Of a stretch of 64,000 bases of DNA, positions 1-64,000 are shown piece after piece. The notes beneath the pieces are model-generated. The model was given only the letters and a program-made list of their open reading frames with translations, had not been told where the DNA came from and did not search any database. The stretch comes from Magnetococcales bacterium HCHbin5 (lineage in GTDB: Bacteria > Pseudomonadota > Magnetococcia > Magnetococcales > Magnetaquicoccaceae): assembly GCA_002753505.1 (NCBI GenBank), contig PEAG01000004.1, positions 47,785-111,784 on the forward strand. The letters are read 5' to 3'. The stretch's first letter is position 1. The number at the start of each line of letters is the position of its first letter. The position numbers and the translations under genes were made by a program.

Positions 1-24
1 CGGGAAAAACTGCTCCAGTATCCC

Positions 25-1170
25 ATGCTCTCCAACGAGGATGCCAGGCAACGGACAGCCTTGGAGCTGACCATGCATGCGGTGGGAAAAAAAATAAATC
101 TTCTGGCTGAGCAACTGGCTTTGGATTCAAGGGATAACGTTTTAAAAATGCTGGATGGTTTTCAGATCACGATCGTTCTGGCCGTCCTGTTGCTGCTGCT
201 GTTGCTGATCGGATGGGGCTTTTATTGTTTTCGCTCCATTGTGGTGCCCTTTGGGCGGATACGCGAGGGTTTGGCCCAGGTTGCCGCAGGGCAACAGGAA
301 ACAATGGAGCCGTTTGCTGCCGCACAGGAATTTGTCGACTTGACCGGCGGGATCAACCTGGCCATGCAGAAGCTGCTGCGTGGCAGGGAGGAGCGTGTGC
401 GTTTGGCTCAACACGCTTTTACGGATGCTGTTTTGTTGCGTCTGGTTAAAACCCTCGGTCAACCCATGGCCAACATTTCCACCGCTTGTCAAATCCTGAT
501 GGAGGAAGAGAGGCATGCCTCCGTGGCGTTTCAACAGGAAATGTTGTTGCAAATCAGCCAGCAGGCAGAGCAAGGCAGGCGCATTTTGGTGGCCATCCAG
601 GAGTATGCCGTTCCACAACAGGAGCCGGCCGAGTCCATCGATCTGGTTCCTTTGCTGGATAACATAATGACATCACTGCAAAAGCAACGGGGGGTTCACA
701 CAGAGAGCAGGGTGGCCATGGAGGGGGATTTGACCATTATGGGCAACCGCCACAGCCTGGAACGGGCCCTTGCCGATTGGATTATGCTGTCCACGCCATC
801 AGCCACCCAAACGGGTTTTATCACTGCTTGTCGTTGTTCCAGGCAGGCCATGGGAGCGGCACTGGCCACCTCCTGCCTGCGCCCTCTTGTTTGGCTGCCA
901 TCGGATTGTCAGGAGGTGGTGGAAATTTCCCTGCAGATGGTGGGCGATGGCTTTGTTGAATCGGCCTCCCGCGCTCACGATGTTTCGCTGTTGTGTGTGC
1001 CCCAGGAGGATGGCGACCCCGGCATCTATCTGTTGCCAGGCGTCATGCGCCAACATGGGGGGGCCATGCTGGTGCAACAACTGGATGCCAGCACATTGCG
1101 GTTTGCCCTCTGGTTTCCTGTGATCCAGTGCCAGGAGGAGAGACTCCGGCAAGCCGTGGGAGTTTATTAA
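25..1170 (+). CDS. HAMP-domain sensor histidine-kinase-like protein, probably 5' truncated by the window edge; catalytic domain looks degenerate
   Basis: 381-aa ORF. The frame is open back to nt 1, so the true start may lie upstream. A poly-Leu TM segment (VLAVLLLLLLLIGWGFYCF) is followed by a HAMP-like linker and a DHp-like helix (LAQHAFTDAV). I could not find clear N/G1/G2 ATP-lid boxes. The stop lies 4 nt before the response-regulator gene. Confidence 0.5.
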   Translation: MLSNEDARQRTALELTMHAVGKKINLLAEQLALDSRDNVLKMLDGFQITIVLAVLLLLLLLIGWGFYCFRSIVVPFGRIREGLAQVAAGQQETMEPFAAAQEFVDLTGGINLAMQKLLRGREERVRLAQHAFTDAVLLRLVKTLGQPMANISTACQILMEEERHASVAFQQEMLLQISQQAEQGRRILVAIQEYAVPQQEPAESIDLVPLLDNIMTSLQKQRGVHTESRVAMEGDLTIMGNRHSLERALADWIMLSTPSATQTGFITACRCSRQAMGAALATSCLRPLVWLPSDCQEVVEISLQMVGDGFVESASRAHDVSLLCVPQEDGDPGIYLLPGVMRQHGGAMLVQQLDASTLRFALWFPVIQCQEERLRQAVGVY

Positions 1171-1174
1171 TCCC

Positions 1175-2581
1175 ATGTCCGATCCAGTACGCATTTTGGT
1201 GGCGGATCGGGACAAAGTGGCCCTGCAGAATCTTGAACATGTGTTGCTCAAGGGGGGCTGTCATGTAACCAAAGCCGCTGGTGGAGCGGCCGCCTTGAAA
1301 CATCTGGATGATCAAGCCGGTGATCCCGCTCTGTTCGATGTCATTCTGGCCGACATGGGGCTGGATCCCATGGATGAGAGCCATTTTTTGCACCAATGTT
1401 TGCGTCTGCAACCCACTGCCGAGTTGATTTTTATCTCTGACAAGGTTTCCGTCACCTCAGTGGTCGATGCCATTCGACAGGGTGCGTTTCAATACCTGAT
1501 CAAACCGGTGCGTCCGAATGAGTTGAGACAAGCGGTTACACTGGCTGCCGAAAACAGTCGGCACAAGCAGATGCAACAGGGTATGCGCCAGAGCCTGAGT
1601 GCCCAACAGGGTTCATCTCCTCTGATCACCTGTAATCCGGGTATGCTGCGTCTGCTGGAACAGGCCAGACGTGTTGCCGAGATGGATCTGCCCATCCTGA
1701 TTACCGGTGAGACGGGGACCGGCAAGGAGATCCTGGCCCGTATACTGCACGATCACAGCAACCGGTCGCAGCAACCCTTTGTGGCTGTCAATTGTGGGGC
1801 GTTCAATGAAGAGTTGTTGGCCAATGAGCTCTTTGGCCATGGGCGCGAAGCCTTCACCGGGGCCATGCAGGGTCGCAAGGGGTTGGTGGAAACCGCCCAT
1901 GGGGGCACACTGTTCCTGGACGAAATCACCGAAATGTCCCTCTCCATGCAGGTCAAGCTGTTGCGGGTCATTCAGGAAAAAGAGCTGCGTCGGCTGGGTG
2001 TGACCAGCACCGTGACGGTGGATGTGCGATTTTTGGCCGCTACCAACCGGCCAATCCAGCAGGAGGTGGAGGAGGGCCGTTTTCGGCGCGATTTATACTA
2101 CCGGTTGAATGTCATCGATTTTTTGCTGCCGCCCCTCTCTGAACGCCACGGTGACATTCCCCTCCTGGTGCAACACTTTTTGGAAAAACATGCCAAACTG
2201 ACCAACAGGGCAGTGAGCGGCATCAGCAAGTCGGCCATGGATGTGCTGACTCAACATACCTATCCCGGTAATGTGCGCGAGTTGGAAAATATTGTACAAC
2301 GGGCCGTGGCTTTTGCCTCCGGCTCTCAAGTGATGGAGGCGGATCTGCCCGACTATCTGGTCAAGCGTTCACCACACTTTGTCAGCGATGGCGACAATCG
2401 CCTGCTTACCCTGGAAGAGATGGAGCGGCAGTATATCCTCTGGGTCTGCAAGCAGGCAGGAAACAATCAAACCACGGCCGCCAAGATTCTTGGCTTGGAC
2501 CGTGTTTCTCTCTGGAGGCGATTAAAAAAAATTCAGTCCACCGCTGTGGAAGCGGCTGAATCCACCGAAAAAGCCTCCTGA
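1175..2581 (+). CDS. sigma54-dependent (NtrC-family) response regulator
   Basis: N-terminal receiver domain (ILVADRD...VILADMGLDP). AAA+ core with Walker A GETGTGKE and a GAFTGA-like loop (EAFTGA). C-terminal Fis-type HTH (NNQTTAAKILGLDRVSLWRRLKK). Confidence 0.9.
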   Translation: MSDPVRILVADRDKVALQNLEHVLLKGGCHVTKAAGGAAALKHLDDQAGDPALFDVILADMGLDPMDESHFLHQCLRLQPTAELIFISDKVSVTSVVDAIRQGAFQYLIKPVRPNELRQAVTLAAENSRHKQMQQGMRQSLSAQQGSSPLITCNPGMLRLLEQARRVAEMDLPILITGETGTGKEILARILHDHSNRSQQPFVAVNCGAFNEELLANELFGHGREAFTGAMQGRKGLVETAHGGTLFLDEITEMSLSMQVKLLRVIQEKELRRLGVTSTVTVDVRFLAATNRPIQQEVEEGRFRRDLYYRLNVIDFLLPPLSERHGDIPLLVQHFLEKHAKLTNRAVSGISKSAMDVLTQHTYPGNVRELENIVQRAVAFASGSQVMEADLPDYLVKRSPHFVSDGDNRLLTLEEMERQYILWVCKQAGNNQTTAAKILGLDRVSLWRRLKKIQSTAVEAAESTEKAS

Positions 2582-2638
2582 CCAATCTTGAGTCAGCATG
2601 ATCCAGGGATAACCAACCAGAGTATACGGAGGTGTATC

Positions 2639-2884
2639 ATGGAGTCTTCACGTGGGTTTGGGCACCTGTTCCCAGACCATGCCGAACAAAAACTGTGGAT
2701 AGCCGTGCTGGAAGCGGCCTTGCACGATGCCTTGTCAAACAAGGATCCCTCCAAACGACAAGAGGCCAGAGAGTGGTTCCGCGATGGGGGGCAAAATTTT
2801 GAACTGGTCTGTGACCTGGCCGATTTTGATGCCGGCTTTGTCCGCCGGAAAATATTGTCTGTTTTTGACCAGCAAGAGGGGTGA
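2639..2884 (+). CDS. small hypothetical protein (81 aa)
   Basis: The ATG at 2639 is preceded by GGAGG at about 6 nt. The longer ORF from the TTG at 2588 has no SD. I recognise no family. Confidence 0.4.
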   Translation: MESSRGFGHLFPDHAEQKLWIAVLEAALHDALSNKDPSKRQEAREWFRDGGQNFELVCDLADFDAGFVRRKILSVFDQQEG

Positions 2885-3025
2885 TGGGAGGGCTTGATTT
2901 TTACATCTTGTTTAAGTTATTTTCCAAACGACTCACTTTGGTTGCTTCCCAGCAACACCCAACGCCATGCGAACGGAGTGTATGGTGCATTCTAACCCAA
3001 GATTCAGTCGTCCAGGAGATTTGCT

Positions 3026-4486
3026 TTGAAAAAAATATGCGTTGCCGTTGTTGCGTTGCTGGCATGCGGGTTGGGGTGGCCCGATGCTCTCCTGGCCTCA
3101 GGTGGGGGGGAGGCTGCGAAACACCTGGACCTGACCAACCATACGGTGGGTTATCTCTCTCTCCTGCTGTTTTCGGTGGCCTATCTGTTTGTGATGGCGG
3201 AGGAGTTTACCCATCTGCGCAAATCCAAGCCGGTATTGCTGGCGGCTGGCATCATCTGGGCCCTGATCGCCTATGTCTATCTCCAGCATGGGCTGAAATA
3301 TGAGGCAGAGGTTGCGGTACGCCACAATATTCTGGAGTATGCAGAGCTGTTTCTGTTCCTGCTGGTGGCCATGACCTACATTAACGCCATGGAGGAGCGA
3401 CGGGTCTTTGAATCCTTGCGCTCCTGGCTGGTGCGCTCCGGTTTTGGGTATCGTACCCTGTTCTGGTTGACGGGCCTGTTGGCCTTTTTTATCTCGCCGG
3501 TGGCCGACAATCTGACCACCGCGCTGCTCATGTGTGCGGTCATTCTGGCCGTCGGGCGGGACAATCCAACCTTTGTCTCCCTCTCCTGCATCAATGTGGT
3601 CGTCGGAGCCAATGCCGGTGGGGCCTTCAGCCCGTTTGGTGACATCACCACCCTGATGGTTTGGCAAAAAGGGATTGTTCCCTTCGGCACCTTTTTTGCC
3701 CTGTTCGTCCCCTCGCTGATCAACTGGCTGGTGCCCGCTGCCATCATGCACTTTGCCGTTCCCAACCTGAAACCGACACCCAGCCGTGAGGTGGTGGATA
3801 TTCTGCGGGGCGGCAAGCGCACCATCTTTTTGTTCCTGATGACCATTGTCACCGCAGTCAGCTTTCACAACTTTTTGCACATGCCTCCCATGATGGGCAT
3901 GATGCTGGGACTCTCGTATCTCATGTTTCTCGGCTTTTATCTCAAGAAAACATTTGGAAAAACAGAGGGAAAAACCGGCCACCGGCTGCGAAAATACCGG
4001 TGTGAGCAAGATGTGGGCCAGGTCGGTTTTGACCTTTTTACAAAGCTGGCAAGGGCGGAATGGGATACGCTGATGTTTTTCTACGGCGTGGTCCTGGCGG
4101 TCGGCGGGTTGGGTTTTCTCGGTTATCTGACCCTGGTCTCCACGGCCATGTATGGCGGTTGGGGTGCTACAACAGCCAATGTGGTCGTCGGGCTGCTCTC
4201 CGCCATTGTCGATAATATCCCGGTCATGTTTGCCGTGTTGACCATGAACCCGGATATGTCCATGGGGCAGTGGTTGCTGGTTACCCTGACGGCAGGGGTG
4301 GGGGGCAGTCTGCTCTCCATCGGCTCTGCAGCCGGGGTGGCCCTGATGGGGCAGGCCCGGGGCATCTACACCTTTTTCTCCCACTTGAAATGGACGCCTG
4401 CGGTCGCGTTGGGTTATGCCGCCAGCATTTGGGTCCATTTCCTGATGAACGATTCTCTCTTCCAAATACCACCCAGCGTACGTTAG
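3026..4486 (+). CDS. nhaD: Na+/H+ antiporter, NhaD family
   Basis: 486-aa polytopic membrane protein. Signal-like N-terminus, then the typical NhaD opening (HLDLTNHTVGYLSLLLFSVAYLFVMAEEFTHLRKSKPVLLAAGIIW) and 10 or more hydrophobic spans. TTG start. Confidence 0.75.
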   Translation: MKKICVAVVALLACGLGWPDALLASGGGEAAKHLDLTNHTVGYLSLLLFSVAYLFVMAEEFTHLRKSKPVLLAAGIIWALIAYVYLQHGLKYEAEVAVRHNILEYAELFLFLLVAMTYINAMEERRVFESLRSWLVRSGFGYRTLFWLTGLLAFFISPVADNLTTALLMCAVILAVGRDNPTFVSLSCINVVVGANAGGAFSPFGDITTLMVWQKGIVPFGTFFALFVPSLINWLVPAAIMHFAVPNLKPTPSREVVDILRGGKRTIFLFLMTIVTAVSFHNFLHMPPMMGMMLGLSYLMFLGFYLKKTFGKTEGKTGHRLRKYRCEQDVGQVGFDLFTKLARAEWDTLMFFYGVVLAVGGLGFLGYLTLVSTAMYGGWGATTANVVVGLLSAIVDNIPVMFAVLTMNPDMSMGQWLLVTLTAGVGGSLLSIGSAAGVALMGQARGIYTFFSHLKWTPAVALGYAASIWVHFLMNDSLFQIPPSVR

Positions 4487-4550
4487 TATCTCCGCTCAAG
4501 GGGTTCCATAGGCGTCAGCGTGCGCTGTCGTCTCCGCTTTTTCCAAACCA

Positions 4551-4590
4551 TGGCAGCTGCCTGGAGACCGTCACGGTCCGGGTGGCTGCC
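4551..4590. repeat. degenerate copy of the dispersed GGGGACCGTCACGGTCCCC palindromic element
   Basis: tggcagctgcctGGAGACCGTCACGGTCCgggtggctgcc aligns over about 30 nt with the 55-nt unit repeated at 45153, 45261, 45369 and 45757(rc). It is intergenic, 52 nt upstream of the HEPN gene start. Confidence 0.6.
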
Positions 4591-4641
4591 GTCGTTTGGT
4601 GTCCAGGGAAAACAATCCATTGTTGTGGGGGGCTTTGGGTC

Positions 4642-5067
4642 ATGCAGGAGGTGCGCTGGCAGCAGAGATTCAGCAACTATCACAAGGCATTACAAACCCT
4701 GGTGGAGGCAGTGGAGTTGGCGCAGCAGCGTGCGTTGTCCGGGCTGGAGCAACAGGGGCTGATTCAAAGTTTTGAGTTTACCCATGAGCTGGCATGGAAC
4801 GTCTTGAAAGATTATTTGGAATATAAGGGTTTGAGCAATTTGATCGGCTCGAGGGATGCGACCCGCGCAGCGTTCAAAGCGGGTTTGATTGAGCAGGGCG
4901 AGGTGTGGATGGAGATGATCAGGGCGCGCAATCAAACCTCACACACCTACAACCTCGATATTGCCCAAGCCGTTGTCGAGGCGATCCTGGAGCGGTTTTA
5001 TCCGGCCTTTGTCGGCATGGCGGAAACATTCACAGCCATCAGTCAGAGGGAAGAGATTGACCTATGA
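4642..5067 (+). CDS. HI0074-family nucleotidyltransferase substrate-binding protein (HEPN toxin-like)
   Basis: 141 aa. Opening MQEVRWQQRFSNYHKAL and the RARNQTSHTY (Rx4-6H) motif are typical of HI0074/HEPN. Its stop overlaps the next start (ATGA). Confidence 0.8.
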   Translation: MQEVRWQQRFSNYHKALQTLVEAVELAQQRALSGLEQQGLIQSFEFTHELAWNVLKDYLEYKGLSNLIGSRDATRAAFKAGLIEQGEVWMEMIRARNQTSHTYNLDIAQAVVEAILERFYPAFVGMAETFTAISQREEIDL

Positions 5068-5381
5068 GGTACGGGCTGGCAGATGAAACCATCGAGAAAA
5101 TTTGCAGCGTCTTTGAGTGTTATCAGGAGATTGACAAGGCGGTTCTGTATGGATCCCGTGCCAGGGGAAATTTTAAACCGGGATCGGACATCGACTTGAC
5201 ACTCTACGGCGAAAATCTCACCTTTGACTTGTGCGCGACGGTTGCAGAGGCCATGGATGATCTGCTGCTTCCGTATACCGTCGATCTCTCTGTTTTCGAT
5301 ACGCTGGAACAGACAAAATTGCGGGAGCATATCGAACGGGTGGGGGTGAAAATTTATGAACGATCGAATCCAAGCGTTTGA
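5064..5381 (+). CDS. minimal nucleotidyltransferase (MNT, HI0073-like antitoxin)
   Basis: 105 aa with the pol-beta NTase signature LYGSRARGNFKPGSDIDL. 4-nt overlap with the HEPN gene. Confidence 0.85.
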   Translation: MRYGLADETIEKICSVFECYQEIDKAVLYGSRARGNFKPGSDIDLTLYGENLTFDLCATVAEAMDDLLLPYTVDLSVFDTLEQTKLREHIERVGVKIYERSNPSV

Positions 5382-5479
5382 TAAACGGCGGTGGTCCGAT
5401 AAATAAAGATCTCCTGCTGCTCCTTGCGTTAACCATGGCAAACACGGGAAAAAATCAATAGACTGTTCCTCTTGATAAC

Positions 5480-6622
5480 TTGCTGCAGAGGTGGACAATA
5501 TTGGTCGGGCGTTTGCGTAGTATCATTCCAACGGTTGATCAAACCAGCATTCTGGACCATTGCCATGGGCAGGGTACCCTTTCGGGCGGCTTTGCCTTCA
5601 TGACCATCATGTCGTTGGGGTTGGCCACCCTGGGATTGCTGCTCAACTCTCCCTCCGTCATCATCGGTGCCATGCTGGTTTCTCCCCTCATGGGGCCCAT
5701 CATAGCGGTGGGATTCGCCTTTCCCGCTCTCAACCTGCCACTGCTGTTGAAAGGTGGTACGACGCTGCTGATCGGGGTTCTGATCTCGGTGCTGACGGCG
5801 ACCGCATTGGTATCGCTCTCTCCCATTGATGATTTGACCTCCGAAATTCTGGCCAGGACGCGCCCCAACCTGTTTGATCTGCTGGTGGCTCTGTTTTCCG
5901 GCTTGGTGGGGGGGTATGCCATCATCAACGCCAATATGACGGCCATCGTCGGTGTGGCGATTGCCACCGCGCTCATGCCGCCCTTGGCGACGGTGGGGTT
6001 TGGCATTGCCACGCATCAGACCTGGGTGGCCCATGGGGCGGCCATGCTTTTTGTCACCAATATATCAGCCATCACCTTGGGGGTCTCCCTGGTGGCCATC
6101 TGGTATGGTTTCGGGCGGGCCATGTCCGGTCGTGGTTTGTTGTGGCAGGGTATGATTACGGTCTTGATCGGCATGTCTTTGTTGACCCCATTGCTGAACT
6201 CCCTGCGGGGTATTGCGGAGGAGATGGCGGTCAAGCGCACCGTGCGCACGGTGCTGGAGGCCCAGGTGGAGAAAGATCTCTCCAACATGATGGGGGAGTA
6301 CCGGGTCAACCTGTTGGCAGATGGTTCTGTGCAGGTGATGGGTATCGCCTATGTGGACAAGCCGGGCAATGAGTTGGAGACCCTGGTGGCCCAGAATCTG
6401 GAGGTCTCGCTGGGGCGCAAGGTCAAGGTGTTGCTCAAGCAGATTCCCGTGCATGACCTGGAGACCCTGAAGGAGAAGCAGAGTCCGCCGCCGGCCATCC
6501 GGCTCCCCTCGGCGGTTGCCAATCCGATTCAATCGGTCACAAAACCGGTGGAAATGATACCCATGCTGGATCCGCTGGAGCCTGCCGTACCTGCATCAGG
6601 AGGGGAGAGTCTGCCCGATTGA
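5480..6622 (+). CDS. DUF389-family membrane protein
   Basis: Motif LLLNSPSVIIGAMLVSPLMGPI plus a repeated hydrophobic core and a soluble C-terminal half. The start is uncertain (TTG at 5480 or ATG at 5600). Confidence 0.6.
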   Translation: MLQRWTILVGRLRSIIPTVDQTSILDHCHGQGTLSGGFAFMTIMSLGLATLGLLLNSPSVIIGAMLVSPLMGPIIAVGFAFPALNLPLLLKGGTTLLIGVLISVLTATALVSLSPIDDLTSEILARTRPNLFDLLVALFSGLVGGYAIINANMTAIVGVAIATALMPPLATVGFGIATHQTWVAHGAAMLFVTNISAITLGVSLVAIWYGFGRAMSGRGLLWQGMITVLIGMSLLTPLLNSLRGIAEEMAVKRTVRTVLEAQVEKDLSNMMGEYRVNLLADGSVQVMGIAYVDKPGNELETLVAQNLEVSLGRKVKVLLKQIPVHDLETLKEKQSPPPAIRLPSAVANPIQSVTKPVEMIPMLDPLEPAVPASGGESLPD

Positions 6623-6672
6623 GCGGGGGGAGCCTGGACGACTCTCCGGGAACCCGGGCAACGAGCGGGTAC

Positions 6673-7164
6673 TCAGGGGGATCTGTTGCCCCCGTGCCGT
6701 CCCATGCCAAGCCCCATGCCTCCGCCTGGTCGATGAAAATGGCCATCGCCCACCAGATTGCTTCGTTCGTTTGCGGGCAGCAAGGCAGCGATTTCAGCCA
6801 ATACCCCATGCCACTGCTCCTGGGCGAGCACAGCCGCATGGCGCAGATCGCTCAGGGCCTTTTCCAAACGTGATCGATCCCATGGCTGGGCCTGCAGGGA
6901 CTCTCTGACCTGTTGCTGGGCTGCACGCAACGTATGCATGGCTTGTTGAACCTCGGCATGGTGTTGCTGCCAGATGGTGGCCAATTCGGGTTTTTGCATC
7001 AGATCATGCCGGGAAAGCCCCAGCAGAAGGGGATTGCCCGGCATGGGACTGCCGGCAGGCGGGTCGGATGACAACAGTCGCGAGGCCACCATACCGCCCA
7101 AAAACAGATTGACGGCCAACGAAAGCAACAACAGAGGCCATAATAGACGTTTGTCCTGGATCAT
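6673..7164 (-). CDS. periplasmic Spy/CpxP-like (heavy-metal-sensor family) protein
   Basis: Signal/anchor LLWPLLLLSLAVNLFLGG, then Q-rich helices and a Gly/His-rich tail (HFHRPGGGMGLGMGRHGG). 4-nt overlap with the upstream anti-sigma-like gene. Confidence 0.45.
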   Translation of the reverse strand: MIQDKRLLWPLLLLSLAVNLFLGGMVASRLLSSDPPAGSPMPGNPLLLGLSRHDLMQKPELATIWQQHHAEVQQAMHTLRAAQQQVRESLQAQPWDRSRLEKALSDLRHAAVLAQEQWHGVLAEIAALLPANERSNLVGDGHFHRPGGGMGLGMGRHGGNRSP

Positions 7165-7490
7165 GGTTGCGCCTCCTCAAAATGGCCATAGACCAGCATC
7201 ATGGTCTCTTGCCAGTCGACAGGGGAAGGAGTGACGTGCTGCGTTTCCCAGAGCATACCCAATCCCAACCCCAACAATGCAGAACAGGCCAGGATGGCCG
7301 CCGGATGCCACCAGGAGGTGACTGGCCACCGGATGAAAACCTCCCTGGGCTGCGCCGTGTCGACCGGGAGGGAGAGAATCGTGTTGCGCAGATGGGCGGA
7401 AGGCAGGCTGGCCGGCCACTCGGCCAGAAGTTGGTCGAGATGCTGTTCGGAAATGGGGTGGTCGGTTTGTTCGGGCAGATCGGGCTTCAT
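7161..7490 (-). CDS. putative single-pass anti-sigma factor
   Basis: 109 aa with one TM (AAILACSALLGLGLGMLW). It starts 3 nt after the ECF sigma stop. The call rests mainly on position. Confidence 0.4.
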   Translation of the reverse strand: MKPDLPEQTDHPISEQHLDQLLAEWPASLPSAHLRNTILSLPVDTAQPREVFIRWPVTSWWHPAAILACSALLGLGLGMLWETQHVTPSPVDWQETMMLVYGHFEEAQP

Positions 7491-7493
7491 GGT

Positions 7494-8126
7494 TCACTCT
7501 CCAAGCAAAATGTTTCGCCAGGGGGCCAGCAAAACGCGCAACCGTTTTCGACCACGGGCCAGCAAGGCGGCGACCTCCTTTTCCTCGCGTTGCATCACCT
7601 GCGCCGCTTCGCTGACCCGCAGTCCCAACATGTTGACCAGAATGACCGCACTGCGGCAGGGTATGGGAATGGCCGCCAATGCTGTTTCCAACAGTTGCCG
7701 ACGTTCAGCCTGTTCCAGCAGGGCCAGGGGTGAACACTCCTCTGGCAGCAGCAACCGATCTTCCTCCTCTTCCCAACAGATCTCTTCTGGAAGGCGGTGA
7801 CGCTGACGCAGGCGATCAATGGCCAGGTTATGGGCAACCCGATAGAGCCAGGTGGCAATCCGGGCCTGGGCGCGCCAGTGGGGTGCCTGTTGCCAGAGGC
7901 GCAGAAAACTCTCCTGGGTGATCTCCTCGGCCTCCTGCTGGTTCCCCAACAGACGATTTGCCAAAGTCAAGACTCGGGTCAATTCCCGGTCTACCAGTTG
8001 TTTCCAGGCCGCATGCTGTCCGGCAGCCACCCGCTGCATAAGCTGACCATCCGCCTGGATGGGGAGAGGATCGATCTCTTGCTGCACCATGGTTTCGCTC
8101 TGCCTGGGGTCCGGGTTGGTGACCAC
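7494..8126 (-). CDS. ECF-type RNA polymerase sigma-70 factor
   Basis: Region 2 (EAEEITQESFLRLWQQAPHW...WLYRVAHNLAIDRLR) and region 4 (SAVILVNMLGLRVSEAAQVM) are both recognisable. Confidence 0.85.
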   Translation of the reverse strand: MVTNPDPRQSETMVQQEIDPLPIQADGQLMQRVAAGQHAAWKQLVDRELTRVLTLANRLLGNQQEAEEITQESFLRLWQQAPHWRAQARIATWLYRVAHNLAIDRLRQRHRLPEEICWEEEEDRLLLPEECSPLALLEQAERRQLLETALAAIPIPCRSAVILVNMLGLRVSEAAQVMQREEKEVAALLARGRKRLRVLLAPWRNILLGE

Positions 8127-8166
8127 GTTCTAGGATGCTGCTGCCAACCGACATCTCCTGTTGGAA

Positions 8167-8541
8167 CTACCGGGAACAGGGGCCACCCCCTGTCCAACCC
8201 GGACCGTTGCCAGCACAGGGAGCTGTTTGGCAGGGAGTCACGCCACCGCCACGGCGGCCGGGCGGCGTGAAGGCCATGAACTCCTCTTTGGCAATGCGAC
8301 CATCCTGGTTGCCATCCAGTCGGGCCATCATGCGTTCAATGTGGTAGGGGTGGCGATTGCCCCAAGGTGCCTGGGAGAGCTCCGCGCGGTCCAGCACACC
8401 ATCCTGATTGCGATCCATCATGGTAAAATGGGCCGTACGTCGTTCGGTCACTGTCTGCGCATTGCTGATGACCGGCCAGAGCAGCAAGGCGGCACACAGC
8501 ACCAAGCCTGTTTTTTTTCCTGTTGTCAGATATGTTTCCAC
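8167..8541 (-). CDS. secreted EF-hand calcium-binding protein
   Basis: GTG start with AGGAGA 7 nt upstream. Signal peptide (LVLCAALLLWPVISNAQ). Two EF-hand loops (DRNQDGVLDRAE, DGNQDGRIAKEE). Gly/Cys-rich tail. Confidence 0.7.
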   Translation of the reverse strand: METYLTTGKKTGLVLCAALLLWPVISNAQTVTERRTAHFTMMDRNQDGVLDRAELSQAPWGNRHPYHIERMMARLDGNQDGRIAKEEFMAFTPPGRRGGGVTPCQTAPCAGNGPGWTGGGPCSR

Positions 8542-8660
8542 GGTCGTTTCTCCTTGGTTGGAAAGGGATCCATTTCCCCCTCATTCTCTTTAACGTTGCC
8601 GCGCCTTTTTTCTGACCTTGGCTATGCAATTATTTTGCTCTGCTCCGTGTCCTGTGGTTG

Positions 8661-9458
8661 TCATCTCAACGCTGATGGGCTTTGGTCGCAATGGGCGGCC
8701 TGGATAACCTGTTGCCACTCCGCCAGAGAGACAAAGCGATAGTGGGCCTTGTCCGCCGCTTGCAAAATGGTGGGCAGAGCCCGCAGGCTGGCAGCCCGGC
8801 TGCTGTGAAAAAGCAGAATGGCACCCGGATGGAATCGCCGAACCACATTGCCGGCCACGGTGGTCGCGCTGTCACCGGCCCAGTCCCTGGAATCGATGGT
8901 CCACAACAGGGTACCCATCCCATGCGCCTGGGCCGTTTGCACAACCGTGTCATTGAAATCGCCATACGGGGGACGAAACCACTGCAACGTGATGCCGAGC
9001 GACTGCATGAGCTGCACACCCTGCTGAAAATCTGTCGTCAACCGGGCGCGGGAAAAGCCGCTCAACAGGTGGTGCCGATAGGCGTGATAGGCAATTTCAT
9101 ATCCTTTCGCCCGCATCTGTTCGACGATGGCCGGCATCGCCCGCGCCCGCTCGCCCACATAAAAAAAGGTTGCTGGAATGGCGCGTGGCTCCAGCACTGC
9201 CCCGATGGCCAGATCCCTTTTGTCGGGTCCGTCGTCAAAGGTGAGTGCCAGGATCCGCTGCTCCGGACGGGAGAGACAGTCCGGCTCCATCGCCAACCCG
9301 CTGCCCGGATAAAGGTAGCGGGTTTTGAAGGGCATCCTGCCCCGTTTGGCCAAATGGCGGCTCTCTTTGGAGGGACCATCGGCCGCCAGAACGGTGACTG
9401 CACTCCAACAGAGCAGAACCGACACCCCCACCAGCCGGACAATCCGTCGCTTCACCAT
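8661..9458 (-). CDS. polysaccharide deacetylase (NodB homology domain), secreted
   Basis: Start chosen at MVKRRIVRLVGVSVLL (signal peptide, AAGGA SD). NodB motifs LTFDDGP and HAYRHH. It begins 13 nt after the M50::HlyD gene stop. Confidence 0.8.
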   Translation of the reverse strand: MVKRRIVRLVGVSVLLCWSAVTVLAADGPSKESRHLAKRGRMPFKTRYLYPGSGLAMEPDCLSRPEQRILALTFDDGPDKRDLAIGAVLEPRAIPATFFYVGERARAMPAIVEQMRAKGYEIAYHAYRHHLLSGFSRARLTTDFQQGVQLMQSLGITLQWFRPPYGDFNDTVVQTAQAHGMGTLLWTIDSRDWAGDSATTVAGNVVRRFHPGAILLFHSSRAASLRALPTILQAADKAHYRFVSLAEWQQVIQAAHCDQSPSALR

Positions 9459-9471
9459 GGAAAATCCTTTG

Positions 9472-11589
9472 TCAAAAACCGCTCTCCTGCTGATAAACAG
9501 CCTGTATGAGTTGCCACCACCGGGACAACAGACTGACCGGGGCGGTCTGCAACCGGAGTATGCCACGGGTCACCTGCTGCAGCGGAAACGGCTGTTCCAA
9601 CTCCAGGTCAAGCCGATAATAGGAACCCTCCACCACCTGTTTGCCATCCTTCTGTGTGCGGACCGGGATGGTGCCACCCTGCACCGAGGCCAGATAGGGG
9701 GAGGCGAGTACCCGGGTGGGGGTTTGATCCATCCGCACCACCCGACCCGGCAAGGGGGGGGTCTGCGGCAGATCCGGATAGAACAGGCCACGGTCGCCGA
9801 CCTGGATCCGCTCCCGATCCGCCGCCGCTACATATCCTTTGACCAGCGGCTGGGTTCCCCCGATCACCGTCAGCAAGGGCTCATCCTTGGCGACCCAGTC
9901 GCCCGGGCGGAGATCACGGGCCAGATCCACCACCTGGCCTGCGAAGGGGGCATGGATGTGGAGTTTTTTCTCCTCATCCCGCAGAGCCTGCTCGGTGGTC
10001 AGGGCGGTGGCCAGATCCTGCTGCAGCACCGGCTCCTGCTCCATGGGGTCCGTCTCCATGCTCTGCATGGCCAACCGCCAACGCAACAGGACAATCTCGC
10101 GCGCGGTCTTGTCCAGCCGGTAGTGCAGCTCAGGGTTGTGCAGGGTCAGCAACCGTTCACCCGGGGCCACCTGTTGGCCGGATGCCACCTCCAGTTGGGT
10201 CAGTTGGGCGGCGGCGGGGGCATAGATAACCATCTGTTCCGTGGCCTGCAACAGACCGGCGGCCTGGGGGGCGTTATACTGTGCGGGCAGTGCCAGGGCA
10301 ATCAGCAGCAGGCTCAACAACAGGGTTGATCTCAGCATCGCTCGGTTCCACAGCAAATGTTTTCGCAACCTGAACCATATCATCCCCTCTTGTGCCACGG
10401 GACGCAACAAAAACCAGCCGATCTCCAGACTCAACAGCAACAGCCCCAGCAGCTTGAAAAATTGGTGGTAGACCAGCAGGGCGATACCCAGGAACAGCAG
10501 CAGTCGATAACACCAGACCGCATAGGCAAAGAGGAGCAAAAAACGCCGCAATGGTCGGGAAAAGGCTTCAGGTGGTGGCACGCCCCACCCGAACAGCCAC
10601 TCCCGCAACTGCCAACGCCCGAGCCGGAAGGCGCGCTGTTGCAGATCCGCGATTTCCAGATAGTCCGACAGCAAAAAATAGCCATCAAAGCGCATCAACG
10701 GATTCAGGTTGACCGCCAAAGTCAGCAGCCAAACGGCACTGGCCAGCAAAAAGGCGGCACTCCGCAACGGGCCATCGGCCAAAAAAACCCAGGCCAGGGA
10801 GGCAAAGGCCGCCAGGGCAACCTCTGCCAGCATACCCGCCCCGCCGACCACCAGACGGTGGCGACGGCTGCTCAGTGTCCAGACGTCGCTGGTATCGGTA
10901 TAAAAGACTGGCCACATGACCATCCAGGCCACGCCAACGGTCGGCACCCGGCAACCATAGCGACGGGCCGCGTAGGCATGACCCAACTCATGGACCGCCT
11001 TGCTCACCAGCAGAGTGGCCCCATAACAGAGCAGGCCGAAAGGGGTGTAAAATTGCGGCAGGCTGCTGGTAAACAGCTCCCATTGGCGCGCAATCAGGAA
11101 CAGGCTTGTCAGGGCGACCAGCAATACCAGTGCGACAAACCAGCCGCTGAACAACCCATCCACCAGGGGTAACGTCCGCCGCAAAAAACGGTCCGGGTTC
11201 CAGATGGGGATGCGCAAAAACAGATAATGGTGCAGCAGCCATCGCCAGAGGCTCTCCTGACGGCTGCGCTGCGCGGTCAACAGGCGGTTGTGATCAGCGG
11301 TTGAAACCGGCATCAGCAGGTGGCTTTGCTGCAGGCGTTCCAACAGTTGCACCACAGCCGTTGGCTCTGGATGCCAAGTGGTTTCCGCCCCGATGGCGGC
11401 GGCGATCCGGGTCGGGTTGGGCAACGACCAGCGGGAGAGGATCTCGAACTCCTGCCAGCCTATGCGAAAAAATCGATTGCTGGCAGGGTCGTGCAGGGTC
11501 CAGGTGGGGGAACCGTCCCGGGCGGGCGGTCCCGCATGCAACGACAGATCTTCCCGCAGTGGTGGCAGTGGCTGCTCCCGAGGATCCAT
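9472..11589 (-). CDS. site-2-protease (peptidase M50) domain fused to a HlyD-type membrane-fusion domain, with a possible PqqD-like N-terminus
   Basis: Start set at MDPREQ (ATG 11589), 5 nt after the upstream stop. The 830-aa ORF extension overlaps the upstream gene. M50 motifs HELGHAY and NLNPLMRFDGY lie within multiple TM spans. The C-terminal third has lipoyl/barrel-sandwich HlyD features (IHAPFAGQVVDL...GDWVAKDEPLLTV). Confidence 0.75.
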   Translation of the reverse strand: MDPREQPLPPLREDLSLHAGPPARDGSPTWTLHDPASNRFFRIGWQEFEILSRWSLPNPTRIAAAIGAETTWHPEPTAVVQLLERLQQSHLLMPVSTADHNRLLTAQRSRQESLWRWLLHHYLFLRIPIWNPDRFLRRTLPLVDGLFSGWFVALVLLVALTSLFLIARQWELFTSSLPQFYTPFGLLCYGATLLVSKAVHELGHAYAARRYGCRVPTVGVAWMVMWPVFYTDTSDVWTLSSRRHRLVVGGAGMLAEVALAAFASLAWVFLADGPLRSAAFLLASAVWLLTLAVNLNPLMRFDGYFLLSDYLEIADLQQRAFRLGRWQLREWLFGWGVPPPEAFSRPLRRFLLLFAYAVWCYRLLLFLGIALLVYHQFFKLLGLLLLSLEIGWFLLRPVAQEGMIWFRLRKHLLWNRAMLRSTLLLSLLLIALALPAQYNAPQAAGLLQATEQMVIYAPAAAQLTQLEVASGQQVAPGERLLTLHNPELHYRLDKTAREIVLLRWRLAMQSMETDPMEQEPVLQQDLATALTTEQALRDEEKKLHIHAPFAGQVVDLARDLRPGDWVAKDEPLLTVIGGTQPLVKGYVAAADRERIQVGDRGLFYPDLPQTPPLPGRVVRMDQTPTRVLASPYLASVQGGTIPVRTQKDGKQVVEGSYYRLDLELEQPFPLQQVTRGILRLQTAPVSLLSRWWQLIQAVYQQESGF

Positions 11590-11594
11590 CCCTG

Positions 11595-12965
11595 TCACAG
11601 TCCCAGCAGCTGACGGGCGGCCGCCCATGGGCGGCGCAGCAGATAATGAAACAGCCGCACCGGGGCACCGATCAGTTTGGCGGTACCCCGCAATCCCAGA
11701 CGGGGCAGCGGCTCTCCGGCGGCAAAACGGGCCCGCAGGGTATAGGCCAACACCCCTTCCGGGGTCAGGTCGGCCTGATAACTGGCATAACGGAGCTGAG
11801 CCGCCAGGGTCCGGGAACCATCGGTGGCAGGGAACAGGGTGACGGCGGTGCCCGGTTGCAACAGGATTGCGTCCGCAACCGGCAGCCGAATTTCCAACTC
11901 CACCTGCGCCGGGTCCGCCAGCACCATCAGCCGCTCTCCCACATGCACGGGCCGCCCCACCCAATCGTTTTCATCGCTGTAGACCGCGATCCCATCCCGG
12001 GGAGCCACAACCGTGACCCGTTCCAGTTGGGCGCGAATATAGTTTAAATCGGCCTCCTTCTGCTGCACCCGGCCTCGCAGCAGAGCCAGTTTGGCCTTGC
12101 TTTTCGGCTCCTGCAACGCCCCCTGTACCGCTTGCCGGTACTCTGTCTGTGCCACCTCCCACTCTTTGCGGGTGATCTCCAGCCGATTGGTCAGTTGGGT
12201 GGTGTCCAGATTGAGCAACACCGCTCCGGCTTGCACGCTTTGATTGGGCAAAACATGAAAGGCGTCCACCACCCCGTCCAGTGGGGCCCGGATCACGGCC
12301 GGCTGGAAGGCCACCACCTCGGCCGGAGCCAACACCGACTGTTGCACCGGTATCGACAGCAACAGAGCAGCCAACAGCAGCCCAAACAGGGCAACAGTGG
12401 GCGGCCGCTGTGCCCACAGCCGATCCCGCAGCCGGTGTCGCGTCAACAATCCCCACCAGGCCGGAGCCATGGTCAATCCGAGATGGGCCAGCAACTGCTG
12501 TTCCGCTTCGGACCAGGGCTCGGCCCGAACCAGCAACAGTCCACCCAGCCAGTGGGGGGGAGCGGTCGACGGGCTGTTGCCCGGCAACTGCAAGGGCAGC
12601 CAGAGGGCATGCTCCGGCAACCATGCCTGCCAGGAGGCGGCCATGGCCGCCGGCAGTTGGTCGGCGGTGAGGGTTGTCCGGGTGGGATGCTGGCTGGAGA
12701 GATGGCGCAGCAGGCTGGTAAGCCATTGGATATAGGGAGCCTCCGGGTTGACCACGGGCAGGCCGGAGATGGCGGTGATTGTTCCCCGTTCGCCCCCGGG
12801 AGAGAGCTGCCACAAGGCGGCCTGCCGATAGGGGAGCAGATGGATCAGCGCATTGACCGCCAAAAAGCCAAATTCGGCTGCGGTGGGTGCCGTCAGCAGC
12901 TTTTGTTGCAGATTGAGCAGGGCGGCAATGGTGGCCTGGGGATCGGCAGTGGCCTGGGGAACCAT
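11595..12965 (-). CDS. HlyD-family membrane-fusion protein with a GAF-like cytoplasmic N-terminal domain
   Basis: About 175-aa soluble N-terminus, one TM (TVALFGLLLAALLLSIPV), then HlyD features (VIRAPLDGVVDAF...coiled coil...VVAPRDGIAVY...VHVGERLMVLA). Confidence 0.7.
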   Translation of the reverse strand: MVPQATADPQATIAALLNLQQKLLTAPTAAEFGFLAVNALIHLLPYRQAALWQLSPGGERGTITAISGLPVVNPEAPYIQWLTSLLRHLSSQHPTRTTLTADQLPAAMAASWQAWLPEHALWLPLQLPGNSPSTAPPHWLGGLLLVRAEPWSEAEQQLLAHLGLTMAPAWWGLLTRHRLRDRLWAQRPPTVALFGLLLAALLLSIPVQQSVLAPAEVVAFQPAVIRAPLDGVVDAFHVLPNQSVQAGAVLLNLDTTQLTNRLEITRKEWEVAQTEYRQAVQGALQEPKSKAKLALLRGRVQQKEADLNYIRAQLERVTVVAPRDGIAVYSDENDWVGRPVHVGERLMVLADPAQVELEIRLPVADAILLQPGTAVTLFPATDGSRTLAAQLRYASYQADLTPEGVLAYTLRARFAAGEPLPRLGLRGTAKLIGAPVRLFHYLLRRPWAAARQLLGL

Positions 12966-12981
12966 GGTGAGCCTCGCTGGG

Positions 12982-13749
12982 TCAGCGGCTAAAGTTGAGA
13001 ATGACCTGACCGCTCATGCCCGGGGTTAACTCTGGAAAATGGCCAATGATTTCACCGGTCATTCTGACCAGCTGATTGACCGCATCGATTCGGGCCCCAA
13101 ACCCGACAATTTTGGCGGGATAACTGTTGCCGGTTTCGTCAACCCGCAGCAAAAAACGGTCATCCTTGTGGTAGTGTTGCAACCAGCGGGAAGGAATGTT
13201 GACCGTCAGCTCGAGGGTGGCGGGGTTATGAATTTCCATCACCAGCTGTCCCGGCTTGACATACTGATGCTCCTGCACCTCCAGCCGGACAATCTGGCCA
13301 GGAAACGGGGCGATCATCTGACAGCTTTTCAGCTCGGCCCGGATGATGGCAAACTCGGCCTGGGCTTTGGCCGCCTCCGCCTTGGCGTTGGTCAGCTCCA
13401 GCTTGCTGCTCACGTTGAGTTGGTCCAGCCGTTCCAGCATGGCGGCCTTGTCGGCCTCCGCGTCCACAATGGCCTTGGCCCGCAGCAGTTTGGCCTGTTG
13501 CACGGTACAATCAAACAGGCCCAGCGTGTCTCCCGCCTGGAAAAAGGCCCCTTCCCGAAAGGGCAACTGTACCAGACGAGCCCCTATTTCGCTGGAGAGG
13601 GTGGTAAACTGTTTTGCCCGCAGTTCGGCCCGCAGCTCCGGCCCGGCTCCCGCTACCCCTGCTGGGGGCGGAGAGAGGGGCTCCTCGGCCCCCAACAGGC
13701 CGATACTGCCCAGGCAACAGAGCGCGATCCTCCAGACGATCCCTCTCAT
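12982..13749 (-). CDS. short HlyD/RND-adaptor-type periplasmic membrane-fusion protein
   Basis: Signal peptide (IALCCLGSIGLLGA), a lipoyl-like motif (LPFREGAFFQAGDTLGLFD) and a second half-motif (MIAPFPGQIVRLEV). The ATG overlaps the OMF stop (ATGA). Confidence 0.75.
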   Translation of the reverse strand: MRGIVWRIALCCLGSIGLLGAEEPLSPPPAGVAGAGPELRAELRAKQFTTLSSEIGARLVQLPFREGAFFQAGDTLGLFDCTVQQAKLLRAKAIVDAEADKAAMLERLDQLNVSSKLELTNAKAEAAKAQAEFAIIRAELKSCQMIAPFPGQIVRLEVQEHQYVKPGQLVMEIHNPATLELTVNIPSRWLQHYHKDDRFLLRVDETGNSYPAKIVGFGARIDAVNQLVRMTGEIIGHFPELTPGMSGQVILNFSR

Positions 13750-16322
13750 CGCTGTTCCCCCGTCGGCTGTGCAGCCGGGGAGAGCGCGGAGAGTCGTGCT
13801 GTCGGTCGGTCGTCTGTTTTTTCAGCCACAATGCGCCAATATTTCTCCTCTTTTCTGAGTTGCAACGTTTTGCGCTTTTCCCATCTTTCGTTGGCAGTAT
13901 TGAAAACGATGCGCACAAAGGCGGTGGCCTGGCTGTCGGACGCCACCTCGATGGCCACCTCGGCCAGATTGACCTGCACCCTGGTTGCGGGGTTCAGGAG
14001 GGTGGTGTAGGCCTCCATCCACTGGGTCCGATTCCAGCCATTTTCCGGCAAAAACTGCTCCGAATAGAAGGTCAGGAAGCTCTGGGCATCCTGACGGGCC
14101 CAGGCATCCGCCCACTCCTTGACCATGGTTCGCACCGCCTCTTCCAGCCGTACCGGTGGGGCAGGGGGGGGGGCCGGTGCGGCGGCCGAAAGAGAGTTGG
14201 CGGGCGTGCGGGACGGTACCGGCTGGGCGGTTGCCTCCCCCTCCTCGATCAAACTTTGTTCTCCCTCCGTACTCTCCCGGCTCGGCTTGTTCTGCCTGGC
14301 TGCGGGGGGGGGTGGAGCGGCTGGCTCCGGTTGGGCGTTGCGGACCGCTGCCACAGGGGGGGGCTGGACGGCGACTGTTGGTTGCACGGCGACCGCTGGC
14401 TGCTTGTCCGCCGCTGGCTGCCTGTCCACCGCGGACTGTTTGTCCATGGCCGCCATCGCCTGACGAACCAGTGCATCGATCTCCGCTTGTTTGGGGATAT
14501 TATCCGGGGCAACAGTCGGCTTTTGCGCTGCCTGTGTCGCCGGCAATACCGGTGAGTGTCTGCCGCTCTTCCGGTCGGGTGGGGTGAAAAGGCTCTCCAT
14601 CTCCCGATTCAGAGCCTGATCCGCGGTCGGATTCAGCCGACCGGCTGCCAAGCCATCCGCTGGCGTCTCCATCCGGGGCGGCAGGGAGATTCCCTCCTGC
14701 CATGCCATCACCGACTCCCGGATGGATTGGCTCAAGAGTGGCAGCGGGGCCTCCTGGCTGGCGGTGGGCAGCAGATCCACCCCAAGGGAGACAAAAATCA
14801 TGCCGATGGCATTCTGGAGCTCCGCGTAGGCCTTGTTGCGCTGCAATTGTGACATGATGGCACGGGTGGCGGCCCGGATCTGTTCCAGACGGTTCTGGTT
14901 GGTACTGCCGGCATCCAGGGCCAGATTTTCCTGTATGCGCTGGTCCACCGCGCTTATGTTGCTGAAGCTTTCCAGTCTGCGATTGGCATCCTGATATTTG
15001 CGGTAGCTGATATGAACCTGGGACAGGATCGCCATGTTGAGTGCCACCCGCCGCAGCTGACTGAGAATGGCCTGGTTGTCTGCCAAACGGATGGCGGTGG
15101 GGCCGGCGACCAGCTTCATCAGGTTGCCGGTCACCTGCAGGCCGGCATCCTGCCAATTGGAGTCCATGGCAAAGGAGTTGCTGTCATAGTGGCTGGCTGT
15201 CTTGAACTCCAGTCCTGGCAACATTCTCAACAGGGCCTTGCGGGTTTCGGCGGCACTGATGCGGGATTTGTACAGCTCCATCCGCAATTCCGGTCGATTC
15301 ATCAGGGCCAACTGCTCCATCTCTGCCACGGTGGCCCGGATCGGTGTTACCGTCAAGCTGTTTTCCGGTGGAATGTTCAACTCAAAATCGGTGCCCGGGG
15401 GCAGATTGATCAACAGGGCCAGATTTTTTTTGGCCAGTGCAAGCTCTTCCCGCAGGGTCTCCAACTGTTGCACCACCTCCAACAGCTCCCGTTGAAACCG
15501 CATCATCTCCAGTTGGGGCCGCAGACGCTCCTTTTCCACCTGGTGCGCCACCGCCAGGGCAACCCTGGCCTCTTTCAGTACCGGCTCGATACGACCTTGC
15601 AACTGTTGGGCACTGGCAGCCCGCCAATAGGCGGATTGCACCTCCTGGAACTGGCTGTGGGCCAGTTTGCGCCGGTTCTCCTCTGCCACCAGCACCCGGT
15701 CGGCCGCCTGCTTGGCCTGAAAATAGCTGACACCAAAGTCAAGTACATTCCAGACCAGGCCCAAATCCGCATACTGTTTGTCCCGATCCTGGGAGGTGGA
15801 ATAGCCGGCAGAGCTGGTTTCGGTCGTCAACGAATAACCGCTTGCGGCCTCCACGCTGCTGCGACTGTCAAAGCCGGCCTTGGCGGCCAGGCGCGGCAGC
15901 AGGTCATAGTTGGAGAGATCCACCTCGGTCAGGGCGACCGTTTTTTCCAGTAAATGGACCCGATAGTCCAGATTATATTTGATGGCCCGCGCCACCGCCT
16001 CGTACAGATCGATCGGCTGCGACACAGGCTCCTGGGCGGCGCGTACCGCCTGTTGATCCGCCTGCAACACGGCCGTCAGTTCTTCGGTCGTCAAGGGGTT
16101 GGGGGCGATGGTGCAGGCCAGCAGACCCAACAGGGAGCCTCCCGCCAAAACCAGCCGCAGACCAACGCGCCTGCCAGCAACCGGTCGCTTGGGCAGGCCG
16201 CGTCCACTCGTCCACCGGACAACCGGGCGAAAACAGCGGTTGCACAGGGCACAATAGTGTTGGAAAGAGGAAGGAGGCATGGAGTCTACTGGCAACGGGT
16301 TAAAAGGCGAACCAGGGCGCAT
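13746..16322 (-). CDS. TolC-family outer-membrane factor (lipoprotein-type) with a Pro/Ala-rich linker and a C-terminal NTF2/Cds6-like domain
   Basis: Lipobox LLGLLAC. Two OEP-type repeats with coiled coils (QAVRAAQ...YLPRLAAKAGF...). After about aa 560 comes a Pro/Ala/Gln linker (QPAADKQPAVAVQPTVAVQPPPVA), then VKEWADAWARQDAQSFLTFYSEQF...YWRIVAEK. The exact start is uncertain (16322 or 16280). Confidence 0.75.
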   Translation of the reverse strand: MRPGSPFNPLPVDSMPPSSFQHYCALCNRCFRPVVRWTSGRGLPKRPVAGRRVGLRLVLAGGSLLGLLACTIAPNPLTTEELTAVLQADQQAVRAAQEPVSQPIDLYEAVARAIKYNLDYRVHLLEKTVALTEVDLSNYDLLPRLAAKAGFDSRSSVEAASGYSLTTETSSAGYSTSQDRDKQYADLGLVWNVLDFGVSYFQAKQAADRVLVAEENRRKLAHSQFQEVQSAYWRAASAQQLQGRIEPVLKEARVALAVAHQVEKERLRPQLEMMRFQRELLEVVQQLETLREELALAKKNLALLINLPPGTDFELNIPPENSLTVTPIRATVAEMEQLALMNRPELRMELYKSRISAAETRKALLRMLPGLEFKTASHYDSNSFAMDSNWQDAGLQVTGNLMKLVAGPTAIRLADNQAILSQLRRVALNMAILSQVHISYRKYQDANRRLESFSNISAVDQRIQENLALDAGSTNQNRLEQIRAATRAIMSQLQRNKAYAELQNAIGMIFVSLGVDLLPTASQEAPLPLLSQSIRESVMAWQEGISLPPRMETPADGLAAGRLNPTADQALNREMESLFTPPDRKSGRHSPVLPATQAAQKPTVAPDNIPKQAEIDALVRQAMAAMDKQSAVDRQPAADKQPAVAVQPTVAVQPPPVAAVRNAQPEPAAPPPPAARQNKPSRESTEGEQSLIEEGEATAQPVPSRTPANSLSAAAPAPPPAPPVRLEEAVRTMVKEWADAWARQDAQSFLTFYSEQFLPENGWNRTQWMEAYTTLLNPATRVQVNLAEVAIEVASDSQATAFVRIVFNTANERWEKRKTLQLRKEEKYWRIVAEKTDDRPTARLSALSPAAQPTGEQR

Positions 16323-16466
16323 CGGTCAGTTGTGAGTAAAGCAAAGAAAGTGCCATATATATCCGGGTCGTAAAATTATTTTTTTACCCGGCAAGCCATC
16401 GTGTGCCATAATGGTGCTGACAGTGGTGGTGCGGTTGCGTTGTCCGGCAGTCAGGAGAAAGGTTCC

Positions 16467-19400
16467 ATGGATATTCGGCAGATGGATTCGATTGTCAAAG
16501 GTTTGACCACGCTGTTACGCCTCCAGCCGGGTCGACCGCTGCCGTTGGCGGCGGAGGGGCGGTTTTTCCTGGAGTTGGAGCCTAGAATCCTGTTCGATGG
16601 GGCGGGTTTGTTGCCAGCCGGGTTGGATGATCCTCTTTTTGACGGCCATGGGGCGGAGCCCCCCCAGGATGGTACCCCGCATGGATTGGAGGCGGTTGCA
16701 GAGTTGGCCACCGCCCTGCAGGGACACCTGTTGCCGGAGCAGCCCCTGCGCCGGGAGATTGTGTTTGTCGATCCCCAGGTTGAAACCTATCAAACCCTGC
16801 TGGCCACCGCTGCCCCCGATCGTCTGGTGGTCGTGCTGGATGCTGACCAGGATGGGGTGGAGCAGATTGCCGCCACCCTGGCCCGGCAGGGTTCGTTTGA
16901 TGCCGTTCATATCCTGTCCCACGGCACCACCGCGCAGCTCTCTTTGGGCAACAGCACGCTGTCGGCCGCCAACCTTGACCATTACGAGAAGCTGTTGGCC
17001 CAATGGGGGCAAGCCATCAACCAGACGGGCGATATTCTGATCTATGGCTGTGCGGTGGGAGCCGGGGCAGAAGGGGCCGCCTTTGTGCATCGATTGGCCG
17101 CACTGACCGGCGCGGATGTGGCCGCTTCAGAGGATTTGACCGGGGCGCAAAACAAAGGCGGTGACTGGGATCTGGAGGTGGTCAGCGGCACCATCGATGC
17201 CACAATACCCTTCTCCCCCGAGGGCCAGTCCCACTATGAGGCCATCCTGGCCGCTACCGCCATCAATCTGGCCAGCCTGAATGGTGCGACAGGCTTTCGC
17301 CTGGATGGGGTGACAGCGGGAGATTTGGCGGGCATCTCCGTCCATGCGGCCGGCGACATCAACGGCGATGGCTTTGATGATCTGATCGTCGGGGCCCGCA
17401 ATGCCACCGGCTCCCATGGTGCCAACTCGGGTTCCACTTTTGTGGTATTCGGCCAATCGACCGCCTTTGGTGCCACCTTTGGCTTGAGCAGTCTGAATGG
17501 TGCCAACGGCTTTCGACTGGATGGTGCAGCGGCCGGGGACTATTCCGGTTATTCCGTCAGTGGCATCGGTGATCATAACGGCGACGGTTTTGATGATCTG
17601 CTGATCGGTGCCCACAATGCCTCCGGGGCAGCGGGTGCCAGCTTTGTGCTGTTTGGCCAATCGACCGCCTTTGCCGCCACGGTGGATCTGAATGGCCTGA
17701 CCGGTGCCGATGGCTTTCGCTTGAATGGCGTGACAGCGGGTGACATGTCAGGGAAGTCAGTGAGTGGGGCGGGAGACATCAATGGCGACGGGTTCAGCGA
17801 TCTGCTGATCGGAGCCTACAAGGCGAATCCGAATGGTGAACCCATCAGTCATGGAGTGGGCTATGTGGTCTTCGGCAAAGCGGCGGGTTTCGGGGCCACG
17901 TTTGAGCTGTCCGATTTGAGTGGTGCCAACGGCTTCCGTCTCGATGGGGCGGCGGCTGGTGATTATGCGGGTGTCTCGGTCAGCAATGCCGGTGATATTA
18001 ACGGCGATGGGTATGACGATCTGGTGATTGGGGCCCACTGGGCGAGCCAGGGGGCCGTCACCTACGCTGGGGCCAGCTTTGTGGTCTTTGGCAAAGCGGC
18101 GGGCTTCGGTGCAACCCTCAATCTCTCGACTCTGGATGGCAACAGCGGTTTTCGTCTGGATGGTGTGGTCGGGGGGGTGCCGGGTGATCAGGCGGGCCGT
18201 TCGGTCAGCGCGGCGGGGGATTTCAATGGCGATGGCTATGATGATCTGCTCGTCGGTGCCTACAAGGCGGATCCCAGTGGCGGTGCGGACGCTGGTTCCA
18301 GCTATCTGGTCTTCGGCAAGGCTGCCGGTTTCAGTTCGGTCCTGAACCTTTCCAGCTTGAGCAGCACAAGCGGTTTTCGGCTGGATGGCGGGGCGGCTGG
18401 TGATGAATCGGGCCGTTCGGTATCGGGGATTGGGGATGTCAACGGCGATGGTTTTGCGGATCTCATCATCGGCGCGCGTTATGCGGACCCGACGGCGGCC
18501 AATGCCGGGGCCGCCTATGTGATCTTTGGCCAATCGTCGGGTTTCAGCACCATCAGCCTCTCGGCAAACAGCTTTACCGGCTATTACCTGAACGGCCTGG
18601 CCGCCTCTGATTTTGTCGGTATTGCGGTCAGCGGGGCCGGGGATGTCAATGGGGATGGCTTTGGCGATTTTATCATTGGGGCAACAGGGGCGGATCCGGG
18701 AGCCAGAAACAGTGCGGGCTCCAGTTATCTGCTGTTTGGCAGCGATGCCACCGGTGCGGTGACCTTTTCCGGCACCAGCGGTGCGGATACGCTCACTGGG
18801 GGCACGGCCGGTGCGGAGCGGTTTGTGGCCGGTGCCGGCAACGATACCATGACAGGTGGTGGCGGAGCGGACATTTTTCATGGTGGTGCCGGAGACGATA
18901 CCATCACCGTTGCCGATCTGACCTTTCAATGGGTGGATGGGGGGCGTGGCAGTGACACGCTGGCACTGTCGGGCTCCGGCATGCAGATGAACCTGACCAC
19001 CCTGCGGGGCAGATGGAGTGCCATTGAGATCATTGACCTGACCGGCAGTGGCAACAACCTGTTGACGGTGACAGCATTGGATGTACTGAACCTGTCTGAC
19101 AGCAGCAATACCCTGACGGTCAACGGCAATGCGGGGGACAGTGTGGTGATGGGCAGTGGCTGGACCAGTGGTGGCACGGTGGGCGGTTACCAGATCTATA
19201 CCCAGGGCCAGGCAACCCTGCGGATCAGTGCTGCCACCGGTGCCACGGCTGCGGTTCCCACTTTGACCGCCTTTGCCGCCCCCGCAGGCACGGTCAATGA
19301 AGACAGCCAGGCAACCATCACCCTGGCCGATTTGAAGGCGGTCGGCAACGAAGCGGACGCAGACGGTACGGTGGACGGCTTTGTCATCAAGGCTGTCAGC

Positions 19401-20975
19401 AGCGGGACACTGTGGATCGGTACCAGTTTGGCAGCCGCAACCCCCTGGGCAGCGGGCAGCAATGAGACGGTGGACGCCACCCACAACGCCTATTGGACCG
19501 GGGCGCAGGATGCCAATGGTACACTGAACGCCTTCACAGCGGTCGCAAAAGACAATGCCGGGACAGAATCCAGCACGGCGATACAGCTGCAGATGAGCGT
19601 CACGGCCGTCAACGACAGCCATACCGGCGGTGCCAGCATCAGCGGCACCGCCACCCAGGGTCAAACCCTGACCGCCACCCATACCCTGGCCGATGTGGAT
19701 GGTCTGGGTGCCATCAGTTATCAGTGGAGGGCCAACGGCAGCAATATCAGTGGCGCGACCGGCTCCACCTTTGTTCTGACTGAGGCCCAGGTGGGCAGTA
19801 CCATCACCGTTGTACTCAGTTATACCGATCTGCAAGGGACGGCTGAAAGTGCGACCAGTAGCGCAACCGCAACGGTAGCGGCCCTGGCTTCGCCCCCCAG
19901 CTCTTCCGGGACACCTGCGCCTGCACCCGCACCTGCAAGCCCAACCACCGGTGGCAGTGCAACAGAGGCGGCAACACCGGTTGCCGATTCAGGCGGTTCG
20001 GGCAGCACTGCCACGGCGACAGCGGTGACGGTTGTGCAGACCACGGCCGCTGCGACCGGATTGGATGCGGTGGCTGGCAGCGGTTATGGTGGTTTGATCA
20101 CGGCGGCGAGTGGCACCGCACCAGCCCCTGTCAATCCGGTGATCGAACAGCTTTCTGCGGTCAATGCACTGCTGCTGACCGATCTTTCATTGTCGGTGGT
20201 CGCTGTTATCCCCACGGATACGGTCTTTGCGGCGGTCAGCGGTGATGGGCAGGGCGCAGCAGGCACCCTGGTGCTGGCCAACCCCTCCAATGCCAGCGGT
20301 CGACTCTCCGGCAGCGGTTTGGCGGAGACAGGCGGAGGGAGTGGAACGGGAGAGCATGGAGCCGGGGATATGTTTATCCATTCAGGCCAGGAACGGGAGG
20401 ATGGCTTTTTCAGCAAAAAACGAATACCCGGCATGGAACTGCTGGGGGATGGTCTGATCAAGGTGGCTGGTTTTATCGGGTTGGGTCTGGAAAACGGTGG
20501 GCCTGTCAAGGTGGAAGGGTTTGGGGGCAGCGGCGGCGATGAGCAGGGCATGGCTGTCGAGGGTTTCGGCGGTCGTGCTACGACCGAACGGCCAGTGGCG
20601 GTGGAGGGATTTGGTGATGTGGGCGCGGGGGAGGCCAATCCGGCTGCCCCCGATGGGTTTGGCGATGCAACCGCCGTGAACCATCGGCAGCAGGAGGACG
20701 AGGATGAGCTGTTGATCCAGCAGGAACCCGCCACAGAGCCGGTGAGTGCTTCGGCCCAGGGCTCCGCCGAGGCGGTTGGGGCAAAGCAGGAGGCGGAAGA
20801 AAACCAGGATGCTGTCGGCGACGAGGATGACAGCAGCGCACAGGTGCCGGAAAACCAGCCGACAAGGGCAGGAAAGCCCGCATTTACGGCCCAGCTCTCC
20901 CCGTTTGGTGCCAAGGGATTTCATCAGGCCAGCATGGCACTGCTCAAAAAAATGATTGAGTCTCCGGTGAAATAG
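16467..20975 (+). CDS. giant secreted DUF4347 / FG-GAP (7-blade) / RTX-repeat adhesin-like protein
   Basis: ATG at 16467 with AGGAGA about 8 nt upstream. LEPRILFDGA opening and a DUF4347-like block (VFVD...HILSHG...LLIYGC...GGDWDLE). Seven GDxNGDG[FY]xDLxxGA FG-GAP repeats. RTX nonapeptides (GGAGNDTMTGGGGADIFHGGAGDDTI). Ig/cadherin-like VNDxxTG modules. Low-complexity acidic tail. Confidence 0.85.
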   Translation: MDIRQMDSIVKGLTTLLRLQPGRPLPLAAEGRFFLELEPRILFDGAGLLPAGLDDPLFDGHGAEPPQDGTPHGLEAVAELATALQGHLLPEQPLRREIVFVDPQVETYQTLLATAAPDRLVVVLDADQDGVEQIAATLARQGSFDAVHILSHGTTAQLSLGNSTLSAANLDHYEKLLAQWGQAINQTGDILIYGCAVGAGAEGAAFVHRLAALTGADVAASEDLTGAQNKGGDWDLEVVSGTIDATIPFSPEGQSHYEAILAATAINLASLNGATGFRLDGVTAGDLAGISVHAAGDINGDGFDDLIVGARNATGSHGANSGSTFVVFGQSTAFGATFGLSSLNGANGFRLDGAAAGDYSGYSVSGIGDHNGDGFDDLLIGAHNASGAAGASFVLFGQSTAFAATVDLNGLTGADGFRLNGVTAGDMSGKSVSGAGDINGDGFSDLLIGAYKANPNGEPISHGVGYVVFGKAAGFGATFELSDLSGANGFRLDGAAAGDYAGVSVSNAGDINGDGYDDLVIGAHWASQGAVTYAGASFVVFGKAAGFGATLNLSTLDGNSGFRLDGVVGGVPGDQAGRSVSAAGDFNGDGYDDLLVGAYKADPSGGADAGSSYLVFGKAAGFSSVLNLSSLSSTSGFRLDGGAAGDESGRSVSGIGDVNGDGFADLIIGARYADPTAANAGAAYVIFGQSSGFSTISLSANSFTGYYLNGLAASDFVGIAVSGAGDVNGDGFGDFIIGATGADPGARNSAGSSYLLFGSDATGAVTFSGTSGADTLTGGTAGAERFVAGAGNDTMTGGGGADIFHGGAGDDTITVADLTFQWVDGGRGSDTLALSGSGMQMNLTTLRGRWSAIEIIDLTGSGNNLLTVTALDVLNLSDSSNTLTVNGNAGDSVVMGSGWTSGGTVGGYQIYTQGQATLRISAATGATAAVPTLTAFAAPAGTVNEDSQATITLADLKAVGNEADADGTVDGFVIKAVSSGTLWIGTSLAAATPWAAGSNETVDATHNAYWTGAQDANGTLNAFTAVAKDNAGTESSTAIQLQMSVTAVNDSHTGGASISGTATQGQTLTATHTLADVDGLGAISYQWRANGSNISGATGSTFVLTEAQVGSTITVVLSYTDLQGTAESATSSATATVAALASPPSSSGTPAPAPAPASPTTGGSATEAATPVADSGGSGSTATATAVTVVQTTAAATGLDAVAGSGYGGLITAASGTAPAPVNPVIEQLSAVNALLLTDLSLSVVAVIPTDTVFAAVSGDGQGAAGTLVLANPSNASGRLSGSGLAETGGGSGTGEHGAGDMFIHSGQEREDGFFSKKRIPGMELLGDGLIKVAGFIGLGLENGGPVKVEGFGGSGGDEQGMAVEGFGGRATTERPVAVEGFGDVGAGEANPAAPDGFGDATAVNHRQQEDEDELLIQQEPATEPVSASAQGSAEAVGAKQEAEENQDAVGDEDDSSAQVPENQPTRAGKPAFTAQLSPFGAKGFHQASMALLKKMIESPVK

Positions 20976-20991
20976 CCTGGTTTTGCCACGA

Positions 20992-22698
20992 TCAGCCACC
21001 GGATCCGGCGGTTGCTGCGGGCTGCTCCTCCTCTTTTCCGGTTTTTTCAGTGGCCTGTTTTTTCCCGGCAGCCGTTGGTGTCGGCTGCTGACCTTGTTCC
21101 GGCAGCAAATATTTGCGATACTCGGCCCGCCTTTCGTCCGCCAGCAGCATGACCAGCAGCGACTGGATCAGGTTGGCGATGGCCTCTGTCTGCTCGGACA
21201 GGGTATGGTTGGAGATGCTGCTCTGCTGGATCAGATGATAGTTGGCTGTCGCCATATCCCGCAGCATGGCCAGCTCCCCTTGCAGATCGCTGATCAATTC
21301 AGCCTGCTTGAGGGAGGCGGTCTGTACCTCGCCGGACCACCCGGTCAGCCGGGTTGTCCCCTCTGTGACAAAGAGGATGTTTTCAGCGGCCTGCTTGACA
21401 TCATCCCGCCCCGTTTTGATCTCCCGGTAGGCACTCTCCAGCAGGCTGACCACCCCGTCAATCAGCTGGATAATGTTTTGACTGAGCCCCTTGATCTCAT
21501 CGGTAAAGATGGCAAAACCCCGGCTGGCCTCCTGACGGGAGGCCTCGGCACTGGCACTGGTTGCCAACAGGTTGACCTGCATGGTGCTGTTGCTGAGAGC
21601 CTGCATGTTGCGTTGCATCTGCTCGCACAGACCGACCGAACGATTGGCAACTTCTCGAAATTTCATGATAAAACCATCTGCATTTCTGGCTTTTGTTTCG
21701 GTTTCCCTGGAAAGCGCGCTTGTCTCTGCCATGATGCGGATGGTGTTGGCGGTCAGGCCCTCCAGGATGGTCAGGGCACCGCTTGAGGCACGCATGGACT
21801 CCTGTCGGCTGTCATCATTGCTGGTGAGGTGTACGAAGGTGCTGCCAATCTGTTGGGCCGAATTGAGCAAAAAATCGGCCTTTTTGCGAAACGGTTCTGC
21901 CAGGTTGCGCAGGGTGTCCACCTGCTGTCGCAAACGGCGCAGATGGGTGCTGTGAATGGCAACGACCAGGAAGAGACCACCCACAACAAAAAGGGCCATG
22001 ATCAGGACAAAGGCAACCCAGAGTAGATAATGGGCCTTGTATGCCTCGGATGTCAGGTTGCGGGAGAGTTCCCGGGTGGCATCAAACGCCTGTTTCAATT
22101 TGTTGCCCAGCCGCTTGGTCTCATCATCCAGCGATGAGGTGTTGGCACTGAGATTTTTTAAATATTCCTGTTCCGCTTCCGCCAGTGTCTGGTTGCCGTT
22201 GCCGGTGATAATGCCGGCTTTGGTCAGAAAGCGATATTTGTATATGTTGCGAATGATATTGCCGGCCAAATGTTCAAAGTCGGCATGTATCTTTTGAAAG
22301 TCGCTGATAATGCTTTTGACCTGTTCCAACTGCCGTCTGTCGGCGTCCGATTGGGCGTTTTCCATCCCCTTCTGGGCCAAATATCGGGCCTCAACCAGCA
22401 CATTGGTCAGTCGGCGGCCCGAATTGGCGAAGGCCTCGTTGGCCACCTCAAACTTGCCCCGATCGTCGGTTTCACCAAACAGAAACGCCTCGTTGATGTG
22501 CAATGTCTGATCCAGTTGTTGGCGGGTGGCCTCCGAAACGGCCAATGCCAGGGCAATGTCTTCCCGATCCAGCTTTGCCAACCGGTTTTCCAACTGGCGG
22601 TTCATATGGATGCCAAACAGCCCCATGGCCAACGTGGTGAGTCCCAGGAACAGAAACAACACGGTAAGCTGGCCCGACAATTTCATATTTTTTAACAT
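20992..22698 (-). CDS. methyl-accepting chemotaxis protein (divergent signalling hairpin)
   Basis: Two TM spans flank a helical periplasmic domain. The MCP tip-like segment NLLATSASAEASRQEASRGFAIFTDEIKGL compares with the canonical [31 protein letters not shown]. It lies 16-31 nt downstream of the channel gene. The start is either ATG 22698 or TTG 22713. Confidence 0.75.
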   Translation of the reverse strand: MLKNMKLSGQLTVLFLFLGLTTLAMGLFGIHMNRQLENRLAKLDREDIALALAVSEATRQQLDQTLHINEAFLFGETDDRGKFEVANEAFANSGRRLTNVLVEARYLAQKGMENAQSDADRRQLEQVKSIISDFQKIHADFEHLAGNIIRNIYKYRFLTKAGIITGNGNQTLAEAEQEYLKNLSANTSSLDDETKRLGNKLKQAFDATRELSRNLTSEAYKAHYLLWVAFVLIMALFVVGGLFLVVAIHSTHLRRLRQQVDTLRNLAEPFRKKADFLLNSAQQIGSTFVHLTSNDDSRQESMRASSGALTILEGLTANTIRIMAETSALSRETETKARNADGFIMKFREVANRSVGLCEQMQRNMQALSNSTMQVNLLATSASAEASRQEASRGFAIFTDEIKGLSQNIIQLIDGVVSLLESAYREIKTGRDDVKQAAENILFVTEGTTRLTGWSGEVQTASLKQAELISDLQGELAMLRDMATANYHLIQQSSISNHTLSEQTEAIANLIQSLLVMLLADERRAEYRKYLLPEQGQQPTPTAAGKKQATEKTGKEEEQPAATAGSGG

Positions 22699-22729
22699 AG
22701 CGGTCACTTGCAAAAAGTGTGGACAGTGA

Positions 22730-24853
22730 TCAAAATTTTTCCCGGAATAAAATCAGTACAACGCCCAGAACCAACAGCGGATAGATTGCCATGGCGACCA
22801 GGTCCAGCTTTTGGGCGGCATCCACCCTCTTGATGTTCACCAGATAGTTGACAAAGGCTGTTTCAACGATGGTGAGAAAAAACAACACGTAGGATGAAAG
22901 AAAAAAAATATCCCCGCGTACCAGATAGCCTACCCCCAATTTGTTGACATTATGATAGGCCATGGCACTCAACATGGTGGTGATTCCCACGGAGTAGCGG
23001 GTGGAGAGTACGTCATAGCCTATGCTGAAAATCACATAAGCCGTGGTCACCAGCACCAGAAGCGGCAACAGGGTGATCATGTAACTGCCCCATTTGCGTT
23101 CCAGCAAGACCTGGTAATTGTATTGAGAGTGATCCAGCACAAACAGTTTATTGTCAAATTTAGGGTTTCGATAACTCCAGAGAAAATCTTTTTGAGTGGT
23201 AAACTGCATATGATTGATATCCTTCCAGGGTCCAAAGTCCAGCTTTCTGGTCAGGAAAGAGTCATCGTCAATATCGGTGACCAGGATCAAATCCTCGTTG
23301 GTTTTTGCTTTGGGTTTGATGCGGATTTTTAATGTCTGTCTGTCGAACGGATAGTCATGCAAAGGGAAAAAGTCGGCCATACGGGCAGAGACGATATAAG
23401 AGATAAAATTATTATTCGTATTCTTGTCAAAATATTTTTCCCGGACGGCGGCGGTCAACACCTTGCCGTAGGTCATTTCAAAGTCCAGATTTTTATTCTT
23501 GCCCGGATCCCAGCGGAACCAGAGGTTAAAGTTGGCGACAAATTGGCCGGCCACCGGATCAAACGACTCCACCTCGTTCAGGTGTATGCCGGTGTAGACC
23601 ACCGTCGCCCGTTTCATGAACTGGTTATCCATGAAGAATATGTCGGAATTTTTTTGCCTGATTTTGGCCAGCTCCTGATATTTGACGTGGGTCAGTTGAA
23701 AACGGGCGGGGATGTATCGGCCATGTTTCACCTGTCCCACCCACAAATTGCGACGGCTGGAACCCAGCTCATTGAAATAGAGGTCACCCGCAATGCTGGG
23801 CATGGCGTCCTGCTGGGTCACCATTTTGCGCAACAGGTTGCGCAGGTCGGTGCCCTCCGGGCCGGCTTGACGGATGGCATGGGCGATCAGGCGGGTGGCT
23901 TCATAGGTGTAGGTGGAGACCCAGTCCGGCTCTTGCTGAAATTCCCGCAGATAATCAACCTGATAATTTTTGGAAGCCTCGCCAAACAGGCTGGGCAGGT
24001 AGGGGGTGACGGCATAGACATCCTCTGCATAGATGCCTGCATGACGAATAAACTGGTTGCCACCCAGGCTTTCACCCCCGATCACATCGGTTTCCACCCC
24101 ATTTTTCCGCAAAAATTTAATCATTCTGGCCGCATTGACATAGTTCATGGCCAGAAAAATCACATCGGCGTCCGACAACGCCTTGAGCCGACTTTTGAGC
24201 AGATCAATGTTGGCCTGCCGGTAATCCAACTCCACGGCCACCGACGGAACCACTTCATTGACGGCCATTTCTGCCGCGAAATATTCCTTCAGGGAGCGGC
24301 CATAGGGGGTCTTGTCGTTGATAATGGCCACATTTTTCCGATCCAGTCCGTGCAGGATATAGTTGGCCAGAAAACGGGCCTGATAAAAATCATCGGGCAT
24401 CAGGCTGAAGGCCCAATCATTGTTGGCGGTCAAGGCGGGCAGGGTGGCGGAGGGTGAGATAAAGGGAATTTTATGGGCTTTGTAAATTTCGCCACCCGCA
24501 ATGGTCGCCATACTGAAATAGTGGCCGACAACCGCCACAAGATTGGGTACTGCCATCAATCTTTTGGCACTTCTTTCTGCGTAGGTGCTGACATTGGCCG
24601 CACTCCGGTCGTCGGATACGGCCAGTTTGAGTTCATATTTTTCCAACTCTCCGCTCTGGTTGATATCCTGGATGGCCAACGCCACCCCCCGTTGCATGGA
24701 GAGTCCCACATCCTTGAACGGTCCAGACATGGGAGCGGCCAGGCCAACATGCAGCACCTCCTTTTGTTGGGAGAGTGCCAGCCCCAGATAGGCCATGCTC
24801 GCCAACAGCACCAGCACACCCACCACGAGCAGGAAAAATTTTATCCTGGCCAT
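22730..24853 (-). CDS. type-I periplasmic binding protein (LivK/Peripla_BP_6-like) fused to a prokaryotic pentameric ligand-gated ion channel
   Basis: aa 30-380 resemble Leu/Ile/Val-type PBPs (VGLAAPMSGPF...GVALAIQDIN...VVGHYFS). aa about 400-707 carry the Cys-loop-region signature YPFDRQTLKIRI, a pre-M1 LERKWGSY, and four TM helices with a short M3-M4 loop. Confidence 0.8.
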   Translation of the reverse strand: MARIKFFLLVVGVLVLLASMAYLGLALSQQKEVLHVGLAAPMSGPFKDVGLSMQRGVALAIQDINQSGELEKYELKLAVSDDRSAANVSTYAERSAKRLMAVPNLVAVVGHYFSMATIAGGEIYKAHKIPFISPSATLPALTANNDWAFSLMPDDFYQARFLANYILHGLDRKNVAIINDKTPYGRSLKEYFAAEMAVNEVVPSVAVELDYRQANIDLLKSRLKALSDADVIFLAMNYVNAARMIKFLRKNGVETDVIGGESLGGNQFIRHAGIYAEDVYAVTPYLPSLFGEASKNYQVDYLREFQQEPDWVSTYTYEATRLIAHAIRQAGPEGTDLRNLLRKMVTQQDAMPSIAGDLYFNELGSSRRNLWVGQVKHGRYIPARFQLTHVKYQELAKIRQKNSDIFFMDNQFMKRATVVYTGIHLNEVESFDPVAGQFVANFNLWFRWDPGKNKNLDFEMTYGKVLTAAVREKYFDKNTNNNFISYIVSARMADFFPLHDYPFDRQTLKIRIKPKAKTNEDLILVTDIDDDSFLTRKLDFGPWKDINHMQFTTQKDFLWSYRNPKFDNKLFVLDHSQYNYQVLLERKWGSYMITLLPLLVLVTTAYVIFSIGYDVLSTRYSVGITTMLSAMAYHNVNKLGVGYLVRGDIFFLSSYVLFFLTIVETAFVNYLVNIKRVDAAQKLDLVAMAIYPLLVLGVVLILFREKF

Positions 24854-24906
24854 ATCATTCCACGTTAAAGCACTGAATTAATATAATGATACCCAAGAGA
24901 GAGGTA

Positions 24907-25437
24907 TCAGGGATCCGTCTCTTCCCGATTGGTATTGTCCGGTCGGTTGGAGGAGTGGTCCGGGTCGGGATTGACAATGCACTGGCCGTGGCCATCCCAC
25001 AGGCGAATCGTTAAACCGGCATCCGGCGTATAACACTGCACCGAAGTCGTATCATCTCCGGCAGCGATCTCCTGCGGATCGGTTCCAAACCAGCCAAAAC
25101 GGCCCCGATAGCCCTGACCACTGGTCGTTATCGCTCCCGTTGCGTTGCTCTCCTGCGCAGCGGCGGTTGTCTTGCGCGGCGTGGCTGTCGGTTGGGTCGG
25201 GGCGGCCTGGGGTTCAACACCCTGTGACAGCCCGGGGGCAAGTGAAACGGAGAGCAGCAACCATAGAAGCCACCGGCTGTTTCGTCTCCCGGATACGCCG
25301 TTTGATAAAAAGGCACCGGCAGCCGAACGATCGTGAATATGCCCCTGATACATCCCCATGGAACGCTCCCGTGATGCCATACCATAAACCGTTGGGAGCC
25401 GATCAAGGTTGGGTCCGACTATCCAACAGAGGCCCAA
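24907..25437 (-). CDS. small secreted hypothetical protein (possible Tat/Sec signal)
   Basis: GRRNSRWLLWLLLSVSLAPGLSQG signal-like segment, then a roughly 100-aa mature part with 2 Cys. It ends 53 nt upstream of the channel gene on the same strand. The start is ambiguous (25437, 25380 or 25359). Confidence 0.4.
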   Translation of the reverse strand: MGLCWIVGPNLDRLPTVYGMASRERSMGMYQGHIHDRSAAGAFLSNGVSGRRNSRWLLWLLLSVSLAPGLSQGVEPQAAPTQPTATPRKTTAAAQESNATGAITTSGQGYRGRFGWFGTDPQEIAAGDDTTSVQCYTPDAGLTIRLWDGHGQCIVNPDPDHSSNRPDNTNREETDP

Positions 25438-25769
25438 ACCTCATCAAGCATTGGAATGTCCAAGCAATATTCATGCTAAAAACAGTGTGATTTGCTTTTG
25501 CATCTATTGCCGCTCTTTTGTTATCCTGTATTAAAAACAAACATTTTTTTGTTTTGTACGGTGGATGTATTCATGGCGGAAGTGTTCAATTCCGGCCGTT
25601 GGGTGAGGTGGATGGCAGGGAGGCAAATGCAGGTATGGCTGTTGCATCTGCTTGGCATTGGAGTGGATATTATAACAGTGGCTGTGTATTTCGGGTTTTA
25701 CATGCGTGCCGCAGTTTGTTACAGTTTATCGCTGCAGGGTATGCACTCGTCAGGGCAGGGAGGATCCCA

Positions 25770-28214
25770 ATGGTCAGGCAGATATTTCGCACAGTGCTGG
25801 CGGAAAATGGCGTGTTAAAACCGGATTTTCTGTCGCTTTGGGTTTTGATTGTCGGGTTGGCCATCAGTGTGGTGACGGTTGTATCCCTGCAACACAGCAT
25901 CAGGGATGCAACCAACCAGACAATGACCTTGGCAATCAACACGGCTCGTGCCAACTTTTCCAAGGATGTTGCCTTCCGGCAGTGGGCCACCCGCCATGGT
26001 GGCATTTATGTCCCTGTTGACGAGCGCACACCGCCCAACCCCAACCTGGCACACATCCCGGAGCGTGACATCCGTACCCCCTCGGGTAAACAGTTAACCC
26101 TCATGAATCCCGCCTACATGCTCCGTCAGATCATGAATGAGTATTCCGATCTGTATGGTGTTCGGGGCAAGATCACCTCCCTGAAACCCCTGAATCCCAT
26201 CAATACCCCCGATCCCTGGGAAGAGCGGGCACTGCACCTGTTCGAGGCTGGAAAAGAGGAGATCATGGAGGTGGTGGGCGATGGTCTGGATGCCTCCCTG
26301 CGACTGATGCGCCCCATGATCACCCGTGAAGGTTGCCTGAAATGTCATGCCTTTCAGGGGTACAAGGTGGGCGATGTGCGTGGTGGCATTGGTGTGCGTG
26401 TGCCGTTGAAAAGTTTTCGGGAGACAGAGGCACTTGTTCTGAGCAATATCAAGTTTGTGCATGCCTTTTTCTGGGGAGTCGGGATGTTTTTGCTCGGTCT
26501 CTACTATCAGATGGCGCGTCAACGCATGCGGGAACAGGTTGCGGCAGAACTTGCCTTGCGCAAGGAGCGGGATGCCATCCGGGCGGCCAAAGAGTCTGCC
26601 ATACAGGCGCAGTTTCTCAGCGACCAGGCCCTGGAGTTGGCCAAGGCGGGCCACTGGTGTATTGATTTCAGCGAGGGAGATGAATATTACATCTCGTCGG
26701 AGCGCACGGTTACCATTTTTGGTGACCCGCCACGGGACGATTTGCGTTACCACCTCATGAACGATTGGTATGTCAACATTGAAGCGGCTGACAAGGCTGC
26801 TGCGGAGGCGACACTGGCCAATTATTTGGCCGCTCGCGATGGAAGCCAGCCGAAATACGACATGATTCACCCGTACAAGCGTCCCGGTGATGGCCGTGTC
26901 GTTTGGATTCACGCCTTGGGACATATGGTGCGGGATGCAGAGGGTCGGCCGGCTCACATGTATGGTGTGGTGATGGATGTTACCGACAGCAAACTGGTTG
27001 AGAATGCGATTCGGGAGGCGAAGGAGGCTGCCGAGCGGGCCAGCAGGGCCAAAGGTGAGTTTTTGGCCAATATGAGCCACGAAATCCGTACACCCATGAA
27101 TGTGGTGTTGGGCATGTCGGACGTGTTGCTTGAAACCGGTCTTGATGCAGAGCAACGCCGTATTGTGCAGACCATGAGCCGTTCGGGCAAGGCATTGATG
27201 GGTGTGATCAGTGACGTGCTGGACTTTTCCCACATCGAATCAGGGCGTTTCATGTTGTCCGAACAGCCGTACTGTCCAAGACAGACGGTCGAGGAGATCA
27301 TGGATTTTATGCGATGGTCCGCTGAGGAAAAGGGGTTGATGTTGTCAGGGGATTTCGCTTCCGGTATACCGGAAGCGGTCATGGGAGACCACGGACGGCT
27401 GCGACAGGTGTTGATCAACTTGTTGGGGAACGCCATCAAGTTTACCCGGCATGGAGAGGTCTCTGTGCGGTTGGCACCCCATCCCCAGGAGCCGGAGAGC
27501 CTCCTGTTTTGCGTCTCTGATACCGGGATCGGCATCGCTCCAGAACAGCTGGAAAATATTTTTCAGCAGTTTACCCAGGCAGATTCCAGTATTACCCGTC
27601 GGTATGGCGGTACCGGACTGGGGCTGGCGATTTCCCAAAGGTTGGTGGAACTGATGGGGGGTCGCATTTGGGTGGAGAGCCAACTGGGGCAGGGGAGCCG
27701 CTTTTTTTTCAGCCTGCCATCTCGTTTGGCACCGGTTGCGGTCCCGTTGGTTACCGCATCGGAACAGGTGGTCGGGGCGTTCACCAGAGAGCTGCGCATT
27801 TTGATTGCAGAGGATGCACCAGAAAACCAGGCTCTGATCCAGGCCTATTTAAAAAAATCGCCGCACCATCTTGTCTTTGTCAATGATGGGGCGGAGGCGG
27901 TGGCACAGGTGAAAAAGGAGCTGTTTGACCTGGTGCTGATGGATATCCAGATGCCCAACATGGATGGGTATGCGGCCACTCGTGCCATACGTCGCTGGGA
28001 GAGGGAGGAAGGGGGAGATCCCTTGATCATCATGGCACTGACTGCGCATGCTTCCATCGGCAAGAGAGAGGAAAGTTTGGCGGTCGGGTGTAACGACCAT
28101 CTGACCAAACCCATCAAGAAGCAGACTTTACTGGATGCCATTCAGCGGGTTGCGGAATGGCTTGACAGCCAAAGGGGCGTGGTGGCAAGCCAGCCACTCC
28201 AGGGAGAGCCATAG
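25770..28214 (+). CDS. hybrid sensor histidine kinase with a periplasmic DUF3365 (c-type heme) sensor, a PAS-like region, HisKA/HATPase and a C-terminal receiver
   Basis: ATG 25770 with GGGAGGA 6 nt upstream. Heme motif CLKCH within a DUF3365-like block. H-box [15 protein letters not shown]2 box [10 protein letters not shown]. Receiver [14 protein letters not shown]...KP. Confidence 0.85.
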
Positions 28215-28268
28215 CCGTCGTTTGCTGTTTTTTTCCCGCAAGGGCACCACGTTCGGAAGGGATGTCGG

Positions 28269-30371
28269 ATGAGTCAACCGGGTGAACAAAAATCTTTGGG
28301 CGGTTTGCTGAAATTGCTGGCTCCTCTGTTGGTGGCGATTCCCGCTGTCGCCATTTTGTCGTGGACCTTCTATTTCACCAGCAACCAGTTGGAGCAGTGG
28401 GCCGAGTCAAGTCTGGATAAGATTGGCGAACAGGTCATTGAAAAGACGGAAAATTTCCTCAATTCAGCCGCATTTTCCGCCGACTACAATGCCACCTGGA
28501 TCGCAGCCAACGCCAATACGGAAAAATTTACTGAACATTTTTACCAGATGGCGCAAAAGCAGATGGCCCATTTTCCCCACTACAAGTTGATCTATTTTGG
28601 GGACCAGTCCGGCAACCATTGGTTGAACAAAAGGGATCCGGACGGCAAACTGCGGGCTCGTGTGGTGCAGCGGCTGGATGACTCTGCTGCCAGCCGGGAA
28701 CTGCTGACCAGGGCCAGCGCGCTCTCTGAAACAGATCCGGCTGAGCGGGAGTCACGCCGACGTTTGCTGGCTCCCCTGCTGCGGACAGCCTGGCACGAAC
28801 AGGACGGAACCGGTCGATTGCAATTCAGCTATTGGGATCCGCTCAAAGCGTATGATCCCCGCCTGCGGCCCTGGTATCGGGGGGCTGAGGCGATGAAGGG
28901 CAAATCCTGGATTGATGTTTACAGCTGGGAAAACAAGTTTCAGGACAAGGTTGAGTACGAGGCGGGCATTACAGTCTCCTATCCTGTCGTTCAGCAAGGC
29001 AGAGTGCTGGGCGTTGTTGGCATTGATCTGGTGCTGGGTGCCATCTCTGAATTTCTCAGTGAGCTGCAGGTTGCTGCCCATGGTCGTGCCTTCATCTTTG
29101 ATTCCCAGGGTCGGGTTGTCGGGATGCCGCATCAGAGTCAACTGCTGCGCCCCTCGCGGACGGAGGCCAACGGGGTGGCACGTTTGCGGCTGCATGATTT
29201 GCAGGATGTGGCGGTGGCGACCTCCTACGAAACTTTGCGCAACCAGTTGGGTGTGACGCAAAAAAATGGGCAGTCTGCTGGCCCGCTGGGGCAGTTTTCC
29301 GCACAGGTGATCCGTTTTTTTGTGCAGGGTGAAGCGTTTCTTGGGTTTTTTCGTCCCCTGGACCCGGACTTTCAGTTGGATTGGTATGTGGGCGTCCTTA
29401 TGCCCGAGTCGGATGTCAAAGGGGCGTTGGAAGAGCAGTTCCGCTGGGTCTTTATCGGTATTTTTGTGGTTGTTCTGCTCTTTTTTGCGCTGATTCCGCT
29501 GCACTTGAAGGCGGAAAAAGATCGCCGCTGGATTCAAAATGCCTTTTCCAAGTATGTTTCACCCAACCGCGTGGCCTATTTGTTGAAAAATCCAGACCAT
29601 TTGGCGTTGGGTGGCGAGTACCGGGACTGCTCCTTTGTCATGACCGACTTGGCAGGTTTTACCGCCATGATGGAGCAATGTACGGTGGAGCCGCAAGAGA
29701 TCGTGCATACCTTGAACGAGTACCTGGACGGAATGGTGGGTATCGCCTTCAAGCATGAAGGAACGTTGGATCGCATTGTCGGGGATGCGGTCGCCGTACT
29801 GTTTTCGGCTCCGGTTGTTCAGGAGGATCATGCCCAGCGGGCAGTGAATTGTGCGCTGGAGATGGATCGATTTGCCACACAATTTGCCTTGGAAAAGCAG
29901 CGGCAGGGGTTGCCTTTCGGCTTTACCCGGATTGGCGTCAATTCGGGCCGGGTTTTGTTGGGCAATTTTGGTGGCAAGCTGGTTTTTGATTATCGGGCTT
30001 TGGGGGATCCCATCAATACCGCCTCCCGGTTGGAGAGCATCAACAACCAGTTGGGTACCCGGGTGTGCGTGAGCGGTGAGACAGTCTCCCGGGTAAGCGG
30101 TTTTTGCGGCCGTCTGGTGGGTCATTTGATCCTGAAGGGGAAAGAGAACGGCATCCATGCCTATCAGCCGTTACCAGAGGAGGCGAGGGATACCCCTCTG
30201 GTGCGCTGTTATGAATCGGCCTACCAGTTGATGGCCTCGAAAGATTCCCATGCCTTTGCCGCCTTTGCCCAGGCTCTTGCAAAATGGCCGGAAGATCCTT
30301 TGTTGCGGTTTCATTATGCACGCCTGTTGGCGGGACAGAGTGGAGAGAGTATCTTTTTTACAGACAAATAA
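28269..30371 (+). CDS. membrane-bound class III adenylate/guanylate cyclase with an extracytoplasmic Cache-like sensor
   Basis: TM, a roughly 350-aa periplasmic domain, TM, then cyclase motifs (FVMTDLAGFT, GDAVAVLF, RIGVNSGRVLLGNFGG, YRALGDPINTASRLES). Confidence 0.85.
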   Translation: MSQPGEQKSLGGLLKLLAPLLVAIPAVAILSWTFYFTSNQLEQWAESSLDKIGEQVIEKTENFLNSAAFSADYNATWIAANANTEKFTEHFYQMAQKQMAHFPHYKLIYFGDQSGNHWLNKRDPDGKLRARVVQRLDDSAASRELLTRASALSETDPAERESRRRLLAPLLRTAWHEQDGTGRLQFSYWDPLKAYDPRLRPWYRGAEAMKGKSWIDVYSWENKFQDKVEYEAGITVSYPVVQQGRVLGVVGIDLVLGAISEFLSELQVAAHGRAFIFDSQGRVVGMPHQSQLLRPSRTEANGVARLRLHDLQDVAVATSYETLRNQLGVTQKNGQSAGPLGQFSAQVIRFFVQGEAFLGFFRPLDPDFQLDWYVGVLMPESDVKGALEEQFRWVFIGIFVVVLLFFALIPLHLKAEKDRRWIQNAFSKYVSPNRVAYLLKNPDHLALGGEYRDCSFVMTDLAGFTAMMEQCTVEPQEIVHTLNEYLDGMVGIAFKHEGTLDRIVGDAVAVLFSAPVVQEDHAQRAVNCALEMDRFATQFALEKQRQGLPFGFTRIGVNSGRVLLGNFGGKLVFDYRALGDPINTASRLESINNQLGTRVCVSGETVSRVSGFCGRLVGHLILKGKENGIHAYQPLPEEARDTPLVRCYESAYQLMASKDSHAFAAFAQALAKWPEDPLLRFHYARLLAGQSGESIFFTDK

Positions 30372-30389
30372 CTGGGCGGGAAACCTTTG

Positions 30390-31178
30390 ATGAGCATGGA
30401 ACTCACCTTCCTGGGGGCCGGGTCCGCTTTCACAACCGACGAATATTACCAGTCCAATCTGTTGTTGACAGCGGCCAGTGGCAAAAACATGTTGATTGAT
30501 TGCGGCTCCGACATCCGTTTTTCCCTGGCGGAGTGGGGGATGCGTCATGAGGGGGTGCGCATGGATATTGATGCGGTTTTTATCTCTCATCTGCACTCCG
30601 ACCATATTGGCGGTTTGGAATGGTTGGCATTCAAGAGCTATTTTGCGGCGGGTGTGGCGCGACCGACGCTGTTTCTGGTAGAGGATTTTGCCAATCGCCT
30701 CTGGGATCATGGTTTGCGGGGGGGATTGGAGTGCATCACCGAAAAGCAGATGACGTTGTCTGACTATTTTGTGCCGGTAGTGGTTGTTCCCGGGCAGCCT
30801 TTCCGCTGGGAAGGGATTCAGTTCACCCCTTTTCGTGCCCTGCATGTCAACAATCCGTTGCATCCCATGTACAGCTTTGGGTTGATCATTCAGGTGGGGG
30901 GGGAGGCCTGTATTTTTACCACAGATAGTATTCTCGACCAGAATTTGCGCCATTTGTTGGAGGCATGGCTGCCTCGGGTGCGGTTTGTCTTTCAGGATTG
31001 TGAGACCTCCAGTATACCGACCGGTGTTCACGCCCATTACACGGAGCTTTGTGGTTTGCCGCTGCCATTGCGCAATAAAATGTGGCTGTATCATTACAAT
31101 CCGCACCCCCCTTATCGCCCGGAAGAGGATGGATTTTTGGGGTTTGTACGCAAAGGGCAGCGGTTTCGCTTTGGATAG
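30390..31178 (+). CDS. MBL-fold metallo-hydrolase
   Basis: FLGAGSAF...IDCG...FISHLHSDHIGG (HxHxDH). It starts about 19 nt after the cyclase stop. Confidence 0.75.
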   Translation: MSMELTFLGAGSAFTTDEYYQSNLLLTAASGKNMLIDCGSDIRFSLAEWGMRHEGVRMDIDAVFISHLHSDHIGGLEWLAFKSYFAAGVARPTLFLVEDFANRLWDHGLRGGLECITEKQMTLSDYFVPVVVVPGQPFRWEGIQFTPFRALHVNNPLHPMYSFGLIIQVGGEACIFTTDSILDQNLRHLLEAWLPRVRFVFQDCETSSIPTGVHAHYTELCGLPLPLRNKMWLYHYNPHPPYRPEEDGFLGFVRKGQRFRFG

Positions 31179-31179
31179 G

Positions 31180-32304
31180 CTATGGTTTTTTTTCTGAATC
31201 TGTTTTCCAGGAGGCCAGTAGGGTGCCTTCAAAATCGAATGCCAACAGCGAGAGTTGGGTCGTCGCCGGCAGGCGGGGCCGCATGGCCTGGGCGGCGCGC
31301 GCCAGCAACGCCTGGGTGAAGGCCGCTTCCAACCCCTCTGCCGCCAACAGCTCGGCGGCATGCCGCACCGTCGTCCCCCCCTGAATGGCTTGACAAACCG
31401 CCTCCCGCCCCCCCACCTGACGGGCCAAGCGGGCGATCCAACCCATGTCGACCGCCTCCTTGTGGGCATGGGTGTTGGACAGGCCCTGGCCCATTTTGGC
31501 CAGTTTTCCCACCATGGCGGCCACCACCAGGTCGGCAATACCCGCCTGACTGACCTGCTCCAACGCTGCCCCGACAAAATCACCCATCTGAATGAAGGCA
31601 TACTCCGGCAGCTCAGGCCGTGCGGCCATGGCAAACCGCTCACTGCGCCGACCCGTGGTCAACACCAGGGTTGCTGCGCCCTGATCCGCTGCCGCTTGAA
31701 TGGTCTGCCGCATGGCCGCCTTGAAGGCCGCCGTCGAGTAGGGGTAAACAACCCCCGTGGTCCCCAGAATGGAGATGCCCCCCTCGATACCCAGGCGCGG
31801 ATTGAGGGTGCGCTTGGCCAACGCTGCCCCACCCGGAACAGAAATGACAATCTCCAGACCGGAAGCCGCCAACCAATCCCCGGCAGCAGCCCGGGCATTT
31901 TCTTCAATGTTGCGACGGGGAATCGGGTTGATGGCTGCCTGCTGCAGCGGCAGACCCAACCCTGGGCGGGTCACCACGCCAACCCCGTCCCCCCCCAACA
32001 GCACCACCTCTCCCACCCGCGCCGGCAAAGGCCGGACACGGGCCGTCAAATGGGCACCGTGGGTACAATCCGGGTCATCCCCCGCATCCTTGATGACCAC
32101 CGCCTCCGCCCACAGCGGAGTGACACAGCCGGTCGCCACCGCAAACAACACCGCCTGACCGTTGGGCAACACGGTCTCCACCTGGGCCGGTACCTGACCC
32201 GACAACCAACCCAGCGTGGCGGCACGACTGGCCGCAGCTGCACAAGCCCCCGTGGTGAAACCGGTGCGTTGACCCCGCTGCAATGGCCGCCTCTCCCGAT
32301 TCAA
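31180..32304 (-). CDS. cbiD: cobalt-precorrin-5B (C1)-methyltransferase CbiD
   Basis: RTGFTTGACAAAASRAA opening and GDDPDCTHG motif. I chose the TTG at 32304, which overlaps the cbiC stop (TTGA) and gives about 374 aa. The ATG at 32400 would overlap cbiC by 100 nt. Confidence 0.8.
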   Translation of the reverse strand: MNRERRPLQRGQRTGFTTGACAAAASRAATLGWLSGQVPAQVETVLPNGQAVLFAVATGCVTPLWAEAVVIKDAGDDPDCTHGAHLTARVRPLPARVGEVVLLGGDGVGVVTRPGLGLPLQQAAINPIPRRNIEENARAAAGDWLAASGLEIVISVPGGAALAKRTLNPRLGIEGGISILGTTGVVYPYSTAAFKAAMRQTIQAAADQGAATLVLTTGRRSERFAMAARPELPEYAFIQMGDFVGAALEQVSQAGIADLVVAAMVGKLAKMGQGLSNTHAHKEAVDMGWIARLARQVGGREAVCQAIQGGTTVRHAAELLAAEGLEAAFTQALLARAAQAMRPRLPATTQLSLLAFDFEGTLLASWKTDSEKKP

Positions 32305-32963
32305 GGGCGGGATTCCAGCGCAAGGTCCATCAGGGCATGCAGGGCCGCCACCGCCAGCGTCGAGCCCCCCTTGGTGCCCCGAATGGTGATCCAGGGGCAC
32401 TCTGCCAACGTCATCAACGCCTCTTTGGATTCAGCTGCTGCAATAAATCCCACCGGCACCCCGATCACAAGAGCCGGGCGCACCCCCTCCTGCCGAACCA
32501 GGCGGATCAGCTCCAGCAAGGCAGTAGGCGCGTTGCCGATGGCCACCACACTGCCGGTCAGCAGACCGCTGCGCCAACCATGGCGCATGGCCTGGACGGA
32601 ACGGGTGGTACCCTCTGCCTGCGCCTGGGCAATCACCTGGGGGTCGGCATTCCATTGGTGAACGGTCAACCCCAACGGCGTCAACCGCCTGCTGGTCAGG
32701 CCGGCCCGAATCATCTCGACATCCACAATCAGCGGGGCCCCCCGCGACAAGGCCGCCACCCCCTCCGTGATCGCCGCCGGGTGAAATGCGGTCAACCCAT
32801 GCAGGGCAAAGTCGCCACTGGTATGGATCAAACGCCGTACCACCGGCCACTGTTGTGCATCGTAGATCTCCTGTTCGCCAATCTCTGCTTCAATCAGGCG
32901 AAAAGAGGCCGCTTCAATGGCCGCTCCGGCTGGCACAATGGGGGGCAGCAAGGGCCGGTTCAT
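32301..32963 (-). CDS. cbiC: precorrin-8X / cobalt-precorrin-8 methylmutase
   Basis: ASFRLIEAEI...RLIHTSGDFAL...VAIGNAPTAL motifs. The ATG at 32963 overlaps the cbiX stop (ATGA). Confidence 0.85.
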   Translation of the reverse strand: MNRPLLPPIVPAGAAIEAASFRLIEAEIGEQEIYDAQQWPVVRRLIHTSGDFALHGLTAFHPAAITEGVAALSRGAPLIVDVEMIRAGLTSRRLTPLGLTVHQWNADPQVIAQAQAEGTTRSVQAMRHGWRSGLLTGSVVAIGNAPTALLELIRLVRQEGVRPALVIGVPVGFIAAAESKEALMTLAECPWITIRGTKGGSTLAVAALHALMDLALESRP

Positions 32964-33805
32964 GAGGCATGCTTGTGGGTGCAGTGGTGAACCATATGTT
33001 CTGCCGCGACCAAGCTGAATTTGCAACAGTCACACTCCATCATGCCTGCCTCCCCCCCGCTTCTGACCTTTTCCAGGCGTTGGTCCAACAGGGCGACCAA
33101 GGTGTCATTGATGCCCAGATAGCCTGCCTGGGCAAAGGCGATCTGAGGATATTGGGTCTGCAAACGCGCCACCTGCTGGGTGATCCGTTTGATCAAACGA
33201 CCGGTGAAGAGATAATACGGGAGAATGACTATCTGCATCATGCCCAACCGTACCATGCGCTGCACAACGCCCTCCAAGCGGGGATCCGTAACCCCCGTAA
33301 AGGCGTACTCTACCATGTCATGATGGGTTGTTTCAAAGATCCAACGGGCCATGCGGGCCACTTCGGCATTGGCCGACATGTCGGAGGAGCCCCGACCCAG
33401 CAGAATGATTCCGGTGTTTTTGGGGTCCGGCATGTCCAGCATGACCATGGCACTGTGCAATCGCCGCCGCAACAGCTTCAAGATGGGCTCTTCACACCCC
33501 AGATGACGACCATACAAAAATTCCACCGCCGGCATCTCTGCCCTGGCCGCACGAATCGCATCCGGGATCTCCATCTTGACATGACCGGCGGCATTCAAAA
33601 TAAGGGGCAGCGCGATGACCCGATCCGTATCCCGGGCCGCCCGACGCAGCCCCTCCGCCAGCAAAGGTTCCGCCAGTTCAATAAAACAGACCTCCAGACG
33701 CTCTTGAGGATGGTGGCGGTGCCAATATTCGGCAAAATCTTTTACCTCCTGATTGCCATCGTCATCCCGTGAGCCGTGACCAACGATCAATACAGTTTCA
33801 CGCAT
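32960..33805 (-). CDS. cbiX: sirohydrochlorin cobaltochelatase, long form (CbiX-L) with a C-terminal Cys/His cluster
   Basis: Duplicated CbiX halves (LIVGHGSRD..., ILLGRGSSD...). C-terminal MECDCCKF...HMVHHCTHKH. The start ATG overlaps the cbiF 3' end by 8 nt. Confidence 0.8.
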   Translation of the reverse strand: MRETVLIVGHGSRDDDGNQEVKDFAEYWHRHHPQERLEVCFIELAEPLLAEGLRRAARDTDRVIALPLILNAAGHVKMEIPDAIRAARAEMPAVEFLYGRHLGCEEPILKLLRRRLHSAMVMLDMPDPKNTGIILLGRGSSDMSANAEVARMARWIFETTHHDMVEYAFTGVTDPRLEGVVQRMVRLGMMQIVILPYYLFTGRLIKRITQQVARLQTQYPQIAFAQAGYLGINDTLVALLDQRLEKVRSGGEAGMMECDCCKFSLVAAEHMVHHCTHKHAS

Positions 33806-34595
33806 TTTCAGAATCTCCCGAGAGTGAAGCCGCTCGGCACCCGTGGCCGAAGGCGGGATGATAGAGTTGGGAACGAATGGGGGGGGCTGCATGGCCGGTA
33901 TTCAGGGTATGGCCAATAATAATCATGCTTTGGTTGCTGATCTGGGCCGCTTCGCACTGTTGGGCGATGTCGGCCAGAGTGCCACGGATTATTTTTTCCT
34001 CGCCCGGCCACTCCGCCTTGTGGACCACCAGAACGGGCGCATCCTGACGCCAACCGGCGGCGGCCAACTCGGCACATATTTTGGGCCAGAGGGTTATGGA
34101 GAGGTGGATGCACAGGGTGGCCCCGTGGCGTGCCAAATCCCGCAACTGTTCGCCGGCCGGCATCGGTGTGCGTCCCTCCACCCGGGTCAAAATAACGGTT
34201 TGGCTCACCTCCGGCAGGGTCAGGCTCTCCAGGGCCACCGCCGCCGAGGCGGCAAAAGAGGGTACCCCGGGGACCGATTTGACGGTCACACCGGCCTGCA
34301 ACAAGGGGTGGGCCATCTCCGACAGTGCCCCGTAAAGGGAAGGGTCACCCGTTTGCAGACGGACCACAGTGGCTGTGCGGGCGGCCTGTTGCAGCAACCA
34401 TTGGACCATCTCTTCCAGGGTCATGCCGCTGGAGTCGGCGATCACGCAGTCGGCCGGTGCGTGGCGCAGATGGGCCTGACTGACCAGAGAGCCGGCATAG
34501 AGGATGGCCCCGGCCTGGGTGAGCAGGCTGCGGCCGCGGACGGTAATCAAATCATCGGCTCCGGGTCCAGCCCCGACAATCCAGATGGTACCCAT
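33798..34595 (-). CDS. cbiF: precorrin-4 / cobalt-precorrin-4 C11-methyltransferase
   Basis: IWIVGAGPGADDLITVRG...LQTGDPSLYGA tetrapyrrole methylase motifs. The start could be 34595, 34607 or the TTG at 34619. Confidence 0.85.
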   Translation of the reverse strand: MGTIWIVGAGPGADDLITVRGRSLLTQAGAILYAGSLVSQAHLRHAPADCVIADSSGMTLEEMVQWLLQQAARTATVVRLQTGDPSLYGALSEMAHPLLQAGVTVKSVPGVPSFAASAAVALESLTLPEVSQTVILTRVEGRTPMPAGEQLRDLARHGATLCIHLSITLWPKICAELAAAGWRQDAPVLVVHKAEWPGEEKIIRGTLADIAQQCEAAQISNQSMIIIGHTLNTGHAAPPIRSQLYHPAFGHGCRAASLSGDSENA

Positions 34596-34804
34596 TGTTT
34601 TTTCCATAGGTTTTTCCAATCAAAACAAGCATGTCTTATCATGCGTGCCCCGGTACGGATCGGCACGTTCGTCTGGTTCAATACGGGTGCAAGGCAGCGA
34701 GGGGAAAAGAGGGGGAGCGAAACAACAGGGAGGATGGGATATGGCAGCCGGGAAGGCCTCCTCCCGGCACGCGCCCACGCCGCCCACCGCAGCATGTACA
34801 GGCC

Positions 34805-35040
34805 ATTCCCTGGGTCGGTTTCCGGGCTGTCGAGGGGAGCGATCGGGGCTCCAGACCGTGCGCCTTCCCAGCCCTCGGGCCAGTGGCTTTTTGCCGGTCA
34901 TCAGGGGTGTCACGCCCTGACTCGAATACCGTTGCGGGGGCAGCACCGGACTTGACCGCATGGCAGCGGTCCACCGGATTTCCCAGTTCGTCCGGGATGA
35001 TCAACGACAGCCCGGACACCCTCAGGGAGGGAACTGGTCG
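34805..35040 (-). promoter_or_regulatory. cobalamin (B12) riboswitch in the leader of cbiF-cbiX-cbiC-cbiD
   Basis: The minus strand reads ...CTGGGAAATCCGGTGG(hairpin)GGTCAAGTCCGGTGCTGCCCCCGCAACGGTA...AAAGCCACTGGCCCGAGGGCTGGGAAGGCG...CAGCCCGGAAACCGACC. This matches the conserved GGGAA / GGTG / AAxTCC / GCxGCCCCCGCAACxGTA core, the GCCACTG...GGGAAGGC element and a B12-box-like AGCCCGGAAACCG. Confidence 0.8.
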
Positions 35041-35115
35041 CCATCCTACGGGGTGGGATTGATTCGGGTCAAGGGATTTCCTGCATTGGACAAGATCAAG
35101 AAAAGCAGGGGGAGG

Positions 35116-36402
35116 TCAGCCTGCCAGCAGTTGGCCCTCCACGCATGATTTCAAATCTTCCGTCAGTTGCCTGCCGGTTTGGTAGCGTTGGGAGAGCTTT
35201 TTTTGCAGTGCCTTTTTGATGATGGCGTGCAGGCAGTGGGGCAGATCTGGTCGCAACAGCGCAAGATCCACCGGGGGGTCATGGGTAATCTGGGTCAGCA
35301 GGGTCTCCATCTCCTGCGCCGGAAAGGGTAACGATCCGGCGAGCAACTGATAGAAAAGGACACCCAAAGAGAACAGATCCGAACGGCCATCCAGGTTTCT
35401 GCCCAACAACTGTTCGGGGGACATGTAGTAAGGGGTACCGACCACCCGGCGACTCTTTCCTGCCTGTGCCGTTTCGCTTTCCAGGTTTACCTCCTGTGCA
35501 GTGCAAAAGTCCATCAGCTTGATTTGGCCCGTTGCCGGGTCAAACAGGATATTGGCCGGCTTGATGTCGCGGTGGACCACCTGATTTTTATGGGCATAAT
35601 CCAGTGCCATGGCCACCTTGCCCACAATCAGGATCACCCAGGAGAGTGGCAACAACTGGCCCCCATCGGTCGTGCGGGTATAACGTTCCAGGGAGTGTCC
35701 GGTCAACCGTTCCATGACCACATAGGCGGCCTCGGCCGTCTCTCCCTGGTCATGAATGCAAACAATGTTGGGGTGATGGAGCCGTTCGGCAATGCGGGCT
35801 CCCCGCAAAAACCGTTTTTTTTCCGCATCCGACGGGTTGCTGCCATGCTGCAACTGCGGAGAGATGACCTTCAAGGCCACCTCCTGGTTCGTGCGGGTAT
35901 CCCGTCCCAGATAGACTTTTCCCGTGGCCCCTTCACCCAAGGTTTCCCCAAGCTGATAGGGGCCGATACAGGTTGCCGCAGGCTTCGCGCCGGGGGGGAT
36001 GGCCAGCCACAGCCCATAACCCAGGAGCAAAAACAGCAGAGGGCCCATCAATGGCCAGCGAATGCCAAAGAAAAGGATCAGTGCGAAATAGAGTAGCAAA
36101 ACAGCTCCCCCCAATAGTATGGTACGGGCAGTGCCTGCCGGACGGGAGAGGTTTGGCAACAAACGGCTCAGAAACAGATAAATGCCGCCATACAACCCCC
36201 ATTGCAGCGGCAACCAATAGAGATAACTGGCGTGTAAATTGCTTGAATCCAGAAACAGCTCATACAGGTGGATAAACAGCCTATAAGCCTGTTGTTCCAG
36301 GGATTGCAACGAGAGGATTTGCTCACCGACCAGTAACGGCAGCAACAGCAACAGACTGCCAAAGCCATGACGGCCCATCCATTTTGTCGTTCGGCCGAAC
36401 AT
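35116..36402 (-). CDS. membrane-anchored Hanks-type Ser/Thr protein kinase
   Basis: About 150-aa multi-TM N-terminus, then GEGATGKVYLGRD, ALKVI, HRDIKPANILF, DFC(DFG-like)TA and GTPYYMSPEQ. Confidence 0.85.
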   Translation of the reverse strand: MFGRTTKWMGRHGFGSLLLLLPLLVGEQILSLQSLEQQAYRLFIHLYELFLDSSNLHASYLYWLPLQWGLYGGIYLFLSRLLPNLSRPAGTARTILLGGAVLLLYFALILFFGIRWPLMGPLLFLLLGYGLWLAIPPGAKPAATCIGPYQLGETLGEGATGKVYLGRDTRTNQEVALKVISPQLQHGSNPSDAEKKRFLRGARIAERLHHPNIVCIHDQGETAEAAYVVMERLTGHSLERYTRTTDGGQLLPLSWVILIVGKVAMALDYAHKNQVVHRDIKPANILFDPATGQIKLMDFCTAQEVNLESETAQAGKSRRVVGTPYYMSPEQLLGRNLDGRSDLFSLGVLFYQLLAGSLPFPAQEMETLLTQITHDPPVDLALLRPDLPHCLHAIIKKALQKKLSQRYQTGRQLTEDLKSCVEGQLLAG

Positions 36403-36518
36403 CAGATAACCACCGTCAGCGAACGGGGTTGTTGTGGATACAGCAGGAACAGCAATTGGGCTTCGTGGTCTCTGTCATTCATGTTTTGTCAGATCTCCAG
36501 TGGAGGGAACGCGGTAGT

Positions 36519-37277
36519 ATGAGTACGCAAAATTCAAGCCATCTCTCGCGGGACTGGTTTCAGACGGTGAAGGGTCATTTAATGTATATATTTTTGTTGT
36601 TATTGGCATTTTTCTGTACTCTCCCGATCTGTTGGAAAGAGGTTCATGGTGCAGAGAGTCGGGGTGTGGAGTCGGTTCCGGTGGCAGAGTTCTCGACTGC
36701 GGCTGCGCTGCCGTCGTTTGCAGAGCAGGGGGATCCGGCCTCATTGATGGCACTGGGCCGTTTGTATGAGCAGGGGGAGAGTGTACCGCAGGATTACAGT
36801 TCGGCAGCGATTTGGTATCACAAAGCGGCTTTGCAGGGGTTGGCCGAGGCTCAGGCCCGGTTGGGTATTCTATATCGGCGTGGCAAGGGTGTGCCGCAAA
36901 ATGACCGGGAGGCGGCTTACTGGTTGCGCAAGGCGGCGGAGCAGGGGGTTGCCAGTGCCCAGAGCAATTTGGGTTACATGTGTCGTTATGGCAAGGGGAT
37001 GCCCGTGGACGACAGGGCTGCGCTGCAGTGGTTTCGTCTGGCGGCCGAGCAGGGGGACAGCAATGCCCAGCACAATTTGGGTGCCATGTATGCCAACGGC
37101 CAGGGGACGCCACAGGAGTATGTCACGGCACACATGTGGCTCAATCTGGCGGCAGCCAACGGCAATGACATTGCCGTGCAAAGTTTGGCATTCTTGGAAA
37201 AGCGCATGACCCCCTCGCAGGTTGAGCAGGCACAACACCTGGCCCAGGAGTGGGTGGTCAGACACGCGGGCCGCTAG
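36519..37277 (+). CDS. Sel1/TPR-like repeat protein, secreted
   Basis: Signal/anchor (YIFLLLLAFFCTLPI) and five or more Sel1 repeats (A..WY.KAA.QG...AQ..LG.MY..G.GVPQD). Confidence 0.8.
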   Translation: MSTQNSSHLSRDWFQTVKGHLMYIFLLLLAFFCTLPICWKEVHGAESRGVESVPVAEFSTAAALPSFAEQGDPASLMALGRLYEQGESVPQDYSSAAIWYHKAALQGLAEAQARLGILYRRGKGVPQNDREAAYWLRKAAEQGVASAQSNLGYMCRYGKGMPVDDRAALQWFRLAAEQGDSNAQHNLGAMYANGQGTPQEYVTAHMWLNLAAANGNDIAVQSLAFLEKRMTPSQVEQAQHLAQEWVVRHAGR

Positions 37278-37356
37278 TGGTGCAGGGGGCGGGATCCCCG
37301 GTTACCACCAGCCTGTTTGCCGTTTGCAACCTCTGCCAACGGCAAACAGGCCAGGC

Positions 37357-37707
37357 TCAGGCGGCCTGAATGGCCATCTGCAGCATCTCTTGCAATCGTT
37401 CCCTGGAACCAATGCCTGTCTCTTTGAGCATTCGGATCCCTCTCTTGTAGACCATGACCGTCGGAATGGTATGGACGCCGTATTCGGTTGCCAGATGAGA
37501 ATATTTTCTGGCATCCACCAGCACTACATCGATCTGGTGGCGGTAGGTGTCGGCAAACCAAGGCAAATGCTGACGCAATTTGCTGCAAACATAACAGCCT
37601 GCACCGGAAAAAATCAAAAAGACCAACTTGTCATGGGCGGTATTTTGCAAAATTCGCTGCAGCAGATCAGCCGGAGACCGTCGTCGAGAAGAGGATGATG
37701 ATAGCAT
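37357..37707 (-). CDS. thioredoxin-fold protein (CYVC active site)
   Basis: LVFLIFSGAGCYVCSKL...VHTIPTVMVYKRG. Start chosen at MLSSSS (37707). The longer ORF has no support. Confidence 0.6.
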   Translation of the reverse strand: MLSSSSSRRRSPADLLQRILQNTAHDKLVFLIFSGAGCYVCSKLRQHLPWFADTYRHQIDVVLVDARKYSHLATEYGVHTIPTVMVYKRGIRMLKETGIGSRERLQEMLQMAIQAA

Positions 37708-37856
37708 TTTCCCGCTCCAGCTTGGGACTGTTGTCACATACATACCCGACATGAGAGGTCTGCGAACATACCCGGGACAGTAAAAAAAGAGCCGGTTGAT
37801 CCTGAAAAACATAAAAACATGGACCGGACACGACACAGCCGTACAACAAGGGATCC

Positions 37857-38942
37857 CTATTCCGTGATGATGGTTGGGAACTGTTTGGCCTCAAACTGTC
37901 TGGTAGCCACCTGAGCCGCCACCTTGGCGGCAATTTGCCGATAGACGGCCGTTTGCGGGCTGTCGGGCAGGGCGACCACAATGGGGGTGCCCGCATCGGC
38001 ATTTTCGCAAATGGTGGTGTCCAACGGAATATGGCCGAGAAAATTCATGCCCGCAGCGACCGCCTCCCGCAAAGCCCCCCCATGAGAAAAAATTTCTGAC
38101 CGGTGACCGCAACTGGGACAGAGAAAATAGGACATGTTTTCGATGATGCCCAAAATGGGTACATCCACCTTTTTGAACATGTTGATCCCCTTTTTGACAT
38201 CCGACAGGGCCACATCCTGGGGGGTGGAGACAATAATCACCCCGGTGATCGGCACCTTTTGGGTCAAGGTTAACTGCGCATCTCCTGTGCCCGGCGGCAA
38301 ATCGATCACCAGATAATCCAACTCGCCCCAATCTACATCCCGCAGCAGTTGCTCGACAGCCATTCCAACCATGGGGCCGCGCCAGACGACCGGTGTATCC
38401 TCTTCCATGAAAAATCCCATGGACATCACCTTCATGCCATGGGCAACCGGCGGCAGCAGCTTGCCGGTCTCTTCCGATTGGGCCGGTTTGCCTGCAATAT
38501 TGAGCATGCGGGGCAGGCTGGGACCATATATGTCTGCATCCAGGATGCCCACACTGGCACCGCTTTGTGACAACGCGACAGCCAGGTTGACGGCGGTGGT
38601 CGATTTTCCCACCCCACCTTTGCCGGAAGCCACTGCAATCACATTTTTGACGGCGGGGAGCAGATCCGTCGCCACCTTGTGTTGGGTGGCGCGCACCTGG
38701 GCGGTCAACTGGACCTGAACCTTTGTCACCCCCGGAATGGCCGCAACCACATCGATGGACTGTTGCTTGAGTTGCTCCTTGACCGGACAGGCCGGGGTCG
38801 TCAGCTCAAGGGTGAATGAGACCTCACCGCCCTGGATCTGCATGTTTTTGATAAACCCCAAACTGACTATGTTGCGATGCAGATCCGGATCCATCACCCG
38901 CGTTAATGCTTCCAGAACCTGCTGCTCTTGCACTGAGGACAT
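37857..38942 (-). CDS. apbC: Fe-S cluster carrier ATPase Mrp/ApbC
   Basis: N-terminal DUF59-like region (VLEALTRVMDPDL...TTPACP), deviant Walker A ASGKGGVGKSTTAVNLA, and CPSCGH. The ATG at 38942 has GGGAGA 7 nt upstream. Confidence 0.9.
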   Translation of the reverse strand: MSSVQEQQVLEALTRVMDPDLHRNIVSLGFIKNMQIQGGEVSFTLELTTPACPVKEQLKQQSIDVVAAIPGVTKVQVQLTAQVRATQHKVATDLLPAVKNVIAVASGKGGVGKSTTAVNLAVALSQSGASVGILDADIYGPSLPRMLNIAGKPAQSEETGKLLPPVAHGMKVMSMGFFMEEDTPVVWRGPMVGMAVEQLLRDVDWGELDYLVIDLPPGTGDAQLTLTQKVPITGVIIVSTPQDVALSDVKKGINMFKKVDVPILGIIENMSYFLCPSCGHRSEIFSHGGALREAVAAGMNFLGHIPLDTTICENADAGTPIVVALPDSPQTAVYRQIAAKVAAQVATRQFEAKQFPTIITE

Positions 38943-39231
38943 CAGAATTTCTCCCAAAGAATGTGGGTATACCACCAGCCAACCCCCCTCGGGCTTTGAG
39001 GATAACCTGCATTTTTACCAAGTCAAGGGGCGATCTCCCATCCAGTAAACAGGGTGTTATGCGCTGTTTTTTTTGAAGAGAATGCAAAATTTTCATTGTC
39101 TCTCGTCTCGGGCAGGTGTATGTATCTGGCTTTGCCCGCTGGTTTGCATACCATCCAAGGTGCGACGCTGGCGGGCGATGAGGTGAACGGGTGCTTCGCG
39201 CAATCAACTCAACGATACGGGTGTGACAACC

Positions 39232-39810
39232 ATGACTGATTTTGCTTTAATTTTGATCAGTACCGTTTTTGTCAACAATTTTGTGCTGGTCAAATTTCTC
39301 GGCATCTGCCCCTTTCTGGGCGTTTCCAAAAAGGTGGAGACCTCACTGGGTATGGCCTACGCGGTGGTCTTTGTCATAACCCTGGCGTCGGTGATCTCCT
39401 GGTTGGTGGAACGGTTGATTCTGGTTCCCCTGGATCTTGGCTACATGCGTACCATCTCCTTCATCCTGATCATTGCCGCCCTGGTGCAACTGACGGAGAT
39501 GGTGATCCACAAAACCAGCCCGGTACTCTACTCTTCGCTGGGCATCTTTTTGCCCCTGATTACGACCAACTGCGCCGTATTGGGTGTCGCTCTGCTCAAC
39601 ATACAGAAAGAGCTGAGTTTTATCGATGCGACCCTGTATGGCCTGGGGGCCTCGGTGGGATTTGGCTTGGTTCTGGTGCTGTTTGCCGGCATGCGGGAAC
39701 GGATTGATGTCTCGGATGTACCGGCCTTGATGAAAGGTGCGCCCATCTCTCTGGTGACGGCTGGACTGTTGTCCTTGGCTTTTATGGGTTTTTCCGGGAT
39801 GGTTAAATAG
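39232..39810 (+). CDS. rnfA: Rnf electron-transport complex subunit A
   Basis: [22 protein letters not shown] and ITTNCAVLG motifs. First gene of a six-gene rnfABCDGE row. Confidence 0.9.
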
Positions 39811-39842
39811 GATTTTCCCCCGCGATTGTTGAGGAGTACACC

Positions 39843-40397
39843 ATGATTGAGGCAGTTTTGAGCATGAGTGGCATGGCCCTGGCGGCTGGTATCGGCCTGG
39901 GGTTTGCGGCGAAAAAGTTTCATGTCCAGGGGGATCCGTTGGCGGATAAACTGGAGGCGATATTGCCGGCCAGCAACTGCGGCAACTGTGGCTTTCCGGG
40001 CTGCCGCCCCTACGCAGAGGCCCTGGCGGCCTCAGCCGGTGATGGCAGCATCGGTATCAACCTCTGTATCCCGGGGGGGGCGGTCACCATCAAGTCGATC
40101 GCCGACATTCTGGGGGTCGAGCCGGTTGCCGTTGCCAATGATGCTGGTCCCCGGGTGGCCTTCATCGACGAGGTACGCTGCATTGGTTGCACCGCCTGTA
40201 TCAAGGCCTGCCCGGTGGATGCCATCGTCGGGGCAAACAAGCAGTCCCATACCGTGATTGCCAGTTGGTGTACCAGCTGCGAGGCTTGCGTGGAGCCCTG
40301 CCCGGTGGATTGCATCGATATGGTTCCGGTGGCGCAAACCCTGTATGACTGGAAATGGGGTAAGCCGGCCGGGCCCAACGCGCAGAGCATGAATTAG
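39843..40397 (+). CDS. rnfB: Rnf complex subunit B (Fe-S)
   Basis: LPASNCGNCGFPGCRPYAEAL plus two ferredoxin motifs (CIGCTACIKACP, CTSCEACVEPCP). Confidence 0.9.
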   Translation: MIEAVLSMSGMALAAGIGLGFAAKKFHVQGDPLADKLEAILPASNCGNCGFPGCRPYAEALAASAGDGSIGINLCIPGGAVTIKSIADILGVEPVAVANDAGPRVAFIDEVRCIGCTACIKACPVDAIVGANKQSHTVIASWCTSCEACVEPCPVDCIDMVPVAQTLYDWKWGKPAGPNAQSMN

Positions 40398-40509
40398 CAA
40401 ACCGGTTCGCACAGTTTCGTTATATTTATCATCGTTATCACTGCTGGTGTGTCCACTGTATCCGGTGGGACATGCGGGCTACAACGTTCACGAGCGAGGA
40501 GTGTCCAAG

Positions 40510-42192
40510 GTGTTACGGTCATTTCACGGAGGAGTTCACCCCCCGGGACACAAGGGGTTGTCGGAGCATTGTGCCATTGAGGCATTACCCATGCCCAAGC
40601 GGCTGTATGTCCCGTTGCATCAGCATATTGGTCAGCCTTGTGAGCCGTGTGTGGTTGTTGGTCAGAAGGTACTCAAGGGGGAGGAGATTGGTCGGGCGGA
40701 GGGGTTTGTTTCCGCCCCGGTGCATGCCCCCACCTCCGGCACGGTGGTGGCGATCAAGGAGCATACCGCCGGCCATCCCTCCGGTTTGACCCTGTTGTGT
40801 GTGGTCATCGATCCCGACGGCAAGGATCAATGGAGTCCCGCCCTGCAGGGCATTGAAAACCCGTTGTCTGCATCGCCGGCTGCCATTCGGGACAAAATCC
40901 GGGCGGCCGGTGTGGTGGGGCTGGGGGGGGCCACCTTTCCCAGCTTTATCAAAATGTCGCCTCCCCAGGGCAAGCCGGTGGGGCTGTTGTTGATCAACGG
41001 GGTGGAGTGCGAGCCATACCTGACCTGTGACGCCCGTTTGATGGAAGAGCATGCCAGGGAGATCGTGGCCGGCATTGAGATCATGCTCTATGCCCTCCAG
41101 GCCAAGCAGTGCATCATCGGCATCGAAGACAACAAGCCGGGTGCCATCCGTACCATGACCCAGGCGGTCGGGCCGTTTCCCTCCATGCGGGTGCAGTCGT
41201 TGCCCGTCATGTATCCGCAGGGGGGCGAAAAACAGTTGATCGAGGCGGTGACCGGTCGCCAGGTTCCCTCCGGTGGCTTGCCCATTGACTTGGGGATTAT
41301 TGTCCACAATGTGGCGACTGCGCTGGCCATTCGGGATGCGGTTCTTCGGGGGCGTCCCTTGATCTCCCGGGTGGTGACGGTGACGGGAAAAGGGGCGGTC
41401 AAGCCAGCCAATCTGGAGTGTCTGATCGGTACCCCGATTCGGGATCTGGTGGAGTACAGTGGTGGCATGCACCCAGGGGTACGCAAGCTGGTGCTGGGTG
41501 GTCCCATGATGGGTGTGACCATGCAGGATATGGATGTCCCTGTGGTCAAAGGGACTTCCGGCGTGCTGGCGTTGCTCCAGGATGAGATTGCGGATCAACC
41601 GGAACAGGCTTGCATCCGTTGCGGTCATTGCGTTCAGGCCTGTCCCATTCGCCTGGTGCCTTGCGAAATGGCGTGGCAGGCCAAAAACAATCAGATGGAC
41701 GCCATGGCGGATCTGCATCTGTTTGACTGTATCGAGTGCGGCTCCTGTGCCTATGTCTGTCCCTCCCATATTCCCCTGGTACACTATTTCCGTTTTGCCA
41801 AGTTGACCATTCAGGCAGACCGGCGCGCCCAGCAGAGGCTCGAGGTGGACAAGGCCCGTACCAAGGCCAAAGAGTTGCGGGTGCAGCAGGAGAAAGAGGC
41901 CAAGGAACGCCAGAAAGAGGCGATGAAGGCGGCCATGGCTGCCAAGAAAAAGGCAGCGGCTGAGGCTGCGCCGGCGGCTCCCGCTGTCACCTCTGCCCCG
42001 GCCGCTCCTGCGGTTGCCCCGTCGATCGAGGCTACCCCGCCCGTGGAGAGTGCGGCGGGTCAGCCGCCGCAGGCGGATGCGGCCGCCCCGGCTGCAGAGA
42101 GTGAGGCGGAGATCAAGGCGGCCCGGGCCGCGCGCGCCGCTCGGGCTGCTCAGGCCGCCCGGGAAGCCAAGGCGGCCAAACAACAATCATGA
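40510..42192 (+). CDS. rnfC: Rnf complex subunit C with an Ala/Lys/Pro-rich C-terminal tail
   Basis: FHGGVHPPGHK opening, GLGGATFP, two 4Fe-4S motifs (CIRCGHCVQACP, CIECGSCAYVCP). The start is uncertain (GTG 40510 with GAGGAG 8 nt upstream, or 40447 or 40501). Confidence 0.85.
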   Translation: MLRSFHGGVHPPGHKGLSEHCAIEALPMPKRLYVPLHQHIGQPCEPCVVVGQKVLKGEEIGRAEGFVSAPVHAPTSGTVVAIKEHTAGHPSGLTLLCVVIDPDGKDQWSPALQGIENPLSASPAAIRDKIRAAGVVGLGGATFPSFIKMSPPQGKPVGLLLINGVECEPYLTCDARLMEEHAREIVAGIEIMLYALQAKQCIIGIEDNKPGAIRTMTQAVGPFPSMRVQSLPVMYPQGGEKQLIEAVTGRQVPSGGLPIDLGIIVHNVATALAIRDAVLRGRPLISRVVTVTGKGAVKPANLECLIGTPIRDLVEYSGGMHPGVRKLVLGGPMMGVTMQDMDVPVVKGTSGVLALLQDEIADQPEQACIRCGHCVQACPIRLVPCEMAWQAKNNQMDAMADLHLFDCIECGSCAYVCPSHIPLVHYFRFAKLTIQADRRAQQRLEVDKARTKAKELRVQQEKEAKERQKEAMKAAMAAKKKAAAEAAPAAPAVTSAPAAPAVAPSIEATPPVESAAGQPPQADAAAPAAESEAEIKAARAARAARAAQAAREAKAAKQQS

Positions 42193-42256
42193 GACGTCGA
42201 GGGGCGGGAATATTATGTTGTCTGAAGCTGTGTTACAGGGAGGCTAGTCAAATGCC

Positions 42257-43327
42257 ATGAGTCAAACCAATCTGCTCCTTAGCTCTTCTCCCCATGTCCA
42301 TGGTGGCGATTCTGTCTCCAGGGTCATGCAGACAGTGATTTGGGCACTGATGCCAGCAACGGCCATGGCTGTTATGGTGTTTGGTTGGCCTGCATTGCTG
42401 GTCATTCTGATCACGGTTGCCTCGTGCGTGGTGACCGAGTCGCTCTTTGTCAAGTTGCGTCGTCGTCCTTCCACTTTGGGGGACCGTTCGGCGGCGTTGA
42501 CCGGCCTGTTGCTGGCGTTGACCTTGCCGCCTCATACCCCGTGGTGGGTGTGTGTTTCGGGTGGGGTGTTTGCCATTCTGGTGGCCAAGCAGGTCTATGG
42601 GGGGTTGGGGTTTAACATGTTCAACCCCGCTTTGGCTGCGCGGGTTTTTCTGCTGATCTCTTTTCCGGTCCAATTGACGGCCTGGCCGGTTGTCAACCCG
42701 CTTTTTGGTGAGCATGCCTACTCCTTGTCTGATTCCATTGCCATTATCATGACGGGTCATCAGGGTGGGGCGGAGTTGGTGGATGCGGTGACGGCGGCGA
42801 CGCCTCTGGGTCAGTATCGCACCGAGACCGGTTTGGGAAAAACGGTGCAAGAGGCTCTGGGTGGCCAGTTTGGTTTTGATGAGTTGCAGGCGGCCGGCGG
42901 ATTGGTGGGGGGCTCTTTGGGGGAGACTTCGGCCCTGCTGCTGTTGGCGGGTGGTCTCTATATGCTCCGGAAAAAGCTGATCACGTGGCATATTCCGGTC
43001 ACCATGTTGGTGGGCTGTTTGTTGCCGGCGACCTTTTTTTGGGTCTATGACTCTGCCCATTATCCGGATCCGATTTTTCATCTGGTGACGGGAGGCTTGG
43101 TCATTGGGGCTTTTTTTATGGCGACGGATATGGTTACCTCTCCCGTCTCGATCAAGGGGCAGGTTATCTTTGGTCTGGGTTGTGGGTTGTTGACCTTCCT
43201 GATTCGTACCTGGAGCGGCTACCCTGAAGGGGTCTCGTTTGCCGTGCTTCTCATGAATGCCGTTGTCCCGCTGATCGACCAGTACACTCGGCCAGCCATT
43301 TATGGCCAACAATCTATAAAAAGTTAG
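42257..43327 (+). CDS. rnfD: Rnf complex subunit D
   Basis: SSSPHVHGGDSVSRVMQTVIWALMPA opening, polytopic membrane protein, FFMATDMVTSP (FMN attachment region). Confidence 0.9.
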   Translation: MSQTNLLLSSSPHVHGGDSVSRVMQTVIWALMPATAMAVMVFGWPALLVILITVASCVVTESLFVKLRRRPSTLGDRSAALTGLLLALTLPPHTPWWVCVSGGVFAILVAKQVYGGLGFNMFNPALAARVFLLISFPVQLTAWPVVNPLFGEHAYSLSDSIAIIMTGHQGGAELVDAVTAATPLGQYRTETGLGKTVQEALGGQFGFDELQAAGGLVGGSLGETSALLLLAGGLYMLRKKLITWHIPVTMLVGCLLPATFFWVYDSAHYPDPIFHLVTGGLVIGAFFMATDMVTSPVSIKGQVIFGLGCGLLTFLIRTWSGYPEGVSFAVLLMNAVVPLIDQYTRPAIYGQQSIKS

Positions 43328-43369
43328 TCGTGCATGATTTTGGCGATCAGCGGATAGAGGAGTCCAGCA

Positions 43370-43981
43370 ATGCCGGATTTTTTAAAAATGGGGATAGTCC
43401 TGATGTTGGTTGGCATGGTGGCCACCGCCGTCCTCGCCATGACGGAGTCGGCGACCCGTGCGCCCATCGCTGAGGCGAAGCGGCAGGAGACCTTGCGCAT
43501 TTTGAAAAGTGTGCTGCCGGAAGGGTTTGATAACGAGCCGGATGTGGATACGGTCACTTTTGCAGACAAGCGGTTGAATCGGCGGGAAAAGCCGGTCACT
43601 TTTTACCGGGGCCGCAAGGGGGCGACCAATTTAGGGGTGGCTTTTGTTGTGACGGCACCGGATGGATATTCGGGTGATATTGAACTGATGATGTCTGTCA
43701 ATCCGGATGGTTCCATCAACCTGGTTCAGGTTGTCTCCCACGCCGAGACGCCGGGTCTGGGGGACAAGATAGTCAAGACCGACTGGCCGCTGGCTTTCAA
43801 GGGAAAAACCCAGGAAAATGTCAAGTGGGGGGTCAAGAAGGATGGGGGTGACTTTGACCAGTTTGCCGGGGCCACCATCACGCCGCGTGCGGTGGTTGCG
43901 GCTGTGAAGCGGGGGCTGGATTTTTTTGTTGAGAAAAAAGAGGCCATCTTTCAACCTGCCACAGGGGAGAAAAAGCCGTGA
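43370..43981 (+). CDS. rnfG: Rnf complex subunit G (FMN-binding)
   Basis: N-terminal anchor and the FAGATITPRAVV (SGAT-type FMN site) motif. Confidence 0.85.
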   Translation: MPDFLKMGIVLMLVGMVATAVLAMTESATRAPIAEAKRQETLRILKSVLPEGFDNEPDVDTVTFADKRLNRREKPVTFYRGRKGATNLGVAFVVTAPDGYSGDIELMMSVNPDGSINLVQVVSHAETPGLGDKIVKTDWPLAFKGKTQENVKWGVKKDGGDFDQFAGATITPRAVVAAVKRGLDFFVEKKEAIFQPATGEKKP

Positions 43982-44589
43982 GCGAGCTGACAAGCAGGGA
44001 AATTGTCGTCAATGGATTTTGGCACAACAATGGCATTTTTGTGCAGTTGTTGGGCATGTGTCCCACCCTGGCGGTGACCACTTCGGCTGAGAATGGGGTG
44101 GGTATGGGGTTGGCAACCATGTTTGTACTTATGGGTTCCAATATGGTGGTTTCCATGATACGCAGCATTATCCCTTCCGATGTGCGTATTCCGGCTTACA
44201 TTATTGTGATTGCGGCCTTCGTCACGATCATTGACCTGAGCATGAATGCTTATGTACACGATTTGCACAAGGTATTGGGTATTTTTATCCCGTTGATCGT
44301 TGTCAACTGCATCATTCTGGGGCGTGCGGAGTCTTTTGCATCCAAAAATTCTGTGTTCAAGGCAGCTCTGGATGGTATTTTTACCGGTTTGGGGTTCACG
44401 TTTGCCTTGTTTGTGTTGGGCAGTGTGCGGGAGTTGCTGGGGGCGGGAACATGGTTTGAGATGCCGGTGCTTGGCAGCAGTTTTCATCCTTCTCTCGTGT
44501 TTGTGTTGCCTCCTGGTGCCTTTATCGCCCTTGGATTCATTCTGGTGGGTGTGCGTTGGTTCAACCAGAGGGGGGATTCAGCCTCTTGA
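43978..44589 (+). CDS. rnfE: Rnf complex subunit E
   Basis: GTG start overlapping the rnfG stop (GTGA). NNGIFVQLLGMCPTLAVTTSAENG and LIVVNCIILGRAE motifs. Confidence 0.9.
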   Translation: MSELTSREIVVNGFWHNNGIFVQLLGMCPTLAVTTSAENGVGMGLATMFVLMGSNMVVSMIRSIIPSDVRIPAYIIVIAAFVTIIDLSMNAYVHDLHKVLGIFIPLIVVNCIILGRAESFASKNSVFKAALDGIFTGLGFTFALFVLGSVRELLGAGTWFEMPVLGSSFHPSLVFVLPPGAFIALGFILVGVRWFNQRGDSAS

Positions 44590-44638
44590 TGTTGATCGGT
44601 TGTGCAGGCTGGTTTGTTTTGAGTGGATGACGAGAAGA

Positions 44639-44665
44639 CCGCCCGGCATGGGCGGTTTTCTCGTT
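44639..44665 (+). terminator. rho-independent terminator after rnfE
   Basis: CCGCCC-ggcat-GGGCGG hairpin followed by TTTTCTCGTTT. Confidence 0.6.
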
Positions 44666-44697
44666 TGGGAGAGGGCAGGGTATTGATGAACGCTTGG

Positions 44698-45102
44698 TTA
44701 TTCGGCTTTGCCCGACTCGGCTTGCCGCAACGCAATCATGCTTTGAATCAACCGATTGGAACGGTTGGCCATACGGAGTAAAATCTGCAGCAGCAGGGCG
44801 GGGTCGTCGCTGGCCCATTGGAAAAAGCCCTGTTGATCGACTGTCAGGAGTCTGCACTCTTCCAGGGCGCGGGCGGTCAAGATGCGCGGTGTATTGCCAA
44901 ACAGGGAGGTGGTACCGAACACGTCATCCTTTTCCAATGTTTCCAGACTGAGCCAGCAGGCCCCTTCCGTTTCGGCCACCATCTCCACCTTGCCTTGCAG
45001 GATGACATAGAAGCAATCGGCAGAGTCGCCCTGGCGAAAAATGGTTTCACCTGTTGCGTAGTGTCTGCCCAGTTCATGGACTGGGTGTGATCGGAATAGC
45101 AT
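44698..45102 (-). CDS. stand-alone cyclic-nucleotide-binding domain protein
   Basis: 134 aa. GETIFRQGDSADCFYVILQGKVEM...VFGTTSLFGNTPRILTARA is the cNMP-binding beta-roll with a phosphate-binding-cassette-like FG...R.A. Confidence 0.8.
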   Translation of the reverse strand: MLFRSHPVHELGRHYATGETIFRQGDSADCFYVILQGKVEMVAETEGACWLSLETLEKDDVFGTTSLFGNTPRILTARALEECRLLTVDQQGFFQWASDDPALLLQILLRMANRSNRLIQSMIALRQAESGKAE

Positions 45103-45134
45103 GGGGTCAGACTCCTTGTTGATTGCCTTTTTGT

Positions 45135-45427
45135 TCCATCTTTTTCAAAAAATTGCAGGGGTCTGGGGACTGTCACGGTCCCCAGTGGGGTGCAGGGGCG
45201 AAGCCCCATATGCGCCGATATGATCATGACATTCGTGTCTTTATTAATCTTTTCAAAAAATTGCATGGGTCTGGGGACCGTCACGGTCCCCAGTGGGGTG
45301 CAGGGGCGAAGCCCCATATGCGCCGATATGATCATGACATCCGTATCTTTATTAATCTTTTCAAGTAATTGCAGGGGTCTGGGGACCGTCACGGTCCCCA
45401 GTGGGGTGCAGGGGCGAAGCCCCTGCA
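45135..45427. repeat. tandem repeat, about 2.7 copies of a 108-bp unit (55-nt GC-rich palindromic element plus 53-nt AT-rich spacer)
   Basis: The 55-nt element TTGCAGGGGTCTGGGGACCGTCACGGTCCCCAGTGGGGTGCAGGGGCGAAGCCCC starts at 45153, 45261 and 45369. The intervening atatgcgccgatatgatcatgaca..ttattaatcttttcaa segments are near-identical. Confidence 0.9.
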
Positions 45428-45811
45428 TGTAACGGGCGTGCTTTCACCCAAGCCAATTTCCGTAGGAAATTGGCGCAGCGCGCCCAAAACGCCCCGCAGG
45501 GGCACTCCTGGAGGGCGGCAGCCCGACTGAGAGCGGGCCAGACGGCAACTGGTTCGGAAAAAAAACATTCCTGGCCTTGTATCAAAAAAAAACCCTGAAC
45601 GTCCGAAAGTTCTAGTCTCTTATCCAAACGTTTTCGATGACATGACCGTGCGAGTCGGGCTGCCGCCCTCCCAAGGTCGCCCCTGCGGGGCGGTTTTGGG
45701 CGCGTTGCGCAAATTTTCTGCGAAAATTTGCTTTGGGAAAACGCGCAGTTCATGCAGGGGCTTCGCCCCTGCACCCCACTGGGGACCGTGACGGTCCCCA
45801 GACCCCTGCAA
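45369..45811. repeat. 443-bp element with about 160-bp imperfect terminal inverted repeats (MITE-like or long hairpin)
   Basis: The left arm (45369 to about 45530) is the reverse complement of the right arm (about 45650 to 45811). The match includes the 55-nt element and inner sub-hairpins (gccaatttccGTAggaaattggc vs gcaaattttcTGCgaaaatttgc; gccccGCAggggc vs gccccTGCggggc). The centre is A-rich and unpaired. Confidence 0.85.
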
Positions 45812-45815
45812 TTGT

Positions 45816-47363
45816 TCAAGCCCCTGCACCCCGCTGGGGTTGGAACAGGCTGCTGGCCGTTGTCCGCAGCAATCTCCATAGAACGGTTGGTCGAAGCATA
45901 TCCCGGGCAATTCTGGTATAGGAGGCACTGCCCGTAAAGGTGTTCCAGAAAGCCGAGGAGAGAGGGCAGGCGTGACCACTCAAACTGTGTTCCTGTTTCA
46001 ACACGCCCATCAGCCCGCGCCGTAACAGAGGACTGGAGCGGAACAGGTGATCCATCGCAAAAAGCAGGTGACCAAGACGATTATCCCACAGCAAACCTCG
46101 ACAACTGGGCCAGTAGTGGCGATTGAAATCCTGCTCTGAGACACCATGGACCAGAGCCGTCAAGGCGCACCGCTTGGCCAACCGATGGGCGGCCCCAATA
46201 CCATCTTTGTACAAACGGGAGACACAGGCATCCCCAACCATCACCACCCGGTCACCAAAAGGATGCACGGGGGGCCCAATCTGGATTTGGGGTTGACAAT
46301 GACAGGGCTGCACCGGAATTTCCCACCCCTCCGGCAGACATTTGCGAACCTCGGGAGCCTGAAAAAATTGTTCCACCAACGGCGCATCAATCTGATCACC
46401 CAGCAAAATCAAGGTGGCATAATGACCCTTGGGGGTGATGGCTGCAAATTTCAGATGGGGAATATTTAACAAAAACACGTGCATGGCGTGGCCCAGATGC
46501 GACTGGACCGTCTCTGCACCCAGGTACAGCTCACCCACATAGGCCCGGGTGGTTTGGGGTCGGATGTAGCCAAATCCAAAAGACTCAAACAGTTGCAAAT
46601 TTTTGCTCTGATTGATACCGACGGCACCCACCAGGAGATCATAAGAGAGGGGTGGTGCGCTGGCGGTGATCACCGAAGGTCGGCCCTCGCGCCGTTCCAA
46701 ACCGATGACAGCGTGGGGCAGGTGGCGGGCCCCTTTCTGAAGAGCCAACTCCAACAGGAAAAGGTCAAAACTTTTCCAGGGCAACGGTTGCTGCTTTTCC
46801 GACCCCTGCGGCCCTGCACCACGAAAAATGGTGGCAATCCGCATCTCCTGCCTGGGTGCCTCAATACGGGCAGACTCTTCATCCGTATGGAGAATATAGG
46901 CGTTGATGGTGTCAATCACCACCGAAGGCGGCAGCAGGATGCCCTCTGTGGCCAACAACTGCATGAGGGATTCCGAAATGACACCGCCACACATGTTACA
47001 GCCTTTGGGACCGGTGGCAGAAAAAATTTTCGGTTCATAGATGTCGACAGCCAGTGAAATCCGCATCTTGGCAGCCAAATCCAACAAAAAGATGGCCGTC
47101 AGCGTCCCGGCTGGACCGCCCCCTGCGATGGCTACCGTTGAACCGTTGACCAATTTCACCGCATTTCCCCCCAACGGGCTTTTTTGTGTGTCCCCTGGAT
47201 TCGCCGCTAAAACGGCCGGGCATTCTCCCACAGTCGGACAGGTTTGGCAAGTCCACGGCAATATTTCAAATCCGGGCAGCAAAGGGGGGTATCGGGCAAG
47301 GGTGGGTGGGGGATCCCCGCAACCTCTCCATCCGGTATTGACAAAAGCGATCGGAAGGGCCAT
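45816..47363 (-). CDS. NAD(P)/FAD-dependent oxidoreductase (geranylgeranyl-reductase-like fold)
   Basis: Dinucleotide-binding VAIAGGGPAGTLTAIFL, GCNMCGG, and a later GDACVSRLYKDGIG motif. The last roughly 25 codons run into a partial copy of the palindromic repeat. Confidence 0.6.
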   Translation of the reverse strand: MALPIAFVNTGWRGCGDPPPTLARYPPLLPGFEILPWTCQTCPTVGECPAVLAANPGDTQKSPLGGNAVKLVNGSTVAIAGGGPAGTLTAIFLLDLAAKMRISLAVDIYEPKIFSATGPKGCNMCGGVISESLMQLLATEGILLPPSVVIDTINAYILHTDEESARIEAPRQEMRIATIFRGAGPQGSEKQQPLPWKSFDLFLLELALQKGARHLPHAVIGLERREGRPSVITASAPPLSYDLLVGAVGINQSKNLQLFESFGFGYIRPQTTRAYVGELYLGAETVQSHLGHAMHVFLLNIPHLKFAAITPKGHYATLILLGDQIDAPLVEQFFQAPEVRKCLPEGWEIPVQPCHCQPQIQIGPPVHPFGDRVVMVGDACVSRLYKDGIGAAHRLAKRCALTALVHGVSEQDFNRHYWPSCRGLLWDNRLGHLLFAMDHLFRSSPLLRRGLMGVLKQEHSLSGHACPLSSAFWNTFTGSASYTRIARDMLRPTVLWRLLRTTASSLFQPQRGAGA

Positions 47364-47413
47364 TTATGAGATGGCTTCCACTCTTTCAACCTATCCTGCC
47401 CGCAAGCAGTGCG

Positions 47414-48466
47414 ATGATCCATTTTGATTGGCCCTGGGTTTTTCTGATACTGCCGTTACCCTGGTTGGTGCGTTATCTGCTGCCCGCTGTCCAAGGAAAA
47501 AATGAAGCTGTTTTGAGGCTGCCGACCTCCGCCCAGAGTATGGCTTTGCCCGCAGCGGTGGATGCCTCCGGGCGGCGGCGTCCTGTAACCACCTGGATCG
47601 TTGCCACCCTGGCATGGCTGCTGCTGGTGGGGGCCGCCAGCCGTCCCCAATGGCTGGGAGAACCGGTCAATCTGCCGGTCAATGGTCGGGATTTGTTGCT
47701 GGCGGTGGACCTTTCCGGCAGCATGGAGGTGCGGGATTTTCAATTGGAAGATCAAATGGTGGACCGGTTGACAGCCATCAAGCAGGTGGCCGGTGAATTT
47801 ATCCGCCGTCGAAAAGGGGATCGGGTTGGCCTGATCCTGTTTGGCCGCAACGCCTACCTGCAAGCCCCGCTGACCTTTGACCGCAAGACCGTGCAAACCT
47901 TTCTGGAAGAGTCCATCATCGGCCTGGCCGGCAAAGAGACGGCCATTGGCGATGCCATCGGTTTGGCGGTAAAAAAAATTCTGGAACGGCCACTGGCCGA
48001 AGAGATCAAACAGCCCGCACCGACCGGTGCGGATGAGCAGGGCAAAAGATCCAGTCGTGTGCTGATTTTGTTGACCGATGGAGCCAACACCGCGGGACAA
48101 ATTTCCCCCATCAAAGCAGCCCAATTGGCCGCCAGTGAAGGGCTGAAAATCTATACCATCGGCATCGGTGCCGATGAGATGCTGGTGCGTACCATTTTTG
48201 GAACCCGCCGGGTCAATCCATCGGAAGATTTGGACGAAAAAACTTTGACCGAGATCGCCAAGCTGACCGGTGGCCGCTATTTTCGGGCCAGGGACAGGGT
48301 GGCGTTGGAGGAGATATATCGGTTGCTGGATCAGTTGGAGCCGGTCCAGGACGACAGCCAGACCTTTCGGCCTACCCATGGTCTCTTTTACTGGCCGCTG
48401 GGAGCCGGTCTGCTGTTGGGATACGGTCTGGCATGGCGGTACCGTCTGGAAAGGCTGCGACCGTGA
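47414..48466 (+). CDS. batA: VWA-domain membrane protein BatA
   Basis: MIHFDWPWVFLILPLPWL opening, MIDAS DLSGSM, LLTDGANTAG, C-terminal TM. Confidence 0.8.
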   Translation: MIHFDWPWVFLILPLPWLVRYLLPAVQGKNEAVLRLPTSAQSMALPAAVDASGRRRPVTTWIVATLAWLLLVGAASRPQWLGEPVNLPVNGRDLLLAVDLSGSMEVRDFQLEDQMVDRLTAIKQVAGEFIRRRKGDRVGLILFGRNAYLQAPLTFDRKTVQTFLEESIIGLAGKETAIGDAIGLAVKKILERPLAEEIKQPAPTGADEQGKRSSRVLILLTDGANTAGQISPIKAAQLAASEGLKIYTIGIGADEMLVRTIFGTRRVNPSEDLDEKTLTEIAKLTGGRYFRARDRVALEEIYRLLDQLEPVQDDSQTFRPTHGLFYWPLGAGLLLGYGLAWRYRLERLRP

Positions 48467-50289
48467 CCGAGTGGCATTTTTTGCGTCCTGAATGGTTGTT
48501 GGCGTTGGGGCCGCTGCTGCTGCTTGTCTGGCGGCTGGCAAAATCCACGTTGGCAGAGTCCAGCTGGAGCCGGGTCTGCGATCCCCATCTGCTGCCCCAT
48601 ATTTTGCATCAATCCCGCCAGGGAGCGGCCCAATGGGCCCCCTGGTGGGTCGGAGTGGTGGGAAGCCTGCTGATCGTTGCCATGGCAGGGCCGGTTTGGC
48701 ACCGGCTGCCGCAACCGGTTTTTCGCACCCAATCGGCCCTGGTGGTGCTGTTGGATCTTTCCCGCTCCATGGATGCGACCGATCTGAAGCCGAGCCGTCT
48801 GGTGCGGGCCAAGCATAAAATTATCGATCTGCTGCGCAAAAACCGGGCAGGACAAACGGGGCTGCTGGTGTTTGCAGGTAATGCATTTGTGGTGACCCCG
48901 CTGACCCATGACACCGGCACCATTACCGCCCAACTCTCCAGCCTGGAGACGGCCCTGATGCCCCTGCAAGGGAGTCGCCCGGATCGGGCCATTGAAAAGG
49001 CTCTGGATCTGCTCCGTCAAGGCGGGATTGCGCACGGCGATATTTTGTTGCTGACCGATGAGTGGGCGGGGGAAGAGTGGATGGCCAGCCGGGTAGCCAA
49101 GGAGGGGCATCGCCTGACCATCCTGGGGGTGGGTACGCCGGAAGGAGCCCCGGTACCGCTGGTGGATGGCGGCTTCCTGGAAGATGCCAATGGTGCCATT
49201 TTGATGGCAAAATTGGACGAACAATCGTTGAAAAGGTTGGCCCGCTTGGGGGGGGGAGGATACCAGTCCATCCAGACCGATGACCAGGATATCGATGCAC
49301 TGCTGCAGCGGGAGACCGCTGCCGATTTGAATAATGCCGTTAACAAAATGGAGCTGATGGCGGACGTATGGCGTGAAGAGGGGCCCTGGCTGGTGTTGCT
49401 GCTGCTGCCTCTGCTGGCACTGACTTTTCGACGGGGCATTTTTATCTGGCTGGGCCTGTTGCTGTCGATGCCAGGAGAGGGGCATGCGATCGATTGGGAG
49501 TCGCTCTGGAGTCGCCCGGATCAACGGGCCATGCGACAATTTGAGGCGGGCAAGTGGCAGGAGTCCGCCAGCCAGTTTACCGATCCGGCCTGGAAAGGGA
49601 CAGCCTACTACCGGGCCGGGGCGTATGAAAAGGCATTGGCCGAATGGCAGGGGAGTCACTCGACCGAGGCGTTATACAATGCCGGGACCGCATTGGCGAA
49701 GATGGGCCGGTTGCAGGAGTCGGCCCAGGCCTACCTGGAGGTATTAAAACAGCAGCCGGACCACCAGGATGCCAAACACAATCTGGAGGCGATTCAGCAG
49801 GCCATGAATCCGGCTGCCAAACAGGAGGAGAAGGCCGGTTCGTCGGATCAGCAAAAACAATCCGCGCAGCAGTCGTCACCGTCCAGCGCAAAGCCGCAGG
49901 ATGGGGGCGATAAACAGGAGAACAAAGCGGCCCAAACGGGAGAAAAGGATTCGGCAACACAAGGTCAGGATGGCAAGCAACGACAGGCTGAGAAGAACAA
50001 AGAGGCGGCGCAACAGGCGGAGAACGCCCAGAGCAAGGCGATGAAAGAGGCTGTTCAGAAACAAGAGGAGAGCCAGAGCGTGCAGTCGGATGTTTCCGAA
50101 ACAGCGGATGGCCAGCGGCGACCTGCGGGGGAGGAGCAGAGCCTGGACAAGGAGACAAAAGTGGCGATGGAGCAGTGGTTGCGCCGTGTCCCGGACGATC
50201 CGGGCGGTCTGTTGCGCCGCAAATTTCGTTATCAGTATCAACGGGAGGGGGGGCAGATACAGACAGAGGAGGGGATGCGCCCATGGTGA
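48463..50289 (+). CDS. batB: VWA plus TPR protein BatB (BatB/BatC-like fusion)
   Basis: GTG start overlapping the batA stop (GTGA). FLRPEWLLAL opening, DLSRSM MIDAS, TPR block (YYRAGAYEKALAEW...YNAGTALAKMGRLQESAQAYLEVLK), charged Q/K/E tail. Confidence 0.8.
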   Translation: MTEWHFLRPEWLLALGPLLLLVWRLAKSTLAESSWSRVCDPHLLPHILHQSRQGAAQWAPWWVGVVGSLLIVAMAGPVWHRLPQPVFRTQSALVVLLDLSRSMDATDLKPSRLVRAKHKIIDLLRKNRAGQTGLLVFAGNAFVVTPLTHDTGTITAQLSSLETALMPLQGSRPDRAIEKALDLLRQGGIAHGDILLLTDEWAGEEWMASRVAKEGHRLTILGVGTPEGAPVPLVDGGFLEDANGAILMAKLDEQSLKRLARLGGGGYQSIQTDDQDIDALLQRETAADLNNAVNKMELMADVWREEGPWLVLLLLPLLALTFRRGIFIWLGLLLSMPGEGHAIDWESLWSRPDQRAMRQFEAGKWQESASQFTDPAWKGTAYYRAGAYEKALAEWQGSHSTEALYNAGTALAKMGRLQESAQAYLEVLKQQPDHQDAKHNLEAIQQAMNPAAKQEEKAGSSDQQKQSAQQSSPSSAKPQDGGDKQENKAAQTGEKDSATQGQDGKQRQAEKNKEAAQQAENAQSKAMKEAVQKQEESQSVQSDVSETADGQRRPAGEEQSLDKETKVAMEQWLRRVPDDPGGLLRRKFRYQYQREGGQIQTEEGMRPW

Positions 50290-52133
50290 CGCCACGGACC
50301 AGGGGAGTGGCGCGGCGGGTTGGTGTGCTGCTGCTGTGTTTACTTTTTACGGCTTCGGCAGGAGAGGCGGCCTTTCAGGTCAAGACCGACCGGCAACCCA
50401 TTTATGAAGAGGAGTCCTTTCGGTTGCTGTTTGAAACCGACGCCGAGCTGAGCGGGACGCCGGATTTTTCCGTTTTGGAGCAGGATTTTGAGGTATTGGG
50501 CAAGCAGCAGGGCAGCAGTTTTCAATCCATCAATGGCAGGCACAGCCAGAAAAGCACCTGGACCGTCACGCTGTTGCCCCGCCGGGCCGGCTCCTTTACC
50601 ATTCCGGCGATTGCTTTTGGTGCCGAAAAAAGCCCGGAATACACGGTAACCATTCGACAAGGCAGCGCGCCCAGCTCGAAAAAGGCCGACAAACAGGGGG
50701 AAGATCTGTTCCTGGAGGTCAGTGCAAGCCCGGAAAAGGTTTATGTGCAATCGCAGGTGATCTATACGGTGCGATTTTTTCGTTCGGTGGAGATAACCGG
50801 GGCCTCGCTGACCGAGCCGCAGCTCAGCGCGACCGATGCGGTGGTGGAAAAACTGGGGGATGACCGTACCTTTGAGACCACTCTGCACGGGGTTCAATAT
50901 CTGGTGGTGGAACGACGCTACGCACTCTATCCCCAGCGGAGTGGCCAATTGACGATTGCCCCGTTGCGGCTGGAGGCACAGGTGGGCAAGAGAGGGCTGT
51001 TTGGTCTGCTGGACGACCCGTTCAGTGCGGGGGGCGGCAGTGTCAAACGACGCCACTCGACGGCGGTTCAGTTGGAGGTGATGCCGATTCCAGACTCCTT
51101 CCAGGGGCCTGCCTGGTTGCCCGCACACCGTTTACAATTGATGGAAAAATGGAGCGAAAATCCGCCCAAATTCCAGGTGGGGGAGGCGATCACCCGTACC
51201 TTGACCCTGTTGGCGGATGGTTTGACCTCGGCCCAACTGCCCGAAATTTCGGACATGGGACAACAGAACAGCAGCCAGCGGCCACCGATCAAACTCTACC
51301 CGGACCAACCCGTCCTGACCGACCAGCGCGAGCCGACAGGCATTATCGGCATGCGGCAGGAAAAGGTGGCGATGGTCCCCTTTCAGCCCGGTTCGTTTGT
51401 GTTGCCAGCCATACAGATTGTCTGGTGGAACATGGATACCCAGAGCAGAGAGGTGGCATCGTTACCGGAACGAACTATTACCGTAATTCCTTCCGCAACA
51501 ACTGTTACGCCGCCTGCCCAATCCATGGCGGCCCCGCGCAGTGTGCCGCAAACCACCAGCCCGGCAAAGGGATTGCCTGTACAGGAGTCTGTTTCCGAAA
51601 CAAACGTTACAGAAACAAAAACGGCCAATGCCACCCTCCAGGGTGAAAAAAAGGCGGGCGTGGGAGCGGTTGAAGTGGTTGCGGCGTACCCTCGTTGGTT
51701 GACCCATCTGTTGGCAGGGGGGTGGTTGTTGACCCTGTTGTTGGGTTGGCTGTGGCCTCGCCTGACCCGCCTGCGGCGTCGACCCGTTGCTGGCGATCTC
51801 TCTTCCCGTCCGCCAGAGCTGGATAAGGCGTTGGCCCTGTTGCAAGCCTCTTGCACGCAAAACAGCCCGGATAAATGCCGGGTGGCTCTGTTATCCTGGG
51901 CGCAGGCCTGTTGGCCTGAGCAGATATTACAGAACTTGAATGATCTGCAACGACTGCTGAATCAGTTACAGTTTGTGGATCTGGCCCAGGAAATTGTACG
52001 GCTCGACCATGCGCTCTTCAGTCCAAAATCGCCCGTCCCCTGGTCAGGTGCGGGGTTGTGGGAGGCAGTGCTTGCGCTACCCAAATCCGCCGCCAAACAG
52101 CCCCGGATGGTTGTGCCGCCGTTGTATCAGTAA
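50283..52133 (+). CDS. batD: BatD-family (oxygen-tolerance) protein
   Basis: The ATG overlaps the batB 3' end. Signal peptide, FQVKTDRQPIYEEESFRLLFE opening, and a late TM (LLAGGWLLTLLLGWLW). Confidence 0.75.
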   Translation: MVTPRTRGVARRVGVLLLCLLFTASAGEAAFQVKTDRQPIYEEESFRLLFETDAELSGTPDFSVLEQDFEVLGKQQGSSFQSINGRHSQKSTWTVTLLPRRAGSFTIPAIAFGAEKSPEYTVTIRQGSAPSSKKADKQGEDLFLEVSASPEKVYVQSQVIYTVRFFRSVEITGASLTEPQLSATDAVVEKLGDDRTFETTLHGVQYLVVERRYALYPQRSGQLTIAPLRLEAQVGKRGLFGLLDDPFSAGGGSVKRRHSTAVQLEVMPIPDSFQGPAWLPAHRLQLMEKWSENPPKFQVGEAITRTLTLLADGLTSAQLPEISDMGQQNSSQRPPIKLYPDQPVLTDQREPTGIIGMRQEKVAMVPFQPGSFVLPAIQIVWWNMDTQSREVASLPERTITVIPSATTVTPPAQSMAAPRSVPQTTSPAKGLPVQESVSETNVTETKTANATLQGEKKAGVGAVEVVAAYPRWLTHLLAGGWLLTLLLGWLWPRLTRLRRRPVAGDLSSRPPELDKALALLQASCTQNSPDKCRVALLSWAQACWPEQILQNLNDLQRLLNQLQFVDLAQEIVRLDHALFSPKSPVPWSGAGLWEAVLALPKSAAKQPRMVVPPLYQ

Positions 52134-52236
52134 TGGATGGAGGGGTCTGTTTCTGTAACAAGAAACGGTTTAAACGGTTGGCTTGTTTGGTTCTTTGCAT
52201 GTATGGTTTTATGTTACCGAAACGATGGGGGCCGTC

Positions 52237-52755
52237 ATGTATAGCCATTTGATACTGGGGGGGGCGCGTTCCGGCAAGAGTGCGGTTGCCGTTCAGTGGG
52301 CAGAGGAGAGCGGCCTGCCGGTATGTTTTGTCGCCACCGCGCAGGCACAGGATGCCGAGATGGCGCAGCGCATCCAACAGCATCAAGCCAGTCGGCCTGC
52401 CCATTGGCAGTTGGTGGAGGAGCCGATCGGTTTGGGGCGCGTGCTGGCAGAGTATTCCAACCCGCAGCGGTTTGTGATTGTCGATTGCTTGACCTTGTGG
52501 CTGACCAATTTATTGCTGCATGCAGATCCAGACCGGTTGCGGCAGGAGCGGGAGGCGTTGTTGCAATGGATGTGGCAGCCGGCGGGACCGGTTGTGTTGG
52601 TGGGCAACGAGACCGGTTTGGGTATTCAGCCGCTGGGAGAGTTGACCCGCCGTTTTGTAGATGCCAATGGTCTGTTGAACCAGGAGTTGGCCAAACGATG
52701 CAGCCGTGTCACCTGGGTGGTGGCCGGTATTCCCCTCTCTATCAAAGGACCGTGA
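52237..52755 (+). CDS. cobU: adenosylcobinamide kinase / adenosylcobinamide-phosphate guanylyltransferase
   Basis: LILGGARSGKS P-loop, VDCLTLWLTN, LVGNETGLGIQP. Confidence 0.9.
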   Translation: MYSHLILGGARSGKSAVAVQWAEESGLPVCFVATAQAQDAEMAQRIQQHQASRPAHWQLVEEPIGLGRVLAEYSNPQRFVIVDCLTLWLTNLLLHADPDRLRQEREALLQWMWQPAGPVVLVGNETGLGIQPLGELTRRFVDANGLLNQELAKRCSRVTWVVAGIPLSIKGP

Positions 52756-52758
52756 CTG

Positions 52759-53811
52759 ATGACACATGACTGGTTGCTGCAACCGATTCCCGCCCCCGTT
52801 CTGGAAATCCAGGCGCAGGCTGAGTACCGCCAGGGTCAATTGACCAAACCTGCGGGCTCTTTGGGTCGGATGGAGGAGATTGCGGTCCGGTTGGCTGCCC
52901 TGCAAAACAACCTGTTGCCCAGTTTGGATCGGGTGCGCATCGTGGTGTTTGCGGCGGATCATGGGGTGGCAGCGGCGGGGGTCTCTGCCTTTCCCCAATC
53001 GGTGACGGTGGAGATGATACGCAATTTTTCCCGTGGCGGGGCGGCGATTGCGGTACTGGCCCGCCAGTTGGAGGCCGGGTTTGAGGTGGTCGATGTGGGG
53101 GCGGTGACCGATCCTGCCCCTTTGCCTCATCTGGTCTCGTGTCGTGTGGGACCGGGCACGGCCGATTTTCGCTTTCAACCGGCCATGACGGCAGCCCAGT
53201 GTGCGCAGGCGTTGCAGGCAGGACGGGAGGCGGTGGAACGGGGGGTGGCGCAGGGGGTACAGTTGTTGATTGGCGGTGAAATGGGCATTGGCAACACCAC
53301 GGCGGCCACCGCCGTGTTGGCGGCTCTGTTGAATCTTGCTCCCGCCGTGTTGGCGGGTCCAGGGACCGGGTTGACAGCAGAGGGGGTGACCCACAAGGTG
53401 CAGGTGATTGAAACCGCTTTGCGGCAACATCAGGGGTTGCTTGAGGATCCATTGGCCGTGTTGGCGGCTTTGGGTGGGTTTGAAATGGTGGCGTTGAGCG
53501 GGTTTTATATTGCGGCGGCTCAGCGTAGAATTCCGCTGTTGGTGGATGGTTTTATTGCCACCGCGGCGGCGGTGGCCGCCTTGCGCATTCAGCCGGATTT
53601 GCGGCCGTGGCTCTTTTTTTCTCATACCTCTGCCGAGCCGGGACAGCAGGCGATCATGGCTGCCCTGGGTATTCGGCCCCTTCTGGATTTGGGCTTGCGG
53701 TTGGGGGAGGGGAGCGGGGCGGCCATCGCGCTGCCCATTCTCCGACTGGCTTGTGCCCTGCATCGGCAGATGGCCACCTTTGCGGAGGCTGCTGTTTCTG
53801 GTGCCCATTGA
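52759..53811 (+). CDS. cobT: nicotinate-nucleotide--dimethylbenzimidazole phosphoribosyltransferase
   Basis: QLTKPAGSLGRMEE, HGVAAAGVSAFPQSVT, GEMGIGNTTAATA motifs. Confidence 0.9.
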   Translation: MTHDWLLQPIPAPVLEIQAQAEYRQGQLTKPAGSLGRMEEIAVRLAALQNNLLPSLDRVRIVVFAADHGVAAAGVSAFPQSVTVEMIRNFSRGGAAIAVLARQLEAGFEVVDVGAVTDPAPLPHLVSCRVGPGTADFRFQPAMTAAQCAQALQAGREAVERGVAQGVQLLIGGEMGIGNTTAATAVLAALLNLAPAVLAGPGTGLTAEGVTHKVQVIETALRQHQGLLEDPLAVLAALGGFEMVALSGFYIAAAQRRIPLLVDGFIATAAAVAALRIQPDLRPWLFFSHTSAEPGQQAIMAALGIRPLLDLGLRLGEGSGAAIALPILRLACALHRQMATFAEAAVSGAH

Positions 53812-54604
53812 CGACCTGCAGGGAGATGGGGAGCCGCATGCTCCCCGTCTCCCCCTGATAAAATACCTGAGACCTTTATGGATCGCCCTGGGACTGCTGA
53901 CCCGGGTGCCGGTTCGGCTGTCTGTTCCTCCCTCCGAACAGGAAATGGGCCATTCGGTGTTGGCCTATCCCGTGGTGGGCCTGTTGTTGGGCGGTTGTTT
54001 GGCCGGGTTGGCGATCGTATTCCCCTTTTGGGGGCAGGATCTGCAGGCCGCTCTGCTGCTGGCCTGCTGGGTATGGATGACGGGGGGGTTGCATCTGGAT
54101 GGCTTGGCGGATAGTGCCGATGCCTGGGTCGGTGGCATGGGCAACCGGGAGCGGAGTCTGGCCATCCTGAAAGATGCCTGTAGTGGTCCCATGGCCATCG
54201 TTACCCTCGTGCTGCTGCTGTTGATCAAATGGGCTGCAATCAAGGCTCTGTTGCTGGCGGATCAACCCGGGTTGTTCATCCTCCCACCCATGCTGGGACG
54301 GGGGGGGATGGTCCTGATTTTTTTAACACTCCCCTATGTGCGCAGCAACGGCATGGGTGCAGCGGCGGCCCGCATGGTGCCCAGAACGGGTGGCTGGATC
54401 GTGTTGGCTGCCGTGAGCGGGGGCTGTCTCTATGGGTATGGCAACCTGGCCCTGTTGACGCTGCTCTGTTGTCTGGGGGTGCTTGGGCTGCTGCGGCGGT
54501 TGCTGCGGCAGCGTCTGGGTGGTACCACCGGCGATACCGTCGGAGCCGTCTGTGAACTGCTGGAAATGGTCGCACTGCTGGCACTGGTGCATGGGGTGGC
54601 GTAA
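53801..54604 (+). CDS. cobS: adenosylcobinamide-GDP ribazoletransferase (cobalamin synthase)
   Basis: There is no in-frame ATG. The GTG at 53801 overlaps the cobT 3' end by 11 nt and gives about 267 aa. LGLLTRVPV, HLDGLADSADA, and polytopic. Confidence 0.75.
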   Translation: MPIDDLQGDGEPHAPRLPLIKYLRPLWIALGLLTRVPVRLSVPPSEQEMGHSVLAYPVVGLLLGGCLAGLAIVFPFWGQDLQAALLLACWVWMTGGLHLDGLADSADAWVGGMGNRERSLAILKDACSGPMAIVTLVLLLLIKWAAIKALLLADQPGLFILPPMLGRGGMVLIFLTLPYVRSNGMGAAAARMVPRTGGWIVLAAVSGGCLYGYGNLALLTLLCCLGVLGLLRRLLRQRLGGTTGDTVGAVCELLEMVALLALVHGVA

Positions 54605-54719
54605 GCAGACTTCAACCATCCGGTCCGGCCAACAGGAGAGCGCACAATTTTGTACACCATTCTTGCATGCAACCCGTCACTTGGCTTTTCTTTATCATTC
54701 TATATGGCAAGGTAGATGG

Positions 54720-56999
54720 ATGGGCACTCTCCCGTTGACCAGAATATCCTGGTTTCCTCATAAATCCGTACTCGGCCTGGCGGTATTGTTGGCCCTGCCA
54801 ACCGCAGCAGCGGCCTTTTCGTTGGGAGACATTCAGGTTCGCACCCCGTTTGGTGAACCGTTTCAGGCGAAAATTCCCCTGTTGCTCTACCCGGATGAAC
54901 AGGCCAAGGGGGCCGAGGCCGCTTTGGCCGACGCGGACGCCTATCAACTGTTAAAATTGCCGCGCGATTTGGTCGTCAGCCAAATCAAGGTCCAATTACA
55001 GGGTAAAGGGGCCAACCGAAGCATTGTTTTGCACAGCGACACCCCTCTGCGAACGCCATTTTTTAACGTATTGCTGAAGACCACGGTGGGTGCGGGTTCC
55101 CACTATCGCAATTATCCTGTTTTTTTGAAACTGCCCCAGGAGGGGTTGGCAACCGGGGCCGCCGTCCGGCAGCGCGCCTCATCACCCAACCGGGAAGCAC
55201 CCCGTACCCAACGACAAACCACACCATCGAAAACGGCGCAGTCGATAGGCGGTGCCGATCAGCGCAGCTACGGCCCCGTACAGGCTGGGGAGAGTTTTTA
55301 TGGTATTGCCAGAAAGCTGCAACCCCCGGGAGCCTCTCTCCCGCAAACACTGGCCGCGCTCTGGTCACTCAATAAAGATAAACCTGAGATTCATGACATT
55401 CGCGCTTTGCCGGTTGGGATCATGCTGGATCTGCCTGCTCGGGCGGCAATAATGCAGCTTTCCGCTGCCGAGGCGAAGCGGATTTTAGAGTCGAAACAGC
55501 CGTCCGACAAGGCAAAGCCTGCGGTTGCGGCGACGGTTACGGAGCAGGCGGTTCCTCCGGTTGTGGCCACGGTCACACCTGCGGCGACATCTGCGGCGAC
55601 GCCTGCCGTCGCTCCCCCGGCCATGCCCGCGGTATCGAGCCCTGTGATTGCCACAGCGCATGTCACCCCCTTGCCCCCAGGAAGCCAGGCCAGTCAGGAA
55701 AAATCCTCACCTCCCGCCGCTATGGAGTCTACCCACTCCGCGGCTCCTCCCTCTGCAACGGTGGAACAAGAGGCAAAGCCAAATCCTATTTCCCCTGCCC
55801 TGCGTTTGGAAGAGCTGGACCAACGTTTGACAGCCCGTGTCAATAATGCACTGGAGCAGGTGACTCTGCTGTCCAATAAGGTGACAGAGATGGCCCAACA
55901 GGGCCTTCAGACGGCGACGGAGTTGGGTGCGTTGCAACGCCAGTTGACTGAGATCCAGGCGCGCTTGCGGTTGATCGAGCAAAAATCGGGTGTGGCAAAC
56001 AGGACGGAACCAACGCAGGCTGCGCCTGTGGTGTCGGAAAAGCGTCTGCCCCTGCCGCCCAAAGTGGCACTGGAGCCTGCCCCGGACGCGCTGTCACTGC
56101 TCGCTGATCTGCCAGAGTTGTTGTATGCCGGAGCATCGGTAGCGGTTTTGTTGCTGATGCTTTTGCTGGTGCGGTTGCGGCGGAAGAGGGTCGAATCGCA
56201 GGCTGTGCCCGTGCTGGACGCGGCGGAGCCCATGGTACCGCTGGAACCTTCCCGGCTACCCGCAGAGGAGCCGGGAAGTGGGGTTCTGGCTGCAACCGAG
56301 CCGGAGAGGGCTGCCCAGGTGGCTGTTGAGAGGTTGGAGCGCAGCGTGCCGGTTGCAACCGAGCCACCGTTGACAGAACGGCGTGTTGTCCCGCCGGCGG
56401 TTCCCGAGCCCATGCCTACGCCCGCGCCTACAGTCGCCATTCTGCTGGAAAGGTTGGCGGATGGCACGGACTGGGAGGATTTGGACCATCCCGGGGAGGC
56501 TGTCGCTCCGCAAGTCACTTTGTCGCCCCCGGCGAAGCCCGTCAAGGCTGTTTTGGCGGCGTCGCCCTTTCAAGAGGAGGAGGGAGAGAGTGGTCTGGTT
56601 GCGCCACTGGCCTCTTTGCGGGGTGGCAATGCGGGCAGGGTGCCGCAAGAAAACACGGCACCCGTTTCCTTGCAGTACTCTGCTGAACTGCAGGATGATG
56701 AGCGTGTTGAAGAGATTGCAGGGGATGAGGATGGGGAGGAGGAGTCCATTTTCAAGGAGTTGCTGGAGGGGGAGCCCCGGCAGGAGCGTGAGCCCCCGCC
56801 CCCCGTGCGGCGGGCCGGGTTGGCTGTTGCCACTGCGGGAAAGGAGGGGGATGAACCGTTGGAAATGTTTGAATTCAATCCGGTAGCAGTTGCTTCGGTC
56901 AACCAGAAAACAGTGGTTGTTCCTCCACCCAAAACGGCAAAGCCGGAACAGGATTTGGCAGGGGGTGTGGTGTTGGAGTGGGTGGAGGATGAAAAATAG
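54720..56999 (+). CDS. FimV/HubP-like polar-organiser-type protein (FimV N-domain, LysM, coiled coil, TM, acidic tail)
   Basis: Signal peptide, then FSLGDIQVRTPFGEPFQAKIPLLL (FimV N-terminal motif). LysM-like YGPVQAGESFYGIARKL...LPVGIMLDLP. Pro/Ala-rich linker, coiled coil, TM (LLYAGASVAVLLLMLLLV), Glu/Asp-rich C-terminus. Confidence 0.65.
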   Translation: MGTLPLTRISWFPHKSVLGLAVLLALPTAAAAFSLGDIQVRTPFGEPFQAKIPLLLYPDEQAKGAEAALADADAYQLLKLPRDLVVSQIKVQLQGKGANRSIVLHSDTPLRTPFFNVLLKTTVGAGSHYRNYPVFLKLPQEGLATGAAVRQRASSPNREAPRTQRQTTPSKTAQSIGGADQRSYGPVQAGESFYGIARKLQPPGASLPQTLAALWSLNKDKPEIHDIRALPVGIMLDLPARAAIMQLSAAEAKRILESKQPSDKAKPAVAATVTEQAVPPVVATVTPAATSAATPAVAPPAMPAVSSPVIATAHVTPLPPGSQASQEKSSPPAAMESTHSAAPPSATVEQEAKPNPISPALRLEELDQRLTARVNNALEQVTLLSNKVTEMAQQGLQTATELGALQRQLTEIQARLRLIEQKSGVANRTEPTQAAPVVSEKRLPLPPKVALEPAPDALSLLADLPELLYAGASVAVLLLMLLLVRLRRKRVESQAVPVLDAAEPMVPLEPSRLPAEEPGSGVLAATEPERAAQVAVERLERSVPVATEPPLTERRVVPPAVPEPMPTPAPTVAILLERLADGTDWEDLDHPGEAVAPQVTLSPPAKPVKAVLAASPFQEEEGESGLVAPLASLRGGNAGRVPQENTAPVSLQYSAELQDDERVEEIAGDEDGEEESIFKELLEGEPRQEREPPPPVRRAGLAVATAGKEGDEPLEMFEFNPVAVASVNQKTVVVPPPKTAKPEQDLAGGVVLEWVEDEK

Positions 57000-57771
57000 G
57001 CAGGGGGTTCTGAGTGGGGACTCTTTTTTGGAGCGGTGTGATCCCCGCGCCAAGTTGGTTGCGCTGTTTTTGTTTATGCCCATTCTGTTGGCTCAACCGT
57101 TGATCTCCTGGGGGTGGGGGATGGCGGTGGTGTTGCTGGCGTGGGGGTTTTGTGCGGGTTTGACGGTTTTGTGGTCTCCTCTGTTGCGGCAGGTGTGGCG
57201 TTTGCGTTGGTTTTTTGCCACTCTCCTGTTGTTGCATGGTCTGTTGACGCCGGGTCAGCCGTTGTGGCCGGGTTGGGAGCTGGTCAGTCGGGAAGGGGTT
57301 TTGGAAGGGATGCAGCAGAGTGTGCGCCTGATTATGCTGGTTGCCCTCTCCTGGATGCTGGTGCGTACCACCACCCCGTTGCAGTGGGTGTTTGGTCTTT
57401 ATCGGCTTTTTGGTGGGTTGGGTCGGTTGGGTTGGCCGGTCAAACAGTGGTTTTCCATCATGGCTTTTGCCTTGGGTTCCATTCCGTATCTGTTGCAGGA
57501 GAGTCAGCGGGTGGGGCAGGATCTGTTGTTGCGCTTGACACCCGCTTCACCAGCCCGTTGGCACACCCGGTTGCAGCGCACAGCCCAGGGGGGGGAAGCA
57601 CTGTTGTTTCGGTTGTTGACGGTTGCCCGTGCCCAGGAGGAGTCTTTGGCCGCCCGCGGGATGGGGGAGGGGTTGCCTTTTGTTGTGCTGCAGCAAACGG
57701 TATTGGGTTGGCGGGATCTGCTTTTGTTGACGTTGCCCGCTGCCATTTTGCTGGGTGTGACCCTGCTTTGA
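56989..57771 (+). CDS. CbiQ/EcfT-family energy-coupling-factor transporter transmembrane subunit (orphan)
   Basis: LERCDPRAKLVALFLFMPILL opening and 5-6 TM spans typical of CbiQ/EcfT. It overlaps the fimV-like 3' end by 11 nt. No EcfA or S component is adjacent. Confidence 0.6.
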   Translation: MKNRQGVLSGDSFLERCDPRAKLVALFLFMPILLAQPLISWGWGMAVVLLAWGFCAGLTVLWSPLLRQVWRLRWFFATLLLLHGLLTPGQPLWPGWELVSREGVLEGMQQSVRLIMLVALSWMLVRTTTPLQWVFGLYRLFGGLGRLGWPVKQWFSIMAFALGSIPYLLQESQRVGQDLLLRLTPASPARWHTRLQRTAQGGEALLFRLLTVARAQEESLAARGMGEGLPFVVLQQTVLGWRDLLLLTLPAAILLGVTLL

Positions 57772-57795
57772 TGCGCAGATGTTCCGTTAAAACAG

Positions 57796-57858
57796 TTGCA
57801 GGGGTCCGGGGGGCGTCACAGTCCCCAGCGGGTGCAGGGGCCGGAGCTCCTGCTGCAA
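57796..57858. repeat. degenerate copy of the dispersed palindromic element
   Basis: TTGCAGGGGTCcGGGGggCGTCACaGTCCCCAGcGGGTGCAGGGGCcggAGCtCCTGCtGCAA. It is intergenic, 45 nt upstream of the MNT gene. Confidence 0.7.
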
Positions 57859-57902
57859 TTAAAACAGGTTCATATTTCCCAGGGTCGAAAGGAGGCACAT
57901 GC

Positions 57903-58193
57903 ATGCAACGCGATCAGGTGATGGATCTCCTTGCCAGTCATATGGAGTATTTGCGCCGGGAATTCGGCGTGGCTCGTCTGGCCGTGTTCGGTTCCACGGC
58001 GCGGAATATGGCCCGGGAGGACAGTGATGTGGATGTGCTGGTGGCCTTCGATGGTCCATCCACATCGGCGCGTTTTTTTGGTGTCCAGTTCTATCTGGAA
58101 GATTTACTGGGACGGCCGGTGGATCTGGTGACCGAAAAGGCACTGCGACCGGAGTTGCGTCCCATCATCGAACGCGAGGTGATCCGTGTCTAA
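57903..58193 (+). CDS. minimal nucleotidyltransferase (MntA-type antitoxin)
   Basis: 96 aa with VFGSTARNMAREDSDVDVLV, the pol-beta NTase signature. Confidence 0.85.
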   Translation: MQRDQVMDLLASHMEYLRREFGVARLAVFGSTARNMAREDSDVDVLVAFDGPSTSARFFGVQFYLEDLLGRPVDLVTEKALRPELRPIIEREVIRV

Positions 58194-58587
58194 AGAAACG
58201 GGCGGCTTGCCGCAGCGGGCCTGGGATTTCTATCTTGACGATATGATCGCCTTTACCGAAAAGGTGCTTGGCTATACAGCGGGCCTGGACCGGGCAGGTT
58301 TCGAGGCCGACGGCCTGACCTTTGATGCCACGGTGCGCAATCTGGAATTGATTGGCGAGGCCGCCAGCCATATTCCTCAAATAGTGCGGGAGGGTGCCCC
58401 GGCCATTCCGTGGCGGCTGGTCATCGCCACCCGCAATCGTTTGATCCATGGTTACCTTGGCATCGACAACGATATCCTGTGGAGTATCATCCAGGATGAT
58501 CTTTCGGGTTTGTTGGCCAACCTGCGTGAACTCAAAGCGCGGATGGCACACGACGCCTCAAGGATGGTTCAAGTTTCGGAAAAATGA
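58186..58587 (+). CDS. DUF86/HEPN-domain protein (HepT-type toxin)
   Basis: GTG start overlapping the MNT gene by 8 nt. RNRLIHGY (Rx4H) HEPN motif. Confidence 0.85.
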   Translation: MSKETGGLPQRAWDFYLDDMIAFTEKVLGYTAGLDRAGFEADGLTFDATVRNLELIGEAASHIPQIVREGAPAIPWRLVIATRNRLIHGYLGIDNDILWSIIQDDLSGLLANLRELKARMAHDASRMVQVSEK

Positions 58588-58744
58588 ACATTTGCACAGC
58601 AAGATTTATCAGTCGATTCTGTTAATGGCATGGTTTAGGCGAGATCCGCAGTTTAGCATCTCAGCTGGTCAGGAATACGGGGTCTTTAGTTTCTACGGAT
58701 ACCAAAACAGGTGCGGTTTAAAATAAAAAAGCACGGGTCTGATA

Positions 58745-59536
58745 ATGCCGATCTTTCATGCGCAAGGCTGGTCCCATTTTTCCACTTTGGCCTTTTTGAC
58801 CCTGCTGGAGGGGGCCCGGCAACGGCTTGTTGTCGTTTTGCTGGGCATACTGCTGGTTGGACTCTCGTTGGCGGGTTTTGCCGGTGCCTTGGCCATCACG
58901 GAGGCCAGAGAGGTGCGCAGCACACTGCTGGGGGCCTTTTTGCGGTTTGCAGCCGCACTGTTGACCGCCCTTTATGTTCTGCATAGCCAGTTCCGGGCCT
59001 ACCACGACAAGGGGCTGGAACAGCTTTTTTCGCTGCCATTGACGCGGACAGTCTATCTGTTTGGCAAACTGGCCGGCTACGGTTTGCTGATCATGATCAT
59101 GGTGGGGCTCTTCTCGGGCGTCCTGCTGTTTTTCGCACCACCGCTCCAGGTGGCTTTGTGGGGGGGATCGCTGTTGCTGGAACTGTGGATTGTGGCCGCC
59201 TTCAGCTTCTGGGTGCAGTTGACGATCCGCTCTTTTCCTGCGGCCTTTCTGATGGTGCTGTTTTTTTATGTGCTGGCCAGAACGTTGACCAGTCTGCAAC
59301 TGGTCGGGCAAGGGGTCATCATGCCCCAACACAGCCCCTATTTTCAGGCAATCAACGCCGTGCTGGCTGCCATTGGGTTTATCCTGCCCGGCCTGGACCG
59401 CTTTACCCAGTCGGAATGGTTGGCCTACGGTTCGGGCCAATGGGAGGATTTGCTGTTTGTTTGTGGTCAGGGGGTCATATATCTTATCCTGTTGGCAGCT
59501 CTTGCCCTGATTGATCTGTACCGGAAGAGTCTGTAA
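58745..59536 (+). CDS. polytopic membrane protein (ABC-2/NosY-like permease fold is possible)
   Basis: 263 aa with about six hydrophobic spans. No partner ATPase is present in the window. The family call is weak. Confidence 0.35.
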   Translation: MPIFHAQGWSHFSTLAFLTLLEGARQRLVVVLLGILLVGLSLAGFAGALAITEAREVRSTLLGAFLRFAAALLTALYVLHSQFRAYHDKGLEQLFSLPLTRTVYLFGKLAGYGLLIMIMVGLFSGVLLFFAPPLQVALWGGSLLLELWIVAAFSFWVQLTIRSFPAAFLMVLFFYVLARTLTSLQLVGQGVIMPQHSPYFQAINAVLAAIGFILPGLDRFTQSEWLAYGSGQWEDLLFVCGQGVIYLILLAALALIDLYRKSL

Positions 59537-61226
59537 AGCGGCACAGGTTAAGCAGCTCCTGCGCGTGATGTCGGGCGGGTGTCGTGATCTCCTCGCCTGC
59601 CAGCATCCGGGCCAACTCCTCTATCCGGGCCTCGGGCGTCAGCGCAGTCACGGTGACCGTGGTCTGCTCTTCCTGGGTGGCTTTTTCCACTTTGAGATGG
59701 TGGTTTCCCCACGCAGCCACCTGGGGCAGGTGGGTGACAGCCAGGACTTGGCGTTCCAGGGCGATATGGGCCATTTTGGCACCGATTCCGGAGGCAACCC
59801 GACCTCCAACCCCCACATCGACTTCATCAAAGATAAGCGTTGATACCGGCAGCAGATGGGCCAGGGTGGTTTTCAGGGCCAGGGTGATGCGGGAGAGTTC
59901 TCCCCCGGAGGCAATCAGATGGAGCGGTTTTAACGGCTCTCCGGGGTTGGGGCTGACCTGAAACAGGACATCTTCCAACCCGGTTGAACGGGGTTCCCCT
60001 TTTCTGGTCTGGGTGGTGGCCAAAAAACGGGCGTTGGCCATATGCAGGGCCTGCAATTGCGTTTCGACCGCCTGGCCAAGGCGTGCGGCGGCGGCCTGGC
60101 GGGATTTTCCCAACTGCCGGGCTGCTTGCAAATAGGCCTCTTTGGCCTGGGCATGGGCCTGATCCAACTGTTTTTCCCGCTCTTCGGCTGATTCCAGCAG
60201 ATGGATCTCCTGCTGCCATTGCTGCATCAACTCCGGCAATTGTGCCACCTCCCGCCGATGTTTGCGTGCCAGACGGCGCAGCAGATCCAGGCGATCTTCC
60301 AGCAACTCCAACTGGCTGGGATCCAGCTCCAGCCCCTCCAGGTAGTCCCGGACCCGCTCCCCCACATCATCCAGCTCATATTGCAGGGAGCGTACGGTGG
60401 TGGCGATGGGCTCCAGGGAGGGGTCCAGATCCAACACCGATTCCAACTCGTTGGCAGCGCGTCCGGTCAGGGTTGTGGCGGGGAGGTTGTTTTCCAGCAG
60501 CAGCTCCAGGGCACTTTGGGCCGCCTGGGCCAAGCGGCTGGCATGGGCCAGGCGGGAGCGTTGCTGTTCCAGTTCGGCCATTTCGTCGGGCTTGATGGCG
60601 GCGGCTTCCAATTCGTTCAATTGGAAGCTTAAGAAGGCATGACGATCGGCCGCATCCGCCTCTCTTTGGCGGATGGCCTTCTGTTCGGTGACGATGGCAT
60701 GCCACTGTTCAAAGCAGCGTTTCACCGCCTGCAGCAGGGGGGCGTGGTTGGCAAATTCGTCCAGAATGGCGAGGTGGGCGTTGGGGTCCAGCAATGTTTG
60801 ATGGTCATTCTGGCCATGGATCTCCACCAGCAGGGTACCCAGTTCAGCCAGCGTGGCCAGGGGGACCGTTGTTTCATTGATGAAGGCGCGGCTGCGGCCA
60901 TTGCCGGACAGCACACGCCGCAAAAAAAGCTCTTCTTCTGCGGAGTCATCCACCGGTTCGCCGGTTTCGCTCAACTCTTTTTCACGGAGCCATCGGTGGG
61001 CGGCGTGGGAGGCAGGCAGCCGGAAGCGGGCGGAGACGGTGGCGCGTTCCGTGCCGGAGCGAATCAGGCTGGTATCGGCTCGTGCCCCCAATACCAATGA
61101 CAACGCATCAATAATAATGGATTTTCCCGCCCCTGTTTCACCGGTGAGAATGGTGAGTTTGCTGTTGAATTCCAGTTCCATACGGGGGATAAGGGCAATA
61201 TTTTCGACGGTCAGTTGACGAAGCAT
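59484..61226 (-). CDS. recN: DNA repair protein RecN
   Basis: MLRQLTVENIALI...LTGETGAGKSIIIDAL Walker A, long coiled coil, SGGELSRITLAL signature, LIFDEVDVGVGG Walker B. Confidence 0.95.
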   Translation of the reverse strand: MLRQLTVENIALIPRMELEFNSKLTILTGETGAGKSIIIDALSLVLGARADTSLIRSGTERATVSARFRLPASHAAHRWLREKELSETGEPVDDSAEEELFLRRVLSGNGRSRAFINETTVPLATLAELGTLLVEIHGQNDHQTLLDPNAHLAILDEFANHAPLLQAVKRCFEQWHAIVTEQKAIRQREADAADRHAFLSFQLNELEAAAIKPDEMAELEQQRSRLAHASRLAQAAQSALELLLENNLPATTLTGRAANELESVLDLDPSLEPIATTVRSLQYELDDVGERVRDYLEGLELDPSQLELLEDRLDLLRRLARKHRREVAQLPELMQQWQQEIHLLESAEEREKQLDQAHAQAKEAYLQAARQLGKSRQAAAARLGQAVETQLQALHMANARFLATTQTRKGEPRSTGLEDVLFQVSPNPGEPLKPLHLIASGGELSRITLALKTTLAHLLPVSTLIFDEVDVGVGGRVASGIGAKMAHIALERQVLAVTHLPQVAAWGNHHLKVEKATQEEQTTVTVTALTPEARIEELARMLAGEEITTPARHHAQELLNLCRFTDSSGTDQSGQELPTG

Positions 61227-61374
61227 GGCAAACCTTCATACACGGGATCAAACGGGCAAATGGCTACGGGAATCGACGGGGGACAGTATCCCTTGTCTGT
61301 CGTTTATGTGCAAGTTGCATGATAGGGGTTGACGCATGGGGGGTAAATGAGGTAGAACGCATTCCCAGTGGAAG

Positions 61375-61449
61375 GCCGCCTTAGCTCAGTGGTAGAGCAG
61401 CTCACTCGTAATGAGCAGGTCTTCGGTTCGAGTCCGAAAGGCGGCTCCA
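61375..61449 (+). tRNA. tRNA-Thr (anticodon CGT)
   Basis: Hand-folded cloverleaf: acceptor GCCGCCT/AGGCGGC, D arm GCTC-AGTGGTA-GAGC, anticodon arm GCTCA-CTCGTAA-TGAGC, T arm TTCGG-TTCGAGT-CCGAA, encoded CCA. Confidence 0.9.
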
Positions 61450-61467
61450 GTAAAATCAAACACTTGC

Positions 61468-61496
61468 GGTCATCCTTTGGATGGCCGTTTTTGTTT
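61468..61496 (+). terminator. rho-independent terminator after tRNA-Thr
   Basis: GGTCATCC-ttt-GGATGGCC hairpin (one G-U pair) followed by GTTTTTGTTT. Confidence 0.6.
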
Positions 61497-61760
61497 GGGG
61501 TGTGACTTGGGGTGTGACTTTGCATTGACTGGGTGTGAATGAGGGTGATTTCTCCCCCCCTCATCGGGTGCCTTGAATGTCGCGGGTTCACCGTGGGTTC
61601 CTTTCCAATATGGCCCACCACCCACCCGGCAACCACCCCGCCAGACAGTCACCCACCGTCACCGTGTCACCCTGGGGGGGTCTGCCCGGTCGGGTGGTGG
61701 GCATGATCACCCTGGGGGGAGAGCCACCCGGTTGTGATCCGATGTGATGACGATACGGAG

Positions 61761-61797
61761 AAAACGCAAGAGGAGACCGGCCCCTCTTGCCGGTCTC
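61761..61797 (-). terminator. putative terminator downstream of the phage-like minus-strand genes
   Basis: GAGACCGGC-N7-GCCGGTCTC perfect 9-bp hairpin. On the minus strand it is followed by CTCTTGCGTTTT, a weak U-tract. Confidence 0.4.
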
Positions 61798-61826
61798 ATG
61801 GTCGTTTGGTGGGTGGCAAGGAGAGG

Positions 61827-62291
61827 TTAGCCTGTTGCGCTGGCTTTCATGCCCGCACGCTGCAAAATCGCGTCTACCTCCACCTGCTGTTTGGCCAGCA
61901 TCGCCAGCAGTTCATCATCAGGGACTTGGCGCAAATCGAGAGATCTGGACAACTCAACTTGCTGCCGGTTGATCCCCCATTTTTTTGGTGATTGCTGTCC
62001 TGCCCTCCATTTGAGAGTTTCTATCTCCAGCCGTGCCGCCGCAATATCCTCTTTCGTGCCGCCTTTGGCAGATACTGCAACATCGAGCATCATATCTGCG
62101 AAAGTATCAGACTGGGCTTGTGCAGCCAGCAGGAAAGACCTCTCAGTCTCTGGGTCTTCAATGCGCCATCGTCGAATTGTGCTCATCGACGGCATATCGG
62201 GGGTTGCCAGGATTCGTCTCAAGGATTCCCCGTCGGCGATTCGATCACAAATGATTTGCACGGTCTCCGTGCGCGCGCGTAACGTGTCCAT
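61827..62291 (-). CDS. phage terminase small subunit-like protein
   Basis: ICDRIADGESLRRILATPDMPSMSTIRRWRIEDPE...FLLAAQAQSDTFADMMLDV...ARLEIETLKWRAGQQSPKKWG matches the HTH / Q-A-D / KW...KKYG pattern of small terminases. Confidence 0.65.
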   Translation of the reverse strand: MDTLRARTETVQIICDRIADGESLRRILATPDMPSMSTIRRWRIEDPETERSFLLAAQAQSDTFADMMLDVAVSAKGGTKEDIAAARLEIETLKWRAGQQSPKKWGINRQQVELSRSLDLRQVPDDELLAMLAKQQVEVDAILQRAGMKASATG

Positions 62292-62468
62292 TCATTCAAC
62301 TCCACAGGTTAACGACCGTTGCAAAACACAGTACTGTTGCATAAATGTCACAGTCAGACAGTTGCCTCGATTCAAGAATCCCGGTCATTAAGTATCGCAC
62401 GAAGGGAGATACGCGCCTTACTTGAGGGATCCGCCTTGGAGGGAGACTCCCCAGGAAGAATGTGCGAC

Positions 62469-62822
62469 TCATTCACCATCCCGCTGAATTTGCACATTCA
62501 CTTTTCTCGGCTGGTTATCACTCCGCTGAATTTGCACATTCACTTTTCTCGGCTGGTCGGTTGATGAACCTGAAATATCGTTCATAACAGCATTTCTGGC
62601 AGATAAACGCATCAGTAGGGGGTGTGTCATTTTTTCCATCTGTCCTACACCAATAGCCAACGCTTGCCGAATAACAGCCGCACGAGTCAATCGTCCGGGA
62701 AGTATTGCTTGGGTGTCGTCAGCCATTCCAATCGTGTCGGTCAGTGCGTCAAGTCGGTCAACCATCGTTTTGGTCATGCGGATGGACAAAATGGCGGTTT
62801 CAGGGTCATTTTTAGTGGTCAT
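62469..62822 (-). CDS. ribbon-helix-helix (CopG/Arc-like) protein with a tandemly repeated C-terminus
   Basis: Start chosen at MTTKNDPETAILSIRMTKTMVDRLDAL (beta-strand plus helix typical of RHH). The C-terminus carries two 14-aa repeats (QPRKVNVQIQR) encoded by a 42-nt tandem repeat. The real 3' end is uncertain. Confidence 0.45.
   Translation of the reverse strand: MTTKNDPETAILSIRMTKTMVDRLDALTDTIGMADDTQAILPGRLTRAAVIRQALAIGVGQMEKMTHPLLMRLSARNAVMNDISGSSTDQPRKVNVQIQRSDNQPRKVNVQIQRDGE
62481..62557. repeat. two perfect 35-nt direct repeats with a 42-nt period
   Basis: ccgctgaatttgcacattcacttttctcggctggt occurs at 62481-62515 and 62523-62557, separated by tatcact. Confidence 0.9.
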
Positions 62823-62956
62823 AATTTGTATCCCGTTTGCAGTCTGTTCGAGGATTCTGCACTGAAAAACGTATCTCAAATGTAGCGCGTTTTTGGCAGA
62901 TCTGCAAGCGGTTATCCAGCCAGGAGCGACACACTCAGTGTCCATTCTTTCCTCCA

Positions 62957-63220
62957 TCAGTGACATTTCGGGCATGTTCGATTTGGCCAAACCGGAAAGC
63001 AACCTCTGGCCCTCCAGAACGTGAAAGGCACGCCGCAATTGCGGCAATCAGCCGTCCACTCATCCAAAACACTGATTGCCCCGTCCACGCGCACATATGG
63101 CTTTTCTTCGGTGCGACGGTAAACCATGCCGCCGTTCAACGTCTCGGACGCAACCGGTTGCGGTCTCCCGCCAATGCCGGTGAAATGCCCATCCACCGTA
63201 ACCCAAACCAATGCCGTCAT
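62957..63220 (-). CDS. small zinc-ribbon protein (phage-associated)
   Basis: The ATG at 63220 overlaps the upstream stop (ATGA). C-terminal CRNCG...CPKCH. Confidence 0.45.
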   Translation of the reverse strand: MTALVWVTVDGHFTGIGGRPQPVASETLNGGMVYRRTEEKPYVRVDGAISVLDEWTADCRNCGVPFTFWRARGCFPVWPNRTCPKCH

Positions 63221-63870
63221 CCTTCTGACTCCCATAAAAGCCTCTGTTCGTTTGAAAAAATCATATCTTTTTGTAGCGTTTGCCGTGCTTTGAACCGCCC
63301 AACCTCGAAAACCGCCGCATCCTGTGTCAGCTCCACCAGGGTTTTGTCGGTGTCGGCCAAAGCCATCAACAACCCCGCCGCATCAAACCGTTTGGTTGGG
63401 CTGTCCAAATGTACGCCGAAAACTTGCCCAGTCGTCCAGCCCAATTCAGCCGCCGTGACCGCCCAACGGTCTGCGAATGCGCCAGCAACATGCACGATGC
63501 CCGCCCATCGCTTGGGATCAAAGCCAGACGGCCTTGGCATGGTGCAGAGTCGCGCCAGACCTTCGGCCCACTGGCGGGGGATGCCGCCGTCAAACTCGAT
63601 GATAGCCGCCCGCTCCTCGAAGTCGTCCAGGGTGGAAGCATCGGCCTCCGTGCAGTCCTGGGTGTCGTCCGGTACCGCCAGGGTGGTTTCCCGGTCATTC
63701 GCCCCCCCATGCCGCAGCAATTCCACCAGTGCGGTCTTGCTGGCCTTGATCATGGCCCTTGCCTCATCGGTGATGGCTTCGGGTGGTGTCGCCCGGATGA
63801 TGTCGCCTTCCAGGAGAAAGAGTGTCAGCCCGGCATCCCGCAGCATTTCAAAAACCTGTTGCGCGCCCAT
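63217..63870 (-). CDS. phage/plasmid-associated protein with a TubC_N-like N-terminal domain
   Basis: N-terminus LRDAGLTLFLLEGDIIRATPPEAITDEARAMIKASKTALVELL resembles the TubC_N docking-domain pattern. The FEERAAIIEFDGGIPRQWAEGLARL motif is common in phage replication-module proteins. Confidence 0.45.
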   Translation of the reverse strand: MGAQQVFEMLRDAGLTLFLLEGDIIRATPPEAITDEARAMIKASKTALVELLRHGGANDRETTLAVPDDTQDCTEADASTLDDFEERAAIIEFDGGIPRQWAEGLARLCTMPRPSGFDPKRWAGIVHVAGAFADRWAVTAAELGWTTGQVFGVHLDSPTKRFDAAGLLMALADTDKTLVELTQDAAVFEVGRFKARQTLQKDMIFSNEQRLLWESEG

Positions 63871-64000
63871 CGTTAAAAATCCTCGCCGTCTGGAATAGCG
63901 TTTTGCGGGATATATGTCCTAACCATCCCAACCGTCCTAACCTCATCTAAGCCGTTGTTTTCATTGTTTGCAGGTTGGGACACTACCCCAGGTGTCAATG

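Follow-up and report, generated by a model that had tools for sequence, protein, structure and literature searches.

Four tightly coupled genes on the minus strand of the 64,000-nucleotide stretch from Magnetococcales bacterium HCHbin5 analysed here (the window) encode a TolC/OprM-like outer-membrane factor (OMF), a short membrane-fusion protein (MFP), a GAF-like::MFP and a PqqD-like::M50::MFP fusion (M50::MFP below); beside them, in divergent orientation, stands the gene of a giant repeat protein (Table 1). All four reading frames of the cassette were found where a sequence-only reading of the window had placed them, with the same spacing: the OMF and short MFP genes overlap by 4 nt (ATGA), 16 nt lie between the short MFP and the GAF-like::MFP genes, and 5 nt between the latter and the M50::MFP gene. 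The giant gene lies outside the coordinates covered by that reading, which had missed it. A scan for promoters and terminators gave nothing above background except one promoter-like site 5' of the likely ATG of the giant.

Table 1. Features of the cassette and of the divergent giant gene (positions in the window; domain assignments from profiles and models)
Feature	Position	Strand	Residues	Basis or remark
PqqD-like::M50::MFP fusion	9472..11589	-	705 aa	Peptidase_M50 29.1 bits, HlyD_3 52.1 bits (Pfam)
Predicted cytoplasmic PqqD/RRE-like domain	11260..11562	-	~10-110
7-TM M50 core	10291..11193	-	~133-433
HELGH	10978..10992	-	200-204
NLNPLMRFDG	10681..10710	-	294-303
Periplasmic MFP domain with alpha-hairpin	9472..10266	-	442-705
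GAF-like::MFP	11595..12965	-		HlyD_3 53 bits, HlyD_D23 32 bits (Pfam)
Predicted cytoplasmic GAF-like domain	12516..12941	-	~9-150
Single TM segment	12345..12401	-	189-207
Short periplasmic adaptor MFP	12982..13749	-	255 aa	NCBIfam RND_mfp 98.1 bits (cut-off 94.9)
OMF, TolC/OprM-like	13746..16322	-	858 aa	Pfam OEP x2, 75 bits
Extra C-terminal NTF2-like domain of OMF	13818..14132	-	731-835	Pfam Cds6_C 46 bits
Promoter-like site	16383..16412			5' of likely ATG of giant
Giant repeat protein, putative cargo, divergent	16401..20975	+	1,524 aa from GTG	DUF4347, FG-GAP, RTX repeats (Pfam); likely ATG at 16467
LEPRILFDGA, LEPR-XLL leader motif of giant	16575..16604	+		38 residues past likely start
DUF4347	16758..17249	+		197 bits (Pfam)
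GKPAFTAQL, C-terminal motif common to LEPR giants	20871..20897	+		Regex

The profile searches proposed along with the sequence-only reading gave matches to OEP for the OMF, to HlyD_3 for each of the three adaptors (52-54 bits, Pfam cut-off 22; 53.8 bits for the short MFP) and to Peptidase_M50 for the fusion. The OMF carries a lipobox (LLAC, approximately residues 66-69, read from the sequence) and a Pro/Ala-rich linker in addition to its NTF2-like domain, and the short MFP has an N-terminal signal or anchor in the form of a hydrophobic segment at residues 3-21. In the GAF-like::MFP, the N-terminal domain is followed by a long helix, the single TM segment and the periplasmic MFP part; the AF2 model of this protein (pLDDT 92.4) shows the alpha-hairpin as helices 256-283 and 289-315, and its best whole-chain Foldseek match is MacA (E = 3.8e-15). 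The name GAF-like, which had been proposed for the N-domain, stands in part: Pfam GAF (PF01590) has no match on the window protein, but precomputed PF01590 matches exist on 3 of 120 homologues, and the order of elements in the model (a-a-b-b-a-b-a-b-b) is compatible with a GAF topology, so that the assignment is supported by homologues and model. The lipoyl, alpha-hairpin and beta-barrel architecture of adaptors is found throughout (HlyD_3 on all three; Foldseek matches to MacA for the two modelled proteins), and for both models only adaptor structures were among the 50 whole-chain matches listed. By profile and model, the three paralogues are shown to be adaptors of the MacA/HlyD type, with the M50-fused and the GAF-fused proteins predicted to be anchored in the inner membrane and the short one predicted to be periplasmic.

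The 705-aa start of the M50::MFP is backed by a 100%-identical database protein and by homologues of about 700 aa. The site-2-protease (S2P) motifs and the HlyD-type C-terminal third that had been read from its sequence are both present, the latter with the HlyD_3 score given in Table 1 and a MacA-like fold in the model. The region spanning HExxH and NxxPxxxxDG does score as M50, one of the points on which the earlier proposal had been declared open to refutation, and none of the residues H200, E201, H204, N294, P297, D302 and G303 varies among 88 homologues. The Peptidase_M50 (PF02163) match passes narrowly (29.1 versus 27.2 bits) and covers residues 192-271 only; PF02163 is precomputed on nearly all homologues. 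The AF2 model (pLDDT 88.3) consists of a b-b-b-a-a-a N-domain, seven TM helices with a re-entrant beta-hairpin in the M50 core, and a MacA-like C-domain with alpha-hairpin helices 486-509 and 519-541; HELGH falls inside helix 183-210. MacA (E = 6.5e-15), EmrA and ZneB are the best whole-chain Foldseek matches. When the M50 core was compared with PDB sequences by profile search, similarity to solved S2P structures was confined to the HExxH helix (3b4r, 7w6x). Motifs, Pfam and model together make the protein a candidate intramembrane metalloprotease.

Its N-domain is modelled at a pLDDT of about 90 as strands 16-20, 29-34 and 39-43 and helices 45-52, 59-69 and 76-88, i.e. the three-stranded sheet followed by a three-helix bundle that is expected of a PqqD-like RRE. 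No PqqD match was obtained for N-domains of the window type, either with an alignment profile against PDB or when the aligned members were scanned one by one against Pfam and NCBIfam (E <= 10), and the RRE assignment of this type is therefore indirect. For a sister cassette, described below, PqqD (PF05402) is the top or only meaningful Pfam match of the N-domain in 6/6 sequences, with 13.5-21.2 bits, all under the gathering score of 23.4; the sister-type and window-type N-domains align with an hhalign probability of 84%.

We then looked for the inner-membrane transporter that would be expected next to such adaptors. The sequence-only reading had stated that the window holds no ABC, RND or MFS gene, and motif, TM-count and Pfam screens agree with it: neither the Walker-A/LSGGQ/Walker-B motif screen and the TM-count screen of all six-frame ORFs nor Pfam scans of 20 flanking or candidate ORFs revealed a transporter of these kinds. 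The only polytopic candidates in the window are a CitMHS carrier (3026-4486), Rnf subunits and an ABC-2 permease-like ORF, which is sub-threshold, lies 42 kb from the cassette and has no ATPase beside it. Two HlyB/HlyD-sized ORFs next to the giant gene (20992-24853, minus strand) were considered and rejected, as Pfam identifies an MCP and a periplasmic binding protein. A pump present throughout the orthologous operons, which would have counted against the earlier proposal, was not found either: an ABC motif occurs in 8/82 genome loci and 1/80 metagenome loci, and in these two sets the ORFs concerned are never at a fixed position. No cognate ABC, RND or MFS protein encoded with the adaptors was found in the window or as a conserved member of the related loci, nor was an HlyB-type ABC exporter, as in type I secretion systems (T1SS), a conserved part of the locus neighbourhoods of the cassettes.

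One could read the cassette as a small-molecule or metal efflux pump, given that the adaptors score with RND, CzcB and MacA families, or as a device for regulated intramembrane proteolysis with the ECF sigma/anti-sigma pair at 7161-8126, not far away, as its target; anti-sigma factors are classical substrates of S2P proteases, and 1.3-2.8 kb downstream of the cassette there are genes for an ECF sigma factor, a small TM protein and a CpxP-like protein. There is no pump subunit, however, and the sigma, anti-sigma, deacetylase and EF-hand genes are kept with the cassette in only 0-2 of about 165 other loci. A link of the cassette to these downstream genes was rejected because they are not conserved together, and we regard both versions of this explanation as extremely improbable.

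The conserved neighbour of the cassette lies on its other side. In the window giant, Pfam recognizes, besides DUF4347, seven FG-GAP repeats (161 bits) and HemolysinCabind (36 bits), the RTX repeats being located mid-protein. Its leader scores 16.1 bits against the NCBIfam model NF012209 'LEPR-XLL' (cut-off 17; E = 0.0065), and the same model matches 10/10 tested giant N-termini, with a best E of 8e-8. In the leader pattern, hydrophobic-LE(P/S/Q)R-x-(M/L)-F-D-G-A-A comes after an N-terminus that is short and basic, and the motif occurs once per locus, always within a giant. At the other end, a GKPAFTAQL-type motif stands approximately 25-40 residues before the terminus and is followed by a short helix-like tail; with a strict regex it is found in 12/34 LEPR giants versus 0/19 leaderless DUF4347 giants (p = 0.002), and relaxed forms are visible in most other LEPR giants. 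A GGxGxD near the C-terminus, which is RTX-type and T1SS-like, shows the opposite distribution (2/34 versus 13/19); the cargo of T1SS has a C-terminal signal that is not cleaved off and that usually stands behind RTX repeats. The N-terminal motif and the first domain of the giant are already catalogued as sequence families, NF012209 and DUF4347, but in the literature we found them only in passing mentions, with no function, secretion route or partner system. The mentions of DUF4347 concern a proteomics table and a T6SS effector, and a preprint on giant proteins deals with a different system.

For the survey of gene neighbourhoods we used 82 non-redundant genome loci (Proteobacteria, Nitrospira, anammox bacteria and others) and 80 metagenome loci. 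The cassette family is large, with at least 4,767 homologues at E < 1e-5 and 3,315 clusters (50% identity) at E <= 1e-30. All four genes are present in the same order in 55/82 loci, most of the others being cut by contig ends; taken singly, the GAF-like::MFP is found in 73/82, the short MFP in 63/82 and an OMF orthologue of 500-680 aa in the same position in 58/82. The gene order is the same across alpha-, beta-, gamma- and delta-Proteobacteria, Nitrospira, Scalindua and Geobacteraceae. Because the same genes recur in the same order in distant phyla, the arrangement is not a chance juxtaposition, and the co-occurrence of M50::HlyD, GAF::HlyD, HlyD and OMF genes without a conserved transporter, for which such a survey had been suggested, is seen across these loci.

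A giant gene adjoins the cassette in 54/82 loci, and most of the remaining loci are again cut by contig ends; six genome loci with full flanks have no giant. Every visible giant N-terminus (33/33) carries the LEPR motif, and independent gene calls give the same layout for an Azospirillum and a gammaproteobacterial locus. The reverse test gave a corresponding result: cassette genes are nearby in 19/26 informative DUF4347 giants with a LEPR leader (the other seven show no cassette within the available sequence), but in 0/12 leaderless ones (Fisher p = 3.7e-5). Since leaderless DUF4347 giants never have the cassette, DUF4347 itself was rejected as the determinant of the association. The leader also co-varies with the machinery, as a LEPRxLLSAD variant goes with a sister cassette whose M50::MFP has kept the catalytic motifs and the MFP domain while its N-domain has diverged. 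In the sister cassette, a third adaptor lies in the gap between the M50 and giant genes; at other loci this gap holds lineage-specific GNAT-like, phage-tail-collar-like or sulfotransferase-like genes (named by eye from the sequence). No conserved extra component or ATPase was found in the M50-giant gaps. As judged from gene neighbourhoods, this two-way association shows the neighbouring giant repeat protein to be the putative cargo of the cassette. The suggestion that a leader-bearing substrate is matured at a TolC conduit is strengthened by a conserved leader that tracks the cassette.

Taken together, our comparative and structural data are best explained if the cassette serves LEPR-leader megaproteins as a dedicated export and maturation module that spans the envelope, a reading to which we would give a probability of roughly 0.55. 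As part of this reading, the module would be built like a T1SS or another tripartite system, with an intramembrane metalloprotease in place of the ABC, RND or MFS transporter. The three adaptors would together form a periplasmic sleeve that docks onto a trimer of the lipoprotein OMF. The PqqD/RRE-like N-domain of the M50::MFP might bind the LEPR leader and present it, in N-in orientation, to the membrane-embedded HExxH/NPDG site, which in the 7-TM model (N-in, C-out) faces the cytoplasm and could remove the leader. Cleavage might be coupled to the hand-over of the unfolded polypeptide into the duct of adaptors and OMF, or, alternatively, might free a polypeptide that is already threaded through it. 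More speculatively, the cytoplasmic GAF-like domain could gate the process upon binding of a small ligand. Candidate energy sources are the proton-motive force and the extracellular Ca2+-driven folding of RTX, cadherin and FG-GAP repeats, which could act as a ratchet. We know of no precedent for a polypeptide of 1,500-4,000 aa passing the inner membrane when neither a conserved ATPase nor a known protein-conducting channel is available. The further step, that this is a distinct ABC-free secretion pathway with PqqD-like leader recognition, M50 processing, transfer through three adaptors to a TolC-like channel and a non-ATPase drive, is offered as a tentative proposal, which we hold to be possible but somewhat doubtful.

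An unlinked ABC exporter would remove the difficulty of ATPase-free transport across the inner membrane. The cassette would then contribute the adaptors and the OMF of an ordinary T1SS, with the exporter encoded elsewhere in the genome and the M50 protein serving as an accessory leader or anchor peptidase with no role in translocation. Adaptors and OMF are typical parts of T1SS or efflux systems, the window giant carries RTX repeats, giant adhesins are classic T1SS cargo, and the window shows 64 kb of a 117-kb contig. However, known T1SS loci keep the ABC and MFP genes together, and it is often TolC that is encoded apart; the opposite is seen here in about 150 loci. Moreover, three adaptor paralogues and a polytopic M50 protein are conserved as a unit, and the LEPR giants do not have the RTX-type C-termini of the leaderless DUF4347 giants. 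We consider an ordinary T1SS of this kind unlikely. The giant-RTX-adhesin T1SS (LapA-LapEBC, SiiE-SiiCDF, MpIBP) are nevertheless similar in several respects, as they combine an OMF and one or more HlyD-type adaptors with a Ca2+-binding megaprotein encoded beside them, have an adaptor with a cytoplasmic extension, and probably assign a special role to the N-terminal region of the cargo. The cassette loci differ in having no ABC exporter, three adaptor paralogues instead of one and an adaptor fused to an M50 protease, and their putative cargo bears the LEPR leader at its N-terminus and a motif of non-RTX type near its C-terminus.

The same adhesins suggest a retention-release scheme resembling LapA/LapG/LapD, in which the giant, threaded with its C-terminus ahead, would remain anchored by its LEPR segment and a folded DUF4347 plug until GAF-gated M50 cleavage releases it from the cell. 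The conserved C-terminal motif could act as a secretion signal in such a scheme, a folded N-terminal domain comes after the leader, and one of the adaptors carries a GAF-like sensor on the cytoplasmic side. The segments preferred by S2P proteases are N-in and contain helix breakers such as P and G, both of which occur in the LEPR motif. On the other hand, a translocation motor would still be needed, genes of LapG or LapD type are not a conserved feature of the loci, and surface tethering of the giant is a supposition. This scheme seems to us distinctly unlikely.

The closest curated relatives of the N-domain and TM core are found among RiPP leader peptidases, the daptide (NF041824) and YydH/LiaK (NF058609) M50 proteases of NCBIfam, which are thought to remove leaders from precursors; residues 36-386 of the M50::MFP align to 24-354 of the 379 positions of the daptide_HExxH model. 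Together with the PqqD-like N-domain and the JGI label of the family, 'putative peptide zinc metalloprotease', these best NCBIfam matches would fit a system that exports and matures a small ribosomal peptide (RiPP or bacteriocin), acting like the daptide or YydF proteases, with the giant as a bystander. Yet the scores are far under the equivalog cut-offs (152.6 versus 300 bits for daptide_HExxH; 40.1 versus 225 bits for YydH/LiaK), and the curated proteases have no C-terminal adaptor and occur with ABC exporters and small modified peptides in Gram-positive bacteria. No conserved small precursor and no radical-SAM or other modification enzyme was found in the Pfam-annotated and six-frame neighbourhoods; what is conserved beside the cassette is the giant, in an association specific to its leader. 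A peptide exporter is therefore very improbable in our view.

The proposed export and maturation module can be compared with two further systems. Peptidase-containing ABC transporters (PCATs) and bacteriocin-type T1SS (e.g. CvaAB-TolC, RaxABC) also carry a leader-specific peptidase covalently on the export machine and couple leader removal to export, as we propose for the cassette. The peptidase of the cassette would be a membrane-embedded M50 metalloprotease instead of the cytoplasmic C39 cysteine protease of PCATs, it is fused to an adaptor and not to an ABC protein, and its cargo would be a megaprotein and not a peptide. With the site-2 proteases RseP and SpoIVFB the M50::MFP shares HExxH and NxxPxxxxDG in TM helices and, in the model, the re-entrant beta-hairpin; PDZ and CBS domains are absent from it, their place being taken by the PqqD-like N-domain and the periplasmic adaptor. 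SpoIVFB acts on a protein other than a classical TM protein, cutting off its N-terminal pro-sequence. In full-text literature searches no description of this operon type was found, and the sequence-only reading, too, had known of no experimental work on the architecture; the matches to 'M50' in reviews of tripartite systems were a residue number and a DOI. The component parts are of known kinds; their combination looks new and may amount to a new secretion pathway.

An energised inner-membrane transporter is what defines tripartite envelope machines. A widespread and strictly conserved module of OMF and adaptors with an intramembrane protease in the position of the transporter would either challenge this definition or expose a partner that has gone unrecognised. 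M50::HlyD fusions number in the thousands and occur in Pseudomonas, Chromobacterium, Azospirillum, methanotrophs, Nitrospira, anammox and magnetotactic bacteria; culturable carriers include Pseudomonas nitroreducens, P. indica, Chromobacterium vaccinii, Cupriavidus, Variovorax and Azospirillum. If our reading is true, it would provide a function and a secretion route for these fusions, for the 'LEPR-XLL' leader and for part of DUF4347. A leader and protease that together serve as an export tag for very large proteins might also be of use in biotechnology. The putative cargo proteins are giant and adhesin-like, and in bacteria of environmental importance they probably influence biofilms, aggregation and contact between cells.

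All four cassette genes lie on the minus strand exactly where the sequence-only reading had placed them, and the overlap (ATGA) between the genes of the TolC-like outer-membrane factor (OMF) and the short HlyD/MacA-type periplasmic adaptor (MFP) agrees, as do both gaps (see the table). The same reading had assigned site-2-protease (S2P) motifs and a HlyD domain to the 705-aa protein. Both assignments hold: HELGH and NLNPLMRFDG are present, HlyD_3 and Peptidase_M50 pass in Pfam, the latter narrowly (29.1 bits vs a cut-off of 27.2), and the catalytic residues are invariant (H200, E201, H204, N294, P297, D302, G303; 88 homologues, 40-71% identity). This family comprises at least 4,767 homologues with E < 1e-5 and 3,315 50%-identity clusters at E <= 1e-30, with database names like 'HlyD family efflux transporter periplasmic adaptor subunit', 'peptidase M50' or 'putative peptide zinc metalloprotease'. 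The OMF ends in an unexpected NTF2-like domain behind a Pro/Ala-rich linker of roughly 170 residues, which is unusual on a TolC-type protein; orthologues elsewhere have 500-680 aa, and one Magnetococcus locus also shows a long form (805-aa stop-to-stop ORF).

Features of the cassette and its surroundings in the window
Feature	Position	Strand	Matches and remarks
OMF	13746-16322	minus	Pfam OEP x2, 75 bits
NTF2-like domain of the OMF	13818-14132		residues 731-835; Cds6_C 46 bits; SnoaL_3
Short MFP	12982-13749	minus	RND_mfp 98.1 bits (curated cut-off 94.9)
GAF-like::MFP, 456 aa	16 nt after short MFP	minus	HlyD_3, 52-53 bits
M50::MFP, 705 aa	9472-11589, 5 nt after GAF-like::MFP	minus	HlyD_3, 52-53 bits; Peptidase_M50
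Giant, 1,524 aa	16401-20975, likely ATG 16467	plus, divergent from OMF	DUF4347 197 bits, seven FG-GAP repeats, RTX repeats (Pfam)
DUF4347 of the giant	16758-17249
GKPAFTAQL, C-terminal motif of the giant	20871-20897	plus
Genes downstream of the operon	6673-9566	minus	polysaccharide deacetylase, secreted EF-hand protein, ECF sigma factor, small TM protein (possible anti-sigma factor), CpxP/Metal_resist-like protein

AlphaFold2, run on an 88-sequence alignment, models the 705-aa protein (pLDDT 88.3) with a three-stranded, three-helix N-domain (residues about 16-88), then seven long membrane helices (149-433), with a beta-hairpin behind the HExxH helix, and finally a periplasmic adaptor with a two-helix hairpin (442-703); the modelled topology is N-in, C-out. 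The best structural matches of this adaptor are MacA, EmrA, ZneB and MexA (E down to 6.5e-15), and sequence profiles match it to ZneB, MacA and a T1SS MFP. In the 456-aa model (pLDDT 92.4) an alpha/beta N-domain (residues 9-150) leads through a long helix and a single TM helix into a MacA-like adaptor. The earlier label 'GAF-like' for this N-domain appears reasonable as a provisional name, from the GAF-like strand order in the model and from precomputed Pfam GAF matches on three homologues.

No ABC ATPase was found in the window when six-frame ORFs were screened for Walker A, LSGGQ and Walker B motifs, and a TM-count screen of all six-frame ORFs gave no RND- or MFS-like candidate. Pfam scans of 20 neighbouring and candidate ORFs returned an MCP, a periplasmic binding protein, sensor kinases, a CitMHS carrier, Rnf subunits, CobS, an Mrp/ParA-type ATPase and RecN/SMC, in line with the original claim that the window holds no ABC, RND or MFS gene. 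The sole further transporter candidate is a sub-threshold ABC-2 permease-like ORF, 42 kb off and without an adjoining ATPase.

The proposed co-occurrence of the four genes without a transporter recurs widely. We surveyed one genome per species from the M50 side (80 loci), searching six-frame ORFs with the window proteins. Among 82 non-redundant loci, M50::MFP was present in all, GAF::MFP in 73, the short MFP in 63, the OMF in 58 and the complete set in 55; missing genes are mostly explained by contig ends inside or right beside the cassette. These loci stem from alpha-, beta-, gamma- and delta-Proteobacteria, Nitrospira (including Ca. N. defluvii), Scalindua and Geobacteraceae, with culturable carriers in Pseudomonas, Chromobacterium, Cupriavidus, Variovorax, Methylomonas and Phytobacter, among others. 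For two distant homologues, from Azospirillum canadense and from an uncultured gammaproteobacterium (177 assembly-collection blocks list the M50 protein of the latter), the Pfam-annotated neighbourhoods show the same five genes (DUF4347 giant, OMF, short MFP, mid MFP, M50::MFP) and no ABC gene. An ABC-motif ORF occurs in 8 of the 82 loci, at no conserved position, and in 1 of 80 metagenome loci collected with a DUF4347 profile; orthologous operons are thus not regularly accompanied by an ABC pump. As judged from these sequences, no ABC, RND or MFS gene and no ATPase of any kind is conserved across the cassette loci. An unlinked ABC exporter that powers the cassette seems to us the less likely case: about 150 loci would then show the reverse of the linkage usual in T1SS.

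The genes at 6673-9566 look like an envelope-stress unit. They show no conservation alongside the cassette elsewhere, and for this reason we reject a link between the cassette and the local ECF sigma/anti-sigma pair. Between M50::MFP and the giant, eight loci carry lineage-specific accessory genes, named by eye as a GNAT-like acetyltransferase, a phage-tail-collar-like protein and a small protein of about 120-140 aa, in some loci with sulfotransferase-like and cupin-like proteins; they may modify the cargo.

The earlier operon account left out the divergent giant, a large repeat protein and putative cargo. Giant ORFs adjoin the cassette in 54 of the 82 loci; 33 have a visible N-terminus, and the remainder comprises 21 ORFs with a length of 1,200 aa or more, 20 of which extend past the end of the available sequence. 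All 33 visible N-termini carry a single copy of the leader motif hydrophobic-LE(P/S/Q)R(I/M/L/F)(M/L)FDGAA, 25-80 residues from the start and usually behind a basic stretch; after it come a low-complexity linker and, in 29 giants, DUF4347 (four have the leader without it). Searched with a regular expression, the leader motif was found in exactly one ORF per locus, a giant every time, and the corresponding NCBIfam family NF012209 ('LEPR-XLL domain') matches 10 of 10 N-termini tested, the window giant scoring 16.1 bits (cut-off 17). In six genome loci, some without OMF or short MFP, M50::MFP occurs with no giant ORF within full 10-kb flanks; here the cargo may be unlinked or the module used otherwise.

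The DUF4347 giants of the metagenome set fall into two classes, one with the LEPR leader and one leaderless, in which DUF4347 begins no more than about 20 residues from the start. Of 19 leaderless giants, 13 have GGxGxD repeats and a T1SS-like C-terminus, vs 2 of 34 LEPR giants. M50, MFP or OMF genes lie near 19 of 26 LEPR giants but none of 12 leaderless ones (counting loci whose flank reaches 5 kb or more; Fisher p = 3.7e-5), so the cassette tracks the leader and not DUF4347. Judged by gene neighbourhood, the giant-cassette association is two-way and leader-specific. The leaderless giants often come in tandem pairs; with RTX-type C-termini and lacking the M50 cassette, they resemble classical T1SS substrates, and DUF4347 would then be common to two export routes.

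A C-terminal motif, G(K/R)xx(L/F)(T/S)xQ(L/F), is likewise common to LEPR giants; it lies about 25-40 residues before the end and could be a second targeting signal. It was noted in the window giant and in the giants of nine further loci. The strict form occurs in 12 of 34 LEPR giants vs 0 of 19 leaderless giants (p = 0.002), and looser forms are visible in most remaining LEPR giants. In a minority of LEPR giants (four loci) the C-terminus is a conserved hydrophobic segment, WLLRSGxLLxSL..PAW..DPLPV, in place of this motif; the segment resembles a membrane anchor or a sorting signal. An invariant Cys (YGC) and, 43 residues away from it, a near-invariant His-Gly (SHG) give DUF4347 a caspase/clan-CD-like spacing in our alignment, and 3 of 16 members weakly match Pfam Peptidase_C80, the MARTX/TcdA autoprocessing domain (best E = 0.0015). 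DUF4347 may be a self-cleaving cysteine protease domain directly behind the leader. The profile also matches chain G of the multi-chain PDB entry 9qpe ('DUF4347 domain-containing protein', 201 aa; E = 2e-4), and an mBio paper counts PA0256, a DUF4347 protein, among the putative Hcp-dependent T6SS effectors.

Giants whose leader has the classical LEPRxLLSAD form adjoin a sister cassette (six metagenome loci) composed of an MFP (roughly 600 aa), an M50 protein (685-760 aa) and a short MFP. The sister M50 proteins retain HExxH, NxxPxxxxDG and the C-terminal adaptor domain (E = 1e-11 to 1e-24 with the window-type profile), and their N-domains are not matched by the window-type N-domain profile. 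Pfam PqqD is the top or sole meaningful match of these N-domains in 6 of 6 sequences, over the full 67-position model and below threshold (13.5-21.2 vs 23.4 bits). Window-type N-domains have no direct PqqD match; the two types align with 84% hhalign probability (E = 7e-6, 88 columns). We infer that the M50 N-domain is a PqqD/RRE-like leader-binding module that probably diverged together with the leader. The closest curated relatives of N-domain and TM core are RiPP leader peptidases, daptide_HExxH (152.6 bits, residues 36-386) and YydH/LiaK (40 bits); both scores are far below the cut-offs, and the 705-aa protein is therefore no member of either family. A role as RiPP exporter is unlikely, since precursor and modification genes are not conserved.

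The sequence-only reading had suggested intramembrane proteolysis of a leader-bearing substrate at a TolC conduit, which the sequence comparisons support and extend by a probable cargo and leader. In the reading we consider most likely, the adaptors and the OMF would form a T1SS-like duct, the PqqD-like domain would bind the LEPR leader, and the M50 site, placed like that of other S2Ps close to the cytoplasmic face, would cleave it. The N-in substrates that S2Ps prefer have a basic N-terminus followed by a short, semi-hydrophobic stretch with many helix breakers (P, G), and SpoIVFB is a precedent for an M50 enzyme taking off an N-terminal pro-sequence. PCAT-like coupling would link cleavage to duct entry; in a LapG-like alternative, cleavage would be linked to the release of a protein that is threaded and tethered. 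The GAF-like domain may serve as a gate. Ca2+-driven folding outside the cell, an established ratchet for RTX proteins, could contribute. A pure retention-and-release role, with most features in common with this export model, needs another motor and is rather improbable.

In full-text literature, mainly of non-subscription journals, we found no description of M50::HlyD fusions or of an OMF/MFP/M50 operon, and only passing mentions of LEPR-XLL and DUF4347; there is a small chance that the operon type has been published before. Taken singly, the parts are all of known kinds; their combination, and the fact that a transporter appears to be lacking, are not known. We regard the cassette as a variant of the tripartite/T1SS kind, and put the probability that it represents a distinct ABC-independent secretion pathway at about 0.35.

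Follow-up and report, generated by a model that had tools for sequence, protein, structure and literature searches.

A ligand-gated ion channel gene and a chemoreceptor-like gene inherited as a pair in magnetotactic bacteria

Introduction

Why should a gene for a predicted ligand-gated ion channel lie immediately upstream of a gene for a chemoreceptor-like protein? The question is raised by three adjacent genes in a 64-kb stretch of DNA (hereafter the window, i.e. the whole of the sequence analysed), which encode a small secreted protein, a fusion of a type I periplasmic binding protein (PBP) with a pentameric ligand-gated ion channel (pLGIC), and a relative of the methyl-accepting chemotaxis proteins (MCPs). 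As structural models for neurotransmitter receptors, prokaryotic pLGICs such as GLIC, ELIC and DeCLIC are of major importance, yet to our knowledge the physiological role of such channels in bacteria is essentially unknown. A role in chemotaxis has been a conjecture since 2005, when PBP-I::pLGIC fusions were described and prokaryotic pLGICs were proposed to act as chemotaxis receptors on the basis of domain and operon context (Tasneem, Iyer, Jakobsson and Aravind 2005, PMC549065). Like the gene of the window, the fusions in that study combine an N-terminal type I PBP with the extracellular and four-transmembrane domains of a pLGIC; the operons reported there encode PBP-II or Cache proteins that stand alone, and sensor-domain fusions (MCP-N, Cache) are also described. 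However, a full-length MCP encoded next to the channel, signalling domain included, is not reported there, and motility is taken to be steered by ion flux alone, whereas here an MCP gene is the invariable partner. Gene context is not discussed by Jaiteh et al. (2016), and our search of the literature found no description of a pLGIC–MCP operon, of a dedicated MCP partner or of a pLGIC from Magnetococcales. A first-pass annotation of this DNA knew of no described pLGIC–chemotaxis module; this holds for the operon, but not for the fusions and the idea of a chemotactic function, both of which are found in the 2005 study. The pairing analysed here constitutes genomic evidence for a direct link between the chemotaxis machinery and one family of pLGICs, with a specific partner that can be tested.

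Results and Discussion

Organisation of the locus

The three open reading frames lie on the minus strand, with the positions and gaps recorded at first pass, and form a compact same-strand unit. The maximal ORF of the small secreted acidic protein, taken from the ORF list, occupies positions 24907..25437 (TTG start, 176 aa), the PBP type I::pLGIC fusion is encoded at 22730..24853 (707 aa), and the MCP-like transducer at 20992..22698 (568 aa from the ATG at 22698). An alternative TTG start at 22713 would extend the latter to 573 aa and narrow its gap to the channel stop codon to 16 nt; as all homologues align from the ATG at 22698 (‘MLKNMKLS’), this is the likely start.

The 31-nt spacer between the channel stop codon and the MCP ATG (22699..22729, minus strand) is free of terminator-like or promoter-like sites. 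The small ORF and the channel gene are 53 nt apart (24854..24906, minus strand), and this stretch folds with about -10.7 kcal/mol. A weak hairpin extends from it across the stop codon of the small ORF (24909-24887) and has 8 pairs, 3 of them G-C, and a poor T tail. A scan of the region yielded 8 terminator-like sites against 6.2 expected from shuffled sequences, and this hairpin is not kept in the closest relatives (L001 and L002). Being neither above the shuffle expectation nor conserved, it was not counted as a terminator. The earlier remark that no terminator is visible between the genes is therefore correct for the channel/MCP gap, and overlooks one weak hairpin at the end of the small ORF. 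The sizes of the gaps and the absence of recognisable signals suggest co-transcription of all three genes. Neither che genes nor a second channel–MCP module are present within the 64 kb of the window.

A predicted channel fused to a putative amino-acid-binding domain

In its AF2 model the channel protein begins with a hydrophobic helix (residues 2-28; 24770..24850, minus strand), which may be a signal peptide or a membrane anchor. A periplasmic binding domain of the Leu/Ile/Val-binding-protein type follows (residues 32-390; 23684..24760, minus strand), which is recognised as Peripla_BP_6 above the cut-off (E 8.6e-42), is modelled with high pLDDT across its length, and matches PDB entries 4gnr (E 1.8e-25) and LivK (2lbp, E 8.8e-18). 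In the LivJ/LivK proteins, the ligand's amino and carboxylate groups are contacted by S79, T102, Y150, Y202 and E226 (LivK numbering). Four of these (S79, T102, Y150 and E226) correspond to S114, T137, Y184 and E261 of the channel, all invariant in the family (alignment A1), and LivK Y202 aligns to N237, the adjoining Y238 being invariant. Since the LivK residues that bind the main chain of the ligand are invariant in this way, the ligand of this domain is most likely an alpha-amino acid or a closely related compound.

Pfam is weak on the channel half of the protein (Neur_chan_memb, E 0.63 only for the window sequence), so that membership of the pLGIC family was established through PDB and profile searches. 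The C-terminal 316 aa match GLIC, GlyR and GABA-A chains in the PDB, with E 2.6e-10 to a GLIC–GlyR chimera for the single sequence in phmmer, and with E 1.1e-18 (about 1e-10 to GLIC) for the profile of the channel family. This profile also matches proteins annotated PF02931/PF02932, and NCBIfam LGIC_1 gives E 2.4e-14 with a score under the curated cut-off. The extracellular beta-sandwich (residues 405-586; 23096..23641, minus strand) carries the Pro-loop motif YPFDRQ; across 25 sequences Y501, P502, F503, D504 and Q506 do not vary. No other part of the protein is as conserved (69% mean pairwise identity), and the AF2 model has beta strands across residues 405-586, at low confidence (pLDDT about 40-65). 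The channel domain M1-M4 (residues 588-704; 22742..23092, minus strand), identified by PDB and profile alignments and by the AF2 model, has its helices at 588-608, 616-641, 645-673 and 677-704 in the model. Aligned to GlyR and GLIC, helix M2 shows an invariant Arg at 0' and Leu at 9' and has no Glu at -1', and M1-M4 are most similar to the transmembrane domains of the anion-selective GlyR, GABA-A and GluCl. By its sequence, its Pro-loop and its four helices, the second gene of the unit encodes a member of the pLGIC family and a predicted channel.

Conservation and co-inheritance of the channel–MCP pair

Conservation in relatives, which the first-pass annotation had named as one point on which its reading would stand or fall, is borne out: the pair is kept across two phyla and has been duplicated as a unit. 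Among Magnetococcales it occurs in freshwater as well as marine members, and in Desulfobacterota its hosts are multicellular magnetotactic bacteria. Channel and MCP genes are adjacent in 28 of 28 related modules with usable flanking DNA, comprising 20 species-level genome loci with downstream DNA and 8 modules reached from the MCP side (L031-L036, L038 and L040); the PBP::pLGICs of Bradyrhizobium and Magnetospirillum were left out of this count. At all 20 species-level loci the MCP gene lies directly 3' of the channel gene, across identities that range from 85% to 38% for the channel and from 72% to 22% for the MCP. At these loci the gap between the two genes is 4-76 nt, except for an AT-rich gap of ~290 nt at L019 that could house a promoter of its own; over all 28 modules it is mostly 4-60 nt. 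No counterexample was encountered among the modules examined, searches from the MCP side having always reached a channel, and the adjacency is far beyond chance.

Two paralogous modules coexist on one contig (L001) and in one metagenome-assembled genome (MAG; L002 and L015), each of them with a separate MCP partner and a small ORF of a distinct type. The distance matrices of channel and MCP resolve into the same five clusters and are strongly correlated (Mantel r = 0.93, with 0/5000 permutations as high), as is expected of any linked, vertically inherited genes, so that the correlation is no proof of interaction. No MCP gene neighbours three distant stand-alone pLGICs (P0190, P0191 and P0194) or the loci L022-L030 (PBP-only or other). 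The linkage is therefore specific to the PBP::pLGIC family, and these MCP-free distant pLGICs rule out a general association of pLGICs with MCPs.

Could the adjacency simply be inherited synteny or an artefact devoid of functional meaning? Most loci are from one order, many of them in MAGs of related organisms, and some wider synteny around the pair, with a giant RTX gene and HlyD-like genes, would be in keeping with this. Nevertheless, flanking genes vary between loci and clades while the pair stays intact, and one genome holds two paralogous copies. Moreover, the modules of Desulfobacterota have a GC content of 36% and unrelated neighbours, and this base composition argues against contamination by Magnetococcales DNA. 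The data thus contradict a meaningless adjacency, which we consider highly improbable.

The MCP-like partner

The periplasmic domain of the partner is a four-helix bundle (residues 35-228; 22015..22596, minus strand) with the motif E-K-x-H-x-x-F/Y-E-H and with F83, G94, K136, H138, F157, E193 and L197 invariant. Its fold resembles that of ligand-binding domains such as PcaY_PP, and the domain type is rare, with 28 clusters among 1.84 billion representative proteins and a single architecture throughout. In the AF2 model the second transmembrane helix (TM2, residues 229-252; 21943..22014, minus strand) is connected to the cytoplasmic helix by a short low-confidence linker of about 12-15 residues. 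A HAMP domain (PF00672), which most ordinary MCP matches have, was detected in no member of the partner family.

The cytoplasmic part (residues 268-531; 21106..21897, minus strand) is a coiled-coil hairpin of Tsr length. The family aligns to Tsr 258-522 without gaps except for a single indel at the tip, the helices of the AF2 model span 268-388 and 393-531, and alignment to the 44H receptor TM1143 requires extra residues. The heptad class, for which an assignment had been lacking, is thus Tsr-like 36H by the Tsr alignment and the AF2 helix lengths. Homology to MCPs is clear: a search with the profile of the family finds Tsr with E 2e-30, and the best Foldseek matches are Tsr structures (TM 0.79 to 1qu7). 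Pfam MCPsignal (PF00015) scores 34.4 bits for the full-length window protein, against a cut-off of 34.6, and 35.1 bits for its cytoplasmic fragment.

The sequence of the hairpin tip, NLLATSASAEASRQEASRGFAIFTDEIKGL (residues 366-415; 21454..21603, minus strand), had been quoted correctly at first pass as divergent. Relative to the canonical tip it lacks one residue, so that the window protein does not match that tip without indels, and this deletion relative to Tsr is a hallmark of the family: the spacer between the equivalent of R388 and G-F is 5 aa long in 33 of the 34 family members versus 6 aa in all 102 ordinary MCPs compared. The residues that correspond to Tsr E385, R388 and F396 are still present.

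The methylation consensus used here, [ASTG][ASTG]xx[EQ][EQ]xx[ASTG][ASTG], is absent from the helical arms of the window protein and of most of the 37 family sequences. Only 4 of the 37 have any match, three of these in the C-terminal tail only and the fourth being the deep-branching L019, compared to at least one match in 97 of 102 ordinary MCPs. The MCPs of the distant modules L035, L036, L038 and L040 keep canonical methylation-helix motifs, e.g. QAASLEESTAAL and NAATSEESSAAS. Loss of methylation sites is thus ruled out as a trait of the whole family, and the ancestral partner was, judging from these motifs, a real MCP. The designation as an MCP is accordingly sound as to homology, but the window protein, which has neither HAMP domain nor methylation consensus, is better described as MCP-like than as a textbook member. 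We regard the partner as a new type of chemoreceptor (tip shortened, HAMP absent, some clades without methylation sites), a type relevant to the questions of how atypical members fit into receptor arrays and of how adaptation might work there.

Given these three departures from the norm, the partner in the clade of the window may have no coupling to CheA/CheW, or no MCP-like adaptation. It might then serve as an accessory of the channel, anchoring it to the pole or the receptor array or modulating its gating, and no longer as a chemotaxis transducer, with a purely ionic output acting on motor speed or membrane potential. The absence of the methylation consensus from clades A and B, the lack of HAMP, the poorly conserved arms, the shortened tip and the borderline Pfam score, together with relatives for which no MCPsignal match is on record, would fit such a role. 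There is also a precedent in NaVBP of Bacillus pseudofirmus OF4, a Na+ channel which is voltage-gated, unlike the ligand-gated family of the window channel, and for which we know of no genetic linkage to a specific MCP. NaVBP is reported to be found together with MCPs at the cell poles and to affect chemotaxis (Ito 2004, cited in PMC549065; Fujinami 2007, PMC2556953). Mean pairwise identity is, however, 46% at the tip against 18-20% in the cytoplasmic arms, making the tip, with its three retained Tsr equivalents, the best-conserved cytoplasmic part, and outside the tip the hairpin keeps the Tsr register without indels despite the drift of its sequence. Conservation of the tip and of hairpin length fits the need to reach a CheA/CheW baseplate, and we think it unlikely that the protein has been reduced to a channel accessory.

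Alternatively, channel and MCP could be co-regulated but independent receptors, each with a periplasmic ligand of its own, the operon ensuring only joint expression in the same niche and the two proteins having parallel roles in ion homeostasis or membrane potential and in chemotaxis. The MCP does have a complete four-helix-bundle sensor of PcaY_PP-like fold, which could bind a ligand directly, and its distant members resemble ordinary methyl-accepting receptors. Yet co-regulation alone rarely preserves an exceptionless one-to-one adjacency over two phyla, through changing flanks and duplication, and this sensor domain is essentially confined to neighbours of the PBP::pLGIC channel. Furthermore, the periplasmic domain (41% mean pairwise identity) is far better conserved than the signalling arms, the opposite of the usual chemoreceptor pattern. 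Independence of the two receptors consequently appears rather improbable to us, without being far-fetched.

The small secreted protein

The real start of the small protein is probably the ATG at 25380 or that at 25359, and the protein has a signal-peptide-like stretch, RWLLWLLLSVSLAPGLSQG. It gave no match in Pfam or NCBIfam. Its conserved core (24979..25071, minus strand) comprises a motif of the E-I-x-P-G-D-D type (here in the variant QEIAAGDD) and then C-x(n)-LWD-x2-G-x-C; E, I, D, C, W, D and C are invariant in the clade alignment (A5). A small ORF precedes the channel gene in most Magnetococcales and is found on the same strand at the equivalent position in 18 related modules, overlapping a called minus-strand gene at some loci; the most divergent modules (L016, L019, L033, L035 and L036) do not have it. 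The motif E-[IVL]-x-P-[GDE]-D, which was defined post hoc, is present in 14 of the 18 small proteins encoded upstream; its frequency there is 7.1 per 1000 aa, versus 0.05 in the background. BLAST does not connect the small proteins of clade A with those of clade B, and all that they have in common is their position, a signal peptide, their acidity and this short motif. The protein is probably a periplasmic accessory factor or a ligand.

A possible sensory cassette and its relation to known systems

The reading that we prefer, and hold to be probable if by no means assured, is that of a conserved and probably co-transcribed sensory cassette of magnetotactic bacteria, which joins an amino-acid-sensing channel to a dedicated MCP-type transducer. 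In such a cassette, ligand would close the periplasmic binding domain of the channel, and closure would gate the channel, so that ions flow or the membrane potential changes. The periplasmic bundle of the partner MCP would read the same event, as Tar, Trg or Tap do when a ligand-loaded binding protein docks on them, the binding protein here being tethered to the channel. The tip of the MCP would then relay the signal to machinery of the CheW/CheA type and so to the flagellar motor. At first pass it had been suggested that a single stimulus might give rise to an ion or potential signal and a chemotaxis signal alike, or that the MCP might sense the activity of the channel.

It is tempting to go further and to speculate that channel and MCP are obligate physical partners in a hybrid electro-chemical complex, in which binding of an amino acid would open the channel and simultaneously switch the MCP, potential and Che signals being integrated at the flagellar motor. 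The channel would be a pentamer and the MCP a dimer or trimer of dimers, and the lack of an obvious matching symmetry counts against such contact. We offer this stronger proposal tentatively, as a possibility that we rather doubt. If true, it would represent a bacterial excitable steering pathway, and a prokaryotic pLGIC would for the first time have a physiological role ascribed to it.

Both elements of the proposed cassette have counterparts elsewhere. Binding-protein-dependent chemoreception in E. coli relies on the pairs MBP–Tar, RBP/GBP–Trg and DppA–Tap, in which free binding proteins are shared with an ABC transporter. As in these systems, a periplasmic binding protein would take up the ligand and a four-helix-bundle chemoreceptor would read the loaded protein, although docking is hypothetical here; the difference is that the binding domain is covalently part of an ion channel and that the receptor gene is adjacent. 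In haloarchaea, sensory rhodopsins are co-transcribed with their Htr transducers (htrI-sopI and htrII-sopII operons). The seven-transmembrane photoreceptor touches the transducer via transmembrane helices, and both HAMP domains and methylation sites are present in the Htr proteins. The likeness lies in a membrane sensor from an ion-translocating family that is encoded with its cognate MCP-type transducer, one transducer per paralogous sensor. Being encoded together and inherited as a pair is what characterises such sensor–transducer systems, and the channel–MCP genes share this in 28/28 modules and in their co-duplication. In contrast to the rhodopsin systems, the sensor here is a ligand-gated pentameric channel, and its partner has no HAMP domain and a shortened tip. 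Among prokaryotic pLGICs, DeCLIC likewise has an additional periplasmic regulatory domain, but one without a binding-protein fold, and no partner receptor is known for it. The N-terminal lobes of DeCLIC are calcium-binding domains, and its physiological role has been called poorly characterised (PMC9897478, PMC12664993).

Hosts and genomic context

Only magnetotactic bacteria, from two phyla, turned up as hosts of the module. Most loci are from Magnetococcales, including that of the marine magnetococcus HHB-1 (L035) among the distant modules. Two other distant modules are from Desulfobacterota, namely Ca. Magnetomorum HK-1 (L040) and a metagenome of a consortium of multicellular magnetotactic bacteria (L036), and L038 is from assembly GCA_054920795.1. 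Channel, cyclic-nucleotide and FliG-like genes lie near some modules, and this phyletic range, taken with the neighbouring genes, gives a hint of a system that is tied to lifestyle and serves to steer cells in chemical gradients. The context of the module points to motility and excitability: a gene for a FliG-like protein is located near the module in L033 and a flagellin gene in L040, and the gene order in XS-1 is PBP::pLGIC – MCP – Ion_trans::PilZ – cyclase – cNMP_binding::FliG_C. In HHB-1, genes on one strand follow the order NavMs-like NaV – PBP::pLGIC – MCP – GluR0-like iGluR, and NaV homologues share a gene cluster with the pLGIC–MCP pair in two marine magnetococci.

Gene organization of the channel–MCP locus

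ORF calling in the window reproduced the coordinates of three consecutive minus-strand ORFs that the first-pass annotation had proposed to be co-transcribed: a small protein (25437-24907, 176 aa from a TTG start), a channel combining a LivK-like type I periplasmic binding domain with a pentameric ligand-gated ion channel (PBP::pLGIC; 24853-22730, 707 aa), and an MCP-like protein (22713 or 22698 to 20992, 573 or 568 aa). The first spacer is 53 nt; the second is 16 nt if the MCP is read from its TTG and 31 nt if read from the ATG at 22698. The alignment of every MCP homologue begins at 'MLKNMKLS', which makes this ATG the likely start. That no terminator is visible between these genes held for the channel–MCP gap, where a consensus scan detected no promoter-like or terminator-like site, but less cleanly for the stop codon of the small ORF, which is overlapped by one weak hairpin (24909-24887) with a poor T tail, not present in the closest relatives. 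Terminator-like sites across the region number 8, against 6.2 expected from shuffles. A giant plus-strand gene (16401-20975), encoding a 1524-aa DUF4347/FG-GAP/RTX protein, is convergent with the MCP-like gene and ends 16 nt from its stop codon, so that the unit ends there.

Conservation and co-inheritance of the gene pair

Full-length matches to the channel in a collection of 5.8 billion proteins all came, where the source is named, from Magnetococcales. A scan of one genome per species yielded 21 Magnetococcales loci, and an MCP homologue directly follows the channel gene in 20/20 of those with downstream DNA, at a distance of 4-76 nt except in Ca. Magnetocorallium XS-1 (about 290 nt). In the reverse search, a channel gene was present on the contig of each close MCP-family match that had enough flanking sequence. 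A full HMMER search with the periplasmic domain of the MCP retrieved no more than 28 representative clusters from 1.84 billion proteins, and these share a single architecture; the distant members with usable context (6/6) lie 18-107 nt downstream of a PBP::pLGIC of 703-807 aa; locus L037, with its contig cut at the MCP start, was left out of the count. The adjacency, whose absence from every relative the first-pass annotation had named as a refutation, is conserved in 28 of 28 modules. Flanking genes differ from locus to locus, and the data contradict a reading of the adjacency as meaningless synteny. The next-closest relatives of the channel are stand-alone pLGICs with no MCP neighbour; a distant one (locus L028:1-6795) lies between two Ser/Thr protein kinase genes and close to a gene for an inward-rectifier-type K+ channel.

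The distance matrices of channel and MCP are strongly correlated (Mantel r = 0.93) and give identical clusters. Two paralogous module clades occur together in L001, within a single contig, and in L002 and L015, within a single MAG; each clade comes with a separate MCP and a small upstream ORF of a different type, and therefore the module was duplicated as a unit. Such a small ORF, on the same strand and ending just 5′ of the channel gene, was found in 18 modules; in its product, a signal-peptide-like stretch precedes an acidic protein, about 100-150 aa long and rich in Gly and Pro. The motif E-[IVL]-x-P-[GDE]-D is present in 14 of the 18 proteins (7.1 versus a background of 0.05 per 1000 aa, a figure that is indicative only, the motif having been defined post hoc), with the variant QEIAAGDD in the window, and E, I, D, C, W, D and C residues are invariant in the alignment of the window's clade. 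Because the most divergent modules lack the ORF, we treat its product as a frequent accessory and not as part of the core.

The channel protein

Residues 35-376 of the channel match Peripla_BP_6 (E 8.6e-42), and this part resembles solved Leu/Ile/Val-binding proteins (4gnr, E 1.8e-25; LivK, 2lbp, E 8.8e-18). In a residue-level alignment, S79, T102, Y150 and E226 of LivK, which we take to hold the amino and carboxylate groups of the ligand, correspond to channel residues S114, T137, Y184 and E261. These four are invariant across 25 family members, which makes an alpha-amino acid or a close analogue the likely ligand. The C-terminal 316 aa match pLGIC structures, as a single sequence (GLIC–GlyR chimera, E 2.6e-10) and as a family profile (E 1.1e-18; GLIC, about 1e-10), as well as the NCBIfam model LGIC_1 (E 2.4e-14). 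The Pro-loop motif YPFDRQ and, in M2, 0′ Arg and 9′ Leu are invariant in the family; the -1′ Glu is absent from M2, from which anion selectivity is predicted, and the transmembrane domain is closest to those of the anion-selective GlyR, GABA-A and GluCl. In the AF2 model a helix at the N terminus is followed by the binding domain, modelled with confidence, then by a beta-sandwich of low confidence and the four helices M1-M4. A related sensor region, with 28% identity to residues 30-528 of the window protein, occurs in proteins of about 1050-1150 aa (P0039-P0044, and L022:4758-7904 (+) in a Thiotrichales MAG), which join a PBP, together with the first half of an extracellular domain of the pLGIC type, to an MscS channel and a cNMP-binding domain; the sensor module has therefore moved onto a different channel type.

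The MCP-like partner

The MCP-like protein scores 34.4 bits against Pfam MCPsignal, borderline to the cut-off of 34.6. A profile built from 19 sequences of the family matches E. coli Tsr with E 2e-30. Positions 258-522 of the family pair with Tsr 258-522, and the only indel in this stretch is the loss of one residue in the hairpin tip, opposite Tsr G390. This bears out the earlier impression of a divergent tip: the spacer from the R388 equivalent to G-F is 5 residues in 33/34 family members, and 6 residues in 102/102 ordinary MCPs that came up in the same search. The family retains counterparts of Tsr E385, R388 and F396. In the AF2 model, which has a mean pLDDT of 78.6, TM2 extends to about residue 256; a break of low confidence, reaching to about 267, separates it from two long helices (268-388 and 393-531). 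The best Foldseek matches are Tsr structures. By alignment, model and Foldseek, the heptad class, which the first-pass annotation had left to be assigned, is 36H-like in length. No HAMP domain was detected in any family member. Conservation is highest in the tip (46%) and the periplasmic bundle (41%) and low in the arms (18-20%), a pattern inverted relative to ordinary chemoreceptors; the bundle carries an invariant E-K-x-H-x-x-F/Y-E-H face.

The methylation consensus, present in 97/102 ordinary MCPs, was not found in the helical arms in either the window protein or its near relatives. In distant partners (marine magnetococcus HHB-1, Ca. Magnetomorum HK-1, a consortium metagenome and locus L038), both the shortened tip and the signature motifs of the periplasmic domain are preserved, and so are canonical methylation-helix motifs such as QAASLEESTAAL and NAATSEESSAAS; the ancestral partner was therefore a bona fide MCP. 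In the freshwater Magnetococcales clades, including that of the window, the methylation consensus was lost, with hairpin length, tip and sensor domain kept. At least in the window's clade, the partner could thus alternatively be read as an MCP-derived accessory subunit of a system with purely ionic output. Channel and MCP could also be parallel but independent receptors. What argues instead for a functional sensor–transducer unit is that the pairing is strict, that the two genes were duplicated together and that the sensor domain is conserved and almost exclusive to the module. In such a unit the tethered binding domain would gate the channel and would also be read by the periplasmic bundle of the partner, which in turn may signal via its tip.

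Several partners show further peculiarities. A PG_binding_1 (peptidoglycan-binding) insertion lies within the periplasmic domain at three loci (L038:4001-5914, L039 and L034), and at L005:10058-11693 the gene is split over two frames, by a frameshift (pseudogene) or an assembly error. At columns about 520-530 of the partner alignment (A2), partners of module clade B have a conserved C-terminal W-P-x-G motif and those of clade A have [DE]-E-R-R immediately after the hairpin; neither resembles the CheR-tethering pentapeptide NWETF.

Hosts and genomic neighbourhood

The identified hosts of the module are all magnetotactic and belong to two phyla. Locus L040 lies on a JPDT01 contig of Ca. Magnetomorum HK-1, and the source of L036 (JGI sample 3300028595) is a single-consortium metagenome of multicellular magnetotactic bacteria (PMC10705294); the GC content of both loci (36-37%) fits a non-Magnetococcales origin. 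The accession prefix of L035 is that given in the paper describing HHB-1.

No che genes or other MCPs lie within the 64-kb window, and it is the neighbours in other genomes that point to motility and excitability. In HHB-1 (L035:588-6903 (+)), genes for a NavMs-like NaV channel (E 8e-85), an 807-aa PBP::pLGIC, the MCP and a GluR0-like iGluR (E 1.5e-52) follow each other on one strand, placing one chemoreceptor amid three classes of 'neuronal' channel. In XS-1 (Ca. Magnetocorallium paracelense, L019:8001-16246 (+)) the PBP::pLGIC and MCP genes are succeeded, on the same strand, by those for an Ion_trans::PilZ channel, a nucleotide cyclase and a cNMP_binding::FliG_C protein, and the module adjoins a FliG-like gene in L033 and a flagellin gene in L040.

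Divergent from the module in the window are plus-strand genes for a hybrid histidine kinase (25518-28214; Tll0287-like, PAS, HisKA, HATPase and REC domains) and a dCache adenylate/guanylate cyclase (28269-30371); elsewhere, homologues of the cyclase recur close to the module (L002, L018 and L019), as does the kinase (L003 and L006). Next to the giant gene, a type I secretion or efflux-like cluster (9472-16322, minus strand) encodes three HlyD-type proteins, a Peptidase_M50–HlyD fusion and an OEP+Cds6_C protein. The giant DUF4347/FG-GAP/RTX gene comes after the module at 7 loci, and at 9 the module is flanked by HlyD-like genes.

Relation to known systems

PBP-I::pLGIC fusions, together with a conjectured role in chemotaxis, have already been published (Tasneem et al. 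2005); the operons described there contain PBP-II and Cache proteins and no MCP, unlike the present module with its MCP partner. The first-pass annotation knew of no described pLGIC-chemotaxis module, and full-text literature searches likewise found no description of a pLGIC–MCP operon. Functionally, the nearest analogues are chemoreceptors that depend on binding proteins, pairs of sensory rhodopsin and Htr, and the NaVBP channel, which co-localises with MCPs; we rate the module as a bipartite sensor–transducer module. With this pairing, what a prokaryotic pLGIC does physiologically becomes open to direct test. The idea of a binding protein working with a chemoreceptor has a counterpart within one polypeptide in P0180, a 799-aa JGI protein that fuses a PBP (Peripla_BP_5/6) directly to an MCP signalling domain.

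Follow-up and report, generated by a model that had tools for sequence, protein, structure and literature searches.

On the reverse strand of the window, the 64,000-nucleotide stretch of DNA analysed here, a small ORF is followed by a gene that fuses a class-I periplasmic binding protein (PBP) to a ligand-gated ion channel of the pentameric type (pLGIC), and this in turn by a gene encoding an MCP-like protein (Table 1). The PBP-pLGIC gene is open from ATG to stop, with zero internal stops in its translation and an in-frame stop nine codons 5' of the ATG, and 34 full-length orthologues of the same length (47–88% identity), each a single ORF, were found in independent assemblies. Pfam, NCBIfam, AF2 and Foldseek bore out the layout proposed in a sequence-only reading of this DNA, namely one 707-aa ORF comprising an anchor, a LivK-like PBP and a complete prokaryotic pLGIC. 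The GC content of the gene is low (0.51), yet its GC3 of 0.64 is the same as that of its neighbours, and recent horizontal transfer is unsupported. A tblastn search found no second copy within the window.

In the product of the small upstream ORF, a signal peptide is combined with a low-complexity stretch and, at the C terminus, a C...LWDxxGxC motif; the stop of the ORF lies about 55 nt before the channel ATG. Motif-bearing orthologues occupy the same place at loci L001, L005, L007, L008, L010, L011, L013 and L015, and the ORF is missing from the second clade. A promoter and terminator scan performed no better than on shuffled sequence, so that operon boundaries were drawn from spacing and conservation only.

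Table 1 Features of the PBP-pLGIC locus, in window coordinates.
Feature	Residues or product	Position	Strand	Basis
Small upstream ORF		24907..25380	(-)	ORF listing; start codon uncertain
Whole PBP-pLGIC gene	707 aa + stop	22730..24853	(-)	ORF listing and translation
N-terminal hydrophobic segment	aa 1-29	24767..24853	(-)	Hydropathy; AF2 helix 2-28
Class-I (LivJ/LivK-type) PBP domain	aa 30-389	23687..24766	(-)	Pfam, PDB alignments, Foldseek, invariant columns
Short conserved junction	aa 390-404	23642..23686	(-)	AF2 secondary structure
pLGIC extracellular beta-sandwich	aa 405-587	23093..23641	(-)	AF2 strands, Foldseek, conservation
Pro-loop DYPFDRQTLKIRI	aa 500-512	23318..23356	(-)	Sequence; invariant columns
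Transmembrane domain M1-M4	aa 588-702	22748..23092	(-)	AF2 helices; phmmer alignment to GlyR/GABA-A transmembrane domains
Pore helix M2	aa 613-636	22946..23017	(-)	Residue-by-residue alignment to GlyR alpha1/alpha3 M2
Partner gene, MCP-like protein	568 aa	20992..22698	(-)	Pfam, family profile versus Tsr, conserved adjacency

The N-terminal segment could be a signal peptide but more probably serves as a signal anchor that stays uncleaved; a consistent small-x-small cleavage site is absent from the N termini of most orthologues. The binding-protein domain that follows is readily recognized, and the HMMER comparison proposed in the sequence-only reading came out positive for both PBP profiles: Peripla_BP_6 (Pfam) matched aa 35–376 at E=8.6e-42 (144.5 bits, compared with a gathering score of 31.7) and ANF_receptor (Pfam) matched at 1.2e-17. 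By sequence, the domain also matched the PDB entry 4gnr (1.7e-25). The PBP part of the AF2 model has a pLDDT of about 90 and, in Foldseek, superposes on LivJ (4gnr) with a target TM-score of 0.90 and an r.m.s.d. of 2.3 Å; with the full-length model, the best 50 matches were all PBPs.

Residues S79, A101, T102, Y150 and E226 of LivK (2lbp, mature numbering), the last of which we take to be a ligand-backbone residue, align to S114, A136, T137, Y184 and E261. Among 35 orthologues, S114, T137, Y184 and E261 are invariant and A136 is at least 90% conserved, and across a wider set of 59 PBP-pLGICs the majority residues at these positions are the same (S in 50, T/S in 45, Y/F in 51 and D/E in 41). 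As judged by alignment, the residues that hold the alpha-carboxylate and alpha-amino groups of the amino acid in LivJ/K are kept here (LivJ ligand contacts were taken from PMC6983066). The side-chain pocket differs from that of LivJ/K (W18 to V49, Y202 to N237 and Y276 to S313); the ligand is therefore not nameable and could lie outside the proteinogenic amino acids. A riboswitch that could have pointed to the ligand was sought with Rfam over positions 20500–25700, which returned nothing meaningful.

In the AF2 model, the last PBP strand extends to about aa 389, a helix spans aa 393–400 and the first strand of the beta-sandwich starts at about aa 405. This helix corresponds to the N-terminal alpha-1 helix of pLGICs. 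In the 35 orthologues, E394 and L395 within the junction are invariant, as are P382-A383-R384-F385-Q386 just upstream. The beta-sandwich is the most conserved domain of the protein (mean column identity of 0.78 versus 0.67 for the PBP) and was modelled with moderate confidence (pLDDT 50–90). Its Pro-loop, located between beta6 and beta7, is the equivalent of the Cys-loop without the cysteines, and both motifs picked out by the sequence-only reading are present, the [FY]PFDxQ-type signature at aa 500–512 and the pre-M1 LERKWGSY at aa 584–591. Within the Pro-loop, Y501-P502-F503-D504 and Q506 are invariant in the 35 orthologues, and P502 and D504 also in 60 diverse PBP-pLGICs. The same orthologues share an invariant loop-C stretch (W559-S560-Y561-R562, P564 and K565), and loop B is lysine-rich, with K513, K515 and K517 conserved.

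Profile searches were less straightforward for the channel part. The sequence-only reading had named Neur_chan_LBD and Neur_chan_memb as the profiles to run, and here the curated thresholds were missed: Neur_chan_memb (Pfam) reached 11.1 bits compared with 28.1, and Neur_chan_LBD gave no match. NCBIfam LGIC_1 matched at E=2.4e-14, with 53.5 bits compared with a curated cut-off of 500. Since these cut-offs were missed, the pLGIC call is based on E-values, relatives and fold. A phmmer search of the PDB found a GLIC/GlyR chimera (2.2e-10), and an exhaustive phmmer search with aa 385–707 retrieved 1143 representatives at E<=1e-3, many aligned over nearly the whole query; several relatives carry a recorded PF02932 match. 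Only 4 proteins came back when the channel part was used in a word-indexed search for homologues. The fold was examined with a separate, channel-only AF2 model (pLDDT 76), for which the 50 best Foldseek matches in the PDB were all whole pLGIC subunits, with about 320 columns aligned. DeCLIC (9fth) was the best of these (TMq 0.70), and GLIC and sTeLIC gave TMt values of 0.69 and 0.72, respectively. The model shows a complete pLGIC fold in the channel part; failing at its curated thresholds, the Neur_chan test is thus the wrong criterion for pLGIC membership here.

The four AF2 transmembrane helices span aa 588–610 (M1), 613–636 (M2), 644–673 (M3) and 677–702 (M4), confirming the very short M3–M4 loop noted earlier, which measures 3 residues. 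The M2 alignment places S617 at -2', T618 at -1', R619 at 0', T625 at 6' and L628 at 9', with K638 at 19', just past the end of the M2 helix. R619, M631, H634 and K638 are invariant in the pore region, L628 (9') is 97% and T625 (6') 86% conserved, and the gating positions R586 (pre-M1 Arg) and P597 (M1 Pro) are invariant. GLIC, ELIC and sTeLIC likewise have a beta-sandwich with a Pro-loop, four helices and a minimal M3–M4 loop (target TM-scores of 0.69–0.72) and, unlike PBP-pLGIC, lack an N-terminal domain. These three channels are cation-selective, their pore mouth carrying an acidic residue at -2'/-1', whereas PBP-pLGIC has S-2', T-1', R0' and K19'. One third of the wider fused family has an acidic pore-mouth ring; the present clade lacks it and has invariant R0' and K19' in its place, and with this substitution the pore may pass anions or be poorly cation-selective. 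The best PDB sequence matches for the transmembrane domain are GlyR, GABA-A and GluCl, and M2 is GlyR-like in its pattern (R0'-x-x-x-G4'-I5'-T6'-T7'-x-L9' and a basic 19'). Unlike those receptors, the protein has no P-2'/A-1' motif, Cys-loop cysteines or intracellular domain, and anion selectivity is our guess from the M2 sequence.

The sequence-only reading missed the conserved MCP-like partner gene, whose start (MLKNMKL) lies 31 nt past the channel stop. In its product, TM1 is followed by some 200 aa of periplasmic domain, aa 33–232, resembling a four-helix bundle, and then by TM2 and a signalling hairpin. It scored 34.4 bits with MCPsignal (Pfam), just under the GA of 34.6, and 2.9e-4 with TarH; the family profile aligned with Tsr at E=2.5e-31 over Tsr 257–512, with one single-residue gap at the tip. 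No match to a HAMP domain was found, and TM2 leads straight into the helix aligned with Tsr 257 onward. The hairpin is of Tsr length, with a divergent tip, NLLATSASAEASRQEASRGFAIFTDEIK, that is one residue shorter than that of Tsr and altered in its contact residues. Conservation is highest in the tip (0.66) and the periplasmic domain (0.54), compared with about 0.35 in the cytoplasmic arms. Given this unusual tip and the absence of che genes from the 64-kb window, coupling of the MCP-like protein to CheA/CheW is uncertain. A homologue search with the alignment of the MCP periplasmic domain gave no matches, probably reflecting a limit of the index and not a real absence.

At all 20 independent genome loci that include downstream DNA, from Magnetococcales and Ca. 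Magnetomorum HK-1, the MCP-like gene lies directly 3' of the channel gene on the same strand, at a distance of 0–290 nt; one further locus is cut off within the channel gene. The converse test, starting from the MCP side, placed the channel gene directly upstream in five out of five informative metagenome loci. The genes flanking the pair vary between loci. No ABC genes adjoin the channel gene at the Magnetococcales loci examined; at the Magnetomorum locus, ABC genes are found on the other strand, some 4 kb downstream. Pairwise-identity matrices of channel and MCP correlate with r=0.84, and those of PBP and MCP with r=0.93. Two genomes each contain two paralogous pairs, every channel with its own MCP, a pattern indicating that the channel–MCP pair has duplicated and diverged as a unit. 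Collectively, these comparisons show the MCP-like gene to be an obligate, co-diverging neighbour of the channel gene, a relationship that is new here. The adjacency shows a functional link between channel and MCP, the nature of which it does not specify.

The PBP-pLGIC architecture itself has been known since 2005, when bacterial pLGICs with a PBP-I domain fused at the N terminus were described by Tasneem, Iyer, Jakobsson and Aravind (Genome Biol 6:R4; PMC549065), with examples from Magnetospirillum magnetotacticum and Bradyrhizobium japonicum; on other grounds, the same authors proposed a chemotaxis role for bacterial pLGICs. The sequence-only reading was thus correct that comparative genomics had noted extra N-terminal ligand-binding domains. 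The 2005 fusions share with ours the domain order, a class-I PBP before a Cys-less pLGIC core, and the chemotaxis hypothesis. The operons in that paper contain stand-alone PBP-II or Cache genes and no MCP signalling protein, whereas this clade has the obligate MCP-like partner and one subclade also the small secreted ORF. Classification of N-terminal domains with local HMMs assigned a PBP to 78 of the 148 nearest channel representatives, indicating that PBP fusion is common, not rare, among prokaryotic pLGICs. No characterized PBP-fused pLGIC was found in the searchable literature, which agrees with the earlier statement that functional or structural work on such a member was lacking. DeCLIC papers of 2022–2026 leave DeCLIC as the sole characterized pLGIC with an N-terminal domain, and Jaiteh et al. 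2016 do not discuss N-terminal domains. DeCLIC, likewise a prokaryotic pLGIC, has its gating modulated by a large N-terminal domain in the periplasm; that domain consists of two Ca2+-binding jelly-roll lobes, in contrast to the Venus-flytrap PBP here, and the channel is modulated by calcium and pH and has no known chemoreceptor partner. This Desulfofustis channel with its N-terminal domain was reportedly presented by Hu and colleagues in 2020, with cryo-EM work later.

We favour, with a probability of roughly 0.55, a reading in which closure of the PBP on an amino-acid-like solute modulates a channel that acts in chemosensing with its MCP partner. The encoded protein is presumably a subunit of a homopentameric inner-membrane ion channel, and each subunit would carry a periplasmic LivJ/LivK-type Venus-flytrap that sits on top of a canonical pLGIC extracellular domain, connected to it through a junction that is rigid and very short. 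A small amino-acid-like solute would close the flytrap, and closure, transmitted through the junction to the beta-sandwich, would shift the equilibrium between closed and open pore. In this role the flytrap would resemble the LIVBP-like amino-terminal domain of NMDA receptors or the N-terminal domain of DeCLIC. Either the ion flux or the periplasmic domains in their liganded form would then be read by the co-encoded MCP-like protein, such that channel and MCP-like protein would constitute one chemosensory unit in these magnetotactic bacteria. Gating or modulation by a captured solute is plausible because the LivJ/K backbone residues are invariant in the family and the junction between the PBP and the extracellular domain is short and conserved. 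A functional analogy exists in the LIVBP-like amino-terminal domains of NMDA/AMPA receptors, which place a class-I PBP fold before a ligand-gated channel as an allosteric modulator; the channel core there is unrelated (tetrameric, P-loop type), and the agonist site is in a second, PBP-II-type domain.

Alternatively, as Tasneem et al. suggested in 2005 (PMC549065), the PBP could do no more than capture and concentrate the solute and pass it to the canonical inter-subunit pLGIC site, which would be the true gate. The extracellular domain, better conserved than any other part of the protein, would suit this proposal, and the invariant loop C and conserved loop B lysines fit a functional orthosteric pocket, possibly for an anionic group. 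With loop C strongly conserved and loop B lysine-rich, the canonical extracellular-domain site may bind the real agonist, a point against the favoured reading. However, these loops can be explained equally well as surfaces that contact the PBP or the MCP partner, and loop C is unconserved across the wider fused family. To our knowledge, no binding protein passes its ligand to a fused domain, which also counts against a relay, and we regard it as unlikely.

Less probable still is a scheme in which the MCP-like protein provides the main output: tethered to the membrane through the channel body, the PBP with its ligand would dock on the periplasmic four-helix bundle of the MCP, with conduction secondary or lost. 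Binding proteins are known to dock on Tar, Trg and Tap, as maltose-binding protein does on Tar. MBP-Tar, GBP/RBP-Trg and DppA-Tap resemble the present pair in joining a periplasmic binding protein with an MCP that has a four-helix-bundle sensor, whereas in the present case a single polypeptide contains both binding protein and ion channel, and its gene is linked to that of a dedicated, divergent MCP lacking HAMP. Docking would be consistent with the pairing being obligate in both directions, with the co-divergence of the two genes, and with the periplasmic domain and tip being the best conserved parts of the MCP. By contrast, retention of R0', T6', L9', R586 and P597 is unexpected for a mere anchor, and beyond this clade related PBP-pLGICs lack a neighbouring MCP, implying that the fused channel works without an MCP.

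Two further readings carry almost no weight. Every named orthologue is annotated as an "ABC transporter substrate-binding protein", a name that arises because only PBP Pfam domains pass threshold; although the PBP domain is a true LivJ/K homologue, a role in branched-chain amino acid uptake is ruled out by the domain architecture, as 320 extra residues build a complete pLGIC subunit and ABC permease or ATPase genes adjoin the gene neither in the window nor at most related loci. The annotation is wrong, and the protein is a PBP-domain homologue but no transporter component. A sequencing or assembly error joining a PBP gene to a separate channel gene, a general possibility beside which two short channel-only database entries exist, is ruled out by the comparative data: P0214 is truncated by a contig end (locus L027), P0066 opens on the final 31 PBP-domain residues and therefore also looks like a fragment, the junction residues are invariant, and the same fusion occurs in dozens of 50%-identity clusters elsewhere. 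The sequence-only reading had allowed for a stop or frameshift splitting PBP from channel; there is none, and because the 34 full-length orthologues from independent assemblies share the continuous single-ORF architecture, the comparison indicates that the fusion is genuine and no assembly artefact.

Prokaryotic pLGICs, GLIC, ELIC and DeCLIC among them, serve as the chief structural models of human neurotransmitter receptors. About half of the closest relatives of the present channel carry an amino-acid-type binding domain, none of them studied according to the searchable literature, and "ABC transporter substrate-binding protein" is a misannotation shared by the whole family. The pocket of this domain points to an amino-acid-like ligand, and the domain can be expressed alone and screened. 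The dedicated chemoreceptor-like partner turns a 20-year-old chemotaxis hypothesis into a testable interaction, and the fusion offers a natural parallel to the modulation of NMDA/AMPA channels by LIVBP-like domains. A bolder proposal, which we put forward only tentatively and consider improbable as it stands, is that PBP-pLGIC and its MCP-like partner are physically joined in one receptor complex of magnetotactic bacteria, in which the amino-acid-like solute, on binding to the flytrap, both gates a possibly anion-permeable channel and signals through the dedicated chemoreceptor. If true, a channel of the neurotransmitter-receptor type would be wired directly into bacterial taxis, which would be the first physiological role for a prokaryotic pLGIC and possibly the first anion-selective one.

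The gene for the fused periplasmic binding protein (PBP) and pentameric ligand-gated ion channel (pLGIC) subunit is one uninterrupted reading frame, as the sequence-only reading had described it, and its ATG is preceded, nine codons 5′, by a stop in the same frame. A stop or frameshift that would split the two halves, which that reading had considered, was not found: 34 full-length orthologues from independent assemblies (47–88% identity) keep the same continuous frame and the PBP-to-channel junction is invariant across them, which refutes an assembly artefact. The fusion is genuine. Two short channel-only database entries exist; one is truncated where its contig stops, and the second looks like a fragment too, because it starts with the tail of a PBP domain. 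The hydrophobic N-terminal segment, read earlier as a signal or anchor, contains a plausible cleavage site (A-L-S) in the window protein. Because this site is absent from most orthologues, the segment may be retained as a fifth membrane helix.

Features of the PBP-pLGIC gene, its product and the adjacent genes (gene positions in window nucleotides; M2 register set by alignment to GlyR)
Feature	Position	Strand	Details
PBP-pLGIC gene	22730–24853	(-)	single ORF, ATG to stop, 707 aa, 0 internal stops
N-terminal hydrophobic segment	aa 1–29		
Peripla_BP_6 (Pfam)	aa 35–376		E=8.6e-42, 144.5 bits vs gathering score 31.7
ANF_receptor (Pfam)	aa 56–331		
LivK S79	S114		invariant in 35 orthologues
LivK A101	A136		≥90% of 35 orthologues
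LivK T102	T137		invariant in 35 orthologues
LivK Y150	Y184		invariant in 35 orthologues
LivK E226	E261		invariant in 35 orthologues
LivK W18	V49		differing side-chain pocket
LivK Y202	N237		differing side-chain pocket
LivK Y276	S313		differing side-chain pocket
Pro-loop stretch	aa 500–512		DYPFDRQTLKIRI
Pre-M1	aa 584–591		LERKWGSY
Four C-terminal helices	aa 588–610, 613–636, 644–673, 677–702		
M2 positions	S617, T618, R619, T625, L628, K638		-2′, -1′, 0′, 6′, 9′, 19′
MCP-like partner	20992–22698	(-)	568 aa, start 31 nt past channel stop
Small ORF	24907–25380	(-)	~55 nt upstream of channel gene, same strand

The Pfam matches bore out the proposed LivK-like type-I PBP. In sequence it comes closest, among proteins of known structure, to amino-acid binding proteins of the LivJ/LivK type (4gnr, 1.7e-25; Atu2422, 3ip5; LivK, 2lbp), and an AlphaFold2 model of the domain (pLDDT of approximately 90) matched 4gnr with a TM-score of 0.90. 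LivK pocket residues (mature-protein numbering; LivJ ligand contact list in PMC6983066) were mapped by HMMER alignment, and their conservation was counted in 35 orthologues. The backbone-pocket residues are conserved, and they also predominate at these positions in 59 wider fused relatives, whereas the side-chain pocket differs, so that the pocket looks built for some amino-acid-like zwitterion. E261 is equivalent to LivK E226, which we take to have a role in the ligand pocket. At one paralogous pair (Magnetococcales CAYFNE01, locus L038), a gene of the glutamate:Na+ symporter family (Glt_symporter, 9064–10254) lies 3′ of the gene for the methyl-accepting chemotaxis protein (MCP)-like partner, on the same strand; this single instance is a weak hint at glutamate as the ligand.

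For the channel half, Pfam Neur_chan_memb reached 11.1 bits (threshold 28.1), Neur_chan_LBD gave no match on the fused protein, and NCBIfam LGIC_1 had E=2.4e-14, yet its 53.5 bits fall short of the cut-off, which is 500. Taken literally, the profile check named in the sequence-only reading would thus go half against a pLGIC. Three independent lines settle the matter in its favour. A phmmer search of the PDB returned GLIC chimeras, GlyR, GABA-A and GluCl at 1e-10 to 1e-5. An exhaustive phmmer search with aa 385–707 against 1.84 billion representatives yielded 1143 relatives at E≤1e-3, many aligning over nearly all 323 query residues. When a channel-only AlphaFold2 model (pLDDT 76) was compared with the PDB by Foldseek, each of the 50 best matches was a complete pLGIC subunit aligned over approximately 320 columns (DeCLIC, TMq 0.70; GLIC, TMt 0.69; sTeLIC, TMt 0.72; GABA-A beta3 also among them). 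The Pro-loop, pre-M1 motif and M1–M4 noted from sequence are all present, and the M3–M4 loop described as very short has three residues. Y501-P502-F503-D504 of the Pro-loop, pre-M1 R586, the M1 proline P597 and M2 0′ R619 are invariant in the 35 orthologues, and L628, the leucine at 9′, is kept in 97%. The earlier interpretation of the architecture as anchor, LivK-like PBP and complete prokaryotic pLGIC was therefore correct.

Tasneem, Iyer, Jakobsson and Aravind reported PBP-I domains fused N-terminally to bacterial pLGICs, with examples in M. magnetotacticum and B. japonicum, and proposed a chemotaxis role in which extra domains concentrate or sense ligand (Genome Biol 2005, PMC549065). The statement of the sequence-only reading that comparative genomics had noted extra N-terminal domains on bacterial pLGICs is thereby supported. 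According to the DeCLIC papers (2022, 2025, 2026), DeCLIC is the only characterised pLGIC with an N-terminal domain, which consists of two jelly-roll lobes, in contrast to the PBP here. Like that reading, our literature search found no functional or structural work on a PBP-fused pLGIC. The fusion is common: among the best 148 representatives of the channel part at 50% identity, a LivK-like PBP precedes the channel in 78, an N-terminal domain is lacking in 56, and 12 have another large one. The architecture is therefore not novel, having been described by comparative genomics in 2005, and it is widespread. The close relatives are all from metagenome-assembled Magnetococcales genomes; among those with a name, Magnetococcus sp. 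DMHC-8 (85%) and YQC-3 (84%) match best. Without exception, the named relatives are annotated as "ABC transporter substrate-binding protein", a name that arises because only PBP Pfam domains pass threshold and that the attached complete channel refutes.

A related fusion was seen in six proteins of 1039–1152 aa (P0039–P0044), which combine a LivK-like PBP and a pLGIC-type beta-sandwich with an MscS domain (PF00924) and, in most, a cNMP-binding domain; one such locus is L028 4758–7904, in a Thiotrichales genome from a metagenome. They matched the window channel half by hhalign (probability 98%, E=1.5e-13), retaining the WFRF motif and having lost the YPFD Pro-loop. MscS is normally a heptameric channel family, and a pentameric-channel sensor module appears to have been grafted onto it; we know of no description of a pLGIC-sensor/MscS fusion.

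In the window protein, the PBP closes with a strand that runs to about aa 389, and the beta-sandwich opens with one that starts near 405; a short helix between the two (393–400) is the counterpart of the pLGIC alpha-1 helix. P382–Q386, E394 and L395 are invariant. No flexible linker separates PBP and extracellular domain, which would favour mechanical coupling between them. The extracellular domain has the highest mean column identity of the protein (0.78, versus 0.67 for the PBP); loop-C W559, S560, Y561, R562, P564 and K565 are invariant and loop-B lysines K513, K515 and K517 are conserved. Either the canonical pocket may still be used, or these loops may be contact surfaces. Such high conservation of loops B and C supports the rival relay model put forward by Tasneem et al., which we consider unlikely. 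Throughout the window-protein clade, -1′ is S or T, -2′ is never acidic, and R0′ and K19′ are invariant; E or D occupies -2′ in 20 of 59 wider PBP-pLGICs, the nearest outgroup paralogues among them. In the pLGIC family, an acidic ring at -1′/-2′ is a mark of cation-selective channels. Anion permeability is possible in this clade, since the acidic ring is missing and basic rings line both pore mouths.

The true start of the MCP-like partner, placed by orthologue comparison, is MLKNMKL. The protein begins with TM1, followed by a conserved periplasmic domain of approximately 200 aa that matches TarH weakly; TM2 and a cytoplasmic hairpin come next. The Pfam MCPsignal score fell just under threshold (34.4 versus 34.6 bits); a profile of 20 orthologues matched E. 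coli Tsr at E=2.5e-31, spanning Tsr 257–512 and interrupted only by a gap of one residue where the hairpin has its tip. The tip is recognisable but divergent, and no HAMP domain intervenes between TM2 and the helix aligned from Tsr 257. Conserved periplasmic residues (21979–22698, minus strand: Q64, E84, E103, Q109, K136, H138, E142 and H143), with the motif EKxHxDYEH, form a His/Glu/Gln pattern that resembles a metal-binding four-helix bundle. At one locus (L011, 7539–9753) the partner occupies two overlapping ORFs, through a frameshift or assembly error.

In each of the 20 independent genome loci whose sequence continues past the channel gene (one further locus stops inside it), an MCP-like orthologue lies 3′ of that gene, 0–290 nt away and in the same orientation. 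Among these loci are those of Ca. Magnetocorallium (channel identity 38%) and of Ca. Magnetomorum HK-1, a multicellular magnetotactic bacterium whose JPDT accession was confirmed; the outer flanks vary between loci. In reverse, scanning JGI metagenomes with the partner tip motif gave six true relatives, and a PBP-pLGIC gene was directly upstream in 5 of the 5 with enough upstream sequence. Pairwise-identity matrices correlated with that of the partner (r=0.84, channel part; r=0.93, PBP part), and each channel has its own MCP in two genomes with two paralogous pairs each; duplication and divergence have therefore affected the two genes together. No MCP neighbour was present beside two more distant PBP-pLGICs (one Myxococcota, one unassigned contig). 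This obligate pairing defines the window-protein clade, not the whole PBP-fused class. By contrast, the operons of Tasneem et al. (PMC549065) contain PBP-II and Cache genes and no MCP signalling protein, and our literature search found no report of the pairing. Metagenome Ga0272440 (L040–L044) holds at least four distinct pairs. The pair occurs both in Magnetococcales and in HK-1, a deltaproteobacterium (L033, JPDT01000425.1); with the M. magnetotacticum example of Tasneem et al., this hints at a link to magnetotactic lineages, or gene transfer among them.

The small ORF has counterparts at eight loci (L001 7715–8014, L005 7587–7943, L007, L008, L010, L011, L013 and L015). It encodes a signal peptide, a region of low complexity and, at the C terminus, a conserved motif, G.FGG..EI.PGD...C(8-16 aa)[LF]WD..G.C, whose cysteines probably close a disulfide loop. 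The ORF is shared by the subclade with 62% or more identity to the query, and none was seen in the other clades; its product could be an accessory protein of the periplasm or, conceivably, a ligand. Transcribed divergently from the small ORF and the channel gene are a hybrid histidine kinase (Tll0287-like, PAS, HisKA, HATPase, receiver) and a dCache_1 adenylate/guanylate cyclase (25518–30371, plus strand); in Magnetococcus sp. YQC-3 (L005), too, the neighbour on the upstream side is this cyclase. Within 9472–20975, a type-I-secretion-like set comprises an 830-aa Peptidase_M50/HlyD fusion, two HlyD proteins and an OEP with a Cds6/SnoaL C terminus, adjoined by a 1524-aa DUF4347/FG-GAP/RTX protein. 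Peptidase_M50/HlyD-type genes adjoin the pair in L001 and L003 too and may be a remnant of a common gene order.

Our preferred reading, at a probability of about 0.55, is allosteric. An amino-acid-like solute would close the PBP flytrap, the rigid junction would transmit this movement to the beta-sandwich, and opening of the pore, presumably that of a pentamer, would shift in response; channel and MCP-like partner would jointly serve as a chemosensory unit. The data themselves establish the architecture, the conservation of pocket and pore, and the obligate pairing of the genes; ligand class, gating, selectivity, assembly into pentamers and the kind of coupling are inferred. A tethered binding protein with the MCP as main output, by analogy with MBP and Tar, is distinctly improbable, as the pore is conserved and relatives without an MCP exist. 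To the architecture known since 2005, these results add an obligate MCP-like partner that defines the clade, an unusual selectivity filter and a directly screenable ligand pocket. The PBP-pLGIC/MCP pair offers a direct way to test which role bacterial pLGICs play.
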